DNA from: a virus
Direction: 5' to 3' (one strand)
Virus record (IMG/VR): IMGVR_UViG_3300043184_000094
Coordinates: 1-56,259 of that record
DNA length: 56,259 nt
Shown here: positions 1 to 56,259 of the stretch, one piece after another
How the letters are laid out: the number at the start of each line of letters is the position of its first letter
Numbering within the stretch: position 1 is the stretch's first letter
Program-made: the position numbers and the translations under genes
Notes under the pieces: model-generated
Seen by the model: the letters and a program-made list of their open reading frames with translations, nothing else
Database searches by the model: none
What the model was told of the DNA's origin: nothing

Positions 1-445
1 CGGGTACGACGTGCAGCGCGAGGGCAACCGGCTGCAATCGGACACGTCCCGCTACCTCGGCGACATCCAGAACGCGACGGCGCAGCGGGGCCAGGACTTC
101 TCCCTCCAGTCGGCGCTCGCCGGGTACGACGTGCAGCGCGAGGGCAACCGGCTGCAATCGGACACGTCCCGCTACCTCGGCGACATCCAGAACGCGACGG
201 CGCAGCGGGGCCAGGACTTCTCCCTCCAGTCGGCGCTCGCCGGGTACGACGTGCAGCGCGAGGGCAACCGGCTGCAATCGGACACGTCGCGGTACGTCGC
301 CGGCCTCGGCGACGCCACGACCCGCCGCGGGCAGGACTTCTCCCTCCAGTCGGCCAACCGCGGGTACGACGTGCAGGAGTCCGGCAACCGCCTCGCGGCG
401 GAAACCGCCCGCCGGGGCCAGGACACCGCCCTCCGGCAGACGATG
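1..445 (+). repeat. 120-bp in-frame tandem repeat array (window-start half)
   Basis: Units 1-120 and 121-240 are nucleotide-identical. Unit 241-360 diverges after about 50 nt. Unit 361-~445 is degenerate. Confidence 0.95.
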
Positions 446-883
446 GCCCCGATCGACTGGAGCCGGGAGCGGTTCAACGCCATCCTGCCGCAGATCGAGG
501 CCATCCTGGGCGGCGGCGGCCCCCAGCCGGCCCCCTCTTACGCCCCGGTCGCCGCCGGCGGCGGGGGCGGCGGCGGGCTGCGGGCCAACGCGATTGCCGC
601 CCGCGGCGAGCGGCAAGGCGTCACCCGCCAGCAGGCCAACGCCCGGCGGCTTACGGCCGCCGGGTATGGGGCGAACAGCCCGCTCCTCATGGCCCTGAAC
701 CAGATGGCGTCGCAGGGGGCGCGGTCGGCGACCGCCGACGCCCTGTCCGACAACGCCCTCGATTACGCCCGGCTGGCCGAGCAGCAGCGCGCGAACACCC
801 AGGACGCCGACATCCGGTCCCGCCAGATCGCCGCCCAGCGGCAGTCGGCCCTGCTGTCCGCCCTCACCGCCCTCGCCGGCTAA
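2..883 (+). CDS. C-terminal part of a wrap-around virion-block protein with 40-aa tandem repeats (5' part is 55678..56259)
   Basis: The frame opening at nt 2 (track ORF 11..883) is in phase with the ORF that runs off the window end. Repeat is GYDVQREGNRLQSDTSRYLGDIQNATAQRGQDFSLQSALA. High GC3. Stop TAA at 881-883. Confidence 0.8.
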   Translation, partial: GYDVQREGNRLQSDTSRYLGDIQNATAQRGQDFSLQSALAGYDVQREGNRLQSDTSRYLGDIQNATAQRGQDFSLQSALAGYDVQREGNRLQSDTSRYVAGLGDATTRRGQDFSLQSANRGYDVQESGNRLAAETARRGQDTALRQTMAPIDWSRERFNAILPQIEAILGGGGPQPAPSYAPVAAGGGGGGGLRANAIAARGERQGVTRQQANARRLTAAGYGANSPLLMALNQMASQGARSATADALSDNALDYARLAEQQRANTQDADIRSRQIAAQRQSALLSALTALAG

Positions 884-894
884 GGAGCCCGCCG

Positions 895-2703
895 ATGATC
901 CGCACCATGCGCGAGTTCGGCCCGCTCGACCCGGCCGTGTTCGGGGACGACGCCGCCATCGACGGCCTCCTGCGGCAACTGACCGGCGGCCCCGGCCGGC
1001 GGCGGCCGACGACCTACCAGGCCGGGTTCGACGGCGAGCGGTCGCCCGGCCCGGCCGACCCGGACGCGGCGGAGATGGCCCGGATGGGCGTCGGGGCGTC
1101 GCCCGGGTTCGGGGCGGCCCTCGGGCCGGGCATCCTCGCCGGCGACATCGCGGACCGCCTCCGCCCGCCGCCGGCCGTTCGCCAAGTGGACCAACTGCCG
1201 CCGGCCGGCCCGCGCCAACCCGCCGCCACGCCCCAGCCGGCGGCCCGCCCGCCGATGTCGCCCGAGCAGGCCGAGGAGTCGCTGCGGCGACTCCGGGGCG
1301 TGTTCGCGCCGGGTCCGCCGCCGGCCGCCCCGCCCGCCGCCGACCCCTTGGCACCACCCCCGCCCCAGCGCCCGGCCGGCGACCCGCCCGTCATCCGGCC
1401 GACGCTCCCCCCGGACCACCGGACCGTCGTCAGCGACCCGACCGGCGTCCTGGCGACCTACGACTACGACCGCCTGCCGGGCGGCGGATACCGCCAGCGG
1501 CCGACGCCCGACCAGGTGATGGCGATGCGGCCCCGGTCGATGTGGGAGCTGGCGAACGCCCCCGGGGCGGGCGGCGCGCCGTCGCTGGCGGAAGTCCTCC
1601 AGTTGCTGACCGGCACCGCCTACGGCCAGAGCGCCACGCACTTCGCCCCGAACACGCTGGGCCGGGCGGTCGCCGCCCAGCAGGCCCTTGGCGGCCAGAT
1701 GAGCAAGCAGCAGCTCGACGCCATGCAGTTGCTGCTCGGCTCCCAGAACGCCGCCGCCGACCGGGAGAGCCGGGAGCGGGTTGCCGGGATGGCAGGCGGC
1801 CGGGACGCCATGCGGGCGCAACTGCTCGCCGCGCTGTCGCAGCGGATGGCGGTGGACCCGAAGTTCGACATCCAGCAGTTCGCCCCGGCGTTCCGGCTGC
1901 TCGACATGCTCGGCGACAGCACCGCCGGGCGAACGCCGCCAGGTGGCGCTCAGCCCGGCGCTCAGCCCGGCGCTCAGCCCGGCGCTCAGCCCGGCCAGAC
2001 CCCCGGCATCGTGACGCCAGCCCGGCCGCCCGGCGGCGACCTGGAGGCGATCCAGAACACGCCGGAGTGGCGGGCGGCCGAGTTGCAGCGGCGGGCCGCC
2101 GACACCCTGCGGGCGGTCCGCGCCCCGCTCGGGGACGCGACGACCGGGCCGAACGGGGAGGATCGCTTCGCCTTCGCCCCCGACGAGAAGCCGACCGCCG
2201 ACCGCGTGCGGCAGGCCGTGGACGCGCTGCGGGCGGCGGCCGTCAGCGACCCGGCGATGCTCGCCGAACTCCAGCGGCAGGTGCGGCAGGGCGGCCTCGG
2301 GCCGCACACCGCCGCCCTGCGGCGGATGGCCGCCGCCGAACTCGCCACGCAGCAGGTGATCGGCCAGGGGCTGACGCGGGACGGGGCCGGGCAGTTGCCG
2401 GGCGTGTTCGACATGCCGGGGTACTTCACCCTGCGGAGCGCCCCGGCGTCCACCGTGCTCGGGCAGGTGGCAGACGGCTTCTCCCAGGGGTGGCACAACG
2501 GCATCCCGTTCAACGAGCTGGTGCTGCCGACCGGCGAGGCGGTGCCGTTCGACCGCAGCCGGATCGGCGGCGCGCTCGCCCCGCTCCAGTACGGCGGCTG
2601 GAGCCCGGCCCGGGTGGAGGCGGCCCGCCGGTCGCTACCGGGGCTGTACCAGTTCTACGACCTGCTTCGGCCGGAGGGCGACCGCCGCCCCGGCGGTCGC
2701 TAG
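895..2703 (+). CDS. Pro/Ala-rich virion-block protein (internal/ejection-type candidate), 602 aa
   Basis: Track ORF. AAGGAG lies 7 nt upstream of the ATG. Protein-like C-terminal half. In-frame (GAQP)x4 from 12-nt repeats at about 1944-1991. Confidence 0.8.
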   Translation: MIRTMREFGPLDPAVFGDDAAIDGLLRQLTGGPGRRRPTTYQAGFDGERSPGPADPDAAEMARMGVGASPGFGAALGPGILAGDIADRLRPPPAVRQVDQLPPAGPRQPAATPQPAARPPMSPEQAEESLRRLRGVFAPGPPPAAPPAADPLAPPPPQRPAGDPPVIRPTLPPDHRTVVSDPTGVLATYDYDRLPGGGYRQRPTPDQVMAMRPRSMWELANAPGAGGAPSLAEVLQLLTGTAYGQSATHFAPNTLGRAVAAQQALGGQMSKQQLDAMQLLLGSQNAAADRESRERVAGMAGGRDAMRAQLLAALSQRMAVDPKFDIQQFAPAFRLLDMLGDSTAGRTPPGGAQPGAQPGAQPGAQPGQTPGIVTPARPPGGDLEAIQNTPEWRAAELQRRAADTLRAVRAPLGDATTGPNGEDRFAFAPDEKPTADRVRQAVDALRAAAVSDPAMLAELQRQVRQGGLGPHTAALRRMAAAELATQQVIGQGLTRDGAGQLPGVFDMPGYFTLRSAPASTVLGQVADGFSQGWHNGIPFNELVLPTGEAVPFDRSRIGGALAPLQYGGWSPARVEAARRSLPGLYQFYDLLRPEGDRRPGGR

Positions 2704-2886
2704 GCCGGTGGCGAGGAGCTGGACGCCGAGTCGCGGCAGGTCGGCCGGCTGCGGCCCGGCGTCCCATACGGGCTGGTATTCGGGCCGGTACGAGTACCCG
2801 CCCGCGATCACGCCGCAGTGCGGCGGGTACAGGCACTGGGCGGCGGCGGCGGGCAGGCCGGCCGCCACGGCGATCTTCGGTGTCAT
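2635..2886 (-). CDS. Small reverse-oriented ORF (83 aa) between two plus-strand virion genes
   Basis: High GC3 in this frame through most of the 213-nt plus-strand gap. AGGAA lies 8 nt upstream of the ATG. Its 3' end overlaps the end of 895..2703 by 69 nt. Confidence 0.45.
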   Translation of the reverse strand: MTPKIAVAAGLPAAAAQCLYPPHCGVIAGGYSYRPEYQPVWDAGPQPADLPRLGVQLLATGLATAGAAVALRPKQVVELVQPR

Positions 2887-2916
2887 GGTGACGGTTCCTA
2901 GAACGGGACGCCGGCG

Positions 2917-4125
2917 ATGTCAACCGCCATCTCGGAAGACGTGGTTCGCGCCCTCGCGTCGGCCCGGGGCGGGGCCGCCGCCGGGGCCGCAGGCGGCGGG
3001 CTGCTCTCCGCGCTCGGCTCCCTCCTGGAGCCGCTGTCCTACCCGCAGCAGGCGGCCTACTGGCTGGTGAACCGGCTGGCCGACCCGTTCCGCCCCGAGG
3101 GGGACTACAGCCCGGACATGGGGCCGGACGAGCTCGCCCGCGCGCTCGACGCCGACTCGCTCGTGGGCCGGGCCATCGTCTCCACCCTGACCGACCCGCT
3201 GACGTTCCTCGGCGGCGGGGCCGGGCGGCTCGCCGGCCGGTCCGCCGGGCGGCAGGTCGCGGCCGTGGACGGCGCGATGTCCGACCTCCGGCCGCTCGCC
3301 CGGCAGTACGAGGCCATGCAGGCGGTCGCCCCCGAAATCCAGGCCGGCGTGGACCGGCTCGGGGCGCTGCGGTCCGAGGCCCGAGCCGCCGGCAGCGCCG
3401 CCGAGGACGCCTGGCGGGCGGCGGCCGGGGACGCCGAGGCCGCCTACGCCCGACAACTGGCCGACGCCCAGGCGGCCCGTGCGTGGCGGCTTGGCGACTT
3501 CGCCATGCAGCCGGAGGAGGCCGTCGCCGCGCTGGCCGACCCGGCGTCCGAGCTGCGGGCGGCCATCGGCGGCGGTCGCGTCCCCGGCGTGTTCGCGCCG
3601 CCCGGCGGGGCCAAGGTCGGCGGCCTGCTCGACGCGCTGGCCGAGTACGGCTACGCCCACCCGCTCGACGGCGGCCGGTACGCGGTCGCCTACGGCGGCC
3701 TGCCGGCCGTCCGCCGCCGGGGCAACTCGCTCGGCCTGACCGGCGTCCCCGAGGAGTCGCTGGCCGACCTGCCGCCGGGGCCGTTCTTCCCGCTGCGGAA
3801 CCCGGAGCCGTTCGCCCCGCCGCCGCGGCCGACGCCCCCGCCCCGGCCCCGAGTCGAGGAGCCGACGCTGAGCGTCCGGGACGTGCTCTTCGACTCGCCG
3901 GGGGCGACCGCCCCGGGTTCCGGCCGCGGGCTGTCCGACGCCCTCAGCGCGATGGCCCCGGGCCTCGACCCGGGCGACGCGCTCATGATGCCGATCGACC
4001 AGGCGGCGGCGGCGATGGCCGACCGCGGGCGGTTCATCCAGGCCGCCGCCCGCCAAGCGGGCGACAAGATCGACGCCCTGCCGGCGTTCGGCCGGTGGTT
4101 CGCCCGCACCTACGGGGGAGGCTGA
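2917..4125 (+). CDS. Virion-block protein with N-terminal TDPL motif, 402 aa
   Basis: Track ORF with protein-like composition. TLTDPLTFLGG near nt 3193. Followed directly by the next gene. Confidence 0.8.
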   Translation: MSTAISEDVVRALASARGGAAAGAAGGGLLSALGSLLEPLSYPQQAAYWLVNRLADPFRPEGDYSPDMGPDELARALDADSLVGRAIVSTLTDPLTFLGGGAGRLAGRSAGRQVAAVDGAMSDLRPLARQYEAMQAVAPEIQAGVDRLGALRSEARAAGSAAEDAWRAAAGDAEAAYARQLADAQAARAWRLGDFAMQPEEAVAALADPASELRAAIGGGRVPGVFAPPGGAKVGGLLDALAEYGYAHPLDGGRYAVAYGGLPAVRRRGNSLGLTGVPEESLADLPPGPFFPLRNPEPFAPPPRPTPPPRPRVEEPTLSVRDVLFDSPGATAPGSGRGLSDALSAMAPGLDPGDALMMPIDQAAAAMADRGRFIQAAARQAGDKIDALPAFGRWFARTYGGG

Positions 4126-4126
4126 C

Positions 4127-5077
4127 GTGGACACCCTGCTCGGGATGCTAGACGCCCTGAACTTGCCCCGCGAGCAACTGTTCCGGCTGCTCGGGTCGGC
4201 CGACGGGTCCGGGGCCGGCCTCCTAAACGAGTACGCCGGCGTGGACCCGGCGTCGGCGCTGGGCCGGTACGGCGGGTTCGCCGCCGAGGCCGCCCTGGAC
4301 CCGCTCAACCTGTTCGGGGCCGGGGCGACCCGCCAACTCCTGAAGGGCGTCGAGGGGCTGGGGGCCGCCGCCAAGGCCGGCCGGGTCGCCGACGCGACCG
4401 CCGACCTCTCGGCCGGCCGCCGGCTGGAGCAGATCGCGGCCGACGCCCCCGGCACGTTCAACCCGGCGACGATGGGGCCGGGCGGCCTCCCGCTGTCGTC
4501 CCGGGCGGCCCTCCAGCCGGAGATGATGGCCCCCCCGCTCGGGCTGTCGCAGTCGCAGGCCCGGCGGGTGCCGGCCAACGCCAACTACCCGACATTCATG
4601 ACCGGCGGCGACGCGGTTCGCTACCAGGACAACACCCGCCGGCAGATGCAGGGCGCGCTCGGCGAGATGTACCCCGGCAACATGACGGAGGCGGCCGACC
4701 TGCTGAACGACTACCGGTACGGCCAGTTCCGGCGGAACGCCGGGGCCAACGCCGCCAGCCGCGACCTGGAGTCCCTGCTGGCCGAGTTCGCCGACGGCCG
4801 CCCGCAACTGACCGTCGGCGACATGGCCGGGGCCGACGCCGCGATGATCGCCGAGGTCGCCCGCCGCAACCGCCCGGTCCGGGAGGCGCTGGCGTCCGCC
4901 GGGCCGTCGATGGACGCGACCGGCCTCAAGGCCGACGGCCTCGTGTCCGGGCTGGAGGCGGCGCTGGCGGCGGCCACCGGCTCCCGGGCCGTCAACCCGC
5001 TCGTCCCGCAGGCGATCCTCGCCGGGGCCGGCGGGGCGTGGGGCGGCTACCAGGGAACCCGGGGAATGAGGGCGTGA
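4127..5077 (+). CDS. Virion-block protein with N-terminal LDPLNLF motif, 316 aa
   Basis: GTG start with GGAGG upstream. AALDPLNLFGAG at nt 4298. High GC3. Confidence 0.8.
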   Translation: MDTLLGMLDALNLPREQLFRLLGSADGSGAGLLNEYAGVDPASALGRYGGFAAEAALDPLNLFGAGATRQLLKGVEGLGAAAKAGRVADATADLSAGRRLEQIAADAPGTFNPATMGPGGLPLSSRAALQPEMMAPPLGLSQSQARRVPANANYPTFMTGGDAVRYQDNTRRQMQGALGEMYPGNMTEAADLLNDYRYGQFRRNAGANAASRDLESLLAEFADGRPQLTVGDMAGADAAMIAEVARRNRPVREALASAGPSMDATGLKADGLVSGLEAALAAATGSRAVNPLVPQAILAGAGGAWGGYQGTRGMRA

Positions 5078-5078
5078 C

Positions 5079-5852
5079 ATGTCGCTCCTGGCCGCCCTAG
5101 AGTACGCAGCCGACGCGCTGGGCAAGCCCGGCCGCGCCGCCCGCGGCGTGCTGGCGGGGCGGCCCGACGAGGGGTTTGCCGCCCTGCCGTTCAGCGACTC
5201 GCTCGGGATCACCGACCCCGCCCGGCAGGCGTCCGGTGCCGACCTGACCGGCGGGGCCACGACGGGCCTCCTGGCCGAACTCCTCCTCGACCCGCTGAAC
5301 CTCGTCGCCGGGGCGGGGCTGGCCCGCCGGGCGGCCCCGGCGGCGGCGGCGGCTGGCCGGGAGGCCAGGCTGCTCGGGTCGGCGGCCTCGGACGCGATCG
5401 CCGCCTACCGCGGGCATGGCGGGTCGGTCGCCGGCATGTTGCCGCTGCGGCGGGACTTCACCGTCGCCAAGGACTTGCGGGCCACGGTCGGCGAACCGCT
5501 CGAACTCGTCCCGCACTACGTCGTCGGGCCGGGCGGGCGGGAGTACCCGCTGCTCGCCGGCGGCCGGGTCCAGACCGGGTTCCTGCCCGGCACCTCACCC
5601 CACGGCACGGCATTCTCCGCCCGCCCGGTCGGCGGGGTGCCGGGCGGGCTGACCGAGGCCGCCGACCGATACCGGGATGTCAGGGAGGCGATGTCATCGG
5701 TCGGCACGCGGATGGGCCTCTCGGAGGGCGTCGCCGGGGCCTACTCGCCGGCGCACCGAACGGCGGTGATCCGCGGTGCCGACTTCCCGGGGCGGCTCAC
5801 GGCGTCGCCGACGCGGCCGAGGCGGTTCGGCACGAGACGGCCCACGGAATGA
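5079..5852 (+). CDS. Virion-block protein with LPFSDSLGIT and LDPLNLV module; probably continuous with 5849..6187 across a frame break near 5786
   Basis: Track ORF. The last ~20 codons (RLTASPTRPRRFGTRRPTE) look like an off-frame tail. Confidence 0.7.
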   Translation: MSLLAALEYAADALGKPGRAARGVLAGRPDEGFAALPFSDSLGITDPARQASGADLTGGATTGLLAELLLDPLNLVAGAGLARRAAPAAAAAGREARLLGSAASDAIAAYRGHGGSVAGMLPLRRDFTVAKDLRATVGEPLELVPHYVVGPGGREYPLLAGGRVQTGFLPGTSPHGTAFSARPVGGVPGGLTEAADRYRDVREAMSSVGTRMGLSEGVAGAYSPAHRTAVIRGADFPGRLTASPTRPRRFGTRRPTE

Positions 5853-6187
5853 TCGACCGCGCCATCGCATCCGGCGACCTGTCCGGCCTGCCACCGATCC
5901 TGCGTGCGCCGGCCCGGATGCGCGGTGCCGGCACGCCGGCGGTCCGCAGCCTCGGTGACTTGCTAGAGGAGTACGCCGCCCGGCTGACGCAGCACGGGGA
6001 CGCCTACGAGGCGGCCGACTTCATCCGCAGCCCGCTGCCGGGCTACGCCAGCATCCTGGAGTCGCCGGCCGTCGCCCAGGCATACGGCGAGGGTATGTTC
6101 AGCCGCCTGCGGCCGGCGGCACTGACGATCGGCGGGAGTGTCGGCGGGCTGGCCGGATACCTCGCCGCGATGGAGGCGAACCGATGA
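5849..6187 (+). CDS. ORF continuing the previous gene in the -1 frame; an HExxH motif lies just upstream of its ATG in the same frame
   Basis: Translating the same frame upstream of the ATG gives PGAAHGVADAAEAVRHETAHG, with HETAH at 5831-5845. ATGA overlap with the stop of the previous ORF. Confidence 0.6.
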   Translation: MIDRAIASGDLSGLPPILRAPARMRGAGTPAVRSLGDLLEEYAARLTQHGDAYEAADFIRSPLPGYASILESPAVAQAYGEGMFSRLRPAALTIGGSVGGLAGYLAAMEANR

Positions 6188-9100
6188 GCCGCGTCGGCGC
6201 GTTCGGCGGACTCGACCCGCTCGACGGCAACCCGTTCGCCGCGCTGGCCCGGCCCCGCCGCCCGGCGACAGCGGCCCTGCCGGCGTTCACCCCGGAGGAG
6301 CAGTCGTCGCTCATCGGCGACATCATGGAGGGGTCGCTGGGCGGCCTCGCCTACGTCGGCAAGGTGTTCGACAAGTTCGGCCGCGCCGCCCGCGGCGGCC
6401 TCAACATGCTCGCCGGCGGCGACACGCCGGCCTCGGAACTGGCCTCCTTCCTGCCCTTCTCCGACGCCCTCGGGATCACCGAGGAGCGGAACGCCGTCCA
6501 GGGCACCGACCTCAACGCCACCCTCGGGCTGACGACCCGCGGCGACGACTCGCTCGAAAACCTCGCCGCCGGGTTCGCCACCGAACTGCTGACCGACCCG
6601 CTGAACTACGTCACGTTAGGGGCCAAGACGGCGCTGGGCACGGCCGCCAAGAAGGCCGGCACGCTGCCGCGGGCGCTGGGCGATCAGGTGCGTGGCGGGC
6701 AGGCGGGGCTGGTCGGCCTCGGCGTCCCGTTCCGCCAACCGGCCGCCGTCCTGGGCACCGGGCAGACGGCCGCCAAGGTCGCCGACCGGCTCGACCGGCT
6801 CGGCGGCGGGATCGCCGCCCTCGGCCCCGTCCGGGCGGTCCGCGCCGCCATCGACCCGGAGGTGGGCGGGGCGTGGACGCGGGAGGGGCAACTGCTCGCC
6901 CAGGACGTGCTCCGGCCGACCCAGCGGGCGCTGGAGCGGGAGGCCGGCTACGACTACGCCGGGTTCCTCCAGCGGGCCGACAGCTTCGCCGCCAAAGACC
7001 CGCGGGCCACCGCCGACGCGACCCGGCTGGCGGCCGAGGGGTTCCTGCCGGAAGCGACCGCCCGCGCGACGGCGGCGTTCGGCCCCCTCGGGGCCGACTT
7101 GGTTAAGGTCGGCCAAGACCTCGGCGACCGCGCCCGCGCCTACCTGCCGGCCGAGCAGGCGCTGGGCCTGAACACCCGGGAGCTGGCCGACCTCGCCGAC
7201 TACCTGCCGCGGTCCAAGAACCCGCTGCCCGGGGCCGGCGGGTCGGTGTGGGAGCGGTTCCGCCGCGCGTACCAGGACTTCTCGACGACCCACGGCTCCC
7301 AGTTCGCCCGCGAGGAGGCGTACCGCGACATCCCGGGCGGCACGGTCCGGCTCAACGAGTACTTCAAAGACCCCGCCCTGCGGTCGATGACCGACCTCCA
7401 GCGGAAGGACTTCTTCCGCCGCGAGCTCGCGGCCACCAAGCCGGCCCCGCCGCCGGCCGGGGCCGCGCAGGATGTCGTGGACGCCTACCGGGAGGCGCTG
7501 GGCAGGTGGGAGGGGCAGGTCGGCGAGCTGGCCGGCCGCGTCGGCTCGGCCGACCCGCGGTACGCCGCCGAGTCGCTGGACTTCTTCCGCCCGGACCCGT
7601 TCGCCGACCTGCTCGTCCGGGGCCGCCGGTCCGCCCAGGCCCGCGCCGGCGCGGAGACGGTGTTCGAGGGGGTCGGCCGCCACGCCAAGCCGACCGCCGC
7701 CCTGGCCGCCGAGGGCGTCGAGTCGGTGCCGCTGACCGAGCTGATGCAGCGGCTGGCCCTCGACCGGCCGGGGGCCGGGTCCGGGGTCGAGGCGGCCGTC
7801 CGCATGGCGACCAGGATGGGCGTCTCGCCCAACGACCTGAAGAACTACGCCCTGCCGGCTGACATCGCCCGGGACGTGGTGAAGCTCGGGCAGGCGTGGA
7901 ACACGCCGCGGGAACTCGGCCCCGTGATGTCGGCCTGGAACTACGCCCAGAACCTGTTCAAGACGTGGGTGACGGCCCCGTTCCCGGCGTTCCACGCCCG
8001 CAACCTCGTGTCCGGCCTGTTCAACGCCTGGCGTGACGACGCCCTGTCGCCGGCCGCGCTGAAGGAGGCGTTCCAGGTGATCCGCGGCGGCACCCTGGAC
8101 GCGCCGATCCCGGGCCTCGGGGCGACGGCCGCCGAGTCCACCCAGGCGCTGATCCGCAACGCCATCGCCGACCGCGTGGCGTTCGCGAGGGACGCGGGCC
8201 GGGCGGCGGACACACTGGGCACCGGGCCGGCCGACCTGATCGCCCGCCTGCCGGCACCGTCCGCGACCGGCAACTCGGCGCTGGGCGACCTCGGCCGGTG
8301 GCTGGTGGACCTGGTGCCCGGCGGGCGCGTGGCGCGGACGGAGGGCCGCCTGCCGACCAGGGCCGAGGTGCTGGGCGGGCTGGACCCGCGGAACGTCGAG
8401 GGCGTCCGGGACGCCTACAAGACGCCGAACAGCCTGATCGCCGGGGCGCGGGTCGCCCAGGGGAACATCGACGACTTCGTGCAACTGGGCCACTACATCG
8501 CCAAGCTGCGGAACGGGTTCGACCCGGCGACCGCCGGCCTAGCGGTGAAGAAATACCACAACGACTACTCGGCCCTTACCAGCACCGAGCGGAACGTCCT
8601 GAAGGCGGTAGCGCCCTGGTATTCCTTCAGCCGCCGGTCGCTGCCGCCGCTGCTCGAAGATCTCGTGACGAAGCCGGCCAAGGTGGGGTCGGCCCTGCGG
8701 CTGACGAGCGGCGTCCGCGAGCCCGGCCAGTTCGTGCCGGGCTTCATCGCCGAGGGGGCGTCGGTGCCGGTCCCGGGCGCGCCGGAGGGCCAGCAGCGGT
8801 ACATCTCCAGCTTCGGCCTGCCCATCGAGGACGAGGCGTTCAAGACGCTCGGCAGCTTCGCCAGCGGCGACTTCTCCCGCGGGTTGCAGTCGCTCATCGG
8901 GATGGCGAACCCGCTGGTGAAGGCCCCGCTGGAACTCGGGTTCGGGACGCAACTGTACAGCGGCCGGCGGCTCGAAGACTTGCGGCCCCTGACCGCGACG
9001 GCCGGCCTGCTGAACGAGGACTCGGGGCGGCTGGTCTCGCAGATCGTCGCCAACAGCCCGGCGAGCCGGTTCGCCTCGACCTTCGACAAGCTGCTCGACG

Positions 9101-9378
9101 AGCGGAAGGGGACGGCGACGGCGTTAATGAACGCCATGAGTGGGGTGCGGCTTCAGGACGTGGACCCGGCCGAGCAGCGGACGCAGGCGGCGAAGCGGGT
9201 GTTGGAACGAGAGCTTCGGGGCCGGCCCGGCGTGCGGGTCGCGGAAAGCGTGTACGTCCCGGCCGACCGCCTGCCGCTGCTCGACCCGCTGGAATTGCAA
9301 CTGTACGGCCTGTACCGGGCGACCCAGCGGCAGGCGGAAATGGAGCGGGCCGCCCGTCAGCAACGGGCGGCCCGCTAA
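6184..9378 (+). CDS. Large virion-block protein (1064 aa), internal/ejection-type candidate, N-terminal LPFSDALGIT and TDPLNYV module
   Basis: Track ORF with ATGA overlap to the upstream gene. Protein-like throughout. Last gene of the plus-strand block. Confidence 0.85.
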   Translation: MSRVGAFGGLDPLDGNPFAALARPRRPATAALPAFTPEEQSSLIGDIMEGSLGGLAYVGKVFDKFGRAARGGLNMLAGGDTPASELASFLPFSDALGITEERNAVQGTDLNATLGLTTRGDDSLENLAAGFATELLTDPLNYVTLGAKTALGTAAKKAGTLPRALGDQVRGGQAGLVGLGVPFRQPAAVLGTGQTAAKVADRLDRLGGGIAALGPVRAVRAAIDPEVGGAWTREGQLLAQDVLRPTQRALEREAGYDYAGFLQRADSFAAKDPRATADATRLAAEGFLPEATARATAAFGPLGADLVKVGQDLGDRARAYLPAEQALGLNTRELADLADYLPRSKNPLPGAGGSVWERFRRAYQDFSTTHGSQFAREEAYRDIPGGTVRLNEYFKDPALRSMTDLQRKDFFRRELAATKPAPPPAGAAQDVVDAYREALGRWEGQVGELAGRVGSADPRYAAESLDFFRPDPFADLLVRGRRSAQARAGAETVFEGVGRHAKPTAALAAEGVESVPLTELMQRLALDRPGAGSGVEAAVRMATRMGVSPNDLKNYALPADIARDVVKLGQAWNTPRELGPVMSAWNYAQNLFKTWVTAPFPAFHARNLVSGLFNAWRDDALSPAALKEAFQVIRGGTLDAPIPGLGATAAESTQALIRNAIADRVAFARDAGRAADTLGTGPADLIARLPAPSATGNSALGDLGRWLVDLVPGGRVARTEGRLPTRAEVLGGLDPRNVEGVRDAYKTPNSLIAGARVAQGNIDDFVQLGHYIAKLRNGFDPATAGLAVKKYHNDYSALTSTERNVLKAVAPWYSFSRRSLPPLLEDLVTKPAKVGSALRLTSGVREPGQFVPGFIAEGASVPVPGAPEGQQRYISSFGLPIEDEAFKTLGSFASGDFSRGLQSLIGMANPLVKAPLELGFGTQLYSGRRLEDLRPLTATAGLLNEDSGRLVSQIVANSPASRFASTFDKLLDERKGTATALMNAMSGVRLQDVDPAEQRTQAAKRVLERELRGRPGVRVAESVYVPADRLPLLDPLELQLYGLYRATQRQAEMERAARQQRAAR

Positions 9379-9406
9379 GCAGCCACGCCCTACCCTGCCC
9401 AGCCAG

Positions 9407-9436
9407 ACCTGACCAAACCTGACCAAACCTGACCAA
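9407..9436. repeat. ACCTGACCAA x3 perfect tandem repeat (10-nt period) in a convergent intergenic gap
   Basis: Read directly: acctgaccaa acctgaccaa acctgaccaa. Confidence 0.9.
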
Positions 9437-9479
9437 ACCGCACCGTGCCACACCCTATCGCGCCCCATCGCGCGAAATC

Positions 9480-9779
9480 CTAGCTGCCCGCCGGCGACTT
9501 CCTGCCGGCCAACTGGATCATCTCCGCCGCGACGGCGAGCGTGTCGAACATCATCTTCGGCCCGATCATCAGGCACGGCAGGTTGCCCGCCTTGGCCTGC
9601 CGCTTCAGCCACGCCGTCGGCACCCGCAGCTTCTGAGCCGCCTCCCGCAACTCCAGTAGCCCGTGCGGGGCGGGGGCGTCCGGCCCCGTGCTGACCGGCG
9701 GTTGGCCGGGGTCGTCGGCCGGCACCGCGTGGGCGGTCGCCATCGTCGCCACCGTCGCCACCGTCGGGGCGGTCGTCAT
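9480..9779 (-). CDS. Helix-turn-helix DNA-binding protein (excisionase/MerR-like HTH), 99 aa
   Basis: Only the last 99 codons of track ORF 9480..11021 are protein-like: LLELREAAQKLRVPTAWLKRQAKAGNLPCLMIGPKMMF. ATG at 9779. Confidence 0.6.
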   Translation of the reverse strand: MTTAPTVATVATMATAHAVPADDPGQPPVSTGPDAPAPHGLLELREAAQKLRVPTAWLKRQAKAGNLPCLMIGPKMMFDTLAVAAEMIQLAGRKSPAGS

Positions 9780-9793
9780 CGCGGGCACCTCAC

Positions 9794-10438
9794 TTAAAAG
9801 GGGATGTCGTCCAGGGAGTTCTTCGCGCGGTCCAGGTGCTCCCGGGCGCGCTTCAGTTGCGCGTCGATCTCGGCCAGCTCGCGCCGCTTGGCGTCGATGT
9901 CCGCGTCGAGCCCGTCCATTGCCGCCTCGCCCTCGGCGTTGACCCGCTCGCCGACCCACCGCATCGCCCCGGCGAACGCCTCGTCGCGGGTCTGGCCCGG
10001 CAGCACCGGCACGGACAGCTCGACGGCCTCGTTCTCGTAGTTCCCGAACGACTTCAGCCGCCGGTAGGTCACGACCTCGGCCGGCAGCGCGGCGTCCGCC
10101 CGGAGTTTCCTGATGAGCGCGGCGGCGGCCCGAATCGTCTTGGCCGGGCCGACCGTGCCGGTTAGCCCCTCCAGGTCCATGACCGCGGCGACGGCATCGG
10201 ACAACAAGCCGTCGGGGATCGCCCGCCCGCCGGATGCCGTCTGGGCGGCCGGCCAGTAGACGGAGCCGATTGCCGTCAGGAGGGCGACCGCCGCCAGCGT
10301 CCCGAAGGCGCAGGCGGCCAGCGGGTCGGCCCAGAGCAGGTACAGGCCGGCCGTGCAGAAGCCGGCCGCCACGCCGCCGCCGCCGACCGGGAGCGAGGAA
10401 GACATGAACCGGTTCACCGACTCTTGGAACGGGGGCAT
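9794..10438 (-). CDS. Hypothetical membrane-anchored protein with C-terminal coiled coil, 214 aa
   Basis: Track ORF. Hydrophobic N-terminal segments and a charged helical C-terminus. Abuts the upstream stop (TGAATG). Confidence 0.7.
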   Translation of the reverse strand: MPPFQESVNRFMSSSLPVGGGGVAAGFCTAGLYLLWADPLAACAFGTLAAVALLTAIGSVYWPAAQTASGGRAIPDGLLSDAVAAVMDLEGLTGTVGPAKTIRAAAALIRKLRADAALPAEVVTYRRLKSFGNYENEAVELSVPVLPGQTRDEAFAGAMRWVGERVNAEGEAAMDGLDADIDAKRRELAEIDAQLKRAREHLDRAKNSLDDIPF

Positions 10439-11059
10439 TCAAGTCTCCCTGGCGGTGCCGCCGGCCGGGCCGGCGTGGATGGCGGCCAGCGCCTCGGCCG
10501 ACTCGTCCTCCTCGGCCCGGCGGTAGCAGCGGGCCGGCGGCTCGGTCACGAACGCCGGGTCGCGCCACCGCAGCCGGTTGTTGGGCATGGCGAGCAGCCA
10601 CCCGGGCGCGGCGACGAGTACGTGCGTACACTTGCGCTCCGGCGGGTACTCCGCGACGGACGGGTCCACGACGTTCGGGTCCGGCCGGCAGAAATCGACG
10701 GTGAACAGGTAGCGGGCCACCTCGGGGCCGTGCCGCGGGATCGTCAGGTCGGCCAGCAGCCCTGCCAGCCGGGCGTACTCGACGACCCCGAAGTGGTAGC
10801 CGAAGCAGTCCCACGCGGACGCTTGGTCGGCCTCCAGCGGCTCCACGTCGGGGTCGGAGGCCAGGGCGTGGATCGGCACGTCGCCGTACACGGCCCCGTC
10901 GCGGAACAGCAGGTGGAACGCCAGCGGCCGGCCCGGCACGCACTTGACCCCGACCACATCGGCCTCGGCCCGCGTCAGGCCGGCGGCGTGGTCCTGGGTG
11001 ACGTGCCGCTCGTCGGCCCACACCCGCAGGGCCGGCACGTTCGCGTTCAGAAAGGACAT
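10439..11059 (-). CDS. Hypothetical protein, about 206 aa
   Basis: Track ORF 10439..11062. ATG at 11059 preferred (GGGAGA upstream). Protein-like composition. Confidence 0.7.
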   Translation of the reverse strand: MSFLNANVPALRVWADERHVTQDHAAGLTRAEADVVGVKCVPGRPLAFHLLFRDGAVYGDVPIHALASDPDVEPLEADQASAWDCFGYHFGVVEYARLAGLLADLTIPRHGPEVARYLFTVDFCRPDPNVVDPSVAEYPPERKCTHVLVAAPGWLLAMPNNRLRWRDPAFVTEPPARCYRRAEEDESAEALAAIHAGPAGGTARET

Positions 11060-11481
11060 CACGTCTCCCGGATGGCGATCCCGTGGCAGGCGCGCATCAG
11101 CCTCGCCTTCAGCTTGTAAACCGGCGTCGGCAGGCCCTTCACGTCCTCCACGACGAGCCGGCCGGCCTCGACGTAGGTGAAGTCGGCGACGTAGCGGCAG
11201 ACCAGGACGCCGTTCACGACCAGCCGGAACCGCACCTGTCGCCGGAGGGTCGCTATCTCGCCGGAGGCCAGCCGCCCCTTGAGCAGCAGCCAGCGGCCGG
11301 CCTCCTTCTTCGAGTCGAACGTGATCCCGTCGGCGACCGTCTTCGTGTTGCGGTACTTCGGCCGCCGCTCAGACGGTGTGGCCTGGGTGGGGGCGGGCGG
11401 TTGCGGCGGCAGATTGGTCGGCGGGCTTACACCGATCGCCGCCGCCAGCACCTTGGCCTGCATCTCCGGGCTGAGCTTCAT
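11059..11481 (-). CDS. DUF1064-type (PD-(D/E)XK-like) nuclease / Holliday-junction-resolvase-like protein
   Basis: KYRNTKTVADGITFDSKKEAGRW...YVADFTY...VVEDVKG matches the DUF1064 pattern as I remember it. Start taken at MKL (GAGG upstream); track start is 11499. Confidence 0.7.
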   Translation of the reverse strand: MKLSPEMQAKVLAAAIGVSPPTNLPPQPPAPTQATPSERRPKYRNTKTVADGITFDSKKEAGRWLLLKGRLASGEIATLRRQVRFRLVVNGVLVCRYVADFTYVEAGRLVVEDVKGLPTPVYKLKARLMRACHGIAIRET

Positions 11482-11653
11482 CGGCCGCCTCGAAGTCAAC
11501 GTCGATACACGGGCCGTCGTAGTTCTTGTCCACCTCCGCGATGCCCGTCACCTTGATCCGGCCGAATCGCTCGCCGTTGTTCGCCACCTCCATCAGTCGC
11601 ATCGCCTCCGCCTTGCACAGCCGCAGCTTGCACCGGCCCGCCACCCGCGCCAT
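11369..11653 (-). CDS. Small hypothetical protein (94 aa); its 3' third overlaps the DUF1064 gene out of frame
   Basis: AGGGGGG lies 6 nt upstream of the ATG. GC3 is high for the first ~60 codons and then drops where the next gene starts. Confidence 0.5.
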   Translation of the reverse strand: MARVAGRCKLRLCKAEAMRLMEVANNGERFGRIKVTGIAEVDKNYDGPCIDVDFEAADEAQPGDAGQGAGGGDRCKPADQSAAATARPHPGHTV

Positions 11654-12350
11654 GGTCGCCCCCCTGTTGGGCCGCCAGTTCGGCGGCGAACTTCGCCTCC
11701 CCGCCGGCCCGATACCACGCCCAGAACCGGTCGTGGGCGTCGGACAGGCGGTCGGCGGCCTTCCCGCCGAAGCCCTTGATGTCGCGGTACGTCCGGGTGA
11801 ACGCCGGGTTCTCCGGGTACGGCTGGACGAACCGGCCGAGGTCGCCGACGGTGACGATCGGGTGCGGCCCGCCCTCCTTGAGTTCGCCGGCGTGCAACTT
11901 CGCCACGTCGGCCGCAGTCAGCCCGAACTCGGTCCACCCGGCGACCGGGAACTTCTTCCACAGCTCGTCGTCGGCCGGCTGCGACCGCCCCTGCACGACG
12001 ACCGGAGGTAGAACCTCGTCGAAGGTCATCTGCCGCGGCTCGGGCGGCTGGCCCCGCCGCTCCCGGCGGTGCGAGATCAGGCGGCGGAGCTCGACCACGA
12101 GGCCGTCGTAGACCTTCTTCGCGTTCGCCGCCTGGGCCTTCAGTCGGAGGTGGTCCTGCTCGGCCTTGTCCGCCTCCAGGCTGAGCTCGGAGACGGCCTT
12201 GCTCGTCTCCGAGTCGTACTCGGCCAGCCGGAGCGGGTGGTCGTATGGCAGCGGGTCGTCGCCCGCCGCAGGCTCGACGGCCGCCTCGGGGGGCGGGACG
12301 GCCGGAGCGTCTGCGGCGGGCGGGTCCGGGGTCGGTTGCGTCGGGTCCAT
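11496..12350 (-). CDS. Hypothetical protein with helix-hairpin-helix-like C-terminal motif (IKGFGGKAADRL), 284 aa
   Basis: Track ORF. The last ~50 codons have low GC3 and overlap the next gene by 158 nt. Confidence 0.65.
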   Translation of the reverse strand: MDPTQPTPDPPAADAPAVPPPEAAVEPAAGDDPLPYDHPLRLAEYDSETSKAVSELSLEADKAEQDHLRLKAQAANAKKVYDGLVVELRRLISHRRERRGQPPEPRQMTFDEVLPPVVVQGRSQPADDELWKKFPVAGWTEFGLTAADVAKLHAGELKEGGPHPIVTVGDLGRFVQPYPENPAFTRTYRDIKGFGGKAADRLSDAHDRFWAWYRAGGEAKFAAELAAQQGGDHGAGGGPVQAAAVQGGGDATDGGGEQRRAIRPDQGDGHRGGGQELRRPVYRR

Positions 12351-12420
12351 GCCTCGGCTCCGTGGGATGCTGTGACCATCGTCTGCGGGCCGCCGGGTGT
12401 CCAGTCGCTTAGCCGCAAAA

Positions 12421-13815
12421 TCACTCTTGCGGCATGTCGCCGCGGGCGAACTTGGCGAACTTGGCGAATCTGACGGGCGGGCCGGCGTCGGGGACGGCCT
12501 CCCGGAACCGGAACGTCGGCCCGTGGAACTCCAGCCGGGCGGTCCCGGTCGTGCCGTTCCGCTGCTTCGCCACGATCAGGTCGATGGGCTCGGCGTCCCC
12601 GACCCCGGGAACGCCGGGGCGGTGCAGGAACATCACGATGTCGCAGTCCTGCTCGACCGACCCCGACTCCCGGATGTCGCCGAGCCGCGGCGCGCGGGCC
12701 TCCTCCTCGCACTTCCGGTTGAGCTGGCTGAGCATCAGTACCGGGCACCCGAGCCGGCCGGCCATCAGCTTCAGCCCGCGAGACATCTCGGCCACCTGCT
12801 CGTGCCGGGGGGCGCGGCGGTCGGCCGGCCGCAGGAGTTGGAGGTAGTCCACGACGACCAGCCCGAGCGGCGATTCCCGCGATTCCCGCGATTCCCGCGA
12901 CGCCCGGCGGGCCTCGGCCGGGATGTCGTCGGCCGTCAGCCGGGGGTCGGACAGGAACGTGATCGGCAGGTTCCGCAGCCGGTCGGCCGCCCCGATCAGC
13001 CGGGCGACCTGGGCGGCGTCCAGCCGGCCGGCCTTGGCCCGGTGGTTCGGCACGTCGGCCGCCGCCAGGAGCGACCGGTGGGCGACCTCCTGGGGCGTCA
13101 TCTCCAGGCTGACGAACAGCACCGGTCGGCCGGCGGCGGCGGTGTGCTCGGCGATCTGTAGGGCTAGCGCCGACTTCCCGACCCCGGGCCGGGCGGCGAC
13201 GCAGATCAGTTCGCCGGGGCGGAACGCCCCGGTGTACCCGTCGATGGTCGGCAGGCCGCTCGCCGCCCCAGGCTTGGCGTCGTCCCGGGCCGCGGCGTCG
13301 ATGGCGGCCAGCGCCCGCGACACGGCCCCGGCCATCGTCACCCGCTCGGCGTCGCCGTGCTGACGGTCCAGCAGCGCGGCCAGCGACCGGATCGACTCCT
13401 CGGCCAACAGCCGCGGGTCGGGGATCACCGGGTTGCGGGCGTCCCGTTCGATCAGGGCGGCGGCAACGACCAGCCGCCGGAACAGCGACCGCCGCTCGAC
13501 CAGCGTGGCGTGGTAGTCGATCTGCGCGGCCGTCACGACGAGGCCGCGAAGCCCCTTCCAGTCCGCCAAGTCGCCCACGTCGGCCGCCCACCCCCGGCGG
13601 GCGATCTCGGCCCCGACCGACGCCAAGTCGGGGGTCTGGCCGGCGGCGTGAAGGTCCGCCATCACCGCGAACAGCCGGCGGCACTTGTCCTCGTAGAAGT
13701 CGTCCGGGGCAAGACGCCGGGCGACCTCACCGAACGCCGCCGGCTCGTGCAAGATCGCCCCCAGAACCCCGAGCTCGGGCAGCATGTCCCAAGTCGATTC
13801 AAGGTCATCGTCCAC
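12421..13815 (-). CDS. dnaB: Replicative DNA helicase, DnaB family
   Basis: Walker A ARPGVGKSALAL, VVVDYLQLL, SQLNR, GDIRESGSVEQDCDIVMFLHR. GTG start with GGGAG upstream. Confidence 0.95.
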   Translation of the reverse strand: MDDDLESTWDMLPELGVLGAILHEPAAFGEVARRLAPDDFYEDKCRRLFAVMADLHAAGQTPDLASVGAEIARRGWAADVGDLADWKGLRGLVVTAAQIDYHATLVERRSLFRRLVVAAALIERDARNPVIPDPRLLAEESIRSLAALLDRQHGDAERVTMAGAVSRALAAIDAAARDDAKPGAASGLPTIDGYTGAFRPGELICVAARPGVGKSALALQIAEHTAAAGRPVLFVSLEMTPQEVAHRSLLAAADVPNHRAKAGRLDAAQVARLIGAADRLRNLPITFLSDPRLTADDIPAEARRASRESRESRESPLGLVVVDYLQLLRPADRRAPRHEQVAEMSRGLKLMAGRLGCPVLMLSQLNRKCEEEARAPRLGDIRESGSVEQDCDIVMFLHRPGVPGVGDAEPIDLIVAKQRNGTTGTARLEFHGPTFRFREAVPDAGPPVRFAKFAKFARGDMPQE

Positions 13816-13923
13816 GGCAAGCTCCCTACCAGCTGACTTATCGGTGCGACCGCAACCCGGCCGTAAATCGCATTAACGGCATCGCCAGGGCGAGGTCGCG
13901 CGACGACGCCCGAAAACCCAGTC

Positions 13924-13960
13924 GCGTCCAGGATCGCCCCGCAGCGGCCGTCCTGGACGC
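13924..13960 (-). terminator. Stem-loop between the initiator-like gene and dnaB (attenuator/terminator candidate)
   Basis: GCGTCCAGGA ... TCCTGGACGC, a perfect 10-bp stem with a 17-nt loop. A T4 run follows 7 nt downstream on the minus strand. Confidence 0.3.
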
Positions 13961-13971
13961 CGCCAAGCGGG

Positions 13972-14937
13972 CTAATCGGTGAGCGGGTTGAAGTAGGTCA
14001 GCCCCGGGGTCGGCACGAACCCGAGCTTCGGGTCGTAGCCCGGCCGCTCGTGGACCGGCGTGAACAGGTCGGACTGGGCCTCCCGGACCTTGGCGATGTG
14101 CTTCACCAGTTCGCCGACCTCGGGCCGGGTCCGCTCGCCCCGCGCCCACGGGCAGAGTTGCAGGAACTTGGCGGCGAACTTCCGAACGTCGGCGACCCCG
14201 TACCCGGCCGCCTTCAGGTCCGCCGCCGCCTTCCCGATCTGGCCCCCGTTCAGCTTCGGGTCCGCGCCGGTGACTTCCGCCACCGCGTCGAAAAGTTCGT
14301 TCCGCTCGCGCGGCGCGGGTTCCTTCCTCGCCGGCGGTTTTGGTTTCCGCTTCCGGGTCGCGGGTTGGTCGTTCTCGCTCGCGGGGTCCGGCTCGGCGGA
14401 CTCCGCAAGTATTCTCTTAGGACTAGGACTAGGACTAGGACTAGGAATAGGTAAGGAAGCGCTCTTATTCATCACTGACCCGTCACTGACCGATGACTGA
14501 TCGATATGTCGGCTAGTGGCTGGGTCATCACTGATCGATATGCCAAAATCGCCTATCGTCGGCGTAAAGTATTTGCCGGGATGCTCATCGGACGCGCCGT
14601 CCGAGACGCCTCGGAAGCGTTCCGGGACCGTTACGAAGTAGGTTGGCGGAACCCGCGAGGAACCCGGACGGAACACAAGCCAACCGGCCCGCGAGGCGGC
14701 TTTACGCATCCTCGACAGCCGGCAAAACGACGCAACCCCGAGAATCATCATCAACTGCGCGTTGTGAAAGTTCACCGGGCCGCGATACCCCTTGGCGTCC
14801 TCGGTGGCGGCTATGACGGATAGGAGGCCAATAACGTCCGCCCCGAGTTCGTTGCCTAGGGCCGTCTTTGCCATCAGCCTGATGAACTTGAGCGCGAAGA
14901 ACGGCGGGCGGGCGGGGTAATCGGCCGGCTTGGACAT
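13972..14937 (-). CDS. Replication initiator / replisome-organiser-like protein (position-based call)
   Basis: Lies immediately upstream of dnaB. Two-domain protein joined by a low-complexity linker (SPSPSPSP) that coincides with phased DNA repeats. ATG at 14937 (GAGGGG 8 nt upstream); track start is 14943. Confidence 0.6.
   Translation of the reverse strand: MSKPADYPARPPFFALKFIRLMAKTALGNELGADVIGLLSVIAATEDAKGYRGPVNFHNAQLMMILGVASFCRLSRMRKAASRAGWLVFRPGSSRVPPTYFVTVPERFRGVSDGASDEHPGKYFTPTIGDFGISISDDPATSRHIDQSSVSDGSVMNKSASLPIPSPSPSPSPKRILAESAEPDPASENDQPATRKRKPKPPARKEPAPRERNELFDAVAEVTGADPKLNGGQIGKAAADLKAAGYGVADVRKFAAKFLQLCPWARGERTRPEVGELVKHIAKVREAQSDLFTPVHERPGYDPKLGFVPTPGLTYFNPLTD
14418..14541. 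promoter_or_regulatory. Candidate origin of replication: hexamer array plus four 11-nt-phased iteron-like repeats inside the initiator-like gene
   Basis: (TAGGAC)x4 plus 2 variants at 14418-14453. TCACTGACC at 14472 and 14483, TGACTGATC at 14494, TCACTGATC at 14527 (spacings 11, 11, 33). ACTGATCGATATG occurs twice. Locally AT-richer. Confidence 0.5.
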
Positions 14938-15097
14938 GGGCAACGCCCCTCGGGGTGATGCCGATCATATCGGTTGTCGCGTTGCCGCCGAAGCAACAAA
15001 TCTCGGAGTCGAATTTGGTGCTGGAGTTGCCGGCCAGAGGTGGCGATGATCTGGGCGTGGCACTTCGCCACCGACGCAACGCCGTTCGCGCGTCGTA

Positions 15098-15129
15098 GGC
15101 GACCCCGGGATCGGTGCCCCGGGGTCGCC
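15098..15129 (-). terminator. Perfect 12-bp GC hairpin downstream of the Zn-ribbon gene (no U-tract)
   Basis: GGCGACCCCGGG-atcggtgc-CCCGGGGTCGCC. Confidence 0.3.
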
Positions 15130-15181
15130 GCACTTCTACGCCGTCGCTTCCGCCGGCCTGCGACCAGCCGCATCATCTAGC

Positions 15182-15213
15182 AGCGACTTCAAAGCGACTT
15201 CATAGCGACTTCA
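15182..15213. repeat. AGCGACTTCA x3 with 11-nt period, spanning the stop codon of 15200..15508
   Basis: Copies at 15182-15191, 15193-15202 and 15204-15213. Confidence 0.85.
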
Positions 15214-15508
15214 ACTTGGCGTCCTCCAACTGCCCGAACGCCTCCCGCCCGTCGCCGTCCCGGGGAGCCAGGAACCGCTTCGCCAACCCGACCGAGAAGG
15301 CGTCGTTGGTCAGCTTCCACAGCAGGCCGAGCGACCACTGGCTCAGCGGCGCGCCCTGGTGCGGCCGGGTCCACTTGGCCGGCTCGAACTCCTCGTAATC
15401 GCCGACGACGTACTTCAGCCCTCCGCAGCGGGGACACCAGAAGATGCGACGGGCAGTTCGGTGGTCGCCGAGGCCCTGCATCGTGTGCCCGCAGTTGTCG
15501 CACGCCAT
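15200..15508 (-). CDS. Small Zn-ribbon protein (CxxC...CxxC), 102 aa
   Basis: MACDNCGHT...WCPRCGG. GGGAGGG upstream of the ATG. Confidence 0.7.
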   Translation of the reverse strand: MACDNCGHTMQGLGDHRTARRIFWCPRCGGLKYVVGDYEEFEPAKWTRPHQGAPLSQWSLGLLWKLTNDAFSVGLAKRFLAPRDGDGREAFGQLEDAKLKSL

Positions 15509-15509
15509 G

Positions 15510-15617
15510 TCACCCTCCCGCCGGCTTGGCCGGCGAACAATCGGCCTGTAGCATTGCGACCCAGATCAGCTCGAACTCGACCACGACCACGACGACGGCC
15601 AGGATTGCGGAGCCCAC
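15510..15617 (-). CDS. Possible 35-aa hydrophobic peptide between recT and the Zn-ribbon gene
   Basis: GTG lies 1 nt after the recT stop. VGSAILAVVVVVVEFELIWVAMLQADCSPAKPAGG. High GC3. Its stop is 1 nt before the next ATG. Confidence 0.3.
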   Translation of the reverse strand: MGSAILAVVVVVVEFELIWVAMLQADCSPAKPAGG

Positions 15618-15618
15618 A

Positions 15619-16497
15619 TCAGGCGTCCTCCGCCCGCGGCTCCAGCCCGTCCGCAATCGCCGCCGCCGCCCGGGACCGCGGATCGGGCAGTTCCTGCCCC
15701 AGCGCCTCGGCGGCCACGACCCGCAGGTCTTGCGACCGGAAGTCCTCGGCGGCGTCGTCCAGGGTGGCCGCCTCCATCAGCGCCACCGACACCGGCGACC
15801 GCTTGGCGAGCAGCCGCAGGGGCGTCTTGCGGGCCATCTCCATCGGGGCCGTCTCCCACGGGGACGGCGGGGCCTTGCCCGCCTTGGACGACTGGTAGCC
15901 CTTGCTGTACCTGTCGCGGTGGGCCTCGATCTGGTCGCGGGCCATCCACTCCACGTCAACCCCGCCCTCGGCCGTCACCAAGTAGGCGTAAACGCCCACC
16001 CAGTCCCCCCTCGCGCCGGCGGCCGGTATGTGCAGCACGCGGGGGTCGGTGCCGAGGCGGATGTCGAGCTGGTCGTTGGCGTAGGCCACCTGGGCCGAGA
16101 GCGTCTTGACTTGGCCGCTGCGGTGGGCGAGCACGCAGTAGCCACGGTAGCCGATCTGCAACTGGGCCTCGTTCGCCCGGACCTTGTTACTCCAGTAGGG
16201 CACGAGGTATCCCTGCCCGAGCATCCCGCCGATCTCCAGCCCGAGCTCGGCCGACTTCACCGCCGCCCCGAGCAGGGAGAGGGCGGTGCATTTCGCCAAC
16301 CCCTCGTTCCGCCGGCACTCCGACACCAGTGCCCGCGCGAACCGGCTGGCGTCCGGCCGCATGGCCACCGGCAAGGCGCGGCCTAGCTTCTCGGTCAGCG
16401 CTGCCGTGTACATCTCCAGCCGGGCGATGTCCACGATCTGCCCCGGCGCGAGGGCCGGGAGTTGCTTGGTGCCGACCGCCAACGCCTCAGTGCTCAT
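15619..16497 (-). CDS. recT: RecT-family single-strand annealing protein
   Basis: Length and motifs (LQIGYRGY, GVYAYL, EMARKTPLRLLAKRSPVS) fit RecT. Paired with an upstream exonuclease. Confidence 0.85.
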   Translation of the reverse strand: MSTEALAVGTKQLPALAPGQIVDIARLEMYTAALTEKLGRALPVAMRPDASRFARALVSECRRNEGLAKCTALSLLGAAVKSAELGLEIGGMLGQGYLVPYWSNKVRANEAQLQIGYRGYCVLAHRSGQVKTLSAQVAYANDQLDIRLGTDPRVLHIPAAGARGDWVGVYAYLVTAEGGVDVEWMARDQIEAHRDRYSKGYQSSKAGKAPPSPWETAPMEMARKTPLRLLAKRSPVSVALMEAATLDDAAEDFRSQDLRVVAAEALGQELPDPRSRAAAAIADGLEPRAEDA

Positions 16498-17377
16498 CCC
16501 GAGCCCCCTTGACGGTGAACGTCGTGTACTCCGACTCCGCGACGGAGTAGCCCTTCCGCCGGACCCGCCGCCGCCGGACCTCCGAGCCGTCCGGCAGCTT
16601 CAACGTGGCGGCATCGCCCATCAGGTGCTCGATCCTCGCCCGGACGGCCGCCCGCTCGGCCGTCATCGCGGACGCCTCGGCCCCGAGCGAGGCGTAGCGG
16701 GCGAGTAGGCAGGCAGCGTGGTCGGCCGCCTCGCCCGGCTCCATCGCCACGATCTTGTCGGTGAACGCCGCCATCCGGGCGACGGCGGCCGGCGTGCCCG
16801 GGTGCCCCCAGTCGGGCGACGGCAGCTCGCCCAACTGGATCGTGGCCCACAGCGCGGCCTCGGCCTCGACCAGCGCCCGCGCGACCGGCTCGTCCAGTTT
16901 GATCTCGTACACCCGGAAGTCGTTGCCGCCGAGCAGCGCGGCGACGTAGGCCCGGTCCTTGCCGGCGACGACCATCTGGTGCGTCACTTGGGCGTAGTAG
17001 TGGAGCGGGATGTCGTCGGTCCCGCTCGCCCCCCACCCCTGCCGCACCGCGCTCGTCTTCAGTTCGACCGGCGTCCCGTCCGCCGTCACGCGGTCGATGT
17101 TCGCCAGCATCCACGGCCGGGCCGGGTGCCGCAGGTTGGCCGGCGGCGCGGCCAGCTCCAGGCCGGTCCGCTCGGCGAACGCCGCCGCCACCAGCGGCTC
17201 CAGCCGCAGCCCCCACTCCATCTCGGGCGTCGGCTCGGCCTCGACGCCGTACAGCTTCTCCGCGGCGACCGAGTACGGCGTCGCCCACGGGGACAGGTTC
17301 AGGCAGGCGGCGGCGTCGGACGAGCCGATCCCCGTCCGCCGCTCGGCCAGCCACGCGGCCCGTTGGTCGGCGGTCAT
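16487..17377 (-). CDS. YqaJ-type (lambda-Exo-like, PD-(D/E)XK) recombination exonuclease
   Basis: Track ORF trimmed to MTADQRAAWLAERRTGIGSSDAAA. Also VELKTS and HYYAQVTHQM. The N-terminal 101 codons of the track ORF are shadow-like. Confidence 0.85.
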   Translation of the reverse strand: MTADQRAAWLAERRTGIGSSDAAACLNLSPWATPYSVAAEKLYGVEAEPTPEMEWGLRLEPLVAAAFAERTGLELAAPPANLRHPARPWMLANIDRVTADGTPVELKTSAVRQGWGASGTDDIPLHYYAQVTHQMVVAGKDRAYVAALLGGNDFRVYEIKLDEPVARALVEAEAALWATIQLGELPSPDWGHPGTPAAVARMAAFTDKIVAMEPGEAADHAACLLARYASLGAEASAMTAERAAVRARIEHLMGDAATLKLPDGSEVRRRRVRRKGYSVAESEYTTFTVKGARDEH

Positions 17378-17694
17378 CGTCCGTGCCCCCTTATCACGCC
17401 ATCCAGGTTGCCGGCCAGCCACGCATTCACCAGGTGCCCGCCGTGGGCCGCCAGGCATCCGATGGCGTAATGCGCCGCCATGTAGACGTGTCGCATCGCA
17501 CTCCGCCCTTCGCCGGTAGCGTACTCCTCCTCGGCGAAGGTCAGGCATACGCGGAGCCGCGTCGGGAACTCGCCTATCGGCATGTCGCCAGCCAACGCCT
17601 GCGGCGGAGCCTCGGCGGCCACCCGGTCGGCCAGCATCGCCGTCACGTCGCCGAGCGGCACGGGGTCGCTCGTGAACCACTTCGCATCAGCCAT
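17374..17694 (-). CDS. Hypothetical protein, 106 aa
   Basis: Track ORF, protein-like. ATGA overlap with the exonuclease start. Confidence 0.65.
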   Translation of the reverse strand: MADAKWFTSDPVPLGDVTAMLADRVAAEAPPQALAGDMPIGEFPTRLRVCLTFAEEEYATGEGRSAMRHVYMAAHYAIGCLAAHGGHLVNAWLAGNLDGVIRGHGR

Positions 17695-17920
17695 CGGCGC
17701 GGGCCTCCTCGTGGCGGTGGTTGGGGGAATCGGCCAAGGCCCGCGCCAGGCACTCGATCCGCTCCGGATCGCTGGAGGCCAGGGCCGTCTCGCAGGCGGC
17801 CGTCTCGGCGGCCACGACCCGCAGGAACGACCGCACGATGCGGCCGGCGGCCCCGTCGGGCATCTCGGTGCCGGCGAGCAGCCGCGTCGTCAGGCTGGCG
17901 TCGGTGGGGGCAGTGGTCAT
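17687..17920 (-). CDS. Hypothetical protein, 77 aa
   Basis: Protein-like C-terminal part of track ORF 17687..18295, starting at MTTAPTD. Confidence 0.55.
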   Translation of the reverse strand: MTTAPTDASLTTRLLAGTEMPDGAAGRIVRSFLRVVAAETAACETALASSDPERIECLARALADSPNHRHEEARADG

Positions 17921-17928
17921 GTGCCCCT

Positions 17929-18171
17929 CTAGTTGGTGGAGAAGAAGACATTGGGCAGGCAGACGGCCGCCGGCCGCCGGACCACGGCCACCACGTCGAA
18001 CCGCCGCACCGGCCGCGAGTGGCAGTCCAGGATGACGTACCGCCCCGGCCCGCGCCGCCGGGCGGCCTTCCGGCACGCCGAAATCGTGGCCCGGTCGCAC
18101 AGGTGGACCTTGGCCTTCACCCGCTCGGCCCCGACCAGCACCCGCCTCACATGGCACAGCATGAACGTCAC
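17929..18171 (-). CDS. Hypothetical protein, about 80 aa
   Basis: Track ORF 17929..18243 trimmed to the GTG with GGAGGA 7 nt upstream. An ATG at 18162 is an alternative start. Confidence 0.5.
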   Translation of the reverse strand: MTFMLCHVRRVLVGAERVKAKVHLCDRATISACRKAARRRGPGRYVILDCHSRPVRRFDVVAVVRRPAAVCLPNVFFSTN

Positions 18172-18389
18172 GGCACGTTCCTCCCTCGGGGTGGGCACCC
18201 GGCGTCCAGCCACCGCGTGAACGCCAGCCGGCGGACCAGCCACCGCGACCGCACCTTGACCGCCCCGGGCAGCGTCCCACCCCGCGCCATCTCATAGACG
18301 GTCGAGCGGGCGAACCACAGGCAAGCGGCGACCTCTTCCAGCGTCAGCAGCGGCGCTGGCGCGGGCGGCGGCGTGTTCTCGTCCGGCAC
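18168..18389 (-). CDS. Excisionase/AlpA-like HTH DNA-binding protein (Xis candidate)
   Basis: LLTLEEVAACLWFARSTVYEMARGGTLPGAVKVRSRWLV. Divergent from the integrase cassette. The GTG at 18389 sits 7 nt after a -10-like AATAGT; track start is 18425. Confidence 0.6.
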   Translation of the reverse strand: MPDENTPPPAPAPLLTLEEVAACLWFARSTVYEMARGGTLPGAVKVRSRWLVRRLAFTRWLDAGCPPRGRNVP

Positions 18390-18396
18390 GTCTTGC

Positions 18397-18425
18397 ACTA
18401 TTGCGACAAGCCGTGGACAGTGCAA
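18397..18425 (-). promoter_or_regulatory. Candidate sigma70-like promoter TTGCAC-N17-AATAGT driving the Xis-like gene (near-leaderless)
   Basis: Plus-strand gtgcaa at 18420-18425 and actatt at 18397-18402. Confidence 0.4.
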
Positions 18426-18458
18426 GGCCGGATTTCCTGTTTATGCCGGTTGTCCGCA

Positions 18459-18486
18459 TTGCACGGACGCGCAAGGTCGCTATAGT
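18459..18486 (+). promoter_or_regulatory. Candidate sigma70-like promoter TTGCAC-N16-TATAGT driving 18568..18948 and int
   Basis: TTGCAC at 18459-18464 and TATAGT at 18481-18486. Lies in a locally AT-richer divergent gap. Confidence 0.4.
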
Positions 18487-18567
18487 GACTTGACTTTATT
18501 CGTTGCCTCGTCGCGGAGCATGCCTAGCATGGTCCCCGCGATCACGTTCCCCGTGAGGAGTCAACAG

Positions 18568-18948
18568 GTGGCAAAGTCGCTGAAGGGCCATCGGGTCGAG
18601 ACAGTCCAGGTGGACCCGCCGGCCGCCGGGCCGGTGAAGAGGAGGGTGCCGACGGACAACCGGCAGGTCCGGCACCGGCCGCCGATTTACTTTGAGACGA
18701 AGACGTTGGCGGCCCACTTCAACATCAAGCAGGGGTCGCTGATCGAGATGCTGTTCTTTGACCGGATGGTCGAGTTGAGCGAGCGGTTCTTGGCCGAGCG
18801 GCGGGCCGGCCGCTCGGCAGGGCTGGTCGCCGCCTACCGAGAAATCATTGGTCTGGAGCCGGGCGGCGTGCTGCCGCCCGCACTACTGGCGGAGATGGCC
18901 GAGGCGGACGACGACTCGGCGCTCGCCTCGACGCCGATGAGGGAGTGA
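18568..18948 (+). CDS. Hypothetical protein upstream of the integrase (possible regulator), 126 aa
   Basis: GTG with GAGGAG 7 nt upstream. Protein-like. Ends 2 nt before the int ATG. Confidence 0.6.
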   Translation: MAKSLKGHRVETVQVDPPAAGPVKRRVPTDNRQVRHRPPIYFETKTLAAHFNIKQGSLIEMLFFDRMVELSERFLAERRAGRSAGLVAAYREIIGLEPGGVLPPALLAEMAEADDDSALASTPMRE

Positions 18949-18950
18949 GC

Positions 18951-20252
18951 ATGGCAAGGGTCTACCGGGCGACTTGGACGCAGTGCGTTGACGGCGAGCG
19001 GGTCCGCCGGCACGTTAAGAACTGGTACATGGAGTTCGTGGACTGGCGGGGCGTCCGCGTCCGCCAGCCGGGCACGAGCGACCGGAAGCAGACGCTCCAG
19101 TTGGCCGTCCGGCTGGAGCGGGAGCACGCCGAGGCGCGGGCGCTGGGCGTCCCGCACCGGTCGTCGGCCGACCGCCGGCCGCTGGCCGACTGGGCGGCCG
19201 AGTTCCTGGCCCGGATCGAGGGTCGGGGGCGGACCAAGGGCCACGTCGCCACGGTACGGCAGCAGCTGGCCCACTTTCTGGACGGCATCTCCGACCTGCA
19301 CGAGTTCACCCAGGACCACGCCGAGCGGCGACTTGCCGACATTGCCAGTCGGCGGCCGGCCGGCACCACCGCCCGCGCCTACCACACCACGGCGATGTCG
19401 TTCGGCCTGTTCCTGGCGAAGCGGCGGGCGGTGGCCGGGAACCCCTTGATCGGGCTGGAGCGGCCCCCGCTGGGGCCGCCGGGCCGCCGCCGCCGCAGCG
19501 AGTCGCCCGACTTTCTGGGCAAGCTCATCTCGGCCACCCGGACCGCCCGCCGGCGTGGCGGCCTCGGCGGCGAGTCCCGGGCGTGGCTGTACACGGTCGC
19601 CGCCCTGACCGGCTACCGAGCGCGGGAGCTGGCCGCAATGCTCCCGGCCGACTTCGACCTCGACCAGTCTCCGCCGGTCGCCCGGTTGCCGGCCGAGTTC
19701 TCGAAGCGAGGCGAGGCGGAGAGCCAGCCGATCCCCGACGCCATCGTGCCGGCGCTGCGGGCGTTCCTGGCGAGTCGCACCAAGGCGGGGCCGGTCTGGA
19801 GGGGGGGGTGGTACGACACAAAAAGGCGGAGGTGCAGCGCCGCCCGGATGCTGCGCGCCGACTTGGCCGATGCCGGCCTGCCGTTCGCCGACGCCCGGGG
19901 CCGGGCGTTCGACTTCCACGCGCTCCGGGTGACGTACATCACCAGCTTGGGCCGGAGCGGGGTGCCGTTCGCCGTCGTCTTCAAACTGGCCCGGCACGCC
20001 ACCCCGGCGCTGACGCTGAAGGTGTACAGCGACCACGGAATTATCGACCAGGCGGCCGGCGTGAACCAAATCGCCCTGCCCACATCCTTGCCGGATTCTT
20101 GCCAGCCCCTTGCCCCGGGCCGCCGGCCCGGCAGCAAGAAAGTCGCCGAGTCGCCGCCGCGGCAAGTCGGCGATTCCGGGTCGGAGTCGCAACCTGTTGA
20201 CCCGCAACCCGATGCCGGCCGCGACAACGCGACCGGGCCGCCATCTTCGTAG
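18951..20252 (+). CDS. int: Tyrosine-type site-specific integrase
   Basis: ALTGYRARELAAM (box I Arg), FHALRVTYITSL, LARHATPALTLKVYSDH (His-x-x-Arg ... Tyr). GGGAG upstream of the ATG. Confidence 0.9.
   Translation: MARVYRATWTQCVDGERVRRHVKNWYMEFVDWRGVRVRQPGTSDRKQTLQLAVRLEREHAEARALGVPHRSSADRRPLADWAAEFLARIEGRGRTKGHVATVRQQLAHFLDGISDLHEFTQDHAERRLADIASRRPAGTTARAYHTTAMSFGLFLAKRRAVAGNPLIGLERPPLGPPGRRRRSESPDFLGKLISATRTARRRGGLGGESRAWLYTVAALTGYRARELAAMLPADFDLDQSPPVARLPAEFSKRGEAESQPIPDAIVPALRAFLASRTKAGPVWRGGWYDTKRRRCSAARMLRADLADAGLPFADARGRAFDFHALRVTYITSLGRSGVPFAVVFKLARHATPALTLKVYSDHGIIDQAAGVNQIALPTSLPDSCQPLAPGRRPGSKKVAESPPRQVGDSGSESQPVDPQPDAGRDNATGPPSS
20088..20103 (+). repeat. 16-mer TTGCCGGATTCTTGCC, copy 1 (inside the int 3' end)
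   Basis: Matches 20362-20377 at 15 of 16 positions. Confidence 0.6.
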
Positions 20253-20361
20253 CCTCACCCGACGATCGGCTTCCGCCGCTTGATGTAGTCTATGGCGTGC
20301 GGTCAGGCCAGCCGCCTTGCCCGGCAACGGGTTGCGGTTGCGGCTGCGGCTCGTCTGCAAC

Positions 20362-20377
20362 TTGGCGGATTCTTGCC
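20362..20377 (+). repeat. 16-mer TTGGCGGATTCTTGCC, copy 2 (convergent gap downstream of int)
   Basis: Direct repeat of 20088-20103. Possible integrase arm site or att-associated element. Confidence 0.6.
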
Positions 20378-21006
20378 TACCGGCCGTCCGGCCGCCACCG
20401 GCCGGCCTGCGGCGGGCAGGCTTCTGGCAAGGCGAACTCGATTGACGGCCAAGCCGCCCGTAAAAGTGCAAGCGTAAAGAATCGCTCAGCGTCTGCCGGC
20501 CGGAGCGAGTCTAGGTCGATGTCGCTCACCGACATCATGGCCGAGGTGCCGTCCAGCCGTAGCAGCGAGGTGCGGCGCGGGCCGTCCGGGCGGGCCGTCA
20601 CAAGCGGTCGCGTTCGCAGTCGCACCGCCTCGACCGGGTGCCGCCGGGTGATGTCGCCGGCGATCCCGACCCACCGCGGGCCGTCGCACTCGACCTCCGA
20701 GACGAAGCCGCGGTGGACGGTTAGCGACGCGCCAGGGTGCGGCACCTCGATGAGTATGCCGATGGCTGTCGGCGTCCACTGATCGGCCGACCGGCCGCCA
20801 CGCTGCATGATGGCGAGCGCGCCGCCGCCTTCCGGGAACTTGCGCCGCAGCCCGTCCTCGGCGAGACAGGCCATACGGATGTAGCTCGCCCGCGCCTCGC
20901 CGTCGGGGTCGCCCGTCTCGCCCAGGTAGTCGGCGAGGGCGAGCCGTGGCAGGTCGTCGAGCGGCGACGCCAGCACGGCCCTGAGTAGCGATTCGCGGTC
21001 GTTCAT
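20377..21006 (-). CDS. TIGR02996-like (Gemmata repeat-companion) N-terminal domain protein, 209 aa
   Basis: MNDRESLLRAVLASPLDDLPRLALADYLGETGDPDGEARASYIRMAC resembles the TIGR02996 consensus as I remember it. Track ORF trimmed to this ATG. Confidence 0.75.
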   Translation of the reverse strand: MNDRESLLRAVLASPLDDLPRLALADYLGETGDPDGEARASYIRMACLAEDGLRRKFPEGGGALAIMQRGGRSADQWTPTAIGILIEVPHPGASLTVHRGFVSEVECDGPRWVGIAGDITRRHPVEAVRLRTRPLVTARPDGPRRTSLLRLDGTSAMMSVSDIDLDSLRPADAERFFTLALLRAAWPSIEFALPEACPPQAGRWRPDGR

Positions 21007-21914
21007 GGCGGGCACCACGCCCCCGTCGGGGCAAATTCGGCCAGCAGTTCGTCGGGGACGTACTCTGGCCGGCGGTAGGAATGGCCGGCCTCGGCCATGT
21101 CCGTCAAGAACCAGCCGCGGTCGGTGGCGAGCAGGTCCACGGACCACGCGCCGTCCCCGGCGAACGCGATGGCCGCGTGCCTGGCCAGAGCGCAGCACTC
21201 CTCCGGGGGCGGGGCGTCCAGGCCGGCCACGAGATCGCGGAAGGCCGCACCCCCTCCCGGGAACGTGGCCGCCCTCGCGCGACCGTGCCCGTCCTTGCCA
21301 ACCACAACATCCTCCGGGTCGGCCTTCAGGTGCTCGGCGGCCTTGCGGATGCCAGCCGCCGCCCCGGCCGACCCGCCGGCGACCCACTCGTCAGCGCCAC
21401 CGCCAAGGGCCACGCCGGGGAGGCCGGCTAGAATCGCCCCCGGCGGCCAGTACGGCTGCCACCCCAGCACCCGGCCGCCGCCGACGAAGAGCCGGTATTC
21501 CTTCACCAGCGGCATGTCGCCGTAAGCGGTGAGCGTTGCCAGCGGCCGGACCGGCAGGTACTCCCGCACGGCGAACACGGCCACCGGCAGGCCGAACATG
21601 CTCGCCATCTCGCTGAACTCGATCAGGCCGAGCACTGGCCGCGCCACCGCGGCCCGGCCCGTCAGGAAGCAGCAGTCCTTCCAGCCGTGCTTCCCGCTGG
21701 TCTGCCCGGTCCGCAGGAAGGCGGGGCAGCCGATCCGGTCGGCGGCCCCGCCGATGGCATCGCACAGGGCGTCGGCCGCGGGGGACGTCTTGCCGTCGAG
21801 GATCGGCAGGACGGCCCGGTAGTCGGGCACCGGCACGAGTTCGGTCCGGGGCGACGGCAGGCCGGCCGCCTCGACCTTGGGGAGCCAGTAGGAGATGCAG
21901 TTGCGGTCGGTCAA
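21003..21914 (-). CDS. ATP-grasp-like enzyme (phage R2K-type, tentative), about 303 aa
   Basis: CISYWLPKVEAAGLPSPRT ... LVKEYRLFVGGGRVLG resembles phage ATP-grasp proteins. TTG start in a TTGA overlap with the upstream stop. Confidence 0.55.
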   Translation of the reverse strand: MTDRNCISYWLPKVEAAGLPSPRTELVPVPDYRAVLPILDGKTSPAADALCDAIGGAADRIGCPAFLRTGQTSGKHGWKDCCFLTGRAAVARPVLGLIEFSEMASMFGLPVAVFAVREYLPVRPLATLTAYGDMPLVKEYRLFVGGGRVLGWQPYWPPGAILAGLPGVALGGGADEWVAGGSAGAAAGIRKAAEHLKADPEDVVVGKDGHGRARAATFPGGGAAFRDLVAGLDAPPPEECCALARHAAIAFAGDGAWSVDLLATDRGWFLTDMAEAGHSYRRPEYVPDELLAEFAPTGAWCPP

Positions 21915-22225
21915 CCTGCACCATCCTTCGGTATGGCGACGCCTGCCGCCGGTCGGCGGCAGGCCTCGCTGAGCCCGCGGGAGGACACGGCGGCGGCGGG
22001 CGGCCCGTAGCCGGCCAGCGGCCCGTAGCCGGCCAGCGGCCCGCACTCGGCCTCGTCCCACGCCAGCTCGGCGTCGGCCCTGGCGCGGGCGACCGCCTCC
22101 TCGTCGGTGAGCGGGTTGCGGCCGGAGACGGTGAACATTTCGCAGGACATCACCCAGCGGCCGGCGAAGGCGTGCTCGTACCGCAGCGCCACGCCGTACA
22201 CGGTGACTGGCAGGAGCATGGTCAT
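21911..22225 (-). CDS. Hypothetical protein, 104 aa, with GPLAGY x2 repeat
   Basis: Protein-like part of track ORF 21911..22450, starting at MTMLLPV. Confidence 0.6.
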   Translation of the reverse strand: MTMLLPVTVYGVALRYEHAFAGRWVMSCEMFTVSGRNPLTDEEAVARARADAELAWDEAECGPLAGYGPLAGYGPPAAAVSSRGLSEACRRPAAGVAIPKDGAG

Positions 22226-22569
22226 TCGGCTTCCCCGTGGAGCCGCATCGCCTCGGCGAGCTCGGCCACGAGCCGCTTGGCCTCGGCCGCCCTCCGCTCG
22301 GCCGCTTCGAGTTCGGCCCTGGCGTTGTCCAGTGCCGAGGCGGCCACCCGCCGCTGGAGTTCCGCCAGGGTGTCGGGCGGCTCGGTAATGTCGGCTGGCA
22401 GTTCGGCGTACCGGAACGGGATGCCCAGCACGCGGATCAGCGTGTGGCACCCGGGCCGGTCGCCCCAGTGGAGAAGCCGGCCGGACCCGTCGTAGACGGC
22501 GAGCGCGTCGTCAAGGGCGGCTTGGCCGAACAGGTGCAGTGCGGTCAGGTCGGGCTTGGGGGCGGTCAC
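22222..22569 (-). CDS. Hypothetical protein with C-terminal coiled coil, 115 aa
   Basis: GTG start in a GTGA overlap. GGGAGGAGG upstream. Protein-like tail of track ORF 22222..23106. Confidence 0.6.
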   Translation of the reverse strand: MTAPKPDLTALHLFGQAALDDALAVYDGSGRLLHWGDRPGCHTLIRVLGIPFRYAELPADITEPPDTLAELQRRVAASALDNARAELEAAERRAAEAKRLVAELAEAMRLHGEAE

Positions 22570-22895
22570 GGCCTCCTCCCGGCGGCGGCCTCGAACTTGA
22601 TCCGGGCGTACCGGAGCAGCCGCTGCTGGTGGCCGGCCGCCAGCGTCCCGACGGGCCGGCCCCGGTCCGCGACCAGCCGCTCGGCTAGGCCGAACAGGTC
22701 GCGGGCGACGGTCGCCAGCAGGCCGCACCTGGCGAGCAACGCGGCCTCGGGGCCGGACAGGCCCAGATCGCTGGCGGCCACCGCGTCGGACACCGCCTGC
22801 CAGTCGCTCGGCTGCATCGCCACCGTCAGGCCCGGGGCCGGGTGGAGCAGCCGCCGGAGGTCGGCCAGCCTCATCATGTCGTGCTCCGTCGTCAT
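22566..22895 (-). CDS. Hypothetical protein, 109 aa
   Basis: Track ORF, protein-like. Confidence 0.65.
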   Translation of the reverse strand: MTTEHDMMRLADLRRLLHPAPGLTVAMQPSDWQAVSDAVAASDLGLSGPEAALLARCGLLATVARDLFGLAERLVADRGRPVGTLAAGHQQRLLRYARIKFEAAAGRRP

Positions 22896-22901
22896 GTCCC
22901 G

Positions 22902-23201
22902 TCACTCCGCCTGTAGGGCAAGGATGGCGTCCCGGTTCCGTTCGGCGAACCGGGCAAGGGCCTGGTACACGTTCGACTTGCTGCACCCGATCTCGGCCGC
23001 CGCGCTGCCGCGGCTCAGGCCGACGGCGAGGCACAGGTACAGGCACCGCCGCTCCAGCGGGGTGGCGTCGGCGAACAGCGACCCCCACTGCCCGGCCGTC
23101 CAGCACGCCGCGGCGTCGTTCCGGCCGAACGCCCGCCGCAGCAGCAGGCCACCGGTCAGCTGGTCCACGCAGATGTCGTGGCCGTCACGTCGTCGCGCCA
23201 C
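22902..23201 (-). CDS. Small sigma-70 region-4 / LuxR-like HTH protein
   Basis: TPLERRCLYLCLAVGLSRGSAAAEIGCSKSNVYQALARF. Confidence 0.55.
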   Translation of the reverse strand: MARRRDGHDICVDQLTGGLLLRRAFGRNDAAACWTAGQWGSLFADATPLERRCLYLCLAVGLSRGSAAAEIGCSKSNVYQALARFAERNRDAILALQAE

Positions 23202-24081
23202 GGGCGGCCTCCACGTCGGCGATGCGGCGGGCGGTCAGTTCCACCTGCGACTGGCGGATGTCGCGTCCGACGAACCGCCGGCCGTGGGTCAGGGCAGCGT
23301 GTGCGGTGGTCCCCGACCCGGCGAAGCAGCCCAGGACGATGCCGCCGGGCGGGGCGTACCACCGGACCAGCCGCGCGGCGACCTCCAGGTTCATCGGCGC
23401 TTCGTTCTCGTGGGCGAGCGGGTGGCCCAACTGCCCGCCGCCGTTGCCGGCGCGGATCACGTTCCCCGGGTTCGCCACCTCCGGCGCGCGATACGGCCTG
23501 TTCCGCCCCTTCGTCCCCTCGCGGAACTTGACCCGAACGCCGTCCGCGCCGCGGTGGCTCGGGCCGCCGCCGGGCGGACACCTCGGCGGCAAGCCGCCGG
23601 CGGTGTTGTCGCTCCAGAACGGGGGCAGGTGGCCCCGCTTGGCGAATGCGTACGCCGGCTCCCAATTGCGGCGGTGGCAGCGCGGGCCGCCGCTCCCCAT
23701 GATCCCGGGCCGGACCCACGCATACGGGGCCGGGCCGCACTCGATGCCGTCGATCCTGGTCAGGTCGGCGACCAGCCACTCCACGGCCGGCGAGTACCGG
23801 CTGTTGCTGACCGGGCCGCTGACGTTCACGCACACCAACCTGGCCGTGACGCGGCACGCCTCGACGACGATCGGCCGCAACCAGTCCACCCACGCTTGGC
23901 CCCGGAGCCTGTGGTTGATGCCGTAGGTCCGGCTCGCTTGGTACGGGGGCGAGAACACGGCCAGGGCCGCAAGCCCGTCCGGCAGGCCCCGAAGGAACGC
24001 CAGGGCGTCGGCGCAGTCCACGCCCCACGCCGAGCGGCCGGCGAGCACGTCGCGGGACGACGGGATGGCGGGTGGGGTCAT
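23185..24081 (-). CDS. DNA amino-methyltransferase (N4-C/N6-A, beta class), 298 aa
   Basis: Motif IV VFSPPYQ precedes motif I LGCFAGSGTT. Track ORF trimmed to MTPPAIP. Confidence 0.9.
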   Translation of the reverse strand: MTPPAIPSSRDVLAGRSAWGVDCADALAFLRGLPDGLAALAVFSPPYQASRTYGINHRLRGQAWVDWLRPIVVEACRVTARLVCVNVSGPVSNSRYSPAVEWLVADLTRIDGIECGPAPYAWVRPGIMGSGGPRCHRRNWEPAYAFAKRGHLPPFWSDNTAGGLPPRCPPGGGPSHRGADGVRVKFREGTKGRNRPYRAPEVANPGNVIRAGNGGGQLGHPLAHENEAPMNLEVAARLVRWYAPPGGIVLGCFAGSGTTAHAALTHGRRFVGRDIRQSQVELTARRIADVEAARGATT

Positions 24082-24419
24082 TTCCGCCCCCGCTTCCGCG
24101 CCAGCCCCGGACGGCCGACGACCTTGTTCGGGACGCCCTCGGGGCGGCACGCCTTCCTGGGGGCCTCGCCGCCCAGCCCGGCCAGCCCGGCCAGCTTCAT
24201 GCACCTGGCGAGGTCGGTCAGCCGGTAGTGCCACTCGCCGCAGCGGACGTGGACCTGCTCGGCCAGCCCCTTGTCCGCCAGCCGCTCGACGTGCCGCGAG
24301 GCGTCCCACAGCGACAGGCCGAGGTCGGCGGGGCCGAACCGCTGCGGGTCCAACTCCAGCAGGATGCGGCGGAGGGTCCGGCCGAGGTCGTCGTTCGTCG
24401 TGCGGGGACGGGCCATCAT
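24078..24419 (-). CDS. Winged-helix (MarR-like) DNA-binding protein, about 113 aa
   Basis: RTLRRILLELDPQRFGPADLGLSLWDASRHVERLADKGLAEQV. ATGA overlaps at both ends. Confidence 0.55.
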   Translation of the reverse strand: MMARPRTTNDDLGRTLRRILLELDPQRFGPADLGLSLWDASRHVERLADKGLAEQVHVRCGEWHYRLTDLARCMKLAGLAGLGGEAPRKACRPEGVPNKVVGRPGLARKRGRK

Positions 24420-25112
24420 GCGGCCTCCAGCTTGGCAAGTAGCCGATCCCGCCACGCGACCGCCCAGTCCATGCAGTTGGCGCAGGACTTGTGGCGGTGG
24501 CCGGGTAGCGGCGGGCGGCGGCGGGCGTTGAAGCTCCAGGCCATGCTGTCGGAACTGGCGAGGCGGCGGCCGTACCTTGCCAGCCCGGTCGTCTTCATGC
24601 CGAACCCGTGGATTCGGATGCCGCGGTCAGCCAACGCGGCGACAATCCCCGCAGCCTCGGCCGTCCCCTGCCGCCGACACGCCGACCCGAGGCCGACGAC
24701 CGGCAGACTGGTCAGGTCGAGCCTCGCGTAGCGCAGGTACAGGTCGGCGTGCAGCAGGTAGTCGCCGAGTTCCCAGCCCTGAAGCACCGGCACCCACGGC
24801 ACGTCGGGGGCGATCCCGTTCAGCTCGCACCAAGAGTTGATGGTGAACATCTGGTGCTCCAGGAGCGAGTGCCCGGTCTTGGCGAGTACGAACGGCCCGC
24901 ACATCCAGTCCTGGATCGCGGCCCACTCCATGCCGCCGATTTCGCCCCGCCACCGCCGGGCCTCGGCAGCGTACTGCTTCGGCGTCGTCTCCCACCGCCC
25001 GGACCGGTTCAGCTCCGCGAAGCCGCCGGAGCAACCGCCGGGCGCTGACGAATAGCGGGACCGTCGTCCTCGGGAGCCACGCCGGCTCGTGGGTGCCGAG
25101 CCAGAACGTCAT
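24416..25112 (-). pseudogene. dpdA: DpdA-like (TGT-fold) DNA/queuine transglycosylase with an interrupted reading frame
   Basis: The N-terminus MTFWLGTHEPAWLPRTTVPLFVSARR is in one frame (ATG 25112). SGGFAELNRSGRWETTPKQY...VLQGW...VVGLGSACRR...HGFGMKTTGL...SSDSMAWS...HKSCANC is in the +1 frame (track ORF 24416..24931 plus its upstream extension). The switch is at about 25023-25045. Confidence 0.6.
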
Positions 25113-25630
25113 TGCGGCGACCCGCCCTTCGCCCTCGCCGCCCTCGCTTCCGCGCGGCACAGGTCGTCGCATCGGACGTTGAACTTGCTCACCGACATCC
25201 CGTCCGCCCGGATGCCGGCCGCGAGCTCCTTCCGGTTCGGGTGGCCGCCGAGCAGGTAGTAACGGACCGGGCCGAGCGTTGCCTGGAGCCGCCGCACCCG
25301 CTCGACTAGGGCGGGCGGCACCCCGGCCATCTTCGAGCGGGCCGACCTGAACCGGCAGAGCGTCACGTTCGAGTCGGAGTAGGCGGCCCCGTCCCATCCC
25401 GGCGGCACGGCCTCCAGGGCGAGCGTCAGGGCCAGCAGTTCGGTGGCGTTGTTCGACACCGCGGCCAAGCCGAGGTCGGCCGGTGCGACAAAGCCGCTCG
25501 CCTCGGCCACCGCCGACTCCTCCCGGCCGTAGCCACGCCCGTCGGTGTGGACCCACGCCCACGTCCCGCCGAGGGCCGACGGGTTGCGGCCGACCACGCC
25601 GCCGTCCGAGTACACGGCCGCCGGGCTCAT
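25109..25630 (-). CDS. RNase H-like (RNase HI fold) protein
   Basis: VYSDGG ... SNNATELLAL ... AYSDSN matches the D-E-D spacing of RNase HI. Confidence 0.7.
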   Translation of the reverse strand: MSPAAVYSDGGVVGRNPSALGGTWAWVHTDGRGYGREESAVAEASGFVAPADLGLAAVSNNATELLALTLALEAVPPGWDGAAYSDSNVTLCRFRSARSKMAGVPPALVERVRRLQATLGPVRYYLLGGHPNRKELAAGIRADGMSVSKFNVRCDDLCRAEARAARAKGGSPQ

Positions 25631-26227
25631 GCCAGCACCCCCTCGGCAAACACGACCTTGGTCCGCAGCCGCGACCAGATGTCATCGAGGAGCGTCCCGA
25701 CCGCCGTCTCGGCTTGGCCGTACCGCGCGTTCCAGGGTCGCGCGATCTTGATGAACTCGCCCCCCATCGCACCCCACCGGCGGCAGTTAACGTCGCCGTC
25801 GTCGAGCAAAAACTTGTCCTTGCCGGCCAGCTCCCAGTTGGCGGGCGACAGGTGCAGCCTGCGGGCATATTTCGGCAGGCTGTACCTCACCCACGAAGCC
25901 TTGCCGGCGACGCACCAGTGGTCGTCGCACGGCGACGTGATGAGGTGGACGTTCTCCTCGCCGAACGCCGCCTCGACCGCCGCCAGGATTCGCCTGCCGT
26001 CCGGCGTCCACGGCAGGGACGACCAGAAGACATAGCCCTGCTTGTTGATCGGCTTCCAGAACGCCGCCTCGTCGATGCCGAGCAACTCCCAGGCGTTCCG
26101 CACGCCCTTCGCCTCCGGCGGGGCGTACACCTCGTCCACGTCCCGCCCGTGCAGCCGCAGGGCCGCCCCGAGGAAGTCGCACAGCACGCCGTCCAGGCCC
26201 AGAAACGCCGTCTTCACGCCGCCCTCC
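25627..26227 (-). CDS. HAD-superfamily phosphatase, 5'(3')-deoxyribonucleotidase-like
   Basis: VKTAFLGLDGVLCDF (DxDxV-type motif I). GTG with GGAGGG 4 nt upstream. Track ORF 25627..26517 trimmed. Confidence 0.6.
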
Positions 26228-26271
26228 GTGGGTAGTGGCCGCCACGGACGGCGGCCCAGGGTTACACGCCG

Positions 26272-27208
26272 CAAGCGCCGTAGCACTCGTTGACCGACAT
26301 CGAGTCGAGCTTGGGCGGCTCCGCCCGCGACAGGCCCACCAGTGGCAGGGGGACGAGCGAGCGGTGCAGGTACATCTCGTCCCGCATCCCGCGATTGACC
26401 GCGTTGCCGGGCACCCGTAGGGCGGCATCGATTTCGACGGCCCGCTCCCAGTCCGGCCCGCCAGCCGCCTTCAGCAGCGACCACTCCCAGTCGTCCTTGA
26501 GCGGGCAGTAGACGCACGCCGTGCCGCGGTCGGCGTGCGTCTACTGCCCGCCAGGAAGGCGTGGCAGTCGCGGCGACTCCACCCCAATTCCGGCAGCGGG
26601 AACCCGGGCCTGAACCGGCCGCCTGACGACCTCCTGCGGACCGACGCCTTGCCCCGTGGCCTCGGCACCGTCACCGTGTACGGTCCGAGCCGCACGTCCG
26701 CACCCGGGGTCGCCCCGAAGCGGAGCAGGATGTTGCCCGCCCGCCGCAGTTCGTCGGCAGAGATGCCGAAGTGCTGCGTCACGGTGACGCCCTTCGGCAC
26801 CCGCTGCCCCGGCTTGAGGCCGAGCAACTGCCGGCGGATGGCCCGCTCCACCACCTCGATCTTGTACTCGGCGGCGCATTGCCGCCTCACCCGGCCGCCC
26901 TTGCGCCCGCCGGCCGTCCGCTTGACGAACGCCGGGATGCCGGCGAACCGCCGGGACGGGCCGACTCCGGCCACCAAGTCGTGCCCGAGCCGGCCGCGGG
27001 TGGCGACGACCGCGGGCGGGCCGCCGCACCCCTTGAGCCATTCCAGGTGGCGATACACTGCCGCTGGCTCGTCCTGCGTGTCGCCCATCACCGAGCAGTC
27101 GATGGCGAACGGGAGCCGGCCGGCCCTCGCAAGCAGGTGGACGGCGGTCGATTGCACGCCGGCCCCAAGGTTCAGTACGTTCAGGTGCGGCACGGCCTTC
27201 CCCCTCAT
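26272..27208 (-). pseudogene. PAPS-reductase-like PP-loop ATPase (phage type) with a -1 frame break before the C-terminal CxxC motif
   Basis: HLNVLNLGAGVQSTAVHLLA ... RRQCAAEYKIEVV ... SRRDCHAFLAG is in the track frame (26471..27742). The conserved tail TACVYCPLKDDWEWSLLKAAGGPDWERAVEIDAALR...YLHRSLVPL continues in the -1 frame to a TAA at 26272. Confidence 0.7.
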
Positions 27209-27447
27209 CCGTCGAGCGGGGCGGTTGGCACGTTCTGCGGCGGGATCAGGGCCGGCTCGCCGGCCAGGAGCCGCCGCATCCCGTCCGCCCTGGCCTCCGC
27301 GTGGGTCGCCTGCGACCGCCAAAACTCGGCCCGCGCCTCGGCCACGCCGACCGCCGCCTTCGCGTCCATCTGGGCCAGCCCGTAGCCGGCGGCGAACCCG
27401 CCGAGGGCCGCCGCCAGCACGCCCAACACCGCCCTTGTCGCCTTCAT
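27205..27447 (-). CDS. Small membrane-anchored protein, 80 aa
   Basis: MKATRAVLGVLAAALGGFAAGYGLA. AAGGAG lies 7 nt upstream. First gene after a terminator. Confidence 0.6.
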   Translation of the reverse strand: MKATRAVLGVLAAALGGFAAGYGLAQMDAKAAVGVAEARAEFWRSQATHAEARADGMRRLLAGEPALIPPQNVPTAPLDG

Positions 27448-27533
27448 TGGCACGCTCCTTGTCACCGCGGTTCCGGTGCGGTGCGAGGAGAATAGCGACT
27501 CGGCGGCATGTCGCAATAGCAAATTCGGGGCAA

Positions 27534-27562
27534 GAAAAAACCGCCGGGGTTCGCCCCGGCGG
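27534..27562 (-). terminator. Rho-independent terminator (minus strand)
   Basis: On the minus strand: CCGCCGGGG-cgaa-CCCCGGCGG followed by TTTTTT. Confidence 0.7.
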
Positions 27563-27591
27563 TCGCGCCGCCCCAACCCCGGCGCGCGGCG

Positions 27592-27813
27592 TCACCCGTC
27601 CGGCCAGCCCTTGCCGCCGCGGGCGACCACGCGGACCGTCACCGTCACCGGCACCCACTCGCCGCCGACGAGCGCGTAGCCCCTCTCGGACCCGGCCCAG
27701 CCGAACCCGGACCGGCCCTCGAACGGCAGCGCGTCCAGGCAAAGGGGCGCGCCGCCGTGGGCGATCGAGACTTGGGTCGGGGCGGCCTCGTCCCGGAACT
27801 TCTTCTTGGTCAT
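27592..27813 (-). CDS. Hypothetical protein, 73 aa
   Basis: Track ORF. TGATG junction with the upstream gene. Confidence 0.5.
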   Translation of the reverse strand: MTKKKFRDEAAPTQVSIAHGGAPLCLDALPFEGRSGFGWAGSERGYALVGGEWVPVTVTVRVVARGGKGWPDG

Positions 27814-28064
27814 CAGCCCTCGCAGGCGGTGTCGGTCGGCACCCGGCCGACGACGATGAAGTACCCGACGACCGGGAACATCCTGGCGTCGGCGGCCTCC
27901 AGCCCCGTCTCCGGGTAGGCGGACGGGCAGACCTCCAGCCGGCCCCGGTGGATGCGGGCGACGGTCACGCCGCCGACGATCGGCGACACGTCATCGCCGT
28001 CCTCGGCGAGCCAGCAGGGGTAGGGGTTGGCCTCGAACTTGTGGTGACAGCAAGGACTTGTCAT
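27813..28064 (-). CDS. Hypothetical Cys-rich protein, 83 aa
   Basis: Track ORF, protein-like. Confidence 0.6.
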   Translation of the reverse strand: MTSPCCHHKFEANPYPCWLAEDGDDVSPIVGGVTVARIHRGRLEVCPSAYPETGLEAADARMFPVVGYFIVVGRVPTDTACEG

Positions 28065-28107
28065 GGCCGGGTCCGTCGGCAGGGGCGGGCGACAGAGTTC
28101 CGACGTT

Positions 28108-28151
28108 CCGGGCGGCCCGCCGCGCGAGAAATCGCGGGGCGGGCCGCCCGG
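28108..28151. other. Long GC hairpin (14 bp plus 4 bp) in the gap upstream of 27813..28064
   Basis: CCGGGCGGCCCGCC ... GGCGGGCCGCCCGG with an inner CGCG stem. No U-tract. Confidence 0.3.
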
Positions 28152-28174
28152 CGGGGGCGGGTCAGTCGGTCAGG

Positions 28175-28342
28175 TCAACCGCCCACCGGCACGAATTCCA
28201 TGGCGTCCGGGTGGGACTCGTGCGTGATGACGCCGGAGCCATCGCAGAGCCGGTAGTGCTGCCCGAGCCGGCCCGGCGGACCGGAATCCCGGCGGCACGC
28301 AAGGGCCCAGGTGGTTGCGTCCGACAGGTCGGCCACAGACAC
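28175..28342 (-). CDS. Small ORF downstream of the poly-G tract; frame stays open upstream to 28486, start unresolved
   Basis: The frame giving ...ETKVRRVRNGEAIESVSVADLSDATTWALACRRDSGPPGRLGQHYRLCDGSGVITHESHPDAMEFVPVGG has high GC3. The first canonical start in that frame is the GTG at 28342. This is not the frame of track ORF 28162..28476. Confidence 0.4.
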   Translation of the reverse strand: MSVADLSDATTWALACRRDSGPPGRLGQHYRLCDGSGVITHESHPDAMEFVPVGG

Positions 28343-28388
28343 GGATTCGATCGCTTCGCCGTTGCGGACTCGCCGGACTTTCGTCTCA

Positions 28389-28405
28389 CCCCCCCCCCCC
28401 CCCCC
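28389..28405. repeat. C17 (G17 on the coding strand) homopolymer
   Basis: Counted directly: cc + cccccccccc + ccccc. Confidence 0.95.
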
Positions 28406-28506
28406 GGTTTGGGCCCGGGTCGCCGGCCGGGTGTCCCCGGCGAGTCGGATTGTCCCCGCGCCCGCGCCGGACGCAAGGGGTGTAGGTCAAATCGAGCCGG
28501 ACCGCC

Positions 28507-28698
28507 CTAAAAGGTCAGGGTGACGCCGGCACCGTCGGCGGCCGTGCTGTACGGCACGCCGGCGAAGAGCACGTCCCACCGCCGCGGGTACTGGACGAGT
28601 TCCGCCCGAGTCCCGAACCGCAGGGGTCGCGGGTGGAACAGCGGCGGTTCCTCCAGCAGCCAATAAAGTATCGGTGCTGCGTCAGTCGGCTCCCTCAC
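28507..28698 (-). CDS. Hypothetical protein, 63 aa
   Basis: Track ORF. GTG start in a GTGA overlap. Confidence 0.5.
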   Translation of the reverse strand: MREPTDAAPILYWLLEEPPLFHPRPLRFGTRAELVQYPRRWDVLFAGVPYSTAADGAGVTLTF

Positions 28699-28982
28699 AG
28701 CTCGCCTAGCCTTTCCCGTTCGGCCGCGTACCGGGCTAGCGCCCGGTCGCCGGCGTTGGCGTGCCCGTCCAGGTCGGCGCGGAGCACGTTGCGCCGAGCC
28801 GACACCCGCTTAGTCCCGTGCTCCGGGTGGCTGACCGCGGCGTCGGACCCCCGGCCGCCGCAGAAGGTCCACACGGGGCCGCCCGGCACCAGCCGGCAGT
28901 AGTCGCCGACGGCCAGCTCGCTCAGCCAGAGCCAGCCCCCGGCGGGCCGCGGCGTCTCGGACTTCCCCCGCGACGCACTCAC
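28695..28982 (-). CDS. Hypothetical protein, 95 aa
   Basis: Protein-like tail of track ORF 28695..29276. GTG start in a GTGA overlap. Confidence 0.55.
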   Translation of the reverse strand: MSASRGKSETPRPAGGWLWLSELAVGDYCRLVPGGPVWTFCGGRGSDAAVSHPEHGTKRVSARRNVLRADLDGHANAGDRALARYAAERERLGEL

Positions 28983-29251
28983 CGGAACCCCCTTGCGGCC
29001 AGCCGGCCCACCCGCTCGGTTGCCGCCGCGACGACGGCCGCCGGCGGGTCGGGGTCGGGGAGCGCCCGCCGCAGGTAGGCTCCCAGGTCGATGCCGCGGT
29101 GCCCGCCGCAAGCCATCGCGGTCGCCCGGTCGATGAAGATCGCCGACCGGCGGCCCGGCCCGCCGTCCGCCAGCGCGACGGCGGGGGAGCCGCCCCCGCC
29201 CCGCCACACGCGGAACCGCACTCGGGTTCCGCGGTATGCCGCCGGTGTCAT
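28979..29251 (-). CDS. Hypothetical protein, 90 aa
   Basis: Track ORF, protein-like. Confidence 0.55.
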   Translation of the reverse strand: MTPAAYRGTRVRFRVWRGGGGSPAVALADGGPGRRSAIFIDRATAMACGGHRGIDLGAYLRRALPDPDPPAAVVAAATERVGRLAARGFR

Positions 29252-29265
29252 CCGTCGCCCCCCCC

Positions 29266-30003
29266 TTATTGATCAATCAGCCTCGCGGCGACGCGCTGTA
29301 GCACTCCGTCCATGATGGTTCCCTGCCCAGTCGTCGTTCGGCCCCACCAACCCCCATAGTCGCTGTCGATGACAACCTCCCCGACCTCTTGTAGTTTCTC
29401 GACAAGCCACGGCGAGACGCGCCACCATTCATACACTTCCTCCGCCTCCGCGCAGTCCCTGACAGCCTCCTGCCAATCGCGGAGGCCGGTGATGGTGCCG
29501 TCGCCGATCATCTCCGCGTACCGGTCGCGGGCCGCCGCCTCGGCCATCCCGTCGGGGTCGTCGCCCGCCGCGCGCAGCGCCCCGGCGATCTCGTCCAGGT
29601 CGGCCGACCACGGGTCCGGCAGGCCGTCGGGCGGGTCGCCGCCGCGCGCGGCGATGTAGTCCCGGCACTCGCGCACGTCCCATGTGGACGGATCGGGGCA
29701 GAGGTTGCGCACGTCGTCGGACCAGCTCAGTTGCGGCCCCTCCTTGCCTTGGTCGCCGTGCCGGAGCAGGTCCGTCACGAGGGACGAGTCGCAACAGAGG
29801 ATGTCCCGGTCCTGGAGCCGTAGGGCCAGCTCCTCGACCGCGACGGCCCGGCGCTCGGCGTCGGTCGCGGGCCGGGGCTGCTCGGACGCCGCCGCGCCCG
29901 GGTCCGGGTGTACGGTCAGGTCGCGGCCCGGCTCCGGGGAGCCGGTCACGCGCAGCAGCCGGCCGCCGGGCCACGGCCGGATTTGTCGGGGGGAATCGTC
30001 CAC
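29266..30003 (-). CDS. Acidic hypothetical protein, 245 aa (conserved-looking C-terminus EVYEWWRVSPWL...WWGRTTTGQG)
   Basis: Track ORF. AGGAGA lies 6 nt upstream of the GTG. Confidence 0.75.
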   Translation of the reverse strand: MDDSPRQIRPWPGGRLLRVTGSPEPGRDLTVHPDPGAAASEQPRPATDAERRAVAVEELALRLQDRDILCCDSSLVTDLLRHGDQGKEGPQLSWSDDVRNLCPDPSTWDVRECRDYIAARGGDPPDGLPDPWSADLDEIAGALRAAGDDPDGMAEAAARDRYAEMIGDGTITGLRDWQEAVRDCAEAEEVYEWWRVSPWLVEKLQEVGEVVIDSDYGGWWGRTTTGQGTIMDGVLQRVAARLIDQ

Positions 30004-30022
30004 GGTGAATCTCCTGGTAAGG

Positions 30023-30708
<686 letters not shown>

Positions 30709-30811
30709 GGGTGAGCCCCCGTCGTGGCGTGCGGGCAGTGGCCGGCCGCGGAGTTGCACCGCGGCCCGGGGTCAATGCGGCCCCCGGGCGGACTTCCCCG
30801 CCGGCGGCCGG

Positions 30812-31492
30812 CTACAGGTGGTCCCAGCCGGCGGGTGTGGCCGGCGGGGTGTGGTCGGCGACGGCCAGCGCGAGCCGGACGCCGGGATGTCCGCGATGGT
30901 CGCGGAAGTCGGACCGGCCGTCGGGCCGGTCGCGGGGCGAGGCCGGGCCGTCGCCGGGGATGTCGCATTCCTCTAGCGCGTCCGCTAGCGCCGGAGCGAC
31001 CCCCGCATCTCCGTCGAGAAACTGCCGGGCCAGCGCCGCGGCATCTGCCGACGCCGGCCGGGCCGATCGAACCGGCCCGGCGTGCAGCCAGCCGTCGTCG
31101 CCGGGGTAGGTGTCGCACTCGCCGAAGGGGTGGGATGGCGCGGTCAGTTCGTCGCCGTGCTCCGGCCAGTCGCCGTCCCAGAAGCCCACGCCGTGACCGT
31201 TGCGGGTCATCCAAAAATCGTGCCCGGCGTCGGACTCCCGGCCGGCGATCTGGCCGGCGGCCAGCGCGCGGAACCGGTCGCAATCCTCGCGGGGCTGGGT
31301 GACGGTTTCGGGGTCCAGGTCGGCCGCAGTGCGATCGCGGTCCAGCGGTACCCCCGTGTCCGGGTCGGTACTCGACCAGGGCGCGGCGTCCGGGTGGGCG
31401 TTGAGGAATTCCGCAGCGGCCGCGGTAGCGGCTGACCCGGCCGGCGTGACTGTCCCGTCGGTGACTGCGTAGACGGTGTAGGTAGCCTTCAT
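30812..31492 (-). CDS. Hypothetical protein, 226 aa (HDFWMTRNGHGVGFWD motif; C-terminal ALADALEE motif); first gene of the minus-strand block
   Basis: Track ORF trimmed to MKATYTVYAV. ACGGAG lies 7 nt upstream. Confidence 0.7.
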   Translation of the reverse strand: MKATYTVYAVTDGTVTPAGSAATAAAAEFLNAHPDAAPWSSTDPDTGVPLDRDRTAADLDPETVTQPREDCDRFRALAAGQIAGRESDAGHDFWMTRNGHGVGFWDGDWPEHGDELTAPSHPFGECDTYPGDDGWLHAGPVRSARPASADAAALARQFLDGDAGVAPALADALEECDIPGDGPASPRDRPDGRSDFRDHRGHPGVRLALAVADHTPPATPAGWDHL

Positions 31493-33008
31493 TGCGTGAC
31501 TCCGTTGGTGTGCGACAGGGCGACTGTCGCGGTTGCAACGGGTATAGCGGCGGTCGTGCCAACCGGTCAACGCCGACCGCGATTCGCACGAGGCCCCGTG
31601 TTTTCCCGGCAATTGGAGAGATTGTGAGGTGTCGCCGGTGTGCCTTTGTGCGCTACCGCCGGGTTAACGCCCGTTGCCAGAGGTTAGCGCCGCGTTGCCG
31701 GGGGTTTGCACTCGGCGGCCGATGCCCCCCTCCCCCTTCTGGGGGGGGATGGTCGGCCAGGTGCCAGCCAGCTCCGCCCGCCAATCGTCACCGTTGCCGT
31801 GACGTATCTCCCGGCAATCCCGACCCGGGTCGTCGAGCATCCGCCCCGTGCCTACCTGGCCCTGACCCCTGCCAGCCAAGCAGGCGGCAGAGGGGATGCG
31901 GGGAGGGGAGACACTGCGTCATTCTGTCGTTGGCTATTGCTACTTAGCGCTGCCTAACTGGCTGGTTATGCGCGGCGAAGCAAGATTCCGGACAAGATTT
32001 CATAACCGGTGTTAGTGCAAGGTGTTGAGACGGTGGCGATTGTGCCGATTATCCGGCCAGATGTGGGATCAGCCGCCGCCGGCCGCCTGCAGAGGCCCGG
32101 GGGTAGGCCCCAGCCGCCCCCGCACCGTGTATTACCTTCCCCCCCGACAGTTTTTTCGCCGTATAACCCGGCCCTTTGGGGTCTCCGGCGGCCCCGATGG
32201 GTGTGGCGGTTGACCGCCGGGCGGTGGCCGCGAACCCGCCCACCCTTCGAGGCGGTTTTCGGATCGGGTCTTCGGTTCTGGGGTCGAGGGGTTAGCGCGC
32301 GACCGGGCCGCCGCTTTGGGCGGCCCGGCGACCGCCGCCTTGGGCGGTCGAGTGACCAAGGAAGGGGCGAAAGGCAGTGCTTTTACCGGGGGCAGGCGCA
32401 CCGACCCCGCGAAAACGCACCGCGGAGGGGCCGCGGAACGTCAAACAGGGTCGGTGCGAGTCGCACCGGGCGGTCACTGACGGTCCCGCCTTCCCCAGCG
32501 CCTGCGTGCGAGGGCTCTCACGCCTTTGCCCCCCGGCCGTTCGTCGTCACCACTCCGGGGCGCTCCGCAGGATACCCGGCCACTTCTTCGGTCCCGGGCG
32601 GGTTCGTCCCGGTATCCGCCACCAGCTCGCCCGCAGGCCGTGGGGTGGCGCACGTCTGCCAATCAGGGGCTGTCCGCAAGTCGGGCTCGCTTGGCGAGCC
32701 GCCGTCCGGCTGGTTTCCCGGATATCCTCCCCGGGCCGGTCTGCGACGGGATCGCCGTCAACAGCTGTTCTCGCACAAAGCCCCCGACCGCCATTAGCGA
32801 CTTCGTAAATAATCCCCTGGTCGGCCCGCCGCCAGGCCGGGCAGCCGCCAAAACCGGTAGAATTTACCGATCCTGACGATTCTGTCGCTCTGCTTAGTTG
32901 TTCCGGTGGCGCATTGTCGCCTTTGCGTCTCGTAACGCCGCCGCCGGCCGGCCAGAATAGCCTCGTCGCACACCGGCCCGACCCCCGCGAGCCGCAGGCC
33001 CGAGCCCC
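31493..33008. other. About 1.5-kb ORF-free, repeat- and hairpin-rich region between the divergent early and late blocks
   Basis: No frame shows protein-like composition or the GC3 bias typical of this genome. Contains direct repeats, homopolymer tracts and nested stems (see findings). Confidence 0.6.
31541..31570 (-). promoter_or_regulatory. Candidate early promoter TTGACC-N18-TATACC
   Basis: Plus-strand ggtcaa at 31565-31570 and ggtata at 31541-31546. About 45 nt of leader with the GCGACAG/CTGTCGC hairpin before the SD of 30812..31492. Confidence 0.35.
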
Positions 33009-34013
33009 ATGAACGAGACAGCCGGCGACCAGCCAGTCACCGCCGAGCCGGCCGCCCCGGCCCCGGCCGCCGCCGGCGTCCCGGCCGCCCCGGCCCCGGC
33101 CGCCGCCGGCGTCCCGGCCGCCCCGCCGCCGGGGCCGGCGATGCCCGCCGCCGGGGCGGGGGCGTCCGACCCCTACGCCGACCTCCGCCGCGAGCGGGAC
33201 GAGTACCGCCGGCAAGTGGAGCAGTACCGGCCGCTCGCCGAGATGGGCTACCGCTCGTACCAGGCCGAGCAGCAGGCCGCCCGCCAGAGGCAGATGGAGC
33301 GGGAGCAGGCCGAGCGGTCCAGGCCGTGGGTGGACCTGCCGAAGTTCGAGCGGCAGCTGATGCAGTTCGTCGCCCGCGACCCGAGCACCGGCGAGCTCGT
33401 CGCCAAGCCCGGCGCGCCGCCGGACCTCCTGGCCCGCTACCAGGAGTTCCAGCAGCGGTACGAGGAGACGGCCTGGAACCTGGTGACGGCCCCCGAGAAG
33501 GTGCTGGCCGACCCGATCCGCCAGCTCGTCGCCGCCGAGGCCGCCGGGATCGTCCGCGAGCAGATGGCCGAGTACCAGCGGCAGCAGCAGGTGCAGGGCA
33601 TCCTCCGCGACAACTCGTCGTGGCTGTTCGCCCCGGACCCGGGGCCGGCCGGCCGCCCGGTGCTCAGCGAGGCCGGCCGCCTGTTCCACCTGCACGTCCA
33701 GGAGGCGGCGGCGATGGGCATCGCCGACGACGCCCGGCAGGCCGCCTACGCCCGCCGCCAGTTGGAGGCCGACCTGATCCGGCTCCTGCACCAGCGGGCC
33801 GGGGCCGCGCCGACCGCCGCCGCGGCCTCGGCCGCCCAGAAGGACGGGTTCCTGAACGCCGCCGGGGCCAACCGCCCGGCCGCCGCCCCGCCGAGCGCAC
33901 CGCCCGCCGCCGGGCTGTCGCCCGGGGCCGGCGGGGACCGGGCGGTGGCGGCCACCATGATGGCCCGGCTGCGGGCGGCCGGGATCAGCGACGACCACGT
34001 TTTCACCGGCTGA
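33009..34013 (+). CDS. Scaffolding-protein candidate (Gln/Arg/Glu-rich helical), 334 aa
   Basis: Lies immediately upstream of the capsid-like gene. Coiled-coil-like composition. 33-nt tandem duplication (PAAPAPAAAGV x2) at about 33049-33114. Confidence 0.6.
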   Translation: MNETAGDQPVTAEPAAPAPAAAGVPAAPAPAAAGVPAAPPPGPAMPAAGAGASDPYADLRRERDEYRRQVEQYRPLAEMGYRSYQAEQQAARQRQMEREQAERSRPWVDLPKFERQLMQFVARDPSTGELVAKPGAPPDLLARYQEFQQRYEETAWNLVTAPEKVLADPIRQLVAAEAAGIVREQMAEYQRQQQVQGILRDNSSWLFAPDPGPAGRPVLSEAGRLFHLHVQEAAAMGIADDARQAAYARRQLEADLIRLLHQRAGAAPTAAAASAAQKDGFLNAAGANRPAAAPPSAPPAAGLSPGAGGDRAVAATMMARLRAAGISDDHVFTG

Positions 34014-34042
34014 GGCCGCGTCTCTAGGGGGAGGGCAGGGCA

Positions 34043-35131
34043 ATGGCCGAGGCGTGGGCCAGGATCGTGAACACGACGATCTCGGAGTACGTGAGGGGCG
34101 AAGAAGAAAACGTCATGCGGAACCGGAAGCTGACCGCCCTGCTGAAGAAGCGGGGCCGCGTCACCTTCAACCACGCCGGCAAGAACCACGACTGGAAGGT
34201 CCGGTACAAGCGGGCGCTGATGACGGGGTACGCCGACGGCGACACCCTGTCGTTCGCCCGGAAGGACCGCCACAAGTCGGCCGTGCTCGACTGGCGGGGC
34301 TACTCGGCCACCGACTCGGTGACGAAGTTCGAGCAGCTCCAGAACAAGGGCACGGCCGCCATCGTCAGCGTCTTCTCGCAGACGGCGACGATGCTCATGG
34401 ACGACATGACCGACCAGTTCGGCGACGAGCTGTACATCGACGGCAACGCGACCGGGAACTCCAAGCGGATGCACGGCCTGGAGTCCGCGCTCGCCCACGG
34501 CGCGCTCCTGGCGAACAGCCCCGTCCACGCGCCGGCGGACGTGTACGCCGGCCTCCAGTGCTCGCTCGGGCACTACGGCGGGGCGTGGTCGCAGGCGGCC
34601 GGCGCGACGACGTGGCCGGTCGGCACCGGGGACGCCCACTACGACTTCTGGTCGCCGCTGATCGTGGACTACGGCAACGCCGCGTTCAGCGCGACGGCGA
34701 CGTGGGCGGCCAACAGCATCAAGGCGATGCGGTACGGCATCGCCCACCAGGCCCGCAACCGGTCGAAGAAGTCGATGATGGACCTCGTGCTCCTGGACCC
34801 GGACCTGTACCGGCAGTTCCTCGACGCCAACGAGGCGAAGCAGCAGATTCACATCCGCCGGGGGGACGGCCAGGGGCTCGTCAGCCTCGGGTTCGAGGAC
34901 ACGATCAACTTCGACGGGATCGAGGTCACGAAGGAGTTCGGGGTGCCGGCGGCCGTCGGGTACGGGCTGGCCATCGACCAGCTGGAGCTGATGAGCCTCC
35001 AGGGCCAGTTGTTCGAGCCGATGGGGCCGGACATGGAAATCAGCACGAAGGCGTACCGGTTCTCCATCGACTTCTTCGGCAACCTGAAGTTCAACCCGCG
35101 GCACATGGTCAAGTTCCGCAAGGGCAGCTGA
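34043..35131 (+). CDS. Major capsid protein candidate, 362 aa
   Basis: Track ORF with the strongest protein-like signal in the block. Strong G-rich SD. Followed by a 13-bp hairpin. Call rests on size and position only. Confidence 0.65.
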   Translation: MAEAWARIVNTTISEYVRGEEENVMRNRKLTALLKKRGRVTFNHAGKNHDWKVRYKRALMTGYADGDTLSFARKDRHKSAVLDWRGYSATDSVTKFEQLQNKGTAAIVSVFSQTATMLMDDMTDQFGDELYIDGNATGNSKRMHGLESALAHGALLANSPVHAPADVYAGLQCSLGHYGGAWSQAAGATTWPVGTGDAHYDFWSPLIVDYGNAAFSATATWAANSIKAMRYGIAHQARNRSKKSMMDLVLLDPDLYRQFLDANEAKQQIHIRRGDGQGLVSLGFEDTINFDGIEVTKEFGVPAAVGYGLAIDQLELMSLQGQLFEPMGPDMEISTKAYRFSIDFFGNLKFNPRHMVKFRKGS

Positions 35132-35137
35132 CCCACG

Positions 35138-35170
35138 CCCCGCCCGCGCCGGGGGGTGGCGCGGGCGGGG
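35138..35170 (+). terminator. Perfect 13-bp hairpin just after the capsid gene (attenuator/terminator candidate, no U-tract)
   Basis: CCCCGCCCGCGCC-ggggggt-GGCGCGGGCGGGG. Confidence 0.45.
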
Positions 35171-35213
35171 CGGCCGGGCAGGCAGGCGTCCACAGCGAGC
35201 ACCGGAGGCGGCG

Positions 35214-35861
35214 ATGGCCCGCGACAACGACCAGATGTTCGACCGCGGCCAGACCTGGTACGGCCCGGACCAGAGCATCGACGCGAACGACCTCGCCGCC
35301 GCCCACCTGGAGGGCACGGAGAAGACGTTCGAGGACTTGGACTACTCGTCCGGCCCCGGCGCGAAGGCGTACCGGACCGGCAAGCCGGTCCGCTGCCGGG
35401 TCGTCCGGAACGACTCCGGGATCACGCTGCACGCCAAGCAGATGGTCCTGCTCGACGCCGCCCGGACGCGGATCACCGGGCTCGCAAACAACACCAGCCA
35501 GGACGGCTACCCGCTCGACGAGTGGGTCGGCAGCTCGGGCGTCCGCGCCGGCGACCTGTGCTACGTCGTGATGTCCGGCCCGGCGATGATGCTCACCCCG
35601 CTCACCGGGGCGGCGTTCAACGGCGACATCGCGGCCGGCACCCGGCTGAACAGCGTGACGGCCTCCAACGGCACGACCGCCGGCGGGACGACGACCCCGC
35701 CGGGCCGGGTGAGCCAGTTCACCGCCGTGGCGGCGACGACCGCCGGCCAGTTCACCGACATCCTGAACTTCACGGCCAACTTCGTCGGCACCGCGATCAG
35801 CGCCCGGACGACCGCCGAGACGAACTCCGACATCCTGGTGGACTGCCGCTACCGGTACTGA
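35214..35861 (+). CDS. Virion protein candidate (head decoration/auxiliary capsid protein?), 215 aa
   Basis: Track ORF. Gly/Thr/Ala-rich beta-type composition. Adjacent to the capsid gene. Confidence 0.65.
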   Translation: MARDNDQMFDRGQTWYGPDQSIDANDLAAAHLEGTEKTFEDLDYSSGPGAKAYRTGKPVRCRVVRNDSGITLHAKQMVLLDAARTRITGLANNTSQDGYPLDEWVGSSGVRAGDLCYVVMSGPAMMLTPLTGAAFNGDIAAGTRLNSVTASNGTTAGGTTTPPGRVSQFTAVAATTAGQFTDILNFTANFVGTAISARTTAETNSDILVDCRYRY

Positions 35862-35899
35862 GCCGGCCGGCTTCCGCCCCCTACCCCCCGGGGGCCGCG

Positions 35900-36739
35900 A
35901 TGAAGGCGAAGGTGATGGTGGCGCGGTTCCCCTACGGCGGGACCGAGGCCAGCCCGTGCGTGGACTGGCTGATGGCCGCCGACCGGCTCCTGCGGGCCGA
36001 CCGGCGGGTGTCCGCCGTCGAGCACTGGCGGGTCAACGACACCCCGATCACGATGGGCCGCAACCGGGCGATGCGGGTCGCGCGCGCGCTCGACGCCGAC
36101 ATCCTCGTGATGGTCGATTCCGACATGGCCCCGGACCTGTACCTCGGCCAAGACCCGAACGCGAGGCCGTTCCTGGCCGTCGCCCTCGACTTCCTGCTCG
36201 GCCACGCCGGCCCGGCGGTGATCGCCGCCCCGTACCTGGGGCCGCCGCCGCACGAGAACGTGTACGTCTTCCGGTGGCGGAACAAGCAGTCCGACCACCC
36301 GCACGCGGACGCCGAGCTGTCGCAGTACACCCGCGAGGAGGCGGCGGCGATGGGCGGGGTCCACGAGGCCGCCGCCCTGCCGACCGGCCTGATCGCCATC
36401 GACATGCGGTGCCACGACCTCGTGCGGGACGCGAAGCTGGCGGCGGCGAAGGCCGACCCCCGGGTGCGGCCGACGCCGTTCTTCTACTACGAGTGGGCCG
36501 ACGACGACGCGGTGGAGAAGTCCTCGACCGAGGACGTGACGTTCTCCCGCGACCTGAGCCTGGCCGGCGTCCCCCAATACTGCGCGTGGGACTCGTGGGC
36601 CGGCCACATCAAGACGAAGGTCGTCGGCCGCCCGATGCCGTACACGCCCGACGCCGTGGCCGAGTCCCTGCGGCTGGCCGTGGTCAACCGCCACCCCCGC
36701 CGGGGCGAGCGGCTGGTGGACGTCCGCCGGAAGAAGTGA
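35900..36739 (+). CDS. GT-A fold (family-2-like) glycosyltransferase
   Basis: ILVMVDSDM (DxD) and STEDVTFSRDLSLAG. Track ORF 35156..36739 trimmed to MKAKVMVARFPYGG. Confidence 0.7.
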   Translation: MKAKVMVARFPYGGTEASPCVDWLMAADRLLRADRRVSAVEHWRVNDTPITMGRNRAMRVARALDADILVMVDSDMAPDLYLGQDPNARPFLAVALDFLLGHAGPAVIAAPYLGPPPHENVYVFRWRNKQSDHPHADAELSQYTREEAAAMGGVHEAAALPTGLIAIDMRCHDLVRDAKLAAAKADPRVRPTPFFYYEWADDDAVEKSSTEDVTFSRDLSLAGVPQYCAWDSWAGHIKTKVVGRPMPYTPDAVAESLRLAVVNRHPRRGERLVDVRRKK

Positions 36740-36747
36740 GGTGCCAC

Positions 36748-37224
36748 TTGCGGTACTCGAACACCTGCCTGCAAGCGGCGGGGATGACCGTCTCGACCTC
36801 GGCTTATGCGTCCGGGGACTCGATCGGCGGCGCGGTCAAGCTGTCCCGGCTGCTGGAGCAGTACGGGGCCGGGGTGCTGAAGAACGTCGTCGTGATCGAC
36901 AAGGACAACCAGAAGCCGGCGCTCACCATCTTCTTCTTCGACCGCCCGCCCGCGGCGACCGACAACGCGGCGTTCAGCCCGACCGCCGCCGAGATCGCCC
37001 GGTGCATCGGAATGGTCCCGGTGGCGTCCGCCGACTACACGACGGTCGGCTCCCGGGCGGTGGCGAACGTCGACTGCGCCGACGTGCTCCAGGCCCGGCC
37101 GGACACGGCCGGCGACCCGACGCAGGCGGCGGGCGACATCTGGGCGGTGCTGGTGACGACCTCGACCCCGACGTACACGACGACGACCGGCCTCGACCTG
37201 AGGCTGGGCGTCCTCCTCGACTGA
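36748..37224 (+). CDS. Hypothetical virion-block protein, about 158 aa
   Basis: TTG with GAGGTG 4 nt upstream; an ATG at 36784 is an alternative. Protein-like tail of track ORF 35956..37224. Confidence 0.6.
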   Translation: MRYSNTCLQAAGMTVSTSAYASGDSIGGAVKLSRLLEQYGAGVLKNVVVIDKDNQKPALTIFFFDRPPAATDNAAFSPTAAEIARCIGMVPVASADYTTVGSRAVANVDCADVLQARPDTAGDPTQAAGDIWAVLVTTSTPTYTTTTGLDLRLGVLLD

Positions 37225-37235
37225 CCGGAGGCGAC

Positions 37236-37970
37236 GTGAACAGCCTGACCGGCACCCGCCGCGCCCTGCTGGGCGTCACGAGCTCGGCCGGCGGGGGCGG
37301 GGGTAGCCCGCCGCCGCCGAGCGCCCCGGCCGCCGGGGGCGTGTACCGGTTCAACGACTCGATCGACGACTCGTCCGGCAACGGCCGCCACCTGGGCAAC
37401 GTGATCGGCGGCCCGCCCTCGTACCCGGCCGGCAAGTTCGGGCAGGCGCTCGGGGCGACCGGCCAGCCGGCCGTCCGGGCCGGCCGGCTCAACGACCTGC
37501 TCGGGGTCGGCTTCCCCGGGGCGTCGCTGTCCTTCTGGGTCTACCCGGTCGATGTCGACGGCGACCTCAAGGCCCCTGGCGTCCAGTACACGAGCGTCCA
37601 GTACACGAGCGCCCTGAGCGTGACCGTGAACGTCAAGCCAGACGTCGCCCTGCTGGGCACGGCGCTGGCCGCCGCCGTGACGCCCGGCGCGTGGCACCAC
37701 GTCGCGGTGACGCTCGACGGCACGGACACCTACCGGCTGTACGTCGATGGCTCGCTGGCCGGGTCGGAGTCGTCGCCCAGCGCCCTGTCCGGCCTCGCCG
37801 ACATCGAGGGGCTGGTGGCCGACTCGTTCCGCGTCCAGACGGCGGCCGACGAGGAGGGCCAGGTCACGGCCGGGGCGATCGACGACCTGGCGGTGGTGCC
37901 GGCGGTCCTGACCGCCGGCGAGGTGGCGTACCTGTGGAACGGCGGGGCGGGCAACGAGTACCCGGTGTAA
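37236..37970 (+). CDS. LamG/concanavalin-like (Laminin_G_3-type) domain protein, 244 aa
   Basis: GAWHHVAVTLDGTDTYRLYVDGSLAG. GTG with GGAGG 4 nt upstream. (VQYTS)x2 repeat at about 37580-37609. Confidence 0.75.
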   Translation: MNSLTGTRRALLGVTSSAGGGGGSPPPPSAPAAGGVYRFNDSIDDSSGNGRHLGNVIGGPPSYPAGKFGQALGATGQPAVRAGRLNDLLGVGFPGASLSFWVYPVDVDGDLKAPGVQYTSVQYTSALSVTVNVKPDVALLGTALAAAVTPGAWHHVAVTLDGTDTYRLYVDGSLAGSESSPSALSGLADIEGLVADSFRVQTAADEEGQVTAGAIDDLAVVPAVLTAGEVAYLWNGGAGNEYPV

Positions 37971-37993
37971 CCGTGGGGCACCCGGCGGCCATC

Positions 37994-39955
37994 ATGCCAA
38001 GGCGAACGCGAGTGGCGTCCGTGACGCCGACCCGACCGACCGGCCTGCCGCAGACCGCGGCCGGGATCGGGCTGTCGCCGGCCGGCCCGGCGGCGACCAA
38101 CTCGCTCCTGCTGGAGACGGCCCTGTTCGGCCCGGCCGACGTGCCCCTCGACCTGCACTTCGACGGGCAGACGTACCCGTTCCTCGGGGCCGTCCGGTGG
38201 CCGACGGACCGGGCGGTCCGGCTCGCGCTCAACGGCTCGACGCTGGTCCAGGCGCACGCGACCCACCCGCTGTTTCTGTTCCTGACGGCGACGGCGACCG
38301 GGTACTTCCGCAAGTGGGCCGTCGCCCAGGGGCCGGGGCGGCTCGAAACGGCCGGCGGCCCGTGCCTGGCGACCGCCGGGGACAGCCCGTGGCCGGTCCG
38401 GTTCCACCGGCTGCTGCTGGCCGACCTGTTCCTGTTCAGCCCGGCGGCCTACTGCATCGACTTCCGCACCGGGTACTCGAACCGGTGCGAGCTGCGGGAC
38501 GTGGAGGGCGGGCCGGCCGGCCTGCTGCGGTGGCTCCCCGGCCCGGACGAGCCGCACGCCACGTCCAACCTGCTGGTCCGCGGCGGCCGGGCGCACACCA
38601 GCGGCGGCCGTCGCCTCGGGCCGGCGGTCCACCTGGACGGCCACCGGATGTTCGTGCTCGACGGCGTGCAGGTGGAGGGGACGGCCGGGTTCGCCACGCC
38701 GGATGCCGCCGCGGCGGCGGCGGGCGTAACCGGCCTGCTGGCCGTCAACCCCGGCCCGCTGCCGTGCCGGGTCCGCGACTGCTGGTTCGAGACGGACCCG
38801 GCCCCGGGCGAGTTCGACTGGGGCGTCCACAACCCGTTCCCGCAGACGGCCGGCGCGCACCGGCCGGGCAAGGTCACGTTCGCGGGCGGCAAGTGGGACC
38901 GGGGCCGGGCGTCCGCCCACCCGAACGCCCTGGACGTGCTGGCGGTCGAGCTCGCGGACGTGGACGGCGAGCCGCACGTCGAGGAGGCCGGCCGGGTCCA
39001 GGTCGCCCGCGTCGGCGGCTACCACCTGCCGGCCGACACCGCCTGCCGGGACGGGACGCAGGACTCGACGGCCAACCAAGTCGGCCGGCACGAGCCGGCC
39101 CCGCGGCTGCTGTACCGGTTCCCTGGCGGCACCGGGATCGACGCCCCCGACCTGCTCCCCGGGCCGGCCCTGTGCTGGCCGCACCGCCACCCGGTGTACG
39201 GGGCGTGCTTGGCGGTCAAGGGGCACGGGCACGCCCTCGCCGGCGGCACCCAGCGACGGGGCCGCCGCGCCGGGCGCGACGACGGCCCGGCGTTCACCCG
39301 TGCGCTGGTCGCCGCCCCGCACCACCGCCGGCTGACCGGCCACCACGCGATCTGGCTGCGGCTGGGCGGGTTCGGCGGCCCGACCGAGTACGCGGCCGTC
39401 GCCGACGGGTTTAACCCGACCGCCGTCGGGTGGGGCCTGCCGCCGGGCGGCTGGGCCGAGCGGGTGATCGACGTGGCCGAGTGGAAGGACGCCCGCGGCG
39501 GCACGCTCGGCCACCCGCCGGAGCCGCTGGTCCTGGTCTACGCCCTGACGACCGCCGAGGCCGCCCCCGCCGGGTGCGAGCCGGCGCTCGGGCCGATCAC
39601 CTGCTACGAGCGGTTGCCCGGGGACGGCCCGCCGCCGGGCACCTACGGCGTCGGCGATACGGTCCGCGGCCGGGACGGCCGGGGCGTCTGGGAGTGCACC
39701 CGCGCCGGCACCAGCCGGCCGCTCGCCCTGCCCGTGACGCTGGTCGCCGGGTCGGCGGTGGCGAACGCCGACAACGACTCCGACTTGACCCGCGTGCTCG
39801 AAGGGGACTGGGTGGACGTGCCCGGCACCGGGACGGCCCGGGTGGACCGGATCAACGACGACGGCACCGTGACGCTCAGCCGGCCGGCCGCCGAGGGCGG
39901 CCCGGTAACGCTGACCAACCGCGGCCCGCTGTTCGCGGACCGCGCTACCGCTTGA
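37994..39955 (+). CDS. Large virion protein (fibre/spike-sized), about 653 aa
   Basis: Protein-like part of track ORF 37691..39955. An alternative GTG start is at 37973. Confidence 0.7.
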   Translation: MPRRTRVASVTPTRPTGLPQTAAGIGLSPAGPAATNSLLLETALFGPADVPLDLHFDGQTYPFLGAVRWPTDRAVRLALNGSTLVQAHATHPLFLFLTATATGYFRKWAVAQGPGRLETAGGPCLATAGDSPWPVRFHRLLLADLFLFSPAAYCIDFRTGYSNRCELRDVEGGPAGLLRWLPGPDEPHATSNLLVRGGRAHTSGGRRLGPAVHLDGHRMFVLDGVQVEGTAGFATPDAAAAAAGVTGLLAVNPGPLPCRVRDCWFETDPAPGEFDWGVHNPFPQTAGAHRPGKVTFAGGKWDRGRASAHPNALDVLAVELADVDGEPHVEEAGRVQVARVGGYHLPADTACRDGTQDSTANQVGRHEPAPRLLYRFPGGTGIDAPDLLPGPALCWPHRHPVYGACLAVKGHGHALAGGTQRRGRRAGRDDGPAFTRALVAAPHHRRLTGHHAIWLRLGGFGGPTEYAAVADGFNPTAVGWGLPPGGWAERVIDVAEWKDARGGTLGHPPEPLVLVYALTTAEAAPAGCEPALGPITCYERLPGDGPPPGTYGVGDTVRGRDGRGVWECTRAGTSRPLALPVTLVAGSAVANADNDSDLTRVLEGDWVDVPGTGTARVDRINDDGTVTLSRPAAEGGPVTLTNRGPLFADRATA

Positions 39956-39963
39956 GGTGCCCG

Positions 39964-40293
39964 ATGCCGAAGCTGATCGAGCTGGCCGGCTGGCTGTTCA
40001 AGCTCGGCCCGTTGCAGGGATACCGGACGTACCTCGCCGCCGCCGGGGCGCTGGCCGGGGCCGTGTACTTCTTCGCCCTGGGCGACTACGAGAAGGCGGC
40101 GGCGTCGCTCGTCGCCTTCCTGGGTCTGGTCGGCCTCCGCGGGGCCGGCGACCCGCCAGCCCCGACGCCAGCCCCCCTGCCCGAGCCACCGCGGTACACG
40201 CCGCCCGACGAGCCGACACCCCTGCCGAGCGTGCTGCGGTCGCCGGCCGAGGCCCACGCTTGGCGGAACGAGGTCGCCGCCACGCCCGCTTAA
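39964..40293 (+). CDS. Holin-like small membrane protein (two hydrophobic helices, Pro-rich tail), 109 aa
   Basis: YLAAAGALAGAVYFFALG and AAASLVAFLGLVGL. GAGGTG upstream of the ATG. Confidence 0.5.
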   Translation: MPKLIELAGWLFKLGPLQGYRTYLAAAGALAGAVYFFALGDYEKAAASLVAFLGLVGLRGAGDPPAPTPAPLPEPPRYTPPDEPTPLPSVLRSPAEAHAWRNEVAATPA

Positions 40294-40352
40294 TGGCGGG
40301 CTTGGCGGCCCTGGCGGCCCGCCTTACGCCCCCTGCATCCGGAGATCGACCC

Positions 40353-42134
40353 ATGCGGCTTTCGCGGCTACTCGCCATCCCGATCATGGTGTCGGCGTGC
40401 GCCGCCGCCCGCGGCCAGCCGGCGGCTGGCGCGTTCACCGCCACCGCCAAGCCGATCAGCCCCGATGGCACGCGGGCTACCATCGACCTGCCGGTCGCCC
40501 GGCACATGCGGAACGTCGGCGGGTCCGACGGGGCCGGCCTGTGCGTGTACACCGCGGTGACGCACGACGCCGACTGGCAGAACGTGCCGGGCTTCCTTGG
40601 CTTCCGCAAGTGGGCCGAGTCGCGGCCGGGTGGCAGCTACCCGGACAAGCTGGACGCCGACATCGCCGCGTTCGCCGCGCGGCTCGGGTCCAAGCCCCCC
40701 GGCTACGTCCAGCACACCGGCGGGGACGCGACCTTCCTGGAGCTCGCCCTGCGGACCGGCCGGGCGCTGGGCGTGACGTATGCGGGGAACGACGGGTTCT
40801 ACAACGAGACGATCGCGCACATGGTCAACCTGTGCCACCTCGACGCGACCCGGGCGGCGATCCTCGACAACAACCGCCCGGGGCGGTGGGTGTGGATGAC
40901 CCGGGCCGAGTTCCTGGAGCGGTGGCGGGGGGTGCACGCGGACGGCCGGCCCATGACGGTACGCGACGGCCGCCGCAACGTCCCGGTCGGCGGCGGCTGG
41001 GCGTTCGTGTGGCTCGCCGCCCCGCCGCCGCCGTACCCGACCCCGCCCGAGGGCGCGCCGGCCGCCCGCCGCGAGCCCCTTCAGTTGGAGGGGCCGAACT
41101 TCGGCATCGTGCTGGAGAAGATGCCAAGCCAGCCGCCCGCAGAACAGGCCCCGCCCGGCACCAACTTCGGGATCGACACCCGCCGGCTGTCCACGGCCGG
41201 CCGGCGGTACTCCGTCAACGGGGTGGGCGTGAACCAGTCCGCCGCCGAGGCGATCCTGGCCGACGACAGCAGCCGGTACTCGCTGTCCGTGGTCGGCACG
41301 CCCGACTTCCAGGCCACGGTGCGGGACGTGGTGGGCCAGTTGCCCGAGGGGGTCCGGGGCCAACTCCGGGTGACGGACTACGCCCCCGACCAGTGGCAAC
41401 CGAAGCAGTTTTCCATCGCGGCGGGGGTGGTGATCCGCAAGCCGACGACGACCCGGGTGGGCGGTTCGGTCGGGGCGTGCCCGCCCACGGCCGGGGCCGA
41501 CGAGGTGCGGGCGGCGATCCTGACGGCCCTCAACGTGGCGACGCCACCGGCCCCGGCCCCCGGGCCGGTGCCGTCGCCGGTGACGATCGCGCTGGGGTTC
41601 GGCGACCTCACCCCGGCCGCCCAGGCCCGGCTGCGGGACGCCGGCGTCACCCGGCTGGACGTGGCGGCCGAGATCGTCCCGCCGCTCGCGGCCCCGGTTA
41701 CGCCGGCGAACCCGCCCAAGCCGATGCCGGCGAAGGCGGAGGCGGAGGCGGGCCTGACGCCCGACCAGCGGTGGGCCGCCGCCCGGCGGGAGGTGGAGGC
41801 CGGGCTCCCGGTGGTGGTGGCTGTCGGCGTGCCCGGCGTGCCCGGCGTGCCGGAGTACGTCCGGCAGTGGGAGTTCCCGAGCGGGTTCAAGGGCATCCCG
41901 GACGGGGTGTACGACTGCCGGCTGGTCGCCGGCGAGCCGCAGATGTTCCGCCGGGCTGGCCTAGGCGTCGGGCCGGCCGCATTCCCCGGACCGGCCGGCC
42001 CGGGGAGCGGCCCGCCGGCTCACTTCCCGACCGGGCAACAGCCCCGCTTCCTACCGCCGGTGCTGCCGCAGTACCGGCGGGCGTTCCAGCCGCTCGCCCC
42101 GCCCGGCGGGTGCGGCCCGTGGGGTTGCCGGTGA
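40353..42134 (+). CDS. Secreted protein with papain-like Cys/His domain (endolysin or virion peptidase candidate), about 593 aa
   Basis: Signal-like MRLSRLLAIPIMVSACAAARG. GAGLCVYTAV ... IAHMVNLCHLD ... DNN. Pro-rich linkers. An alternative start is at 40293 (TAATG). Confidence 0.5.
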   Translation: MRLSRLLAIPIMVSACAAARGQPAAGAFTATAKPISPDGTRATIDLPVARHMRNVGGSDGAGLCVYTAVTHDADWQNVPGFLGFRKWAESRPGGSYPDKLDADIAAFAARLGSKPPGYVQHTGGDATFLELALRTGRALGVTYAGNDGFYNETIAHMVNLCHLDATRAAILDNNRPGRWVWMTRAEFLERWRGVHADGRPMTVRDGRRNVPVGGGWAFVWLAAPPPPYPTPPEGAPAARREPLQLEGPNFGIVLEKMPSQPPAEQAPPGTNFGIDTRRLSTAGRRYSVNGVGVNQSAAEAILADDSSRYSLSVVGTPDFQATVRDVVGQLPEGVRGQLRVTDYAPDQWQPKQFSIAAGVVIRKPTTTRVGGSVGACPPTAGADEVRAAILTALNVATPPAPAPGPVPSPVTIALGFGDLTPAAQARLRDAGVTRLDVAAEIVPPLAAPVTPANPPKPMPAKAEAEAGLTPDQRWAAARREVEAGLPVVVAVGVPGVPGVPEYVRQWEFPSGFKGIPDGVYDCRLVAGEPQMFRRAGLGVGPAAFPGPAGPGSGPPAHFPTGQQPRFLPPVLPQYRRAFQPLAPPGGCGPWGCR

Positions 42135-42202
42135 CGACCCGATGCTGGCGGGCGGGCCGGCGCTTGCCGGCGTGCCCCGTTAACACCTTACCCGAGGGGA
42201 CT

Positions 42203-42451
42203 ATGGCCACCGCAACGGCGACCGCGGTTTGGGGCAGCGACCGGCTTCTGGAGGCGGTCCGGAGCGCCGGCTGGCGGTACGACATCGGCGACCCGGTGGC
42301 CCGCGTGGCGGACGGGCAGGCCGGCGTGGTCGCCGAGCGGCTGCTGACGGAAACGACCGCCGGCCTAGAGCGGTGGTATCTCGTCGCCTACGACTCGTGC
42401 GACCTAGCCAGCCGGGAACTCGAACTGGAGCGGGCCGCCGCCGGCGACTGA
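42203..42451 (+). CDS. Hypothetical protein, 82 aa
   Basis: Protein-like tail of track ORF 40397..42451. GAGGGG upstream of the ATG. Confidence 0.55.
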   Translation: MATATATAVWGSDRLLEAVRSAGWRYDIGDPVARVADGQAGVVAERLLTETTAGLERWYLVAYDSCDLASRELELERAAAGD

Positions 42452-42453
42452 GC

Positions 42454-42789
42454 ATGCCGCACAGCTACCAGGAGAAGAAGGCGAGCCGGGAGCTGAAGCA
42501 GCGGACGCTGGACCGGCTGACCGGCAAGGCGCTGGTCCCGACCCAGCACGAGTTCCTGGAGGAGTTGATCCGGCTGGCCGGCGGCCCGCGGGCGCTGGCC
42601 GCCCTGATCTACAAGGAGATGTCCTCGGAGAGGTGCCCGCCGACGCTGAAGGCCAGGGTGCTGGACACCGTGCTCCGGGCGATGAAGGCGGTCGAGGACG
42701 TGACCGGGCCGCCCGAGGTGTCCGACCTGACCGACGACGAGCTCGTACAGTTGATCGCCGACCGCGTGGGGAAGCTGGATGCCGGGTGA
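42454..42789 (+). CDS. Small terminase subunit candidate (position-based), 111 aa
   Basis: Lies directly upstream of, and overlaps, the large terminase. Basic helical protein. Confidence 0.5.
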   Translation: MPHSYQEKKASRELKQRTLDRLTGKALVPTQHEFLEELIRLAGGPRALAALIYKEMSSERCPPTLKARVLDTVLRAMKAVEDVTGPPEVSDLTDDELVQLIADRVGKLDAG

Positions 42790-44590
42790 GCCGCCGCCGA
42801 CCGACGCCCTGGCCGCCCTCCTCGGGCGGCTCGCGGGGCCGGCCGCACGCCCGCTCCCGGGGCCGGCCGGCCCCCGGCCGTCGCCGGCCCGCCCCGCGCC
42901 GCCGGCGGACCCGGTTCCGGCCGTGCCCGCCGCCCGCTCGGCCGTCACCGACGCCTCCGACCTCGCCGCCCCGACCGAGGCCGACTTGGTTCAGCGCCGG
43001 TGGGCGGCCGAGGCGATGGCCGCCGCCCGGGAGCTGGCCCGCCGGGACAGCGAGGCGCTGACGCTGTACGAGCCGCTGCCCGAGCAGGCGAAGTTCCACG
43101 CCAGCCGGACCCGCCAGCGGGCGATCCGCGGCTCGAACAGGGCCGGGAAAACCCTGGCGGCGGCCGTCGAGGTCGCGCGGGCGCTGGCCGGCAAAGACCC
43201 CCACGGGAAGTTCCCGGACCGGGACGGCCGGGCCTACGCGGTCGGCCTCGACCTGATGCACGTCGGCCAGGTGTTCTACCGGAAGCTGTTCCGGGCCGGC
43301 GCGTTCTGGATGATCAGGGACGCCGCCACCAACCGGTGGCGGGCGTACCGCCCGTGGGACGCCGCCGACGCCGCCCGCCGCCGGGAGCGCCGCCCGGCCC
43401 CGCCGCTCGTCCCGGCCCGGCTGATCGACGGCAAGATCGCGTGGGAGGACAAGGGCAAGGGCATCCCCCGGCTGATCCGGCTGAAGACGGGGTGGGAGAT
43501 CACCTTCTTCTCCTCGCAGGCCAAGCCGCCGCAGGGGATGGACCTCGACCTCGTGTGGTTCGACGAGGAGATCGAGGACTCGGAGTGGTATCCCGAGATG
43601 GCCGCCCGGCTCATCGACCGCGGCGGCCTGTTCGTGTGGAGCGCCACCCCGCAGGCCGGCAACGAGCAGCTGCTGGCCCTGAGCGAGCGGTCCGCCCGGG
43701 ACCGGCTGGAGGAGGTGCCGACGGTGGAGGAGTTCGTCGTCCTGATGGACGAGAACCCGCACATCCCGGCCGAGGACAAGCGGGCGTTCGCGTCGCTCCT
43801 GGACGACGACCAGTTGGAGGTCCGGGTCGGCGGCGAGTTCGCGGCGAAGAAGTGGCGGGTGTACCCGGAGTTCGTGCCGAGCGTCCACGTCCGCCCGGTC
43901 CCGGACGTGCCGGCCGCCTGGACCCGGTACATGAGCGTGGACCCGGGCCGGCAGGTGTGCGGGGTGCTGTTTTTGGCCGTCCCGCCGCCGGGCACCGAGC
44001 CGTTCGATTACGTCGCCTACGACGAGCTGTACCTGAAGGGGTGCTCGGCCGCGATGTTCGCCTCGCGGGTCGCCCAGAAGGCCCGCGGGCAGGAGTTCGA
44101 GGCGTTCGTCATCGACGGGCGGATGGGCCGGCAGACGGAGCTCGGCTCCGGGCTGACGGTGAAGAGCCAGTACAGCAAGGCGCTCCAGGCGGCCGGCGTC
44201 CGCAGCCGCACGACCGGCTCCGGGTTCGCCGACGGGCTGGACGACGTGAAGGCCGGCATCGAGCTCTGCCGCGACTGGCTCCGGGCCAAGGGCGGCGACG
44301 GGTGCCCGCGGCTGGTCGTCCGGGCCGGCACCTGCCCGGCGTTCCAGGACGAGATCAAGCGGTACCGGTACAAGCGGGCCGGGAAAATCGTGACCGACGA
44401 GCCGGAGTCGCGGGGGGCGGTCCACCAGATGGCGAACTTCCGCTACCTTGCCGGGTTCAACCCGAAGTACCGCCGGCCGCAGGCGGTCGCCCGCGGGTCG
44501 TCCGCGTACCAAGCGTTCGCCGCCAAGCGGGCCAAGCGGCGGGCCGAGTCCGGCCACGTCACCCTCGGCCCCGCCAGGAGTCAGACATGA
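42779..44590 (+). CDS. terL: Terminase large subunit
   Basis: Walker A-like RGSNRAGKT, Walker B LDLVWFDEE, C-terminal nuclease-type acidic motifs (MSVDPG). 603 aa. Confidence 0.9.
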   Translation: MPGEPPPTDALAALLGRLAGPAARPLPGPAGPRPSPARPAPPADPVPAVPAARSAVTDASDLAAPTEADLVQRRWAAEAMAAARELARRDSEALTLYEPLPEQAKFHASRTRQRAIRGSNRAGKTLAAAVEVARALAGKDPHGKFPDRDGRAYAVGLDLMHVGQVFYRKLFRAGAFWMIRDAATNRWRAYRPWDAADAARRRERRPAPPLVPARLIDGKIAWEDKGKGIPRLIRLKTGWEITFFSSQAKPPQGMDLDLVWFDEEIEDSEWYPEMAARLIDRGGLFVWSATPQAGNEQLLALSERSARDRLEEVPTVEEFVVLMDENPHIPAEDKRAFASLLDDDQLEVRVGGEFAAKKWRVYPEFVPSVHVRPVPDVPAAWTRYMSVDPGRQVCGVLFLAVPPPGTEPFDYVAYDELYLKGCSAAMFASRVAQKARGQEFEAFVIDGRMGRQTELGSGLTVKSQYSKALQAAGVRSRTTGSGFADGLDDVKAGIELCRDWLRAKGGDGCPRLVVRAGTCPAFQDEIKRYRYKRAGKIVTDEPESRGAVHQMANFRYLAGFNPKYRRPQAVARGSSAYQAFAAKRAKRRAESGHVTLGPARSQT

Positions 44591-45033
44591 CCGGGACCGA
44601 GGCCGCCGCCCCCGACGTGCCGTCGGGCATCTCCCTCGCCGAGCTGGCCCGGACGGCGTGCAACGCCTACAGCCGGTCGGCCGGGATGGAGGCGTTGACC
44701 GACGACGAGTGGGAGGAGGCGGCTCCCCAGTGGCTCCCGGTCGCCGCGTGGGCGGTCGGCGTCTACGACGCCAGCCGCGACGCGGACGGCGACCTGGAGT
44801 TCGCCCGGCTAGCGGACGCGGCCTACCGGACGTACCGGCGGGCCGTGACCGGCGAGGGCGACGTGCCGCCGATCGCGGCGCACGGCCGGCGGCTGGGGCT
44901 GGAGTGGGAGGCGGTCGTCCGCCACACGTTCGGGGCCATGCTGTGCGACCCCGACGACCTCGGTAACAGCGACGGCCGCGAGGCGTCGTGGGCGGACTGG
45001 GTCCGCTCCCGGCTCGCGGCGGGAGGGTTGTGA
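44587..45033 (+). CDS. Hypothetical protein, 148 aa
   Basis: ATGA overlap with the terL stop. Protein-like tail of track ORF 43000..45033. Confidence 0.65.
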   Translation: MTGTEAAAPDVPSGISLAELARTACNAYSRSAGMEALTDDEWEEAAPQWLPVAAWAVGVYDASRDADGDLEFARLADAAYRTYRRAVTGEGDVPPIAAHGRRLGLEWEAVVRHTFGAMLCDPDDLGNSDGREASWADWVRSRLAAGGL

Positions 45034-45305
45034 TGCCGCCCGAGATGCCCCCCGTGGGCGCGACGGTCCAGTGGTTCGAGGGCGCGACCAGGGGCTCCCA
45101 GCCGGCGGCGGCGGTCGTCACCGGGCACGGCATGGGGTCCGCGCTGTGCCTGGCGGTGCTGCCGCCCAACAGCCACACGTTCCAGGTCCGGGACGGCGTG
45201 AAGCACATCGACAGCCCGGACATCCGCGACGACGAGCGGCACGACGCCGGCGCGTGGGATTGCCTCCCCGGCCGCCAGCCGGCCGCCCCGCAACCGAGGA
45301 AGTGA
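45033..45305 (+). CDS. Hypothetical protein, 90 aa
   Basis: TGATG junction. GGGAGGG upstream. Confidence 0.55.
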   Translation: MPPEMPPVGATVQWFEGATRGSQPAAAVVTGHGMGSALCLAVLPPNSHTFQVRDGVKHIDSPDIRDDERHDAGAWDCLPGRQPAAPQPRK

Positions 45306-47230
45306 TGGAAGGCGACTCCCCGCTGCGGCCCGTGTCCGGGCTGTGGCTGGAGAAAATCCGGGTGGCCTTGGACCACAAGGCCCGTCGCTTCTCCAAGGAC
45401 GCCGAGGAGGGGATGCGGTTCTTCGTCGGCGGCACCTACGACTGGCTGTACGCCGGCCGGGCCGGCGACCGCCACTTCCGCGCCGGCGACGACGTGGAGT
45501 CGCCGACGTTCCAGATGACGCTGAACAAGACGGCCGAGTTGGTGCAGTTGTTCGGCCCGGTCCTGTACCACCGCAACCCGGTCCGGACGGTGACGCCCCG
45601 CAAGCAGCCGGCCGTCCCGCCCGAGGCGTTCGCGGCGGCCGCCCAGCAGAGCCCGGAGGCGGTGGCGGCCTACCGGCAGCTCGTGGCGCAACTGGAGCAG
45701 TCCCGGGCGACCGACCGCGGCCGGGCCGCCGTCATGGCCGCCTACCTGAACCACACGCCGACCGCCCTGGACCTGAAGCGGGAGTGCCGGTGGGCGATCG
45801 ACGAGGCGCTGATAAAGGGCATGGGGTTACTTTGGACCGAAACCTACGACCCGCCGGGCGGCGGGTTCAGGATGGTGGGGAGCTTCTTCGACTCGGTGGA
45901 CCACCTCGTCATCGACCCGGACATGGAGTCGCTGGCCGACGCCAAGTGGGTCGCCCGCCGGTGCTGCCACCCGGCCTGGCAGGTGGAGCGGGACTACGGC
46001 CTGCCGCCGGGGTCGCTGAAGGCCAACGGGGAGAGCAGCGCCGCCGCCGCCACGGCCGCCGCGACCGGGGACGACTGGAACCGCCGGACCGGCCGGACGG
46101 CCGACCTGCTGACTTACTGGAAGGTCTACTCGAAGATGGGGGCCGGCGGCCGGCTGGCCGGCATCGACCGGCAGGCGGTCGCCGGCCTCGACGGGTTCGG
46201 CGACTACTGCATGGTCGCCGTCTGCGACTCGTGCCCGCACCCGCTCAACCTGCCGCCGCCGGTGACGGACGCCGGCCCGGAGGCGATCCGGCAGGCCCTC
46301 CAGTGGCCGACCCCGTTCTGGGCGGACGGCGGCTGGCCGTTCGCCCCGCTGGCGTTCCACTGGGTGCCGCGGGACGTGTGGCCGATGAGCCACCTAGCCC
46401 CGGCGATGGGCGAGCTGAAGTTCCTGAACTGGATGTACAGCTTCGTCGCCGGGAAGATTCGGACCACCTGCCGGGACTTCCTCGCCGTCCCGAAGGATCT
46501 CGACGAGGAGGTCAAGCGGGCCATCCTCGGCGGGAAGGATTTGACGCTGCTCGAACTGGAGCGGGAGCACGCCGACGCCTTCGCCCGGATCATCCAGGTG
46601 TTCCAGCACGCCCCGATGAACGGGGACGTGTGGCGGGTGGTGCAGGCGGTGGCCGACCAGTTCGACCGGCGGACCGGGCTGACCGAGCTGATGTACGGCC
46701 AGTCGGCCCGGCAGTTCCGCAGCGCGGCCGAGGCCACCCAGAAGTTCGACCAGCTCAACGTCCGGCCCGACGACATGGCGAACTCGGTCGAGGACGCCAT
46801 GACCCAGGCGGCCCGGAACGAGGCGCTGGCGGCCCGCTGGCACCTGGAGCCCGCCGACGTGGCCCCGGTGCTCGGGCCGCTCGGGGCGCAGTTCTGGGCG
46901 GACACGATCTACGTCGCCGACCCGGCCACCGTCCTGCACTCGCTGGAGTACCGGATCGAGGCCGGCAGCGCCCGCAAGCCGAACCGGGCCGCCGCCGCCG
47001 AGAACATGCAGGCGGCCATGCAGAACGTGTTCCAGCCGCTCCTCCAGGCGTGCGCCGCCGCCGGCACGATGGGGCCGGTGAACGCCTTCCTGCGGGAGTG
47101 GGGCCGGACGCTCGACCTGGACGTGGAGCAGGCGGGGATCGTCTTCCCGGACCTGCCGCCGCCGATGCCGCCCCAGGGGCCGCCGCCGGAAGGCGGGCCG
47201 CCGGGCCAGCCGCAACCGCAGGGGGCGTGA
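45305..47230 (+). CDS. Portal protein candidate, 641 aa
   Basis: Size, position just downstream of the terminase, and an acidic/Pro-rich C-terminal tail. GAGGAAG upstream. No motif-level confirmation possible here. Confidence 0.7.
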   Translation: MEGDSPLRPVSGLWLEKIRVALDHKARRFSKDAEEGMRFFVGGTYDWLYAGRAGDRHFRAGDDVESPTFQMTLNKTAELVQLFGPVLYHRNPVRTVTPRKQPAVPPEAFAAAAQQSPEAVAAYRQLVAQLEQSRATDRGRAAVMAAYLNHTPTALDLKRECRWAIDEALIKGMGLLWTETYDPPGGGFRMVGSFFDSVDHLVIDPDMESLADAKWVARRCCHPAWQVERDYGLPPGSLKANGESSAAAATAAATGDDWNRRTGRTADLLTYWKVYSKMGAGGRLAGIDRQAVAGLDGFGDYCMVAVCDSCPHPLNLPPPVTDAGPEAIRQALQWPTPFWADGGWPFAPLAFHWVPRDVWPMSHLAPAMGELKFLNWMYSFVAGKIRTTCRDFLAVPKDLDEEVKRAILGGKDLTLLELEREHADAFARIIQVFQHAPMNGDVWRVVQAVADQFDRRTGLTELMYGQSARQFRSAAEATQKFDQLNVRPDDMANSVEDAMTQAARNEALAARWHLEPADVAPVLGPLGAQFWADTIYVADPATVLHSLEYRIEAGSARKPNRAAAAENMQAAMQNVFQPLLQACAAAGTMGPVNAFLREWGRTLDLDVEQAGIVFPDLPPPMPPQGPPPEGGPPGQPQPQGA

Positions 47231-47231
47231 C

Positions 47232-47762
47232 GTGTCCTACTCGGTGTGCGTCAACGGCCGCCGGCTGGAGGACTTGTCGCCCCGCGAGCGGCGGGCGCTG
47301 GACCGCCGGGCGAGGTCGCGGCTCGCCGACATGATCCGCAGCGGCCGGCCGCCCCGCGCCGTCACCGACGACACGTTCCGCGCCGGCCTCGACGACTGCA
47401 ACGGCCGGCAGTTCGAGGGCGACCCGGAAACCGGCGACTTCTACCGGCAGGCCGCCGCCGCCGCCGGCGTGAGCACGCGGGGCAAGACCTACCTGCACGG
47501 GCTGGCGGCGTTCCCCGGCGACCCGCGGGCGTGGGTGGACTCCCGGGGCGACGTGGCCCGCGTCTGCGAGGAGCGGAACTACCACTGCGACGGCGCGGTG
47601 ACGCACAAGGCCCGGGAGGTCGAGCCGGTCGAGGTCGGGCTGGCGGCCGACATCGTGGAGCGGGAGGCGGCCGAGATCGTCGCCGCCGACCCCGGGGTCC
47701 GGCCGGACGACGCCCGCGAGCAGGTCCGCGCCAAGCGGACGCCCCACTGGGCCAAGAAATGA
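47232..47762 (+). CDS. Hypothetical virion-block protein, 176 aa
   Basis: Track ORF. Confidence 0.65.
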   Translation: MSYSVCVNGRRLEDLSPRERRALDRRARSRLADMIRSGRPPRAVTDDTFRAGLDDCNGRQFEGDPETGDFYRQAAAAAGVSTRGKTYLHGLAAFPGDPRAWVDSRGDVARVCEERNYHCDGAVTHKAREVEPVEVGLAADIVEREAAEIVAADPGVRPDDAREQVRAKRTPHWAKK

Positions 47763-48034
47763 AGAAGGCCGAGCGGGTCCGCCGGGCGGTCGTGGTCGGC
47801 GTCGGCGGCGTCCGGGTGATCCTGACCGTGCCGGCCGCCCAGCGGCTCCGCGACGCACTGGCCGCCTGCATCGAGGAGCAGATCGACGAGCACTCGCCGC
47901 CGCGCGGCGTCGCGCTGGTGGCGACGACCCGGGAGGACGGCGGCGACGGGGTGGGGTTCCAGTTCGACGACGCGGCGATGACGGCGGAGGCCCTGGTGGA
48001 GTGGATCGACCAGCAGGAGGGCGGCGGGACGTGA
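47759..48034 (+). CDS. Hypothetical protein, 91 aa
   Basis: ATGA overlap. Protein-like tail of track ORF 47246..48034. Confidence 0.55.
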   Translation: MKKAERVRRAVVVGVGGVRVILTVPAAQRLRDALAACIEEQIDEHSPPRGVALVATTREDGGDGVGFQFDDAAMTAEALVEWIDQQEGGGT

Positions 48035-49176
48035 CGACGTACTCGGACCTGATCGACCACGCCCTGTCCTACCTCGGCGGCGACCCGGGGCGGGCCAACG
48101 CCGACCGCGCCCGGCGGGCGGTCCTGGCCGCCTACGCCGAGTACCCGACCCGGGCCAACTGGTCGTTCCTCCGCACGGTCGCCCGCGTCGTCACCGTCGC
48201 CGCCTACTCCACCGGCACCGTGGAGTACGACCACGCCGGCGGGTCCAGCGAGCGGCTGGTGACGCTGACCGGCGGCACGTTCCCGGCGTGGGCGGCGGAC
48301 GGCACGATCGCCATCAACGACATCCCGTACTCCGTCGCCTCCCGCGTCTCCGGCACGGCCCTGACGCTGGAGTCGGCCGAGAACCCGGGCGAGGACGTGG
48401 CCGCCGGGGCGACCTACTCGCTGTTCCGGGACACCTACCCGCTGCCGGCCGGCGTCACGCGGGTCGACAAGGTGATCCGGTCCACCGTCGGGGCCGAGAT
48501 CGTGTACGGCCACCCGGCCGATTGGGTCGAGTACCGCCGCCGCAACGCCGGGCCGGGGTCGCCGCTGTTCGTGGCGGTCGTCGGCCGGCCGGCCCCCGGC
48601 GGCGCGCCGCTGCTGGCCGTGTGGCCGCCGCCGGACGGGGTGTACGTCATCGACGCCCTGGCGAAGCGGACGCCGCGGGCGCTGCGGATCGACCGCCGGG
48701 AGGACGGGACCGCGACGACATCCGGGACGGCCGTCGCCGGCACCGGGACGGCGTTCTCGGCCGACATGGTGGGGTCGGTGATCCGGTTCGCCGCGGACCC
48801 GGCCCAGCCGGTGACGGGTCCGGGCGGCGACAACCAGTACGCCGGCGAGGCGACGGTCGCGGCCGTGGCCTCCGCGACCGCCCTGACCATCGACGCCGCC
48901 CTGGCCGCCGAGGTGGTCGGCGGCCGGTACGTCGTCAGCGACCCGGCGGACATCGACGACGCGGTGGCCGGCCGCTACCTGCTCCGCGAGGTCGAGCGGC
49001 AGTGCCGGCTGGCCGCCCGGGTCGAGGTCACGCGGGTCGAGGAGGCGGCCTACAGGGACGCGCTGGCCGACGCCCGCGCCGCCGACAGCCGCTACCAGGG
49101 CGAGCGGCAGGCCGGGGGCGGCCTGATCGCGCCGCGGCGGCTGGCGGACTTCCCGGTCGGGACCGAGTTCCAGTGA
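48031..49176 (+). CDS. Virion protein (adaptor/tail-sized), 381 aa
   Basis: GTG start in a GTGA overlap. Protein-like. Confidence 0.7.
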   Translation: MTTYSDLIDHALSYLGGDPGRANADRARRAVLAAYAEYPTRANWSFLRTVARVVTVAAYSTGTVEYDHAGGSSERLVTLTGGTFPAWAADGTIAINDIPYSVASRVSGTALTLESAENPGEDVAAGATYSLFRDTYPLPAGVTRVDKVIRSTVGAEIVYGHPADWVEYRRRNAGPGSPLFVAVVGRPAPGGAPLLAVWPPPDGVYVIDALAKRTPRALRIDRREDGTATTSGTAVAGTGTAFSADMVGSVIRFAADPAQPVTGPGGDNQYAGEATVAAVASATALTIDAALAAEVVGGRYVVSDPADIDDAVAGRYLLREVERQCRLAARVEVTRVEEAAYRDALADARAADSRYQGERQAGGGLIAPRRLADFPVGTEFQ

Positions 49177-49183
49177 GGGCGCG

Positions 49184-49375
49184 ATGGCCGAGCCGATCTC
49201 GCGGGCGTTCGCGGCGGTGAAGGACTACGCCGGCTTGGTGCTCAACGCCGGCCCGGCGGCGGCCGACCCGTCCGCCGGGGAGTCGCGGGAGCTGGTCAAC
49301 CTGACGCCGCTGCGGCCCGGGGAGCTGGCCGCCCGCGGCGGCTACCGGCCGGTGGCGTTCGACGACGAGGGGTGA
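49184..49375 (+). CDS. Hypothetical protein, 63 aa
   Basis: Track ORF. Confidence 0.45.
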   Translation: MAEPISRAFAAVKDYAGLVLNAGPAAADPSAGESRELVNLTPLRPGELAARGGYRPVAFDDEG

Positions 49376-49378
49376 GCG

Positions 49379-49888
49379 ATGTTCTGCGGGTACGCGGCCG
49401 AGGGGGAGGACATCCCCCTGCTGTTCACGACCGACGAGGCCGGGGTGCCGACCGCCCCGGACGCCGCGCCGACGTTCCGGGTGTTCGGCCGGGACGGCGC
49501 GGTCGCGTCCGGCACCGGCACCGCAACGCCGGCCGAGACGGGGGCGATCACCGGGGCGACCAACGCCAGCCCCATCGAGGTCACGTCGGCGGCCCACGGC
49601 CTGCCGACCGGGGCGCGGGTCGTCGTCTCCGGGGTCGGCGGGAACACGGCGGCCAACGGGACGTTCTTCGTCACCGCGACGGGGGCGAACACGTTCACCC
49701 TGACCGGCTCGGCGGGCGACGGCGCGTACACGTCCGGCGGGTCGTGGCGGACGCTGGGCCTGTGGCGGGCGACCCTGACCGGGGCCGTCCTGTCCGCCAT
49801 GGAGGCGGGGCGGGCGTACCAAGTGCTCGTGGCGTGGGCCGTCTCGGCGGCGGCCCGGGTCAGAATCCTGAGCTTCAACGTGCAATGA
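49379..49888 (+). CDS. Hypothetical virion protein, 169 aa
   Basis: Track ORF. Gly/Thr/Ala-rich beta-type composition. Confidence 0.65.
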   Translation: MFCGYAAEGEDIPLLFTTDEAGVPTAPDAAPTFRVFGRDGAVASGTGTATPAETGAITGATNASPIEVTSAAHGLPTGARVVVSGVGGNTAANGTFFVTATGANTFTLTGSAGDGAYTSGGSWRTLGLWRATLTGAVLSAMEAGRAYQVLVAWAVSAAARVRILSFNVQ

Positions 49889-50346
49889 CCGAACTCGGCT
49901 ACCTCGGGCGATACCGGCAGGGCCAGGAGGTCCCGGTCCTGGTCCGCACCGTGAACGGCGTGGTGCCGGCGTGGCCGACCGTCGAGGCGTTCTCGCTCGA
50001 CGACGCGGACCTGGAGAACGGCCCGGTGCTGACGCTCAGCACGCCCGCCGGCGTCGCCGTGCTGTCGGCCAAGATGGCGGCGGTCCCGGCCGAGGGCGTC
50101 GGGACGTTCCGGCTGTCGCCGTTCCTCGGCTTCGGGTTCGAGGCGGCCGGCCGGTACGGGGCGGTCGTGCGGTACGTCGCCAGCGGCGGCGCGCACCGCC
50201 TGCTCGCCGGGTCGTTCGAGGTCGTCGCCGGCGGGGACCGGAAGGGGGCCGTGGTCGCCGCCTGCGCCGTCCGCCGGCCCGGGGTGAACTACGTCGCGTA
50301 CCAGTCGGACGGGGGCTACCTCGCCCGCGGAAAGAACCCGAGGTGA
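49885..50346 (+). CDS. Hypothetical virion protein, 153 aa
   Basis: ATGA overlap. Protein-like tail of track ORF 49372..50346. Confidence 0.65.
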   Translation: MTELGYLGRYRQGQEVPVLVRTVNGVVPAWPTVEAFSLDDADLENGPVLTLSTPAGVAVLSAKMAAVPAEGVGTFRLSPFLGFGFEAAGRYGAVVRYVASGGAHRLLAGSFEVVAGGDRKGAVVAACAVRRPGVNYVAYQSDGGYLARGKNPR

Positions 50347-50350
50347 CGTT

Positions 50351-50875
50351 GTGACTCGGCCCGTGACGCCGGCCGTCCGCCAGATCGGCTGGTTCGACAT
50401 CCGCCTGCTGGGGCCGGACGGCCGGCCCGCCTGGCGGTCCCCGCGGCGGCTGCTCAACGCGGTGACCTACCAGGGGCTGAACAAGTGCCAGGACGTGATG
50501 TTCAAGGGCGTCACGCCGATCACCGCGTGGTACCTGCTGCCGATCAGCGCGGCCTCGTTCACCGCCCTGTCGGCCAACGACACGCACGCCTCGCACGCCG
50601 GCTGGGTCGAGTACACCGGGTACTCGGGCAACCGCCCCGCCTGGGTGCCCGGGACCGCGACCAACGGCGTGCTGGCCGCCAGCACGCCCAGCACCCTGAC
50701 GTTCACCGCCAGCGGGTCGCTCAAGGGGCTGGCGCTGGCGTCCGTCAACACCAACGGCTCCACGTCCTCCGGCGGCACCCTCTGGGCCACCGCCGAGGCC
50801 GGCCTGGCGGTGGCCGTGGCGAGCGGGCAGACGCTGGAAATCTTCTACACCAACGCGTTCACCATCGGAAGCTGA
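50351..50875 (+). CDS. Hypothetical virion protein, 174 aa
   Basis: Track ORF (GTG start). Confidence 0.65.
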   Translation: MTRPVTPAVRQIGWFDIRLLGPDGRPAWRSPRRLLNAVTYQGLNKCQDVMFKGVTPITAWYLLPISAASFTALSANDTHASHAGWVEYTGYSGNRPAWVPGTATNGVLAASTPSTLTFTASGSLKGLALASVNTNGSTSSGGTLWATAEAGLAVAVASGQTLEIFYTNAFTIGS

Positions 50876-50885
50876 GGGCCAAGCC

Positions 50886-51893
50886 GTGGCGCTACTCCAC
50901 CACGAGGGCTTCGACGGGCTGACCGCGTTCGGGAGCGGCATCAACCTCAACGAAGCCGGCTGGGTGGTCGGCGGCTCGGTCGCAACCACGCCCGGTCGCA
51001 GCGGCGGGCTCGGCCAGGGGATCGACACGTCGAGCGACCAGCCCACGCTGGCGATCTCGACCAACACCAACACGCTGACCGTGGCGGCGGCGTTCAAGCA
51101 GGACGAGCTCGGCGACCGGCTGCTGCTCGGGTTCGGCCTCGGCGGCAACCCGCAGTGCCAGCTCTGGTGCCTCGCCGACGGCAAGCTCCGGCTGTACCGC
51201 GGCGACTCGGCCGGCACCGTCCTGGGGACGACCGCCGCCCCGGCCTACGTCGCCGGCAACTGGTTCCACGTCCAGCTCCGGGTGCTGGTCGCCGACAGCG
51301 GCACCTACGACGTGCGGGTGGCGGACGTGAGCGTGCTCAGCGGCTCGGCCGACACGCAGGCCGAGGCGTCGCCCGGGGCGGACCTGATCTACCTCGGCCA
51401 AGCCGACGCGGTGGACGACTTCTACCTGCTCGACAGCAGCGGGGCGATCAACACGACGTTCCTCGGGGACGTGAAGTCGGTCGCCGTCTGGCCCAACGCC
51501 GACACCGCCCAGATCGACTTCACCCGCTCGGCCGGCTCCACCAGTTACACGCTGGTGGACGACAACGCGGCCCTGGCCGGGTTTGACGAGGACGCGACCT
51601 ACGTCCAGTCCAACACGAGCGGGCACATCGACCGGTACGGGTTCCCGGACGTGGGGACCGGGATCACCGTGCTCGGGGTGACGGCCGTCCTGCGGGCGCG
51701 GAAGACGGACGCCAGCGCCATCGACCTGAAGAACAACATGCGGCTGTCCGGCTCGAACTACTCGTCGGCCGGGCAGGCCCTCGGCGACGACTACACCTGC
51801 CACCGCTACCTGTACAACGCCTCGCCGGCCACGTCGGCGGCCTGGACGCTGGCCGAGGCCAACGCCATCGAGGACGGCCCGGAGGTGGACTGA
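50886..51893 (+). CDS. Virion protein with jelly-roll/LamG-like signature (GNWFHVQLRV), 335 aa
   Basis: Track ORF. Confidence 0.7.
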   Translation: MALLHHEGFDGLTAFGSGINLNEAGWVVGGSVATTPGRSGGLGQGIDTSSDQPTLAISTNTNTLTVAAAFKQDELGDRLLLGFGLGGNPQCQLWCLADGKLRLYRGDSAGTVLGTTAAPAYVAGNWFHVQLRVLVADSGTYDVRVADVSVLSGSADTQAEASPGADLIYLGQADAVDDFYLLDSSGAINTTFLGDVKSVAVWPNADTAQIDFTRSAGSTSYTLVDDNAALAGFDEDATYVQSNTSGHIDRYGFPDVGTGITVLGVTAVLRARKTDASAIDLKNNMRLSGSNYSSAGQALGDDYTCHRYLYNASPATSAAWTLAEANAIEDGPEVD

Positions 51894-52159
51894 TGGCCGC
51901 CCGCGTCACCGCCGGCTACCTTGAATGCCTCGTCACCGGCACCCCCAGCGCCCGCGTCACCGCCGGCTACCTGGAGGTGCTGTACGCGACCATCGCGCCC
52001 GGCACGATCGTCCGGATTTCCGGCGAGACGACGACGGCCGTAGACGCCGGCGGCGGCGTCCTGAACGCCCCACTGTACCTGGCGAACTCCACCCCGGTCG
52101 TCACGTCCGGGCCGCTCGGCGAGGCCGGCGTCCTGGCGACCGGCCGCTACCGCAGGTGA
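51893..52159 (+). CDS. Hypothetical protein, 88 aa, with duplicated ARVTAGYLE segment
   Basis: Track ORF. TGATG junction. Confidence 0.55.
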   Translation: MAARVTAGYLECLVTGTPSARVTAGYLEVLYATIAPGTIVRISGETTTAVDAGGGVLNAPLYLANSTPVVTSGPLGEAGVLATGRYRR

Positions 52160-52163
52160 CCCC

Positions 52164-54182
52164 GTGCCCGACTCGCTCGCCGTGGACAACCTGGGCACCC
52201 TGTACGCCTTCAACGGCATCGACGCCCCCGTGGCCTGGCACCCGGACAGCCCGGTGGCCGAGCCGGTCGGCCTCGACCCGCCGGCGACCCGGCTCACCCT
52301 GACCGGCCTCGGCGACAACCTGCCCGGGACGACCGGCCGGAAGGTCTACGTCGGCTACCAGCGGTTCCTCGACCGGTTCGGCAACGCCTCGAACCTGTCC
52401 CCCGAGTCCCTTCTGGCGGAGACGGGCGAGGGCGGCTACTCGTACACCGACGCGGAGGCCCCGGCCGACCCGCGGGTGACGCGCCGCCAGTTCCTCCGCA
52501 ACACCCAGGGGCAGTTCAACGTCTTCTACGTTGACATCGACACCGCCGACCTGACCGGCACGTCGTTCACCAGCACCAGCCAGGACGGCGACCTCGCCGA
52601 GAACGACTCGGTGGTGCTGCTGGACGACGACGGCCGCCCGGTCGCCAACGCCAACGGCAAGCCGCCCGCCCACCCGCCGTTCGCGGCGTTCCACCTCGGC
52701 CGCCTGTGGCTGGCCGGGGCCGCCGAGTACTCCGAGGGGTCGGTCCGGTACACGAACCGGCTGGCCGTCGGGTTCGGCACCCGGTGGACGCCGGCGATGG
52801 TCGGCCGCCAGTTCCACCTGAACGGGGTGGCCCAGGAGATCGTTTCGGTGGACGTGGCCGCCCAGACACTGCGGACCGACCCGGCCGGGCCGTTCGCCTA
52901 CCCGGCCGACTTCGCCGGCTACGCGATCCGGGCGTACCCGGCCGACTCGCGGAACATGTACTTCTCCGGGGCCGGGACGCCACACGCCTGGAGCCCGCTC
53001 GACGCCTTCGAGGTGCCGGCCGACGGGGACGAGGTGACGGGCCTCATGCCGTTCGCCTCGTTCCTGTACCTGCTCAAGCGCCGCCACCTGTACCGCGTCA
53101 CCGCCAACGCCGACCCGTTCCTCGACGGGGCGCTGTTCCTGGCCGCCCGCCGCGGGTGCGTCAACCACCGGTGCTGGGCGCACGCCGACGAGGCCACCTT
53201 CCTGATGGACGAGGGCGGGGTGTACGCCCTGTCGCCCGGCGGCGACCCGGTGCCGGTGAGCGGCGCGGTCGAGCCACTGTTCCGCCCGCCCGCCTACGCC
53301 GCCGACCGGATCAACTGGCAGGCGTCCCGGTTCTTCCACGCCAGCATCGACCCCGGGCCGGGCGTCGCCCGGTTCCTCGTCTGCCTCCGCGGCGAGTACC
53401 TGCCCCGCCACGCCCTCTGCTACGGCTACCGCCGCCAGCGGTGGTGGGTCGAGGAGTACCCGGTCCCGGTCGGGGCGGCCGTCGCGTCCGACCTCGGCCC
53501 GCCGACCGGCGGGTGGGGCCGCAACCCGGAGCGGCTGCTGCTCGGGATGCCGGCCGCCGCGTTCGCCGCCCTCGACGGCTCGCCGACGGACGGCCCCGCC
53601 GGGACGGCCGCCCGGGGCAGGGTCGGGTCGGCGACGCCCCTCACCCTGACCGACCCGACCGCCCGGTTCCCGGACCTGACCAACGTGCCGGTGGCCGTCG
53701 CCTCGGGCCGGGGCCGGGCGCAGGTGCGGGTCGTCGTCTCGAACACCGCCACCCGGCTGACGGTGGACCGGCCGTGGGCCGTCCGCCCCGACCGCCTCTC
53801 GACGTACCAGGTCGGCGGCATTGCCTTCCGCCACCGGACCCCGCTCCTGCGGCTGTCGCCCAGCGAGGACCGGGACGGCGGGTCGGTCGAGCTGCTGTTC
53901 CCGCCGACCGCCGGCGCGTCCGCCCGCCTGGCCGTCGCCCCGGGGTTCTCGGCGGCCGAGCGGGTCGGGTACGCGGTCGGCGGCGGCACGGCGCAGGCCC
54001 GCCGGGGCGAGCCCGGCCGGGACATCGACCTGTCCGACGAGACGGGGGCGTTCACCGCCAAGTTCGACCGCGGGCGGGAGCGGCTGACGACCGGCCGGCG
54101 GTTCGTCCGTCTCGGCCTCGACGGGGTGAGCGGCGACCCGCCGACCTCATTCGGCGAGACGATCCTGAACGGGGTGGTGTGA
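52164..54182 (+). CDS. Large tail/nozzle-sized virion protein, 672 aa
   Basis: Track ORF, protein-like throughout. Confidence 0.8.
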   Translation: MPDSLAVDNLGTLYAFNGIDAPVAWHPDSPVAEPVGLDPPATRLTLTGLGDNLPGTTGRKVYVGYQRFLDRFGNASNLSPESLLAETGEGGYSYTDAEAPADPRVTRRQFLRNTQGQFNVFYVDIDTADLTGTSFTSTSQDGDLAENDSVVLLDDDGRPVANANGKPPAHPPFAAFHLGRLWLAGAAEYSEGSVRYTNRLAVGFGTRWTPAMVGRQFHLNGVAQEIVSVDVAAQTLRTDPAGPFAYPADFAGYAIRAYPADSRNMYFSGAGTPHAWSPLDAFEVPADGDEVTGLMPFASFLYLLKRRHLYRVTANADPFLDGALFLAARRGCVNHRCWAHADEATFLMDEGGVYALSPGGDPVPVSGAVEPLFRPPAYAADRINWQASRFFHASIDPGPGVARFLVCLRGEYLPRHALCYGYRRQRWWVEEYPVPVGAAVASDLGPPTGGWGRNPERLLLGMPAAAFAALDGSPTDGPAGTAARGRVGSATPLTLTDPTARFPDLTNVPVAVASGRGRAQVRVVVSNTATRLTVDRPWAVRPDRLSTYQVGGIAFRHRTPLLRLSPSEDRDGGSVELLFPPTAGASARLAVAPGFSAAERVGYAVGGGTAQARRGEPGRDIDLSDETGAFTAKFDRGRERLTTGRRFVRLGLDGVSGDPPTSFGETILNGVV

Positions 54183-54523
54183 TGGCCGTCGTGCCCAAGA
54201 CCGCGCGGAAGCGGCTGCTCCGCGGCAACTGGAAGTCGATCGGGGAGCTCGCCCAGGAGGTCTGGGCGTGCCTCAACTTCGACATCGTGGCCGGGGCGGC
54301 GGCGGCGGGAACGAACACCAAGCTGGCCCGGGTCGTGTCCGGGGCCGGCGGCACCTACACCATCGACCTGGCCGGGCCGGGCGAGAGCCCCGACGAGGTG
54401 GAGGCGGCCGTCCGCCAGATCGCCGAGGACGCCACCGTGCCGGCCGGGACCGTCGTCACCGCCGTCCAGAACGCGGCCGGCGACTGGGAGTTCCAGCCCG
54501 CCGTCTGGCTGGAGGCCGCCTGA
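54182..54523 (+). CDS. Hypothetical protein, 113 aa
   Basis: TGATG junction. Protein-like tail of track ORF 52706..54523. Confidence 0.6.
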   Translation: MAVVPKTARKRLLRGNWKSIGELAQEVWACLNFDIVAGAAAAGTNTKLARVVSGAGGTYTIDLAGPGESPDEVEAAVRQIAEDATVPAGTVVTAVQNAAGDWEFQPAVWLEAA

Positions 54524-55629
54524 TGCCTGCCGTGTCACTCAACCCGCTCGACCGCGGCAACGTCGTCCTGCGATACCGGGACACCACCGTGGGCGGCGGG
54601 TTTTACTACCGCTACTGGCACACGGAACTGAAGGCCACAACCGGCACCCTGCCCGTCCGCACGCCGCCCGCCGCCCCGCCGCTGGACTACGGGTTCCCGT
54701 TCGTGATCGGCGGCCGGGAGCACTTGGCGCTGGCGGCCGGCCTGACGACCTACCCCCTGAACGACCAAAACTTCGTCGCAGGCCCGCCGGGGTATCAGCT
54801 CGGCCCTTACGCGATGCCGGACGTAGACGTGAGCTCGGCCGCAGCCGGCGGGGAGCTCACGCGGCCCGACAGCGACCCCCTGAAGTATCACCCCAAGCCT
54901 GGGCACCAGTGGCGGCCGGCCAAGGGCGGGTGGGGGGAGGTCGGCCACCCGGTCCGGGTGCCCAGGGCCGTCATCCTCAACGTGCCGGACACCGGCACCG
55001 GCGAGTGGGCCGCGTTCGCCGCAGCGGTCGGCGGCGACGTCCACGAGGCGCTGCGGCTCCTGGCAGACCGGCTTGCCGTGGCCGCCCGGCGGCACGGGGC
55101 CGACCTGCTGATTACGGAAACCGCCTACGTCGGCTTCCCGATCAACGCGCTGATGCCGACCGCCACATACCTCGGCGGCGGCCTCGTCGAGCTGACGGGC
55201 GGCCAAGACCCCAACATCATCTCCGTCCTCCAGCCCTACGCGCCGGTCGTGCCCGCGACGTTCGACTTCTCCCGGGGCGCGGTCGGCGAGGTGCTGGTGC
55301 TGGCGCACGTCGCGACTAGCGGCGTCCACGTCTTCGCCACGGACAGGCTGACCGGCACCCCCACCCCGCCCGCGTTCCCGGCGTACTACGAGCAGCGCGG
55401 CCCCGTGCTCCAGCCGCTCCCGCTCGGCCGCGTGCTCCTCGCCCGCTACCGCCAACTCGCCGGCCGCGGCCGGCTCAAGACCGTGGTGTACGGCCCGCTT
55501 CGCCCGGAGACGCCCGTGTTCAGCCAGGCCGAAATTGCCGACGCCCTCTGGGGCGACGCGGTGACGCGGGTCGCCCAGCCGTTCTCGGTCGGCCTCCTGG
55601 AGACGCAGATCGACGACTTCTTCGCGTAG
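54523..55629 (+). CDS. Virion protein, 368 aa
   Basis: TGATG junction. Protein-like tail of track ORF 54268..55629. Confidence 0.75.
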   Translation: MPAVSLNPLDRGNVVLRYRDTTVGGGFYYRYWHTELKATTGTLPVRTPPAAPPLDYGFPFVIGGREHLALAAGLTTYPLNDQNFVAGPPGYQLGPYAMPDVDVSSAAAGGELTRPDSDPLKYHPKPGHQWRPAKGGWGEVGHPVRVPRAVILNVPDTGTGEWAAFAAAVGGDVHEALRLLADRLAVAARRHGADLLITETAYVGFPINALMPTATYLGGGLVELTGGQDPNIISVLQPYAPVVPATFDFSRGAVGEVLVLAHVATSGVHVFATDRLTGTPTPPAFPAYYEQRGPVLQPLPLGRVLLARYRQLAGRGRLKTVVYGPLRPETPVFSQAEIADALWGDAVTRVAQPFSVGLLETQIDDFFA

Positions 55630-55677
55630 GGAATCCGTTACAATGATCCTGAGCGACAACGACCAAGGGGGCCAACC

Positions 55678-56259
55678 ATGAGCCGGCTGGGCGGATTCCC
55701 GGTGGTCGGCGGGTTCGGCGGGGGCACGACCGGCGGCCCCGGCCGGGGCCTGGAGATCTTTTCCGTCTACGGCGTGGACCCGAACGAGAACTACCAGCGG
55801 CAGCAGCAGGCGAGGCTCCAGCGGCAGCTCCAGCAGGACCAGCTCCGGTCCGAGGACGCCAGGGCGAGGCTCGGGGCCGACACCCAGCGGTACGCCATCG
55901 ACCGGCAGGGGGACACGGCCCGGTACGCCACCGACGCCGACCGGTACGCCGCCGGGCTGAACGCCGAGACGACCCGCCGCGGGCAGGACTTCTCCCTCCA
56001 GTCGGCCAACCGCGGGTACGACGTGCAGCGCGAGGGCAACCGGCTGCAATCGGACACGTCCCGCTACCTCGGCGACATCCAGAACGCGACGGCGCAGCGG
56101 GGCCAGGACTTCTCCCTCCAGTCGGCGCTCGCCGGGTACGACGTGCAGCGCGAGGGCAACCGGCTGCAATCGGACACGTCCCGCTACCTCGGCGACATCC
56201 AGAACGCGACGGCGCAGCGGGGCCAGGACTTCTCCCTCCAGTCGGCGCTCGCCGGGTAC
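55678..56259 (+). CDS. N-terminal part of the wrap-around 40-aa-repeat virion-block protein (continues at nt 2)
   Basis: ATG at 55678 with AAGGGGG upstream. My translation: MSRLGGFPVVGGFGGG...QRQQQARLQRQLQQDQL...RGQDFSLQSANRGYDVQREGNRLQ. No stop before the window end, so it is absent from the track. Confidence 0.8.
   Translation, partial: MSRLGGFPVVGGFGGGTTGGPGRGLEIFSVYGVDPNENYQRQQQARLQRQLQQDQLRSEDARARLGADTQRYAIDRQGDTARYATDADRYAAGLNAETTRRGQDFSLQSANRGYDVQREGNRLQSDTSRYLGDIQNATAQRGQDFSLQSALAGYDVQREGNRLQSDTSRYLGDIQNATAQRGQDFSLQSALAGY
55893..56259 (+). repeat. 120-bp tandem repeat array (window-end half)
   Basis: One degenerate unit at about 55893-56012, then identical units at 56013-56132 and 56133-56252, plus 7 nt. 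Confidence 0.95.

What the first reader, a model, noticed from the sequence alone, without database searches (positions are those of the whole stretch)
21003..27208. Early-operon nucleic-acid-modification island: DpdA-like transglycosylase with no recognisable preQ0 pathway, embedded among PP-loop, HAD, RNase H-like, SPPY-methylase, wHTH and ATP-grasp genes
One 4-nt-overlap-coupled minus-strand operon contains the following genes. There is a PAPS-reductase-like PP-loop protein (26272..27208), a HAD deoxyribonucleotidase-like phosphatase (25627..26227), and an RNase H-like protein (25109..25630). There is a TGT-fold DpdA-like protein (24416..25112), a winged-helix protein, and a beta-class SPPY amino-methyltransferase (23185..24081). 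There is also a sigma-r4-like HTH, three unknowns, and an ATP-grasp-like enzyme (21003..21914). Known phage DpdA systems insert 7-deazaguanines and normally travel with FolE/QueD/QueE/QueC. I could not recognise any of those four genes anywhere in this genome. So either the phage uses host preQ0/precursors, or this DpdA-like enzyme works with different partners. The PP-loop ATPase, phosphatase and ATP-grasp ligase are the kinds of chemistry used to build or decorate a base. That combination is not a described pathway to my knowledge. Caveat: two of the key ORFs are frame-broken in this assembly.
Basis: partly seen in the sequence, partly recalled or inferred. Interest (0 to 1): 0.75.

Follow-up and report, generated by a model that had tools for sequence, protein, structure and literature searches.

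The report
Broken DpdA gene in phage accessory genes
This stretch of a planctomycete-type phage genome is an ordinary patchwork of independently mobile DNA-modification and nucleotide-metabolism genes, and its headline gene, the DpdA base-swapping enzyme, is an inactivated pseudogene rather than the core of a new DNA-modification pathway.

Summary
The genes are real and mostly as annotated. These are confirmed:
- DpdA (Pfam PF23859, E 3.6e-71)
- a beta-class SPPY methyltransferase
- an R2K ATP-grasp
- an RNase HI-like protein
- the absence of any FolE/QueC/QueD/QueE

The novel-pathway reading fails for four reasons.

1. dpdA has a 47-nt deletion. It removes the invariant Asp of the DSGGF motif, the essential general acid/base, and shifts the frame.
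2. Two neighbouring genes are also damaged. The PAPS-reductase-like gene is broken by a perfect 21-nt inverted repeat that brings a frameshift and a TAG. The HAD protein has Gly in place of its nucleophile Asp. An independent Logan assembly carries identical sequence.
3. The gene set is not co-conserved.
   - Of 80 IMG/VR DpdA loci, 3 hold the PAPS-like gene, 6 the methyltransferase and 0 any other island gene.
   - Of 160 PAPS-like loci, 0 hold DpdA.
   - Related phages carry the PAPS-like gene between RecT and DnaB, with no DpdA on the stretches recovered.
4. A DpdA without preQ0 genes is the commonest published arrangement (76 phages, Hutinet 2019). In this clade the only recurrent partner is a YhhQ/Vut_1 preQ0-type transporter (26 of 86 loci), which points to precursor salvage.

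Verdict: an ordinary accessory-gene mosaic under relaxed selection. Low interest.

The parts
26262..27208 (-). PAPS-reductase/DndC/SspD-like PP-loop gene, disrupted (pseudogene in this assembly). The N-terminal 245 codons are in one frame (26471..27208) and the C-terminal part is in another (26262..~26537).
   Evidence: - phrog_424, E 2.6e-16; no Pfam hit.
- The frame switch is visible in the GC3 plot and in the three-frame translation.
- Colinear with intact 280-316 aa homologues except at the 'VPHxVPRS' codons.
- hhalign to Pfam-verified PAPS_reduct proteins: probability 54%, with LGAGVQST aligned to SGGKDST.
- PADLOC SspD, E 3e-8.
- AF2 model of the 59%-identical homologue P0122: pLDDT 88.9. 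Best Foldseek hits are TtuA and other PP-loop ATPases, E 5.6e-3.
26501..26551 (.). Perfect 21-nt inverted repeat with a 9-nt loop, inside the PP-loop gene exactly at the frame break. One arm encodes the conserved ACVYCP motif. The other arm replaces the codons that homologues use for VPHxVPRS. It brings a -1 frameshift and an in-frame TAG.
   Evidence: the repeat finder. Among the 25 longest inverted repeats listed for the window it is the longest perfect one. Position relative to homologues comes from alignment A4 and the sequence. That it arose by a template-switch (quasi-palindrome) mutation is inference.
25627..26217 (-). HAD-superfamily protein resembling NT5C 5'(3')-deoxyribonucleotidase, with the motif-I nucleophile Asp replaced by Gly (codon 7 is GGC, at 26197..26199).
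   Evidence: - Pfam NT5C, 24.4 bits against a cutoff of 24.8.
- phrog_2643 and phrog_420.
- 3408 relatives with E <= 0.001 in the representative library.
- Alignment A7: 23 of 23 homologues read D-x-D-G; the window reads G-L-D-G.
- Codon checked.
25109..25630 (-). RNase HI-like protein, apparently intact.
   Evidence: phrog_531, E 8e-4. Homologues carry PF00075 and JGI names them ribonuclease HI. D9, E64, D86 and D155 are invariant and present in the window protein.
24416..25112 (-). dpdA pseudogene. The TGT-fold DNA guanine transglycosylase gene has a 47-nt internal deletion (junction between 25032 and 25031). The deletion removes about 16 codons, including the Asp of DSGGF, and shifts the frame.
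   Evidence: - Pfam PF23859, 239.9 bits.
- Protein alignment A1: the 'LPRAxxxWALD' segment is missing and column 57 Asp is present in 12 of 12 homologues.
- Nucleotide alignment with 5 homologues shows a 47-column gap.
- Gene length is 697 nt, not a multiple of 3.
- Asp95 of the S. Montevideo DpdA is the general acid/base and D95A abolishes activity (PMC10164549).
- The same sequence appears in the Logan assembly of SRR13020431.
24078..24419 (-). 113-aa protein of unknown function. Its predicted H-H-H-beta-beta topology is compatible with a winged helix, but this is unconfirmed.
   Evidence: No Pfam, NCBIfam, PHROG or PADLOC hit. Single-sequence AF2 model, pLDDT 67. No significant Foldseek match.
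23185..24081 (-). Orphan beta-class (SPPY) N4-cytosine/N6-adenine DNA methyltransferase, apparently intact.
   Evidence: PF01555, E 1e-16. phrog_67, E 1.6e-25. PADLOC MTase_II, E 2.2e-18. Motif order is read from the sequence.
22902..23201 (-). Small HTH protein (weak sigma-70 region 4 / HTH_23 similarity).
   Evidence: Pfam E 4.5e-4 to 3.4e-3, all below the gathering scores.
21911..22895 (-). Three small ORFs of unknown function (22566..22895, 22222..22569, 21911..22225).
   Evidence: Coding signal. No family hits apart from a sub-threshold DUF7620 match. No homologues near DpdA or the PAPS-like gene in other loci.
21003..21914 (-). R2K-clade ATP-grasp protein with a ~70-aa low-complexity insertion (about 21204..21416) not found in homologues.
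   Evidence: PF14243 R2K_3, 31.5 bits against a cutoff of 26.3. Alignment with 4 IMG/VR homologues. The frame signal is ambiguous in the insertion. The clade is predicted to be protein-modifying peptide ligases (PMC4431377).
20377..21018 (-). TIGR02996 (Gemmata 'repeat-companion') domain protein next to the integrase. It is a host-lineage marker and not part of any modification chemistry.
   Evidence: NCBIfam TIGR02996, 48.6 bits against a cutoff of 29.05.

Best explanation
The region is the accessory part of a leftward early operon. The genome is a ~56-kb temperate tailed phage that assembles as a circle, and its host is probably a Gemmataceae-type planctomycete. The region is a mosaic of individually mobile genes, not one pathway. 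It holds:
- an orphan beta-class DNA methyltransferase, which would self-methylate phage DNA against restriction
- an RNase HI-like nuclease
- an R2K ATP-grasp, a predicted protein-modifying ligase
- small DNA-binding proteins and unknowns
- three enzymes that are inactivated here

The three inactivated enzymes are these.
1. dpdA. In intact relatives it exchanges guanine in DNA for a 7-deazaguanine base, most likely preQ0 that the host makes or a YhhQ-type transporter imports. Here it has lost 47 nt, including the catalytic general acid/base Asp, and is frameshifted.
2. The DndC/SspD-like PP-loop gene. It is interrupted by a templated inverted-repeat mutation that adds a frameshift and a stop.
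3. The NT5C-like HAD gene. It has lost its nucleophile Asp.

Shown: the gene identities, the lesions, the lack of co-conservation and the lack of preQ0 genes.

Inferred: the segment is under relaxed selection, or under selection for loss. dpdA loss is a documented escape route from defences that target deazaguanine. The DNA of this phage is therefore probably not deazaguanine-modified.
For: Lesions in the window:
- dpdA: Pfam 239.9 bits. It has a 47-nt deletion relative to 5 homologues. The segment containing the invariant Asp of DSGGF is absent, while 12 of 12 homologues keep it. That residue (Asp95) is essential in the S. Montevideo DpdA.
- PP-loop gene: a frame break with TAG at a perfect 21-nt inverted repeat.
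- HAD: nucleophile Asp to Gly, against 23 of 23 homologues.
- The Logan assembly of SRR13020431 is 100% identical over 13,990 nt, including both breaks.
- A genome-wide scan finds no other frame-broken gene on the coding strands.

Lack of co-conservation:
- 80 IMG/VR DpdA loci with +/-10 kb: PAPS-like 3, methyltransferase 6, HAD/RNase H/wHTH/R2K/unknowns 0.
- 160 PAPS-like loci (2.3 Mb): 0 DpdA by HMM.
- The closest PAPS-like homologues (59% and 56% identity) sit in RecT-DnaB-DUF1064 operons of related phages, and no DpdA is found on the recovered stretches.
- The four R2K loci lack DpdA.

What this DpdA clade does travel with:
- The only recurrent DpdA neighbour is Vut_1/YhhQ, directly upstream on the same strand in 26 of 86 loci.
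- L090 has QueC-QueE-QueD-DpdA.

Literature:
- DpdA-only phages are the largest published group.
- A dpdA loss-of-function mutant escapes a glycosylase that targets deazaguanine (bioRxiv 10.1101/2025.10.29.685425).
Against: - Both assemblies probably derive from the same reads. A minor intact allele, or a systematic error at the GC-rich hairpin, cannot be excluded without read mapping.
- All three lesions fall within four adjacent genes. This could also mean that these genes once worked together and decayed together.
- tblastn-level co-occurrence tests miss very divergent analogues. A different PAPS_reduct subfamily does lie next to or near DpdA in a few genomes: L087, L088 and Streptomyces phage Gilgamesh.
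- The host, and whether it can make preQ0, were not determined.
Confidence: 0.75

Rival explanations
1. DpdA inserts a non-preQ0 base that is built or decorated by the PP-loop ATPase, the HAD phosphatase and the ATP-grasp ligase. The present copy is either functional or a recently decayed relic of that module.
For: - The genes are translationally coupled in one operon.
- The three lesions cluster within four adjacent genes, which would fit co-decay of a unit.
- PAPS_reduct-family genes of another subfamily lie beside or near DpdA in L087, L088 and phage Gilgamesh.
- What DpdA-only mycobacteriophages insert is an open question. Orion DNA was unmodified.
Against: - No co-conservation from the DpdA side. 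Among the 80 IMG/VR loci, the window-type PAPS-like gene is in 3 and HAD and R2K in 0.
- None from the PAPS-like side: 0 of 160.
- Relatives carry the PAPS-like gene without DpdA on the recovered stretches.
- The PAPS_reduct proteins next to DpdA elsewhere have no detectable similarity to the window's protein.
- R2K enzymes are predicted to be protein ligases.
- The clade's real recurrent partner is a preQ0-type transporter.
- dpdA lacks its catalytic Asp here.
Confidence: 0.04
2. The genes are intact in the real phage. The breaks are assembly or sequencing artefacts, or belong to a minor variant. The phage is then a working DpdA-only phage that modifies its DNA with host-derived preQ0.
For: - It is metagenome-derived sequence with 73% GC.
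- One break sits at a strong hairpin, which is a known trouble spot.
- Both assemblies may share one read set.
- Intact relatives of the clade are linked to preQ0 supply genes.
Against: - A clean 47-nt deletion flanked by only short CCGGCGG microhomology is not a typical short-read or de Bruijn graph error.
- Two different assemblers give identical sequence.
- No other gene in the 56 kb is frame-broken.
- The HAD Asp-to-Gly change is a plain substitution in the same segment.
Confidence: 0.12
3. The whole element is a defective or cryptic prophage in general decay, and the island is just the visible part of that.
For: An integrase is present. There are three lesions in accessory genes.
Against: - The contig closes on itself through a 127-nt terminal repeat.
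- The long structural, terminase, portal, DnaB, RecT and YqaJ genes are intact.
- No other frame breaks were found.
Confidence: 0.08

Closest known systems
'DpdA-only' phages (third group of Hutinet et al. 2019, 76 phages, e.g. [quoted passage not shown] By sequence, the nearest deposited phages are Weiservirinae mycobacteriophages such as Ekdilam gp37 (48% identity).
   Same: A PF23859/TGT-fold DpdA is encoded in a phage with no FolE/QueD/QueE/QueC. The gene sits among unrelated early or accessory genes.
   Different: - The gene here is inactivated (47-nt deletion, catalytic Asp lost).
- The host lineage is planctomycete-like rather than Actinobacteria or Proteobacteria.
- Published DpdA-only phages showed no modification (Orion) or 0.02% dADG (7-11).
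Canonical phage preQ0 DNA-modification clusters (FolE/QueD/QueE/QueC + DpdA, e.g. Escherichia phage CAjan and Mycobacterium phage Rosebush), plus the metagenomic locus L090 (QueC-QueE-QueD-DpdA).
   Same: The L090 DpdA is about 54-57% identical to the window's DpdA, so the clade includes members physically linked to preQ0 synthesis.
   Different: The window has none of the biosynthesis genes and no YhhQ/Vut_1 transporter. Rosebush gp2 DpdA belongs to a different lineage: no tblastn hit at E <= 1 in the window or at E <= 1e-4 in the 86 DpdA loci.
DndC / SspD PP-loop ATP pyrophosphatases of DNA phosphorothioation systems, and phage 'PAPS reductase' phrog_424.
   Same: The PP-loop-like N-terminal motif, the RRQC..YK and SACVxCP cysteine motifs and the C-terminal ECxGxCG align with them. 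The fold search returns PP-loop and Fe-S sulfurtransferases.
   Different: - It does not reach Pfam PF01507.
- The motif is GAGVQS rather than SGGxDS.
- It stands alone, with no recurrent conserved partner. Its neighbours vary: ArdC-like, C5-methyltransferase, ParB-methyltransferase, helicase.
- It is disrupted in this window.
dpdA loss-of-function escape mutants (phage HK243 DpdA G217E escaping the Dag1 glycosylase).
   Same: A phage that has lost DpdA activity. Loss is selectable when the host targets deazaguanine-modified DNA.
   Different: That case is a laboratory point mutant in a phage that has the full preQ0 pathway. Here the change is a natural deletion allele, and the selective cause is only inferred.

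Membership tests
DpdA (PF23859; TGT-fold DNA guanine transglycosylase) | Profile match above the curated threshold | tested here: met
   239.9 bits against a cutoff of 27, E 3.6e-71, on the frame-corrected translation. Also phrog_1279, E 3.2e-72.
DpdA (PF23859; TGT-fold DNA guanine transglycosylase) | General acid/base Asp of the DSGGF motif (Asp95 in S. Montevideo DpdA; D95A is inactive) | tested here: not met
   The segment 'LPRAxxxWALD' is deleted. 12 of 12 homologues keep the Asp, and neither reading frame supplies one (Cys or Leu precede SGGF).
DpdA (PF23859; TGT-fold DNA guanine transglycosylase) | Nucleophile Asp (Asp256 equivalent, S-x-D-S-x-A-W) and base-recognition Asp (QDWM) | tested here: met
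   D189 (SSDSMAW) and D69 (QDWM) are invariant columns and are present. Their mapping to Asp256 and Asp130 is by motif, which is inference.
DpdA (PF23859; TGT-fold DNA guanine transglycosylase) | Uninterrupted reading frame | tested here: not met
   697 nt. There is a 47-nt gap against 5 homologues, and the frame changes at 25031/25032.
Phage 7-deazaguanine DNA-modification system | A source of the base: FolE/QueD/QueE/QueC, or a YhhQ/Vut_1 transporter | tested here: not met
   No tblastn hit better than E 0.38 with the L090 and Rosebush enzymes. Pfam scans of the called genes and the two reconstructed broken genes at E <= 0.01 gave no such family. The Vut_1 HMM and tblastn gave nothing significant. 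Host capacity was not tested.
Phage 7-deazaguanine DNA-modification system | 7-deazaguanine nucleosides in virion DNA | not testable with these tools
   Needs LC-MS/MS of virion DNA.
PP-loop ATP pyrophosphatase (PAPS reductase / DndC / SspD-like) | Match to the family profile (PF01507) | tested here: not met
   No Pfam family at E <= 0.01. The precomputed Pfam field is '-' for all 120 listed homologues.
PP-loop ATP pyrophosphatase (PAPS reductase / DndC / SspD-like) | Remote homology and fold of the PP-loop alpha/beta domain with its Cys motifs | tested here: inconclusive
   - phrog_424, E 2.6e-16.
- PADLOC SspD, E 3e-8, over 36 residues.
- hhalign probability 54%, E 1.3e-4, with the motifs in register.
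- Foldseek best hit TtuA: probability 0.99 but E 5.6e-3 and TM 0.32-0.36.
- PDB profile search: no hit.
Together these favour membership in the superfamily, but none is decisive.
HAD phosphatase, NT5C 5'(3')-deoxyribonucleotidase type | Profile match above the curated threshold | tested here: inconclusive
   24.4 bits against a cutoff of 24.8. phrog_2643, E 4.9e-7.
HAD phosphatase, NT5C 5'(3')-deoxyribonucleotidase type | Motif I DxD, whose first Asp is the phosphoryl-accepting nucleophile | tested here: not met
   The window reads G-L-D-G (codon 7 is GGC). 23 of 23 homologues read D-x-D-G.
RNase HI | DEDD catalytic tetrad | tested here: met
   D9, E64, D86 and D155 are invariant in alignment A8 and present in the window protein. 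Several homologues carry PF00075.
Beta-class N4/N6 DNA methyltransferase | PF01555 match, with motif IV (S/D)PP(Y/F) N-terminal to motif I FxGxG | tested here: met
   E 1e-16, 62 bits against a cutoff of 26.7. SPPY lies near residue 44-47 and FAGSGTT near residue 253.
R2K-clade ATP-grasp | Profile match above the curated threshold | tested here: met
   PF14243, 31.5 bits against a cutoff of 26.3. The C-terminal WSVDLL..GWFLTDMAEA block is conserved with homologues.
Conserved multi-gene pathway (functional gene cluster) | Co-occurrence of the component genes across related and unrelated genomes | tested here: not met
   - 80 IMG/VR DpdA loci: PAPS-like 3, methyltransferase 6, all others 0.
- 160 PAPS-like loci: DpdA 0.
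- The related phages L095 and L096 carry the PAPS-like gene, but no other island gene is found on the recovered stretches.

The most novel reading that the evidence does not exclude
The clustered lesions mark the co-decay of a once-functional unit. In that unit, a DpdA of this 'DpdA-only' clade inserted a base other than preQ0. The precursor would have been activated or trimmed by the DndC/SspD-like PP-loop enzyme and the NT5C-like phosphatase. Intact versions would then exist in unsampled planctomycete phages. A weaker form of this reading concerns the stand-alone LGAGVQST PP-loop/Cys-rich family. It has more than 1,400 homologues, no Pfam coverage, and is common in phages and conjugative elements beside methyltransferases, ParB and ArdC. 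It could be an uncharacterised DNA-modification or anti-restriction enzyme.
Probability: 0.04. Interest if true: 0.6.

Novelty: new member of a known kind. Interest (0 to 1): 0.15.

Why it matters
It matters little for DNA-modification biology. The locus adds a planctomycete-type phage to the already large class of phages that carry DpdA without a preQ0 pathway, and the gene here is dead.

Three modest points are useful.
1. It is a natural example of dpdA loss, which fits recent evidence that hosts can target deazaguanine-modified DNA.
2. In this DpdA clade the conserved partner is a YhhQ-type transporter. That supports precursor salvage as the general answer for DpdA-only phages.
3. The stand-alone PP-loop family is widespread, unstudied and not covered by Pfam.

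Tried and rejected
- Single-protein scans of IMG/VR with the PAPS-like protein found nothing. With the R2K protein they found only 4 loci, none with DpdA.
- A profile search of PDB sequences with the PAPS-like alignment gave no hit.
- Single-sequence PDB searches with the HAD and RNase H proteins gave only noise.
- The single-sequence AF2 model of the putative winged-helix protein was of low confidence, and Foldseek returned nothing meaningful.
- NCBIfam added only TIGR02996 and weak methyltransferase hits.
- tRNA and Rfam scans of the window were empty, so no attP or tRNA clue to the host emerged.
- A literature search for queuosine or preQ0 capacity in Planctomycetes gave nothing usable, so host preQ0 synthesis stays untested.
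- I considered that PAPS-reductase genes are genuine DpdA partners, because L087, L088 and phage Gilgamesh have one nearby. I rejected this for the present case: those proteins are a different subfamily with no similarity to the window's protein, and 0 of 160 loci of the window's subfamily have DpdA.
- I considered programmed frameshifting for dpdA. I rejected it because the missing 47 nt encode invariant residues that no frame supplies.

Full report
**What the window is.** The sequence is 56,259 bases at about 73% GC.
- Its two ends share an exact 127-nt repeat that lies inside a 120-nt tandem array within one gene. The contig therefore closes into a circle and is most likely a complete phage genome.
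- A codon-model gene call gives 74 genes. Pfam finds an integrase, YqaJ and RecT recombination proteins, a DnaB helicase, DUF1064, an HTH_17 protein and a large terminase.
- There are no tRNAs and no Rfam matches.
- The gene at 20377..21018 carries the TIGR02996 domain, first described in Gemmata (48.6 bits against a cutoff of 29.05).
- Named homologues of the PP-loop and RNase H genes come largely from planctomycete assemblies such as Gemmata, Fimbriiglobus, Gemmataceae and Planctomycetaceae. The PP-loop family also occurs in other phyla. A Gemmataceae-type planctomycete host is likely, but this is inferred.

**Checking the observation.** A GC3 frame plot shows uninterrupted minus-strand coding from about 28064 down to 20377. 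Eight gene junctions are ATGA, GTGA or TTGA overlaps, so the "4-nt-coupled operon" is real. The family assignments hold up to different degrees.

| Gene | Coordinates | Evidence | Status |
|---|---|---|---|
| DpdA | 24416..25112 | Pfam PF23859, 239.9 bits against cutoff 27; phrog_1279 | unambiguous |
| Methyltransferase | 23185..24081 | PF01555, E 1e-16; SPPY N-terminal to FxGxG | confirmed, beta-class |
| ATP-grasp | 21003..21914 | PF14243 R2K_3, 31.5 bits against cutoff 26.3 | confirmed |
| RNase H-like | 25109..25630 | homologues carry PF00075; all four DEDD residues kept | confirmed |
| PP-loop | 26262..27208 | no PF01507 hit; phrog_424 E 2.6e-16; PADLOC SspD E 3e-8; hhalign probability 54% with motifs in register; Foldseek top hits TtuA and other PP-loop ATPases at weak E-values | probable, not proven |
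| HAD | 25627..26217 | NT5C 24.4 bits, just under cutoff 24.8 | borderline |
| Winged helix; sigma-r4-like HTH | 24078..24419; 22902..23201 | weak or only topological support | unconfirmed |

The Foldseek result for the PP-loop gene comes from an AF2 model of the 59%-identical intact homologue P0122 (pLDDT 88.9). The PP-loop assignment is best described as a DndC/SspD-like member of the superfamily.

**Absence of a preQ0 pathway.** This is confirmed.
- I used QueC, QueE and QueD from the metagenomic relative L090, and QueC, QueD, QueE and FolE from phage Rosebush.
- tblastn over all six frames of the window finds nothing better than E 0.38.
- Pfam scans at E <= 0.01 returned no QueC, PTPS, radical-SAM or GTP-cyclohydrolase family. 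They covered the called genes, with the two broken genes scanned as reconstructions.
- There is no YhhQ/Vut_1 transporter either.

**The key genes are damaged.** The damage is more serious than that.
- *dpdA.*
  - Alignment with 12 intact homologues (252-287 aa) shows that the window copy lacks the segment "..LPRAxxxWALD" just before SGGF.
  - Nucleotide alignment with five homologues shows a clean 47-nt gap, which is not a multiple of three. The junction lies between 25032 and 25031.
  - The lost Asp belongs to the DSGGF motif. It corresponds to Asp95 of the Salmonella Montevideo DpdA, which is the general acid/base, and its alanine mutant is inactive (PMC10164549).
  - No reading frame supplies a replacement.
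- *The PP-loop gene.*
  - It is colinear with its homologues except at the codons for "VPHxVPRS".
  - There the window carries one arm of a perfect 21-nt inverted repeat (26501-26521 and 26531-26551). The other arm encodes the conserved ACVYCP motif.
  - The change costs one base of frame and introduces TAG.
  - This looks like a templated (quasi-palindrome) mutation, which is inference.
  - Among the 25 longest inverted repeats listed for the window, it is the longest perfect one.
- *The HAD protein.* It reads G-L-D-G where 23 of 23 homologues read D-x-D-G. Codon 7 is GGC, one base from GAC, so the phosphoryl-accepting nucleophile is gone.

A Logan assembly of run SRR13020431 is 100% identical over 13,990 nt, including both breaks. 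A genome-wide scan for coding signal upstream of the first possible start codon flags only these two genes on the coding strands. The lesions are therefore specific to this segment and are not a sign of a poor assembly.

**Is the gene set a module?** I tested this from both sides.
- *From DpdA.* I collected 80 IMG/VR loci holding the closest DpdA relatives (43-55% identity) with up to 10 kb on each side. At E <= 1e-4 they contain the window-type PP-loop gene in 3, the methyltransferase in 6, and the HAD, RNase H, winged-helix, HTH, three unknown and R2K genes in 0.
- *From the PP-loop gene.* I collected 80 loci from GTDB genomes and 80 from IMG/VR, 2.3 Mb in all. None holds a DpdA by HMM search. 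Neighbours of this family vary: ArdC-like proteins, helicases, C5-methyltransferases, RuvC-like proteins and ParB-methyltransferase fusions.
- *In related phages.* The two closest PP-loop homologues (59% and 56% identity) lie in phages that share RecT, DnaB, DUF1064 and a 1064-aa tail protein with this window. There the gene sits in the recombination and replication module. No DpdA or other island gene is found on the 12.9-kb and 9-kb stretches recovered.
- *From the R2K gene.* The four R2K loci lack DpdA.
- *A possible exception.* A different PAPS_reduct subfamily does occur beside or near DpdA in L087, L088 and Streptomyces phage Gilgamesh. Those proteins show no similarity to the window's protein.

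**What DpdA of this clade does travel with.**
- I clustered all ORFs within 5 kb of DpdA in 86 loci, without prior assumptions. This gave one recurrent real neighbour: a ~170-190 aa membrane protein directly upstream on the same strand in 26 loci.
- All four representatives that I tested exceed the Pfam gathering score for Vut_1 (PF02592). That is the family of YhhQ, the preQ0 transporter.
- Two loci (L090, L027) carry QueC and QueE. QueD was detected in L090 by Pfam and in L027 by tblastn.
- The clade is thus tied to preQ0 supply by salvage or synthesis, and to no other chemistry.
- Rosebush's own DpdA (gp2) gives no tblastn hit at E <= 1 in the window, and none at E <= 1e-4 in the 86 DpdA loci, so it belongs to another lineage.

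**Comparison with what is known.**
- Hutinet et al. 2019 grouped 76 phages that encode DpdA and no preQ0 or G+ synthesis genes. It was the largest of their groups. They suggested reliance on host preQ0 or on uptake (PMC6884629).
- Of the two such phages they analysed, Orion had no deazaguanine and 7-11 had 0.02% dADG.
- By sequence, the nearest deposited phages are Weiservirinae mycobacteriophages, where DpdA is also a singleton among unrelated genes.
- The R2K clade is predicted to ligate peptides onto proteins in phage-host conflicts, not to act on bases (PMC4431377).
- A laboratory dpdA loss-of-function mutant escapes a glycosylase defence that targets deazaguanine DNA (bioRxiv 10.1101/2025.10.29.685425). 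This gives a plausible selective reason for a natural null allele, but that link is inference.

**Conclusion.** The interesting interpretation is not supported. The region is a mosaic of independently mobile early accessory genes. Its dpdA is a pseudogene of the well-known DpdA-only type, and two neighbouring enzymes are also inactivated.

One residual argument favours a former functional link: the lesions cluster. That rests on three events and an uneven search, because I inspected catalytic residues only in the island genes. The co-occurrence data outweigh it.

Three things remain untested: read-level allele frequencies, the host's identity and its preQ0 capacity, and the chemistry of the virion DNA.

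Noticed in passing
window 26501-26551: A perfect 21-nt inverted repeat with a 9-nt loop sits inside a coding sequence. One arm is the conserved ACVYCP codons. The other arm overwrites the upstream codons of the same gene. This looks like a textbook templated (quasi-palindrome) mutation. Among the 25 longest inverted repeats listed for the window, it is the longest perfect one.
   Followed up: partly
window 26197-26199 (codon 7 of the HAD gene 25627..26217): The HAD motif-I nucleophile Asp is Gly (GGC). All 23 aligned homologues keep Asp. This is a third inactivating change within four adjacent genes.
   Followed up: yes
loci L008-L078 (26 of 86 DpdA loci), e.g. L011:9471-9998, L048:823-1335, L060:9501-9992: A Vut_1/YhhQ-family membrane protein lies directly upstream of DpdA on the same strand in about 30% of loci of this 'DpdA-only' clade. 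Only 2 of 86 loci have QueC/QueE. The 2019 survey reported no correlation between YhhQ and any phage group, so this clade-specific linkage may be worth a systematic look.
   Followed up: partly
window about 21204-21416 (inside the R2K gene 21003..21914): A ~70-aa Gly/Ala-rich insertion is absent from all four homologues. It coincides with a stretch where the GC3 frame signal is ambiguous between two frames. It could be an insertion or a compensated double frameshift.
   Followed up: no
window 1-376 and 55984-56259: The contig ends fall in a 120-nt tandem array (40-aa repeats, 'GYDVQREGNRLQSDTSRYLGDIQNATAQRGQDFSLQSALA') within one gene that spans the circle junction. The exact terminal repeat is 127 nt. 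The true copy number of the repeat is uncertain.
   Followed up: partly
PAPS-like family: P0122-P0240, loci L095-L258: The stand-alone LGAGVQST...RRQC..YK...SACVFCP...ECxGMCG family has 1408 homologues at E <= 1e-5 and at least 550 loci each in GTDB genomes and IMG/VR. No precomputed Pfam domain is recorded for the listed homologues. It occurs in Planctomycetota, Verrucomicrobiota, Acidobacteriota, Alphaproteobacteria and Paenibacillus, often beside ArdC-like proteins, C5-methyltransferases, ParB-methyltransferase fusions or helicases. Its function is unknown.
   Followed up: partly
L259 (Mycobacterium phage Rosebush 789-1946) against the window 24416..25112: Rosebush gp2 is the experimentally linked dPreQ0 DpdA, and it follows a ParB-like gene. 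It gives no tblastn hit at E <= 1 in the window or at E <= 1e-4 in the 86 DpdA loci. Yet 399 other mycobacteriophage records match this clade at under 60% identity (46-48% in the 30 listed). Mycobacteriophages therefore carry two distinct DpdA lineages.
   Followed up: no
window 20377-21018: A TIGR02996 (Gemmata repeat-companion) domain protein is encoded immediately next to the integrase, in a moron-like position. It is the best host clue in the window.
   Followed up: partly
window 14284-15199 and 31493-33008: Two stretches of 0.9 and 1.5 kb have no confidently called gene. The second separates the leftward early operon from the rightward late genes and may hold the regulatory region. It contains short GC-rich tandem repeats at 33048-33132.
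   Followed up: no

What the first reader, a model, noticed from the sequence alone, without database searches (positions are those of the whole stretch)
31493..33008. About 1.5 kb with no credible ORF in a tightly packed genome: structured, repeat-bracketed region between the early and late blocks (candidate large ncRNA / packaging-control hub)
Elsewhere genes overlap by 4 nt, but here about 1.5 kb has no protein-like frame. Plus ORF 32009..32797 and the minus-strand ORFs are Arg/Pro/Gly shadows with many A/T-ending codons. The region contains the following elements:
- A candidate early promoter on the minus strand at 31541-31570.
- Two adjacent ~20-nt direct repeats, GGTTAACGCCCGTTGCCAG (31662-31680) and GGTTAGCGCCGCGTTGCCGG (31682-31701), with a partial third copy at 32290.
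- A C6-T-C5-TTCT-G8 tract at 31725-31748.
- An AT-richer patch at 31918-32050 with CAAGATT x2 (31981, 31993) and the inverted pair GGTTATG/CATAACC (31964/32001).
- Back-to-back hairpins that share a loop: CCGGGCCGCC-GCTTTG-GGCGGCCCGG (32303-32328) and CGACCGCC-GCCTTG-GGCGGTCG (32329-32350).
- A 10-bp long-range stem GCACCGACCC/GGGTCGGTGC (32398-32407 with 32448-32457). It encloses CCGCGG-AGGGG-CCGCGG and is mutually exclusive with GGTGCGA-G-TCGCACC (32453-32467).
- The AT-rich 9-mer ATTCTGTCG, each followed by CTTAG, at 31921 and 32879. These copies bracket about 0.95 kb.
Alternative stems plus a bracketing promoter-like repeat would fit a transcribed structured RNA. A pac/cos site, a late-gene control region or a second origin are equally possible.
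Basis: seen in the sequence. Interest (0 to 1): 0.65.

Follow-up and report, generated by a model that had tools for sequence, protein, structure and literature searches.

The report
Conserved structured RNA-like module in phage control region
The 1.5-kb gene-free stretch is the control region between the two gene blocks of a temperate phage, and its right-hand 300 bases are a multi-hairpin element, conserved with compensatory base changes in at least 11 phage genomes and matching no known RNA family, so it is probably a new noncoding RNA.

Summary
Window 31494-33008 is the only long stretch of this complete circular 56.1-kb temperate phage genome without codon periodicity. It lies between the leftward early genes and the rightward scaffold/capsid genes.

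It is not one 1.5-kb RNA. It is a mosaic:
- **Left 0.9 kb:** mostly lineage-specific. It holds operator-like GGTTAGCGCC/GTTGCC repeats, two AT-richer promoter-like patches, one block conserved in sequence but not structure (32024-32160), and two very stable tandem hairpins that are not conserved.
- **Right about 310 nt (32395-32700):** a conserved multi-hairpin module.

I found the module in 11 distinct phage contigs, in several different gene contexts. In two of its helices, 10 of 12 pairs show changes on both sides, and no shuffle or slid control reached the observed covariation. Rfam 15 has no match.

The most likely reading is a new structured noncoding RNA of about 300-350 nt. Wobble-pair asymmetry favours the minus strand, roughly 65:35. 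Its function is inferred only; it may be a leader or riboregulator placed ahead of the tandem hairpins.

A pac/cos site, attP or a second origin are not supported.

The parts
31494..33008 (.). Whole gene-free region between the first leftward gene (ATG at 31493, minus strand) and the scaffold-like gene (ATG at 33009, plus strand).
   Evidence: No codon periodicity. ORFs have no Pfam hit. Relatives have a gene-free gap of 80 bp to 2.6 kb at the same place.
31541..31575 (-). Candidate promoter of the leftward genes: TTGACC, 18 nt, TATACC, about 45 nt upstream of the ATG. It overlaps an AACCGGTC motif shared with L054.
   Evidence: Read from the sequence. Below the scan threshold. AACCGGTC aligns with L054. 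Inference only.
31662..31701 (.). Two adjacent operator-like repeats, GGTTARCGCC...GTTGCC. A third partial copy lies at 32290-32299.
   Evidence: GTTGCC-N3-GGTTAGCGCCG is conserved in L054 at 2419-2455.
31900..32052 (+). AT-richer patch 1 (GC 0.53-0.55). It holds the first ATTCTGTCG copy and the only sigma-70-like site found: TTGAGA-16-GATTAT at 32025-32052.
   Evidence: 1 site found against 0.1 expected.
32024..32160 (.). Block B: conserved in sequence, without a convincing structure. It ends in the C-rich ACCTTCCCCYCC followed by a run of T.
   Evidence: 62-65% identity to L054 2976-3111 and L079 646-784. Weak consensus fold. Fold z = -0.28 on plus and +0.88 on minus.
32303..32350 (.). Two back-to-back GC-rich hairpins built from a duplicated 24-nt unit. 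They could be a terminator or insulator without a U tract. No counterpart where L054 aligns to them.
   Evidence: z = -5.04, 0 of 200 shuffles. Duplicated unit (D8). No counterpart in L054.
32395..32700 (-). Conserved multi-hairpin module, the candidate structured ncRNA. The strand call is tentative: minus about 65%, plus about 35%.
   Evidence: Homologous modules in L054, L002, L005, L050, L048, L015, L131, L184, L215 and L211. Covariation. No Rfam match.
32397..32458 (-). The arm GCGCAYCGACCCC is conserved in all copies, and the distal part varies in length.
   Evidence: z = -4.15. Same helix base in relatives. In L131 and L184 it folds well only on the minus strand. It extends by two G-U pairs on the minus strand in the window.
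32466..32566 (-). Core matched by covariance models R1 and R2. Two hairpins, HpU and HpD, flank a variable hairpin. HpU has a conserved loop, YTTTCACCC on the plus strand. HpD has its stem at 32531-32536 with 32555-32560 and a conserved 18-nt loop at 32537-32554, CCGTTCGTCGTCACCACT.
   Evidence: cmsearch 58.9-65.4 bits, E about 1e-8 to 1e-10. These values are seed-inflated. Pair counts.
32658..32670 (-). Small 3' hairpin GCC-AATCAGG-GGC. Relatives have GCCC-AACCNG-GGGC followed by CTATGT. All four pairs are flipped in L002 (GGGC...GCCC), and L054 has CGC...GCG.
   Evidence: Read from the sequences.
32684..32700 (.). Hairpin GGCTCGC-TTG-GCGAGCC at the right edge of the module.
   Evidence: z = -1.2, so not exceptional. 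Not examined in the relatives.
32800..32950 (.). AT-richer patch 2 (GC 0.57). It holds GAATTTACC (32860-32868) and the second ATTCTGTCG (32879-32887). Candidate divergent promoter region: late genes rightward, and possibly the module leftward as GCGACA-16-TAAATT on the minus strand.
   Evidence: GAATTTACC/GGTAAAT and the CGAT-TTG-CG block recur upstream of the scaffold gene in L048 and L054. The promoter reading is inference.

Best explanation
**Setting (shown).** The window is a complete, circularly assembled genome of a temperate phage. Its relatives are found as prophages in Planctomycetota. The gene-free 1.5 kb is the central control region between the leftward replication, recombination and lysogeny genes and the rightward scaffold, capsid, packaging and tail genes. 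It is a mosaic.

**Left part, 31494-32390.** This part carries promoter- and operator-like DNA signals, one sequence-conserved block, and a pair of very stable tandem hairpins.

**Right part, 32395-32700 (shown).** This is an autonomous, conserved module of four to six hairpins. Their stems co-vary while their loop sequences stay fixed. That pattern means base pairing in a single strand is under selection.

**What I infer.**
- The module is a structured noncoding RNA of about 300-350 nt.
- It is more likely read leftward, on the minus strand, from the AT-richer patch at 32.80-32.95 kb. That patch would then be a back-to-back promoter region shared with the late operon.
- On that strand the order is: promoter, module with purine-rich conserved loops, strong H1 hairpin, tandem hairpins 45 nt further on, then about 0.8 kb to the first early gene.
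- That is the layout of a leader RNA or riboregulator placed ahead of terminators. It would control how much transcription reaches the early genes (attenuation, or RNA-mediated antitermination). Alternatively a stable RNA ends at H1 or the tandem hairpins and acts in trans.

**Status of each step.** Shown: no coding, conservation, covariation, no membership in any Rfam family, variable genomic context. Inferred: that it is RNA, the strand, the promoter, and the regulatory role.
For: **No coding**
-.
- Indels of 1, 2 and 3 nt in and beside the conserved HpD loop (A12).

**Genome type and layout**
- 127-nt identical ends.
- Major capsid and large terminase genes.
- Integrase, DnaB, RecT/RecE-like and DpdA genes.
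- Prophage relatives in Singulisphaera and in Planctomycetales metagenome-assembled genomes.

**Collinear conserved blocks against L054, whose capsid protein is only 65% identical**
-.

**Module homologues**
-.

**Covariation on 11 sequences**
- 79.5% of cells are paired.
- 10 of 12 pairs have changes on both sides.
- 29 double-change cells against 10.6 ± 2.5 in shuffles (0 of 500).
- Covariation score 0.524 against 0.188 in shuffles (0 of 500). Slid controls reach at most 0.226.
- The same trend appears with 6 and 7 sequences.

**Autonomy: the module sits in different contexts**
- L048: between two leftward genes.
- L184: between two plus-strand genes.
- L215: beside the 3' end of a minus-strand operon.

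**Strand**
- H1 of L131 folds well only on the minus strand: z = -3.24 against +0.13.
- H1 of L184 likewise: z = -2.83 against -0.49.
- The plus-strand A-C and C-A mismatches are G-U pairs on the minus strand.
- The window's H1 gains two G-U pairs on the minus strand.
- Mean fold z over 7 modules is -1.63 on minus and -1.07 on plus.

**No known family**
-.
Against: - No transcript data exist, and no promoter or terminator meets even the simple consensus scans next to the module.
- Strand evidence is thin. By my hand count there are about 8 minus-type against 3 plus-type wobble cells. The automated count is noisy.
- L002 has a plus-strand-only, G-U-rich, T-tailed hairpin just after the module (z = -1.44 against -0.55).
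- In 6 of 7 relatives of the window's own family the module lies 100-350 nt upstream of, and co-oriented with, the scaffold gene. In L184 it is co-oriented with both flanking genes.
- The covariation alignment was fitted to the model, the sequences are few and related, and only 12 pairs were scored formally.
- In the window alone the whole-module folding energy is close to shuffles.
- The tandem hairpins needed for the 'leader plus terminators' picture have no counterpart in the one close relative aligned over that stretch (L054).
- The models do not detect the module in many relatives of similar capsid-protein identity (52-61%; L052, L079, L001, L003, L010).
Confidence: 0.5

Rival explanations
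1. The module is an RNA, but it is read rightward on the plus strand. It would be either a discrete small RNA ending just before the late promoter, or the first part of the late-operon leader, comparable to the lambda PR' leader or a put-like antitermination element.
For: - The module lies 100-350 nt upstream of, and co-oriented with, the scaffold gene in the window, L054, L002, L005, L050 and L015.
- It is co-oriented with both flanking genes in L184.
- L002 has a T-tailed hairpin that forms mainly on the plus strand, directly before a TTGACG-17-CACAAT site.
- A few G-U pairs occur on the plus strand (L050 HpU, L054 HpD).
Against: - H1 in L131 and L184 pairs properly only on the minus strand.
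- Fold z-scores are lower on the minus strand.
- On the plus strand the conserved loops are C/U-rich, which is atypical for structured RNAs (my own knowledge).
- In L048 the module is 4 kb from the scaffold gene and opposed to all its neighbours, while L048 keeps its own promoter-like GAATTTACC region at the scaffold gene. The module is therefore not required in cis for late transcription.
Confidence: 0.22
2. The module works as DNA, not RNA. It could be a structured single-strand initiation or primosome-loading signal, another origin-type element, a packaging signal, or a recombination site. Hairpins or cruciforms in one DNA strand would be what is selected.
For: - Covariation shows only that pairing in a single strand matters. 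It does not show which nucleic acid is involved.
- The orientation relative to neighbouring genes varies (L048 versus L184).
- The phage has a DnaB-type helicase and a weak RNase H-like match (phrog_531, E = 8e-4). In L048 an RNase H-like gene (Pfam RVT_3) starts 30 nt from the module.
- In L184 an HNH endonuclease gene ends 40 nt before it.
Against: - The module is 70-75% GC, with no iterons, no AT-rich unwinding region and no internal repeats.
- A low-GC, non-periodic stretch next to DnaB (14340-14700) is a better origin candidate.
- The large terminase gene is 10 kb away and the integrase gene 12 kb away.
- No consistent protein neighbour across the 11 copies.
- The asymmetry that favours G-U (or G-T) pairs on one strand is weak support either way.
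Confidence: 0.12
3. There is no dedicated element. The region is spacer or decayed-gene DNA in a GC-rich genome, the hairpins arise by chance, and the similarity to relatives is residual.
For:
- The gap length at this position varies from 80 bp to 2.6 kb among relatives.
Against: - 62-67% nucleotide identity persists in blocks although the capsid protein is only 55-67% identical.
- Compensatory changes occur in 10 of 12 scored pairs, and no control reaches the observed score.
- The same module recurs in phage contigs whose fetched stretches (4-14 kb) show no match to this capsid or scaffold protein and whose neighbouring genes differ.
- H1 and the tandem hairpins have z of -4 to -5.
Confidence: 0.04
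4. The region hides one or more small protein-coding genes that the composition-based view misses.
For: ORFs of 40-262 aa exist in all frames. An SD-like G-rich run lies on the minus strand of block B.
Against: - No GC3 signal, in a genome where real genes have GC3 of 0.85-1.0.
- No Pfam hits.
- No single meaningful tblastx hit.
- Indels that are not multiples of three in the most conserved segment.
- By eye, the start codon after the SD-like run is not conserved in L079.
Confidence: 0.03

Closest known systems
put RNAs of phage HK022 and the EAR element of Bacillus (cis-acting RNAs that make RNA polymerase resistant to terminators)
   Same: On the favoured minus strand the order would be promoter, structured RNA, strong hairpins, then genes. 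The conserved structure persists across phages whose proteins have diverged, as expected for an RNA that contacts conserved host machinery. In L048 the module sits inside an operon, between two genes, as EAR does.
   Different: put RNAs are two stem-loops of about 65-70 nt, whereas this module is about 300-350 nt with four to six hairpins. No sequence or model match was found. The cis action, the promoter and the terminators are all unproven. In L184 the module would be antisense to its neighbours. The comparison rests on my own knowledge of those systems and was not tested here.
Lambda-type late leader (PR' - qut - tR', the '6S' leader RNA)
   Same: A non-coding stretch directly upstream of the head genes of a temperate phage, containing strong hairpins.
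   Different: The lambda leader is about 200 nt and its function depends on a Q protein and a DNA site. Here a promoter-like conserved region lies downstream of the module, next to the scaffold gene. L048 keeps that region without the module. No Q-like gene was looked for.
Large or medium structured RNAs often carried by phages and prophages (GOLLD, ROOL, HEARO/omega RNA, c4 antisense RNA, phage tmRNA)
   Same: A structured RNA candidate of a few hundred nucleotides, carried as an autonomous unit in several phage genomes, and in one case (L184) next to an HNH gene.
   Different: No Rfam 15 model matches the window or six homologues, even at E ≤ 5-10. ARAGORN finds no tmRNA. The L184 HNH protein shows only HNH domains, and HNH adjacency occurs in 1 of 11 copies.
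Single-strand origins (sso) of rolling-circle plasmids and single-strand initiation signals
   Same: Elements of 150-300 nt in which the stems co-vary and the loop sequences are conserved, acting in one strand only.
   Different: Those elements belong to replicons that pass through a single-stranded stage. This is a tailed dsDNA temperate phage with a DnaB helicase. No Rep gene or nick site was noted. The comparison rests on my own knowledge.

Membership tests
Any Rfam 15 family (including GOLLD, ROOL, HEARO, c4, 6S, tmRNA, RNase P, riboswitches, ribozymes) | A match to the family covariance model at or near its gathering score. | tested here: not met
   No hits at gathering score in the whole window. 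Only noise at E ≤ 10 in 31300-33200. Nine relatives gave only two tRNAs, elsewhere. Six module-bearing loci gave no hit at the module at E ≤ 5.
tRNA / tmRNA | A tRNA-like fold found by ARAGORN. | tested here: not met
   No genes found in the window.
Phage pac/cos packaging site | Location next to or inside the terminase genes. | tested here: not met
   The large terminase gene is at 42779-44590, about 10 kb from the region. The circular assembly gives no information on physical ends.
Phage pac/cos packaging site | Virion DNA ends map to the site. | not testable with these tools
   Needs read-start pile-ups from virion DNA.
Replication origin (iteron or DnaA-box type) | Clustered direct repeats, an AT-rich unwinding element, and proximity to replication genes. 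| tested here: inconclusive
   The module has no repeats and is 70-75% GC, so it does not meet the feature. The left part has 2-3 GGTTAGCGCC repeats and an AT-richer patch, so it cannot be excluded. A better candidate, 14340-14700, lies next to DnaB.
attP integration site | Adjacency to the integrase gene. | tested here: not met
   The integrase gene is at 18945-20252, 12 kb away. A non-periodic stretch at 20160-20460 lies right beside it.
Diversity-generating retroelement template or retron ncRNA | A second, diverged copy of the repeat in a target gene, or an adjacent reverse transcriptase gene. | tested here: not met
   The region has no repeat elsewhere in the window. No reverse transcriptase was found among the 20 window ORFs scanned, the three nearest leftward genes among them.
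put-type or EAR-type processive antitermination RNA | A transcribed structured element between a promoter and terminators that acts in cis on RNA polymerase. | not testable with these tools
   The layout is compatible on the minus strand (module, then tandem hairpins with z = -5). No promoter, transcript or activity data exist.
Structured noncoding RNA (generic) | Conserved secondary structure supported by compensatory changes. | tested here: met
   10 of 12 pairs have changes on both sides. No shuffle (0 of 500) reaches the observed covariation, and slid controls are far lower. Caveats: 11 related sequences, and the alignment was fitted to the model.
Structured noncoding RNA (generic) | The element is transcribed. 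| not testable with these tools
   No expression data are available.

The most novel reading that the evidence does not exclude
The 32395-32700 module is the founding example of a new family of structured RNAs of about 300-350 nt. Diverse temperate phages of Planctomycetota-type hosts would carry it as an autonomous unit. It would act through its invariant loops (on the minus strand GGUGACGACGAACGG, GGGUGAAAG and AGAAGUG) as an RNA-only regulator of transcription elongation or of phage immunity. It would have no relationship to any described RNA family.
Probability: 0.4. Interest if true: 0.72.

Novelty: new variant of a known kind. Interest (0 to 1): 0.6.

Why it matters
Phages of Planctomycetota and related high-GC bacteria are almost unstudied, and nothing is known about how they regulate their genes.

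This element is conserved, has covariation support, is a few hundred nucleotides long, and lies outside every Rfam family. It recurs in unrelated gene contexts in at least 11 phage genomes. That makes it a concrete candidate for RNA structure and function studies, which can ask whether it is a leader antiterminator, an immunity RNA or a protein scaffold.

The work also gives a covariance model that can be run over viral and metagenomic collections.

It shows as well that in very GC-rich genomes folding energy against shuffles is a poor test for structured RNA. Comparison with distant relatives is what separates real elements from chance hairpins.

Tried and rejected
- **Cultured phages.** Searches with the region's DNA and with the capsid protein found no match.
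- **nhmmer.** Searches with the whole region and with a 4-sequence profile found only the seed sequences.
- **tblastx.** Comparing the region with all loci gave only low-complexity noise.
- **MAFFT.** Alignments of the whole module were unreliable. Only the core gave a usable seed alignment.
- **Block B.** The consensus fold is weak, so I do not claim structure there.
- **Folding energy.** Whole-module z-scores are uninformative at this GC content.
- **Promoter and terminator scans.** Scans around the module in L015, L005 and L002 gave nothing consistent.
- **14-15-base pattern in IMG/VR.** Only L131 was real, and L132 was a false positive inside a gene.
- **Combined two-motif pattern.** It returned 23 loci, but most were an unrelated coding sequence. 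I kept only those with the GCGCAYCGACCCC arm.
- **Models R1 and R2.** They found no copy in many family members (L052, L079, L001, L003, L010, L086 and others).
- **Conserved protein partner.** None was found. HNH adjacency occurs in L184 only.
- **Exact-protein look-ups.** These did not yield a second assembly covering the region.
- **Literature.** A search on Planctomycetes phages and ncRNA found nothing relevant.
- **Automated wobble count on H1.** It often picked the wrong partner arm, so I use it only qualitatively.
Full report
**1. What the window is**

The two ends of the window share 127 identical bases. This is an assembler overlap, so the contig is a complete circular assembly of 56,132 bp at about 73% GC.

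- **Plus-strand genes.** They run from 33009 across the contig junction to 9378. They include a scaffold-like gene (33009-34013), the major capsid gene (34043-35131, phrog_9953) and the large terminase gene (42779-44590).
- **Minus-strand genes.** They run from 31493 down to about 9.8 kb. They include a DnaB helicase, RecT/RecE-like recombinases, a Holliday-junction resolvase and a DpdA-like gene.
- **Lifestyle.** A tyrosine integrase on the plus strand (18945-20252) marks the phage as temperate.
- **Relatives.**
  - No cultured phage matches.
  - The capsid protein has hundreds of metagenomic relatives at 50-67% identity.
  - Prophage relatives occur in Singulisphaera sp. GP187 and in Planctomycetales metagenome-assembled genomes, among others.

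**2. The observation**

- Codon-position GC periodicity, which is very strong in the flanking genes (GC3 0.85-1.0), is absent from about 31.4 to 33.09 kb.
- This is the only stretch over 400 nt of that kind in the genome. The next longest are about 360 nt beside DnaB and about 300 nt beside the integrase.
- The ORFs inside have no Pfam match, and translated comparison with relatives gives only low-complexity noise.

The 'no credible ORF' claim therefore stands. The region is the junction of the divergent gene blocks.

| Item | z-score | Shuffles as stable |
|---|---|---|
| Tandem hairpins 32303-32350 | -5.0 | 0 of 200 |
| 10-bp-stem hairpin 32397-32458 | -4.15 | 0 of 200 |
| C/G tract | -1.2 | 28 of 200 |
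| GGTTATG/CATAACC pair | -0.04 | 85 of 200 |

- ATTCTGTCG occurs only twice in the window, both copies here, against 0.15 expected. Its spacing to CTTAG differs between the two copies.
- Three of the window's nine GGTTAGCGCC copies with at most 1 mismatch lie in the region.
- There are two AT-richer patches, at 31900-32050 and 32800-32950.

**3. Relatives have a gap at the same place**

- Upstream of the scaffold gene, relatives carry a gene-free gap of 80 bp to 2.6 kb.
- The closest full-length relative, L054 (capsid protein 65% identical, 72% GC), has about 1.7 kb without periodicity.
- A sensitive comparison of the window with L054 shows collinear conserved blocks in otherwise unalignable DNA:
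  - the GGTTAGCGCC/GTTGCC repeats;
  - block B (32024-32160), also found in L079 within a separate 1.2-kb gene-free stretch;
  - the 5' arm of the 10-bp stem (GGCGCACCGACCCC);
  - a block around 32495-32631.
- Block B has no convincing consensus structure and no folding signal on either strand. I treat it as a sequence-level signal, either promoter or protein-binding. The only sigma-70-like site in the region, TTGAGA-16-GATTAT at 32025-32052, lies at its start.

**4. The conserved module**

The last two blocks belong to one module of about 300-380 nt. It is shared by the window (32395-32700), L054, L002, L005, L050, L048 and L015. Read on the plus strand, its parts are:

- **H1.** A long hairpin whose base, CGACCCC/GGGGTCG, and whose 5' arm, GCGCAYCGACCCC, are conserved. 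The distal part ranges from a 5-nt loop in L215 to a branched insert of about 50 nt in L048.
- **HpU.** A hairpin with the loop motif YTTTCACCC.
- **A short variable hairpin.**
- **HpD.** A 5-6-bp stem enclosing an almost invariant 18-nt loop, CCGTTCGTCGTCACCNNN.
- **A CACTTCT motif.**
- **A small 3' hairpin.** GCCC-AACCNG-GGGC followed by CTATGT. All four pairs are flipped in L002 (GGGC...GCCC).

**5. Covariance models and further copies**

- A covariance model of the HpU-HpD core (R1) recovered the six seed sequences. It also found L015 at the expected place and orientation (E = 0.02-0.09).
- A database pattern found L131.
- A combined two-motif pattern, together with model R2, added L184, L215 and L211/L213. 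Most other pattern hits were an unrelated coding sequence and I discarded them.
- That makes 11 distinct copies.

**6. Covariation**

On the 11-sequence model alignment:

| Measure | Observed | Control |
|---|---|---|
| Cells paired | 79.5% | 60.0 ± 3.0% in shuffles (0 of 500 as high) |
| Pairs with changes on both sides | 10 of 12 | 6.6 ± 1.4 in shuffles (6 of 500 as high) |
| Double-change cells | 29 | 10.6 ± 2.5 in shuffles (0 of 500 as high) |
| Covariation score | 0.524 | 0.188 in shuffles (0 of 500 as high); slid partners at most 0.226 |

- HpU stems read CGCAG/CTGCG, CGCGG/CCGCG, CGTCG/CGACG, CTTCG/CGAAG and CGGTG/CACCG, with the loop unchanged.
- The trend was already visible with 6 and 7 sequences.
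- Indels of 1, 2 and 3 nt in and beside the conserved HpD loop argue against coding.

Caveats: the sequences are few and related, the alignment is fitted to the model, and only two helices were scored formally. The evidence for H1 and the 3' hairpin comes from reading the sequences.

**7. Context shows an autonomous unit**

- In the window, L054, L002, L005, L050 and L015 the module lies 100-350 nt upstream of the scaffold gene.
- In L048 it fills a 0.5-kb gap between two leftward genes, 4 kb from the scaffold gene. L048 still has its own promoter-like GAATTTACC region at the scaffold gene.
- In L184 it lies between an HNH endonuclease gene and further plus-strand genes. In L215 it abuts the 3' end of a minus-strand operon.
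- In none of L131, L184, L211, L213 and L215 does the fetched stretch (4-14 kb) match this capsid or scaffold protein.
- No protein neighbour is shared.

The module is therefore not an obligatory cis part of the late operon.

**8. Which strand**

Thermodynamics alone is weak. In the window z is -0.66 on the plus strand and -1.47 on the minus strand. Over seven modules the mean z is -1.07 on plus and -1.63 on minus.

Evidence for the minus strand:
- H1 in L131 folds well only on the minus strand: z = -3.24 against +0.13.
- H1 in L184 does the same: z = -2.83 against -0.49. Two A-C or C-A mismatches on the plus strand are G-U pairs on the minus strand.
- The window's H1 gains two G-U pairs on the minus strand.
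- On the minus strand the conserved loops are purine-rich, and the apical H1 loop of L005 is UUCG.

Evidence for the plus strand:
- A few plus-type wobbles.
- L002 has a plus-strand T-tailed hairpin just before a TTGACG-17-CACAAT site.
- The frequent co-orientation with downstream genes.

I put the minus strand at about 65%.

**9. What it is and how it may work**

- **Shown.** This is a non-coding control region. It contains an autonomous, conserved element whose single-strand base pairing is under selection, and that element belongs to no Rfam family.
- **Inferred.**
  - The element is a structured RNA of about 300-350 nt.
  - It is probably read leftward from the AT-richer patch at 32.80-32.95 kb. 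There GCGACA-16-TAAATT can be read on the minus strand, overlapping the conserved ATTCTGTCGC and GAATTTACC motifs.
- **Order on that strand.** Promoter, module, H1, the very stable tandem hairpins 45 nt further on, block B, the operator-like repeats, the candidate proximal promoter (31541-31575), then the first early gene.
- **Two possible roles.**
  - A leader or riboregulator ahead of terminators, acting by attenuation or by put/EAR-like antitermination.
  - A discrete stable RNA that ends at H1 or at the tandem hairpins.
- **Weakness.** L054, the one close relative aligned over that stretch, has no counterpart of the tandem hairpins. The specific mechanism therefore carries low confidence, about 0.2.

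**10. Alternatives**

- **Plus-strand RNA.** A real possibility.
- **DNA-level function.** A single-strand initiation signal, origin, packaging site or recombination site cannot be excluded by covariation alone. It is disfavoured by the 70-75% GC content, the lack of repeats, and the distance from the terminase and integrase genes. A better origin candidate lies beside DnaB.
- **Chance hairpins or decayed genes.** Contradicted by the covariation and by recurrence in other phages.
- **Hidden small genes.** Contradicted by composition, by indel lengths and by the lack of any protein signal.

**11. Verdict**

The structured-RNA candidate is a module of about 310 nt, not the 1.5 kb.
- About half of the listed motifs are lineage-specific or at chance level.
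- The module appears to be a new family of phage structured RNA-like elements, with unknown function.

Noticed in passing
window 1-127 and 56133-56259: The two ends are identical over 127 nt. This is an assembler k-mer overlap, so the contig is a complete circular assembly of 56,132 bp.
   Followed up: yes
window 33021-33137: The scaffold-like gene starts with 33-nt tandem repeats (15+18 nt sub-units) that encode a Pro/Ala-rich N-terminus. An independent assembly of the same phage (L047, run SRR13020431) breaks at about this point.
   Followed up: partly
window 14340-14700: A low-GC stretch (about 0.64 per kb) without codon periodicity, close to the DnaB helicase gene (12421-13815). It is a more plausible replication origin than the region under study.
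   Followed up: no
window 20160-20460: A non-periodic stretch directly after the integrase gene (18945-20252). This is a candidate attP.
   Followed up: no
window 24416-24931: A DpdA-like gene (PF23859, E = 1e-53). It suggests 7-deazaguanine modification of the phage DNA.
   Followed up: no
window 1945-1990: Four tandem 12-nt units containing GCTGAGCGCC (minus-strand reading), inside the 602-aa ORF at 895-2703.
   Followed up: no
L079 160-1329: A relative has a separate 1.2-kb gene-free stretch, 4 kb from its scaffold gene. It contains iteron-like GCTGCTGTTCC repeats (391-470) next to its copy of block B (646-784).
   Followed up: partly
L054 2290-3910: The closest full-length relative has its own repeat families in the gene-free region: GGGGCGATCAGC twice, about five copies of a GTGTCC-containing motif (mostly TTGTGTCC) by eye, and CCTGACACAG three times at about 3683-3712. 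This suggests lineage-specific protein-binding sites.
   Followed up: no
L184 490-1776: A 428-aa HNH endonuclease gene ends 40 nt before the module copy on the same strand. This adjacency was seen in only 1 of 11 copies.
   Followed up: partly
L010 11858-12004: Two tRNA genes directly downstream of the capsid gene in a relative. The window itself has no tRNA.
   Followed up: no
window 32860-32887; L048 about 8800-8815; L054 about 3755-3790: A conserved GAATTTACC/GGTAAAT motif and a CGAT-TTG-CG block lie 105-150 nt upstream of the scaffold gene. They are present even in L048, where the module is elsewhere. This is a candidate late (or divergent) promoter or activator site.
   Followed up: partly
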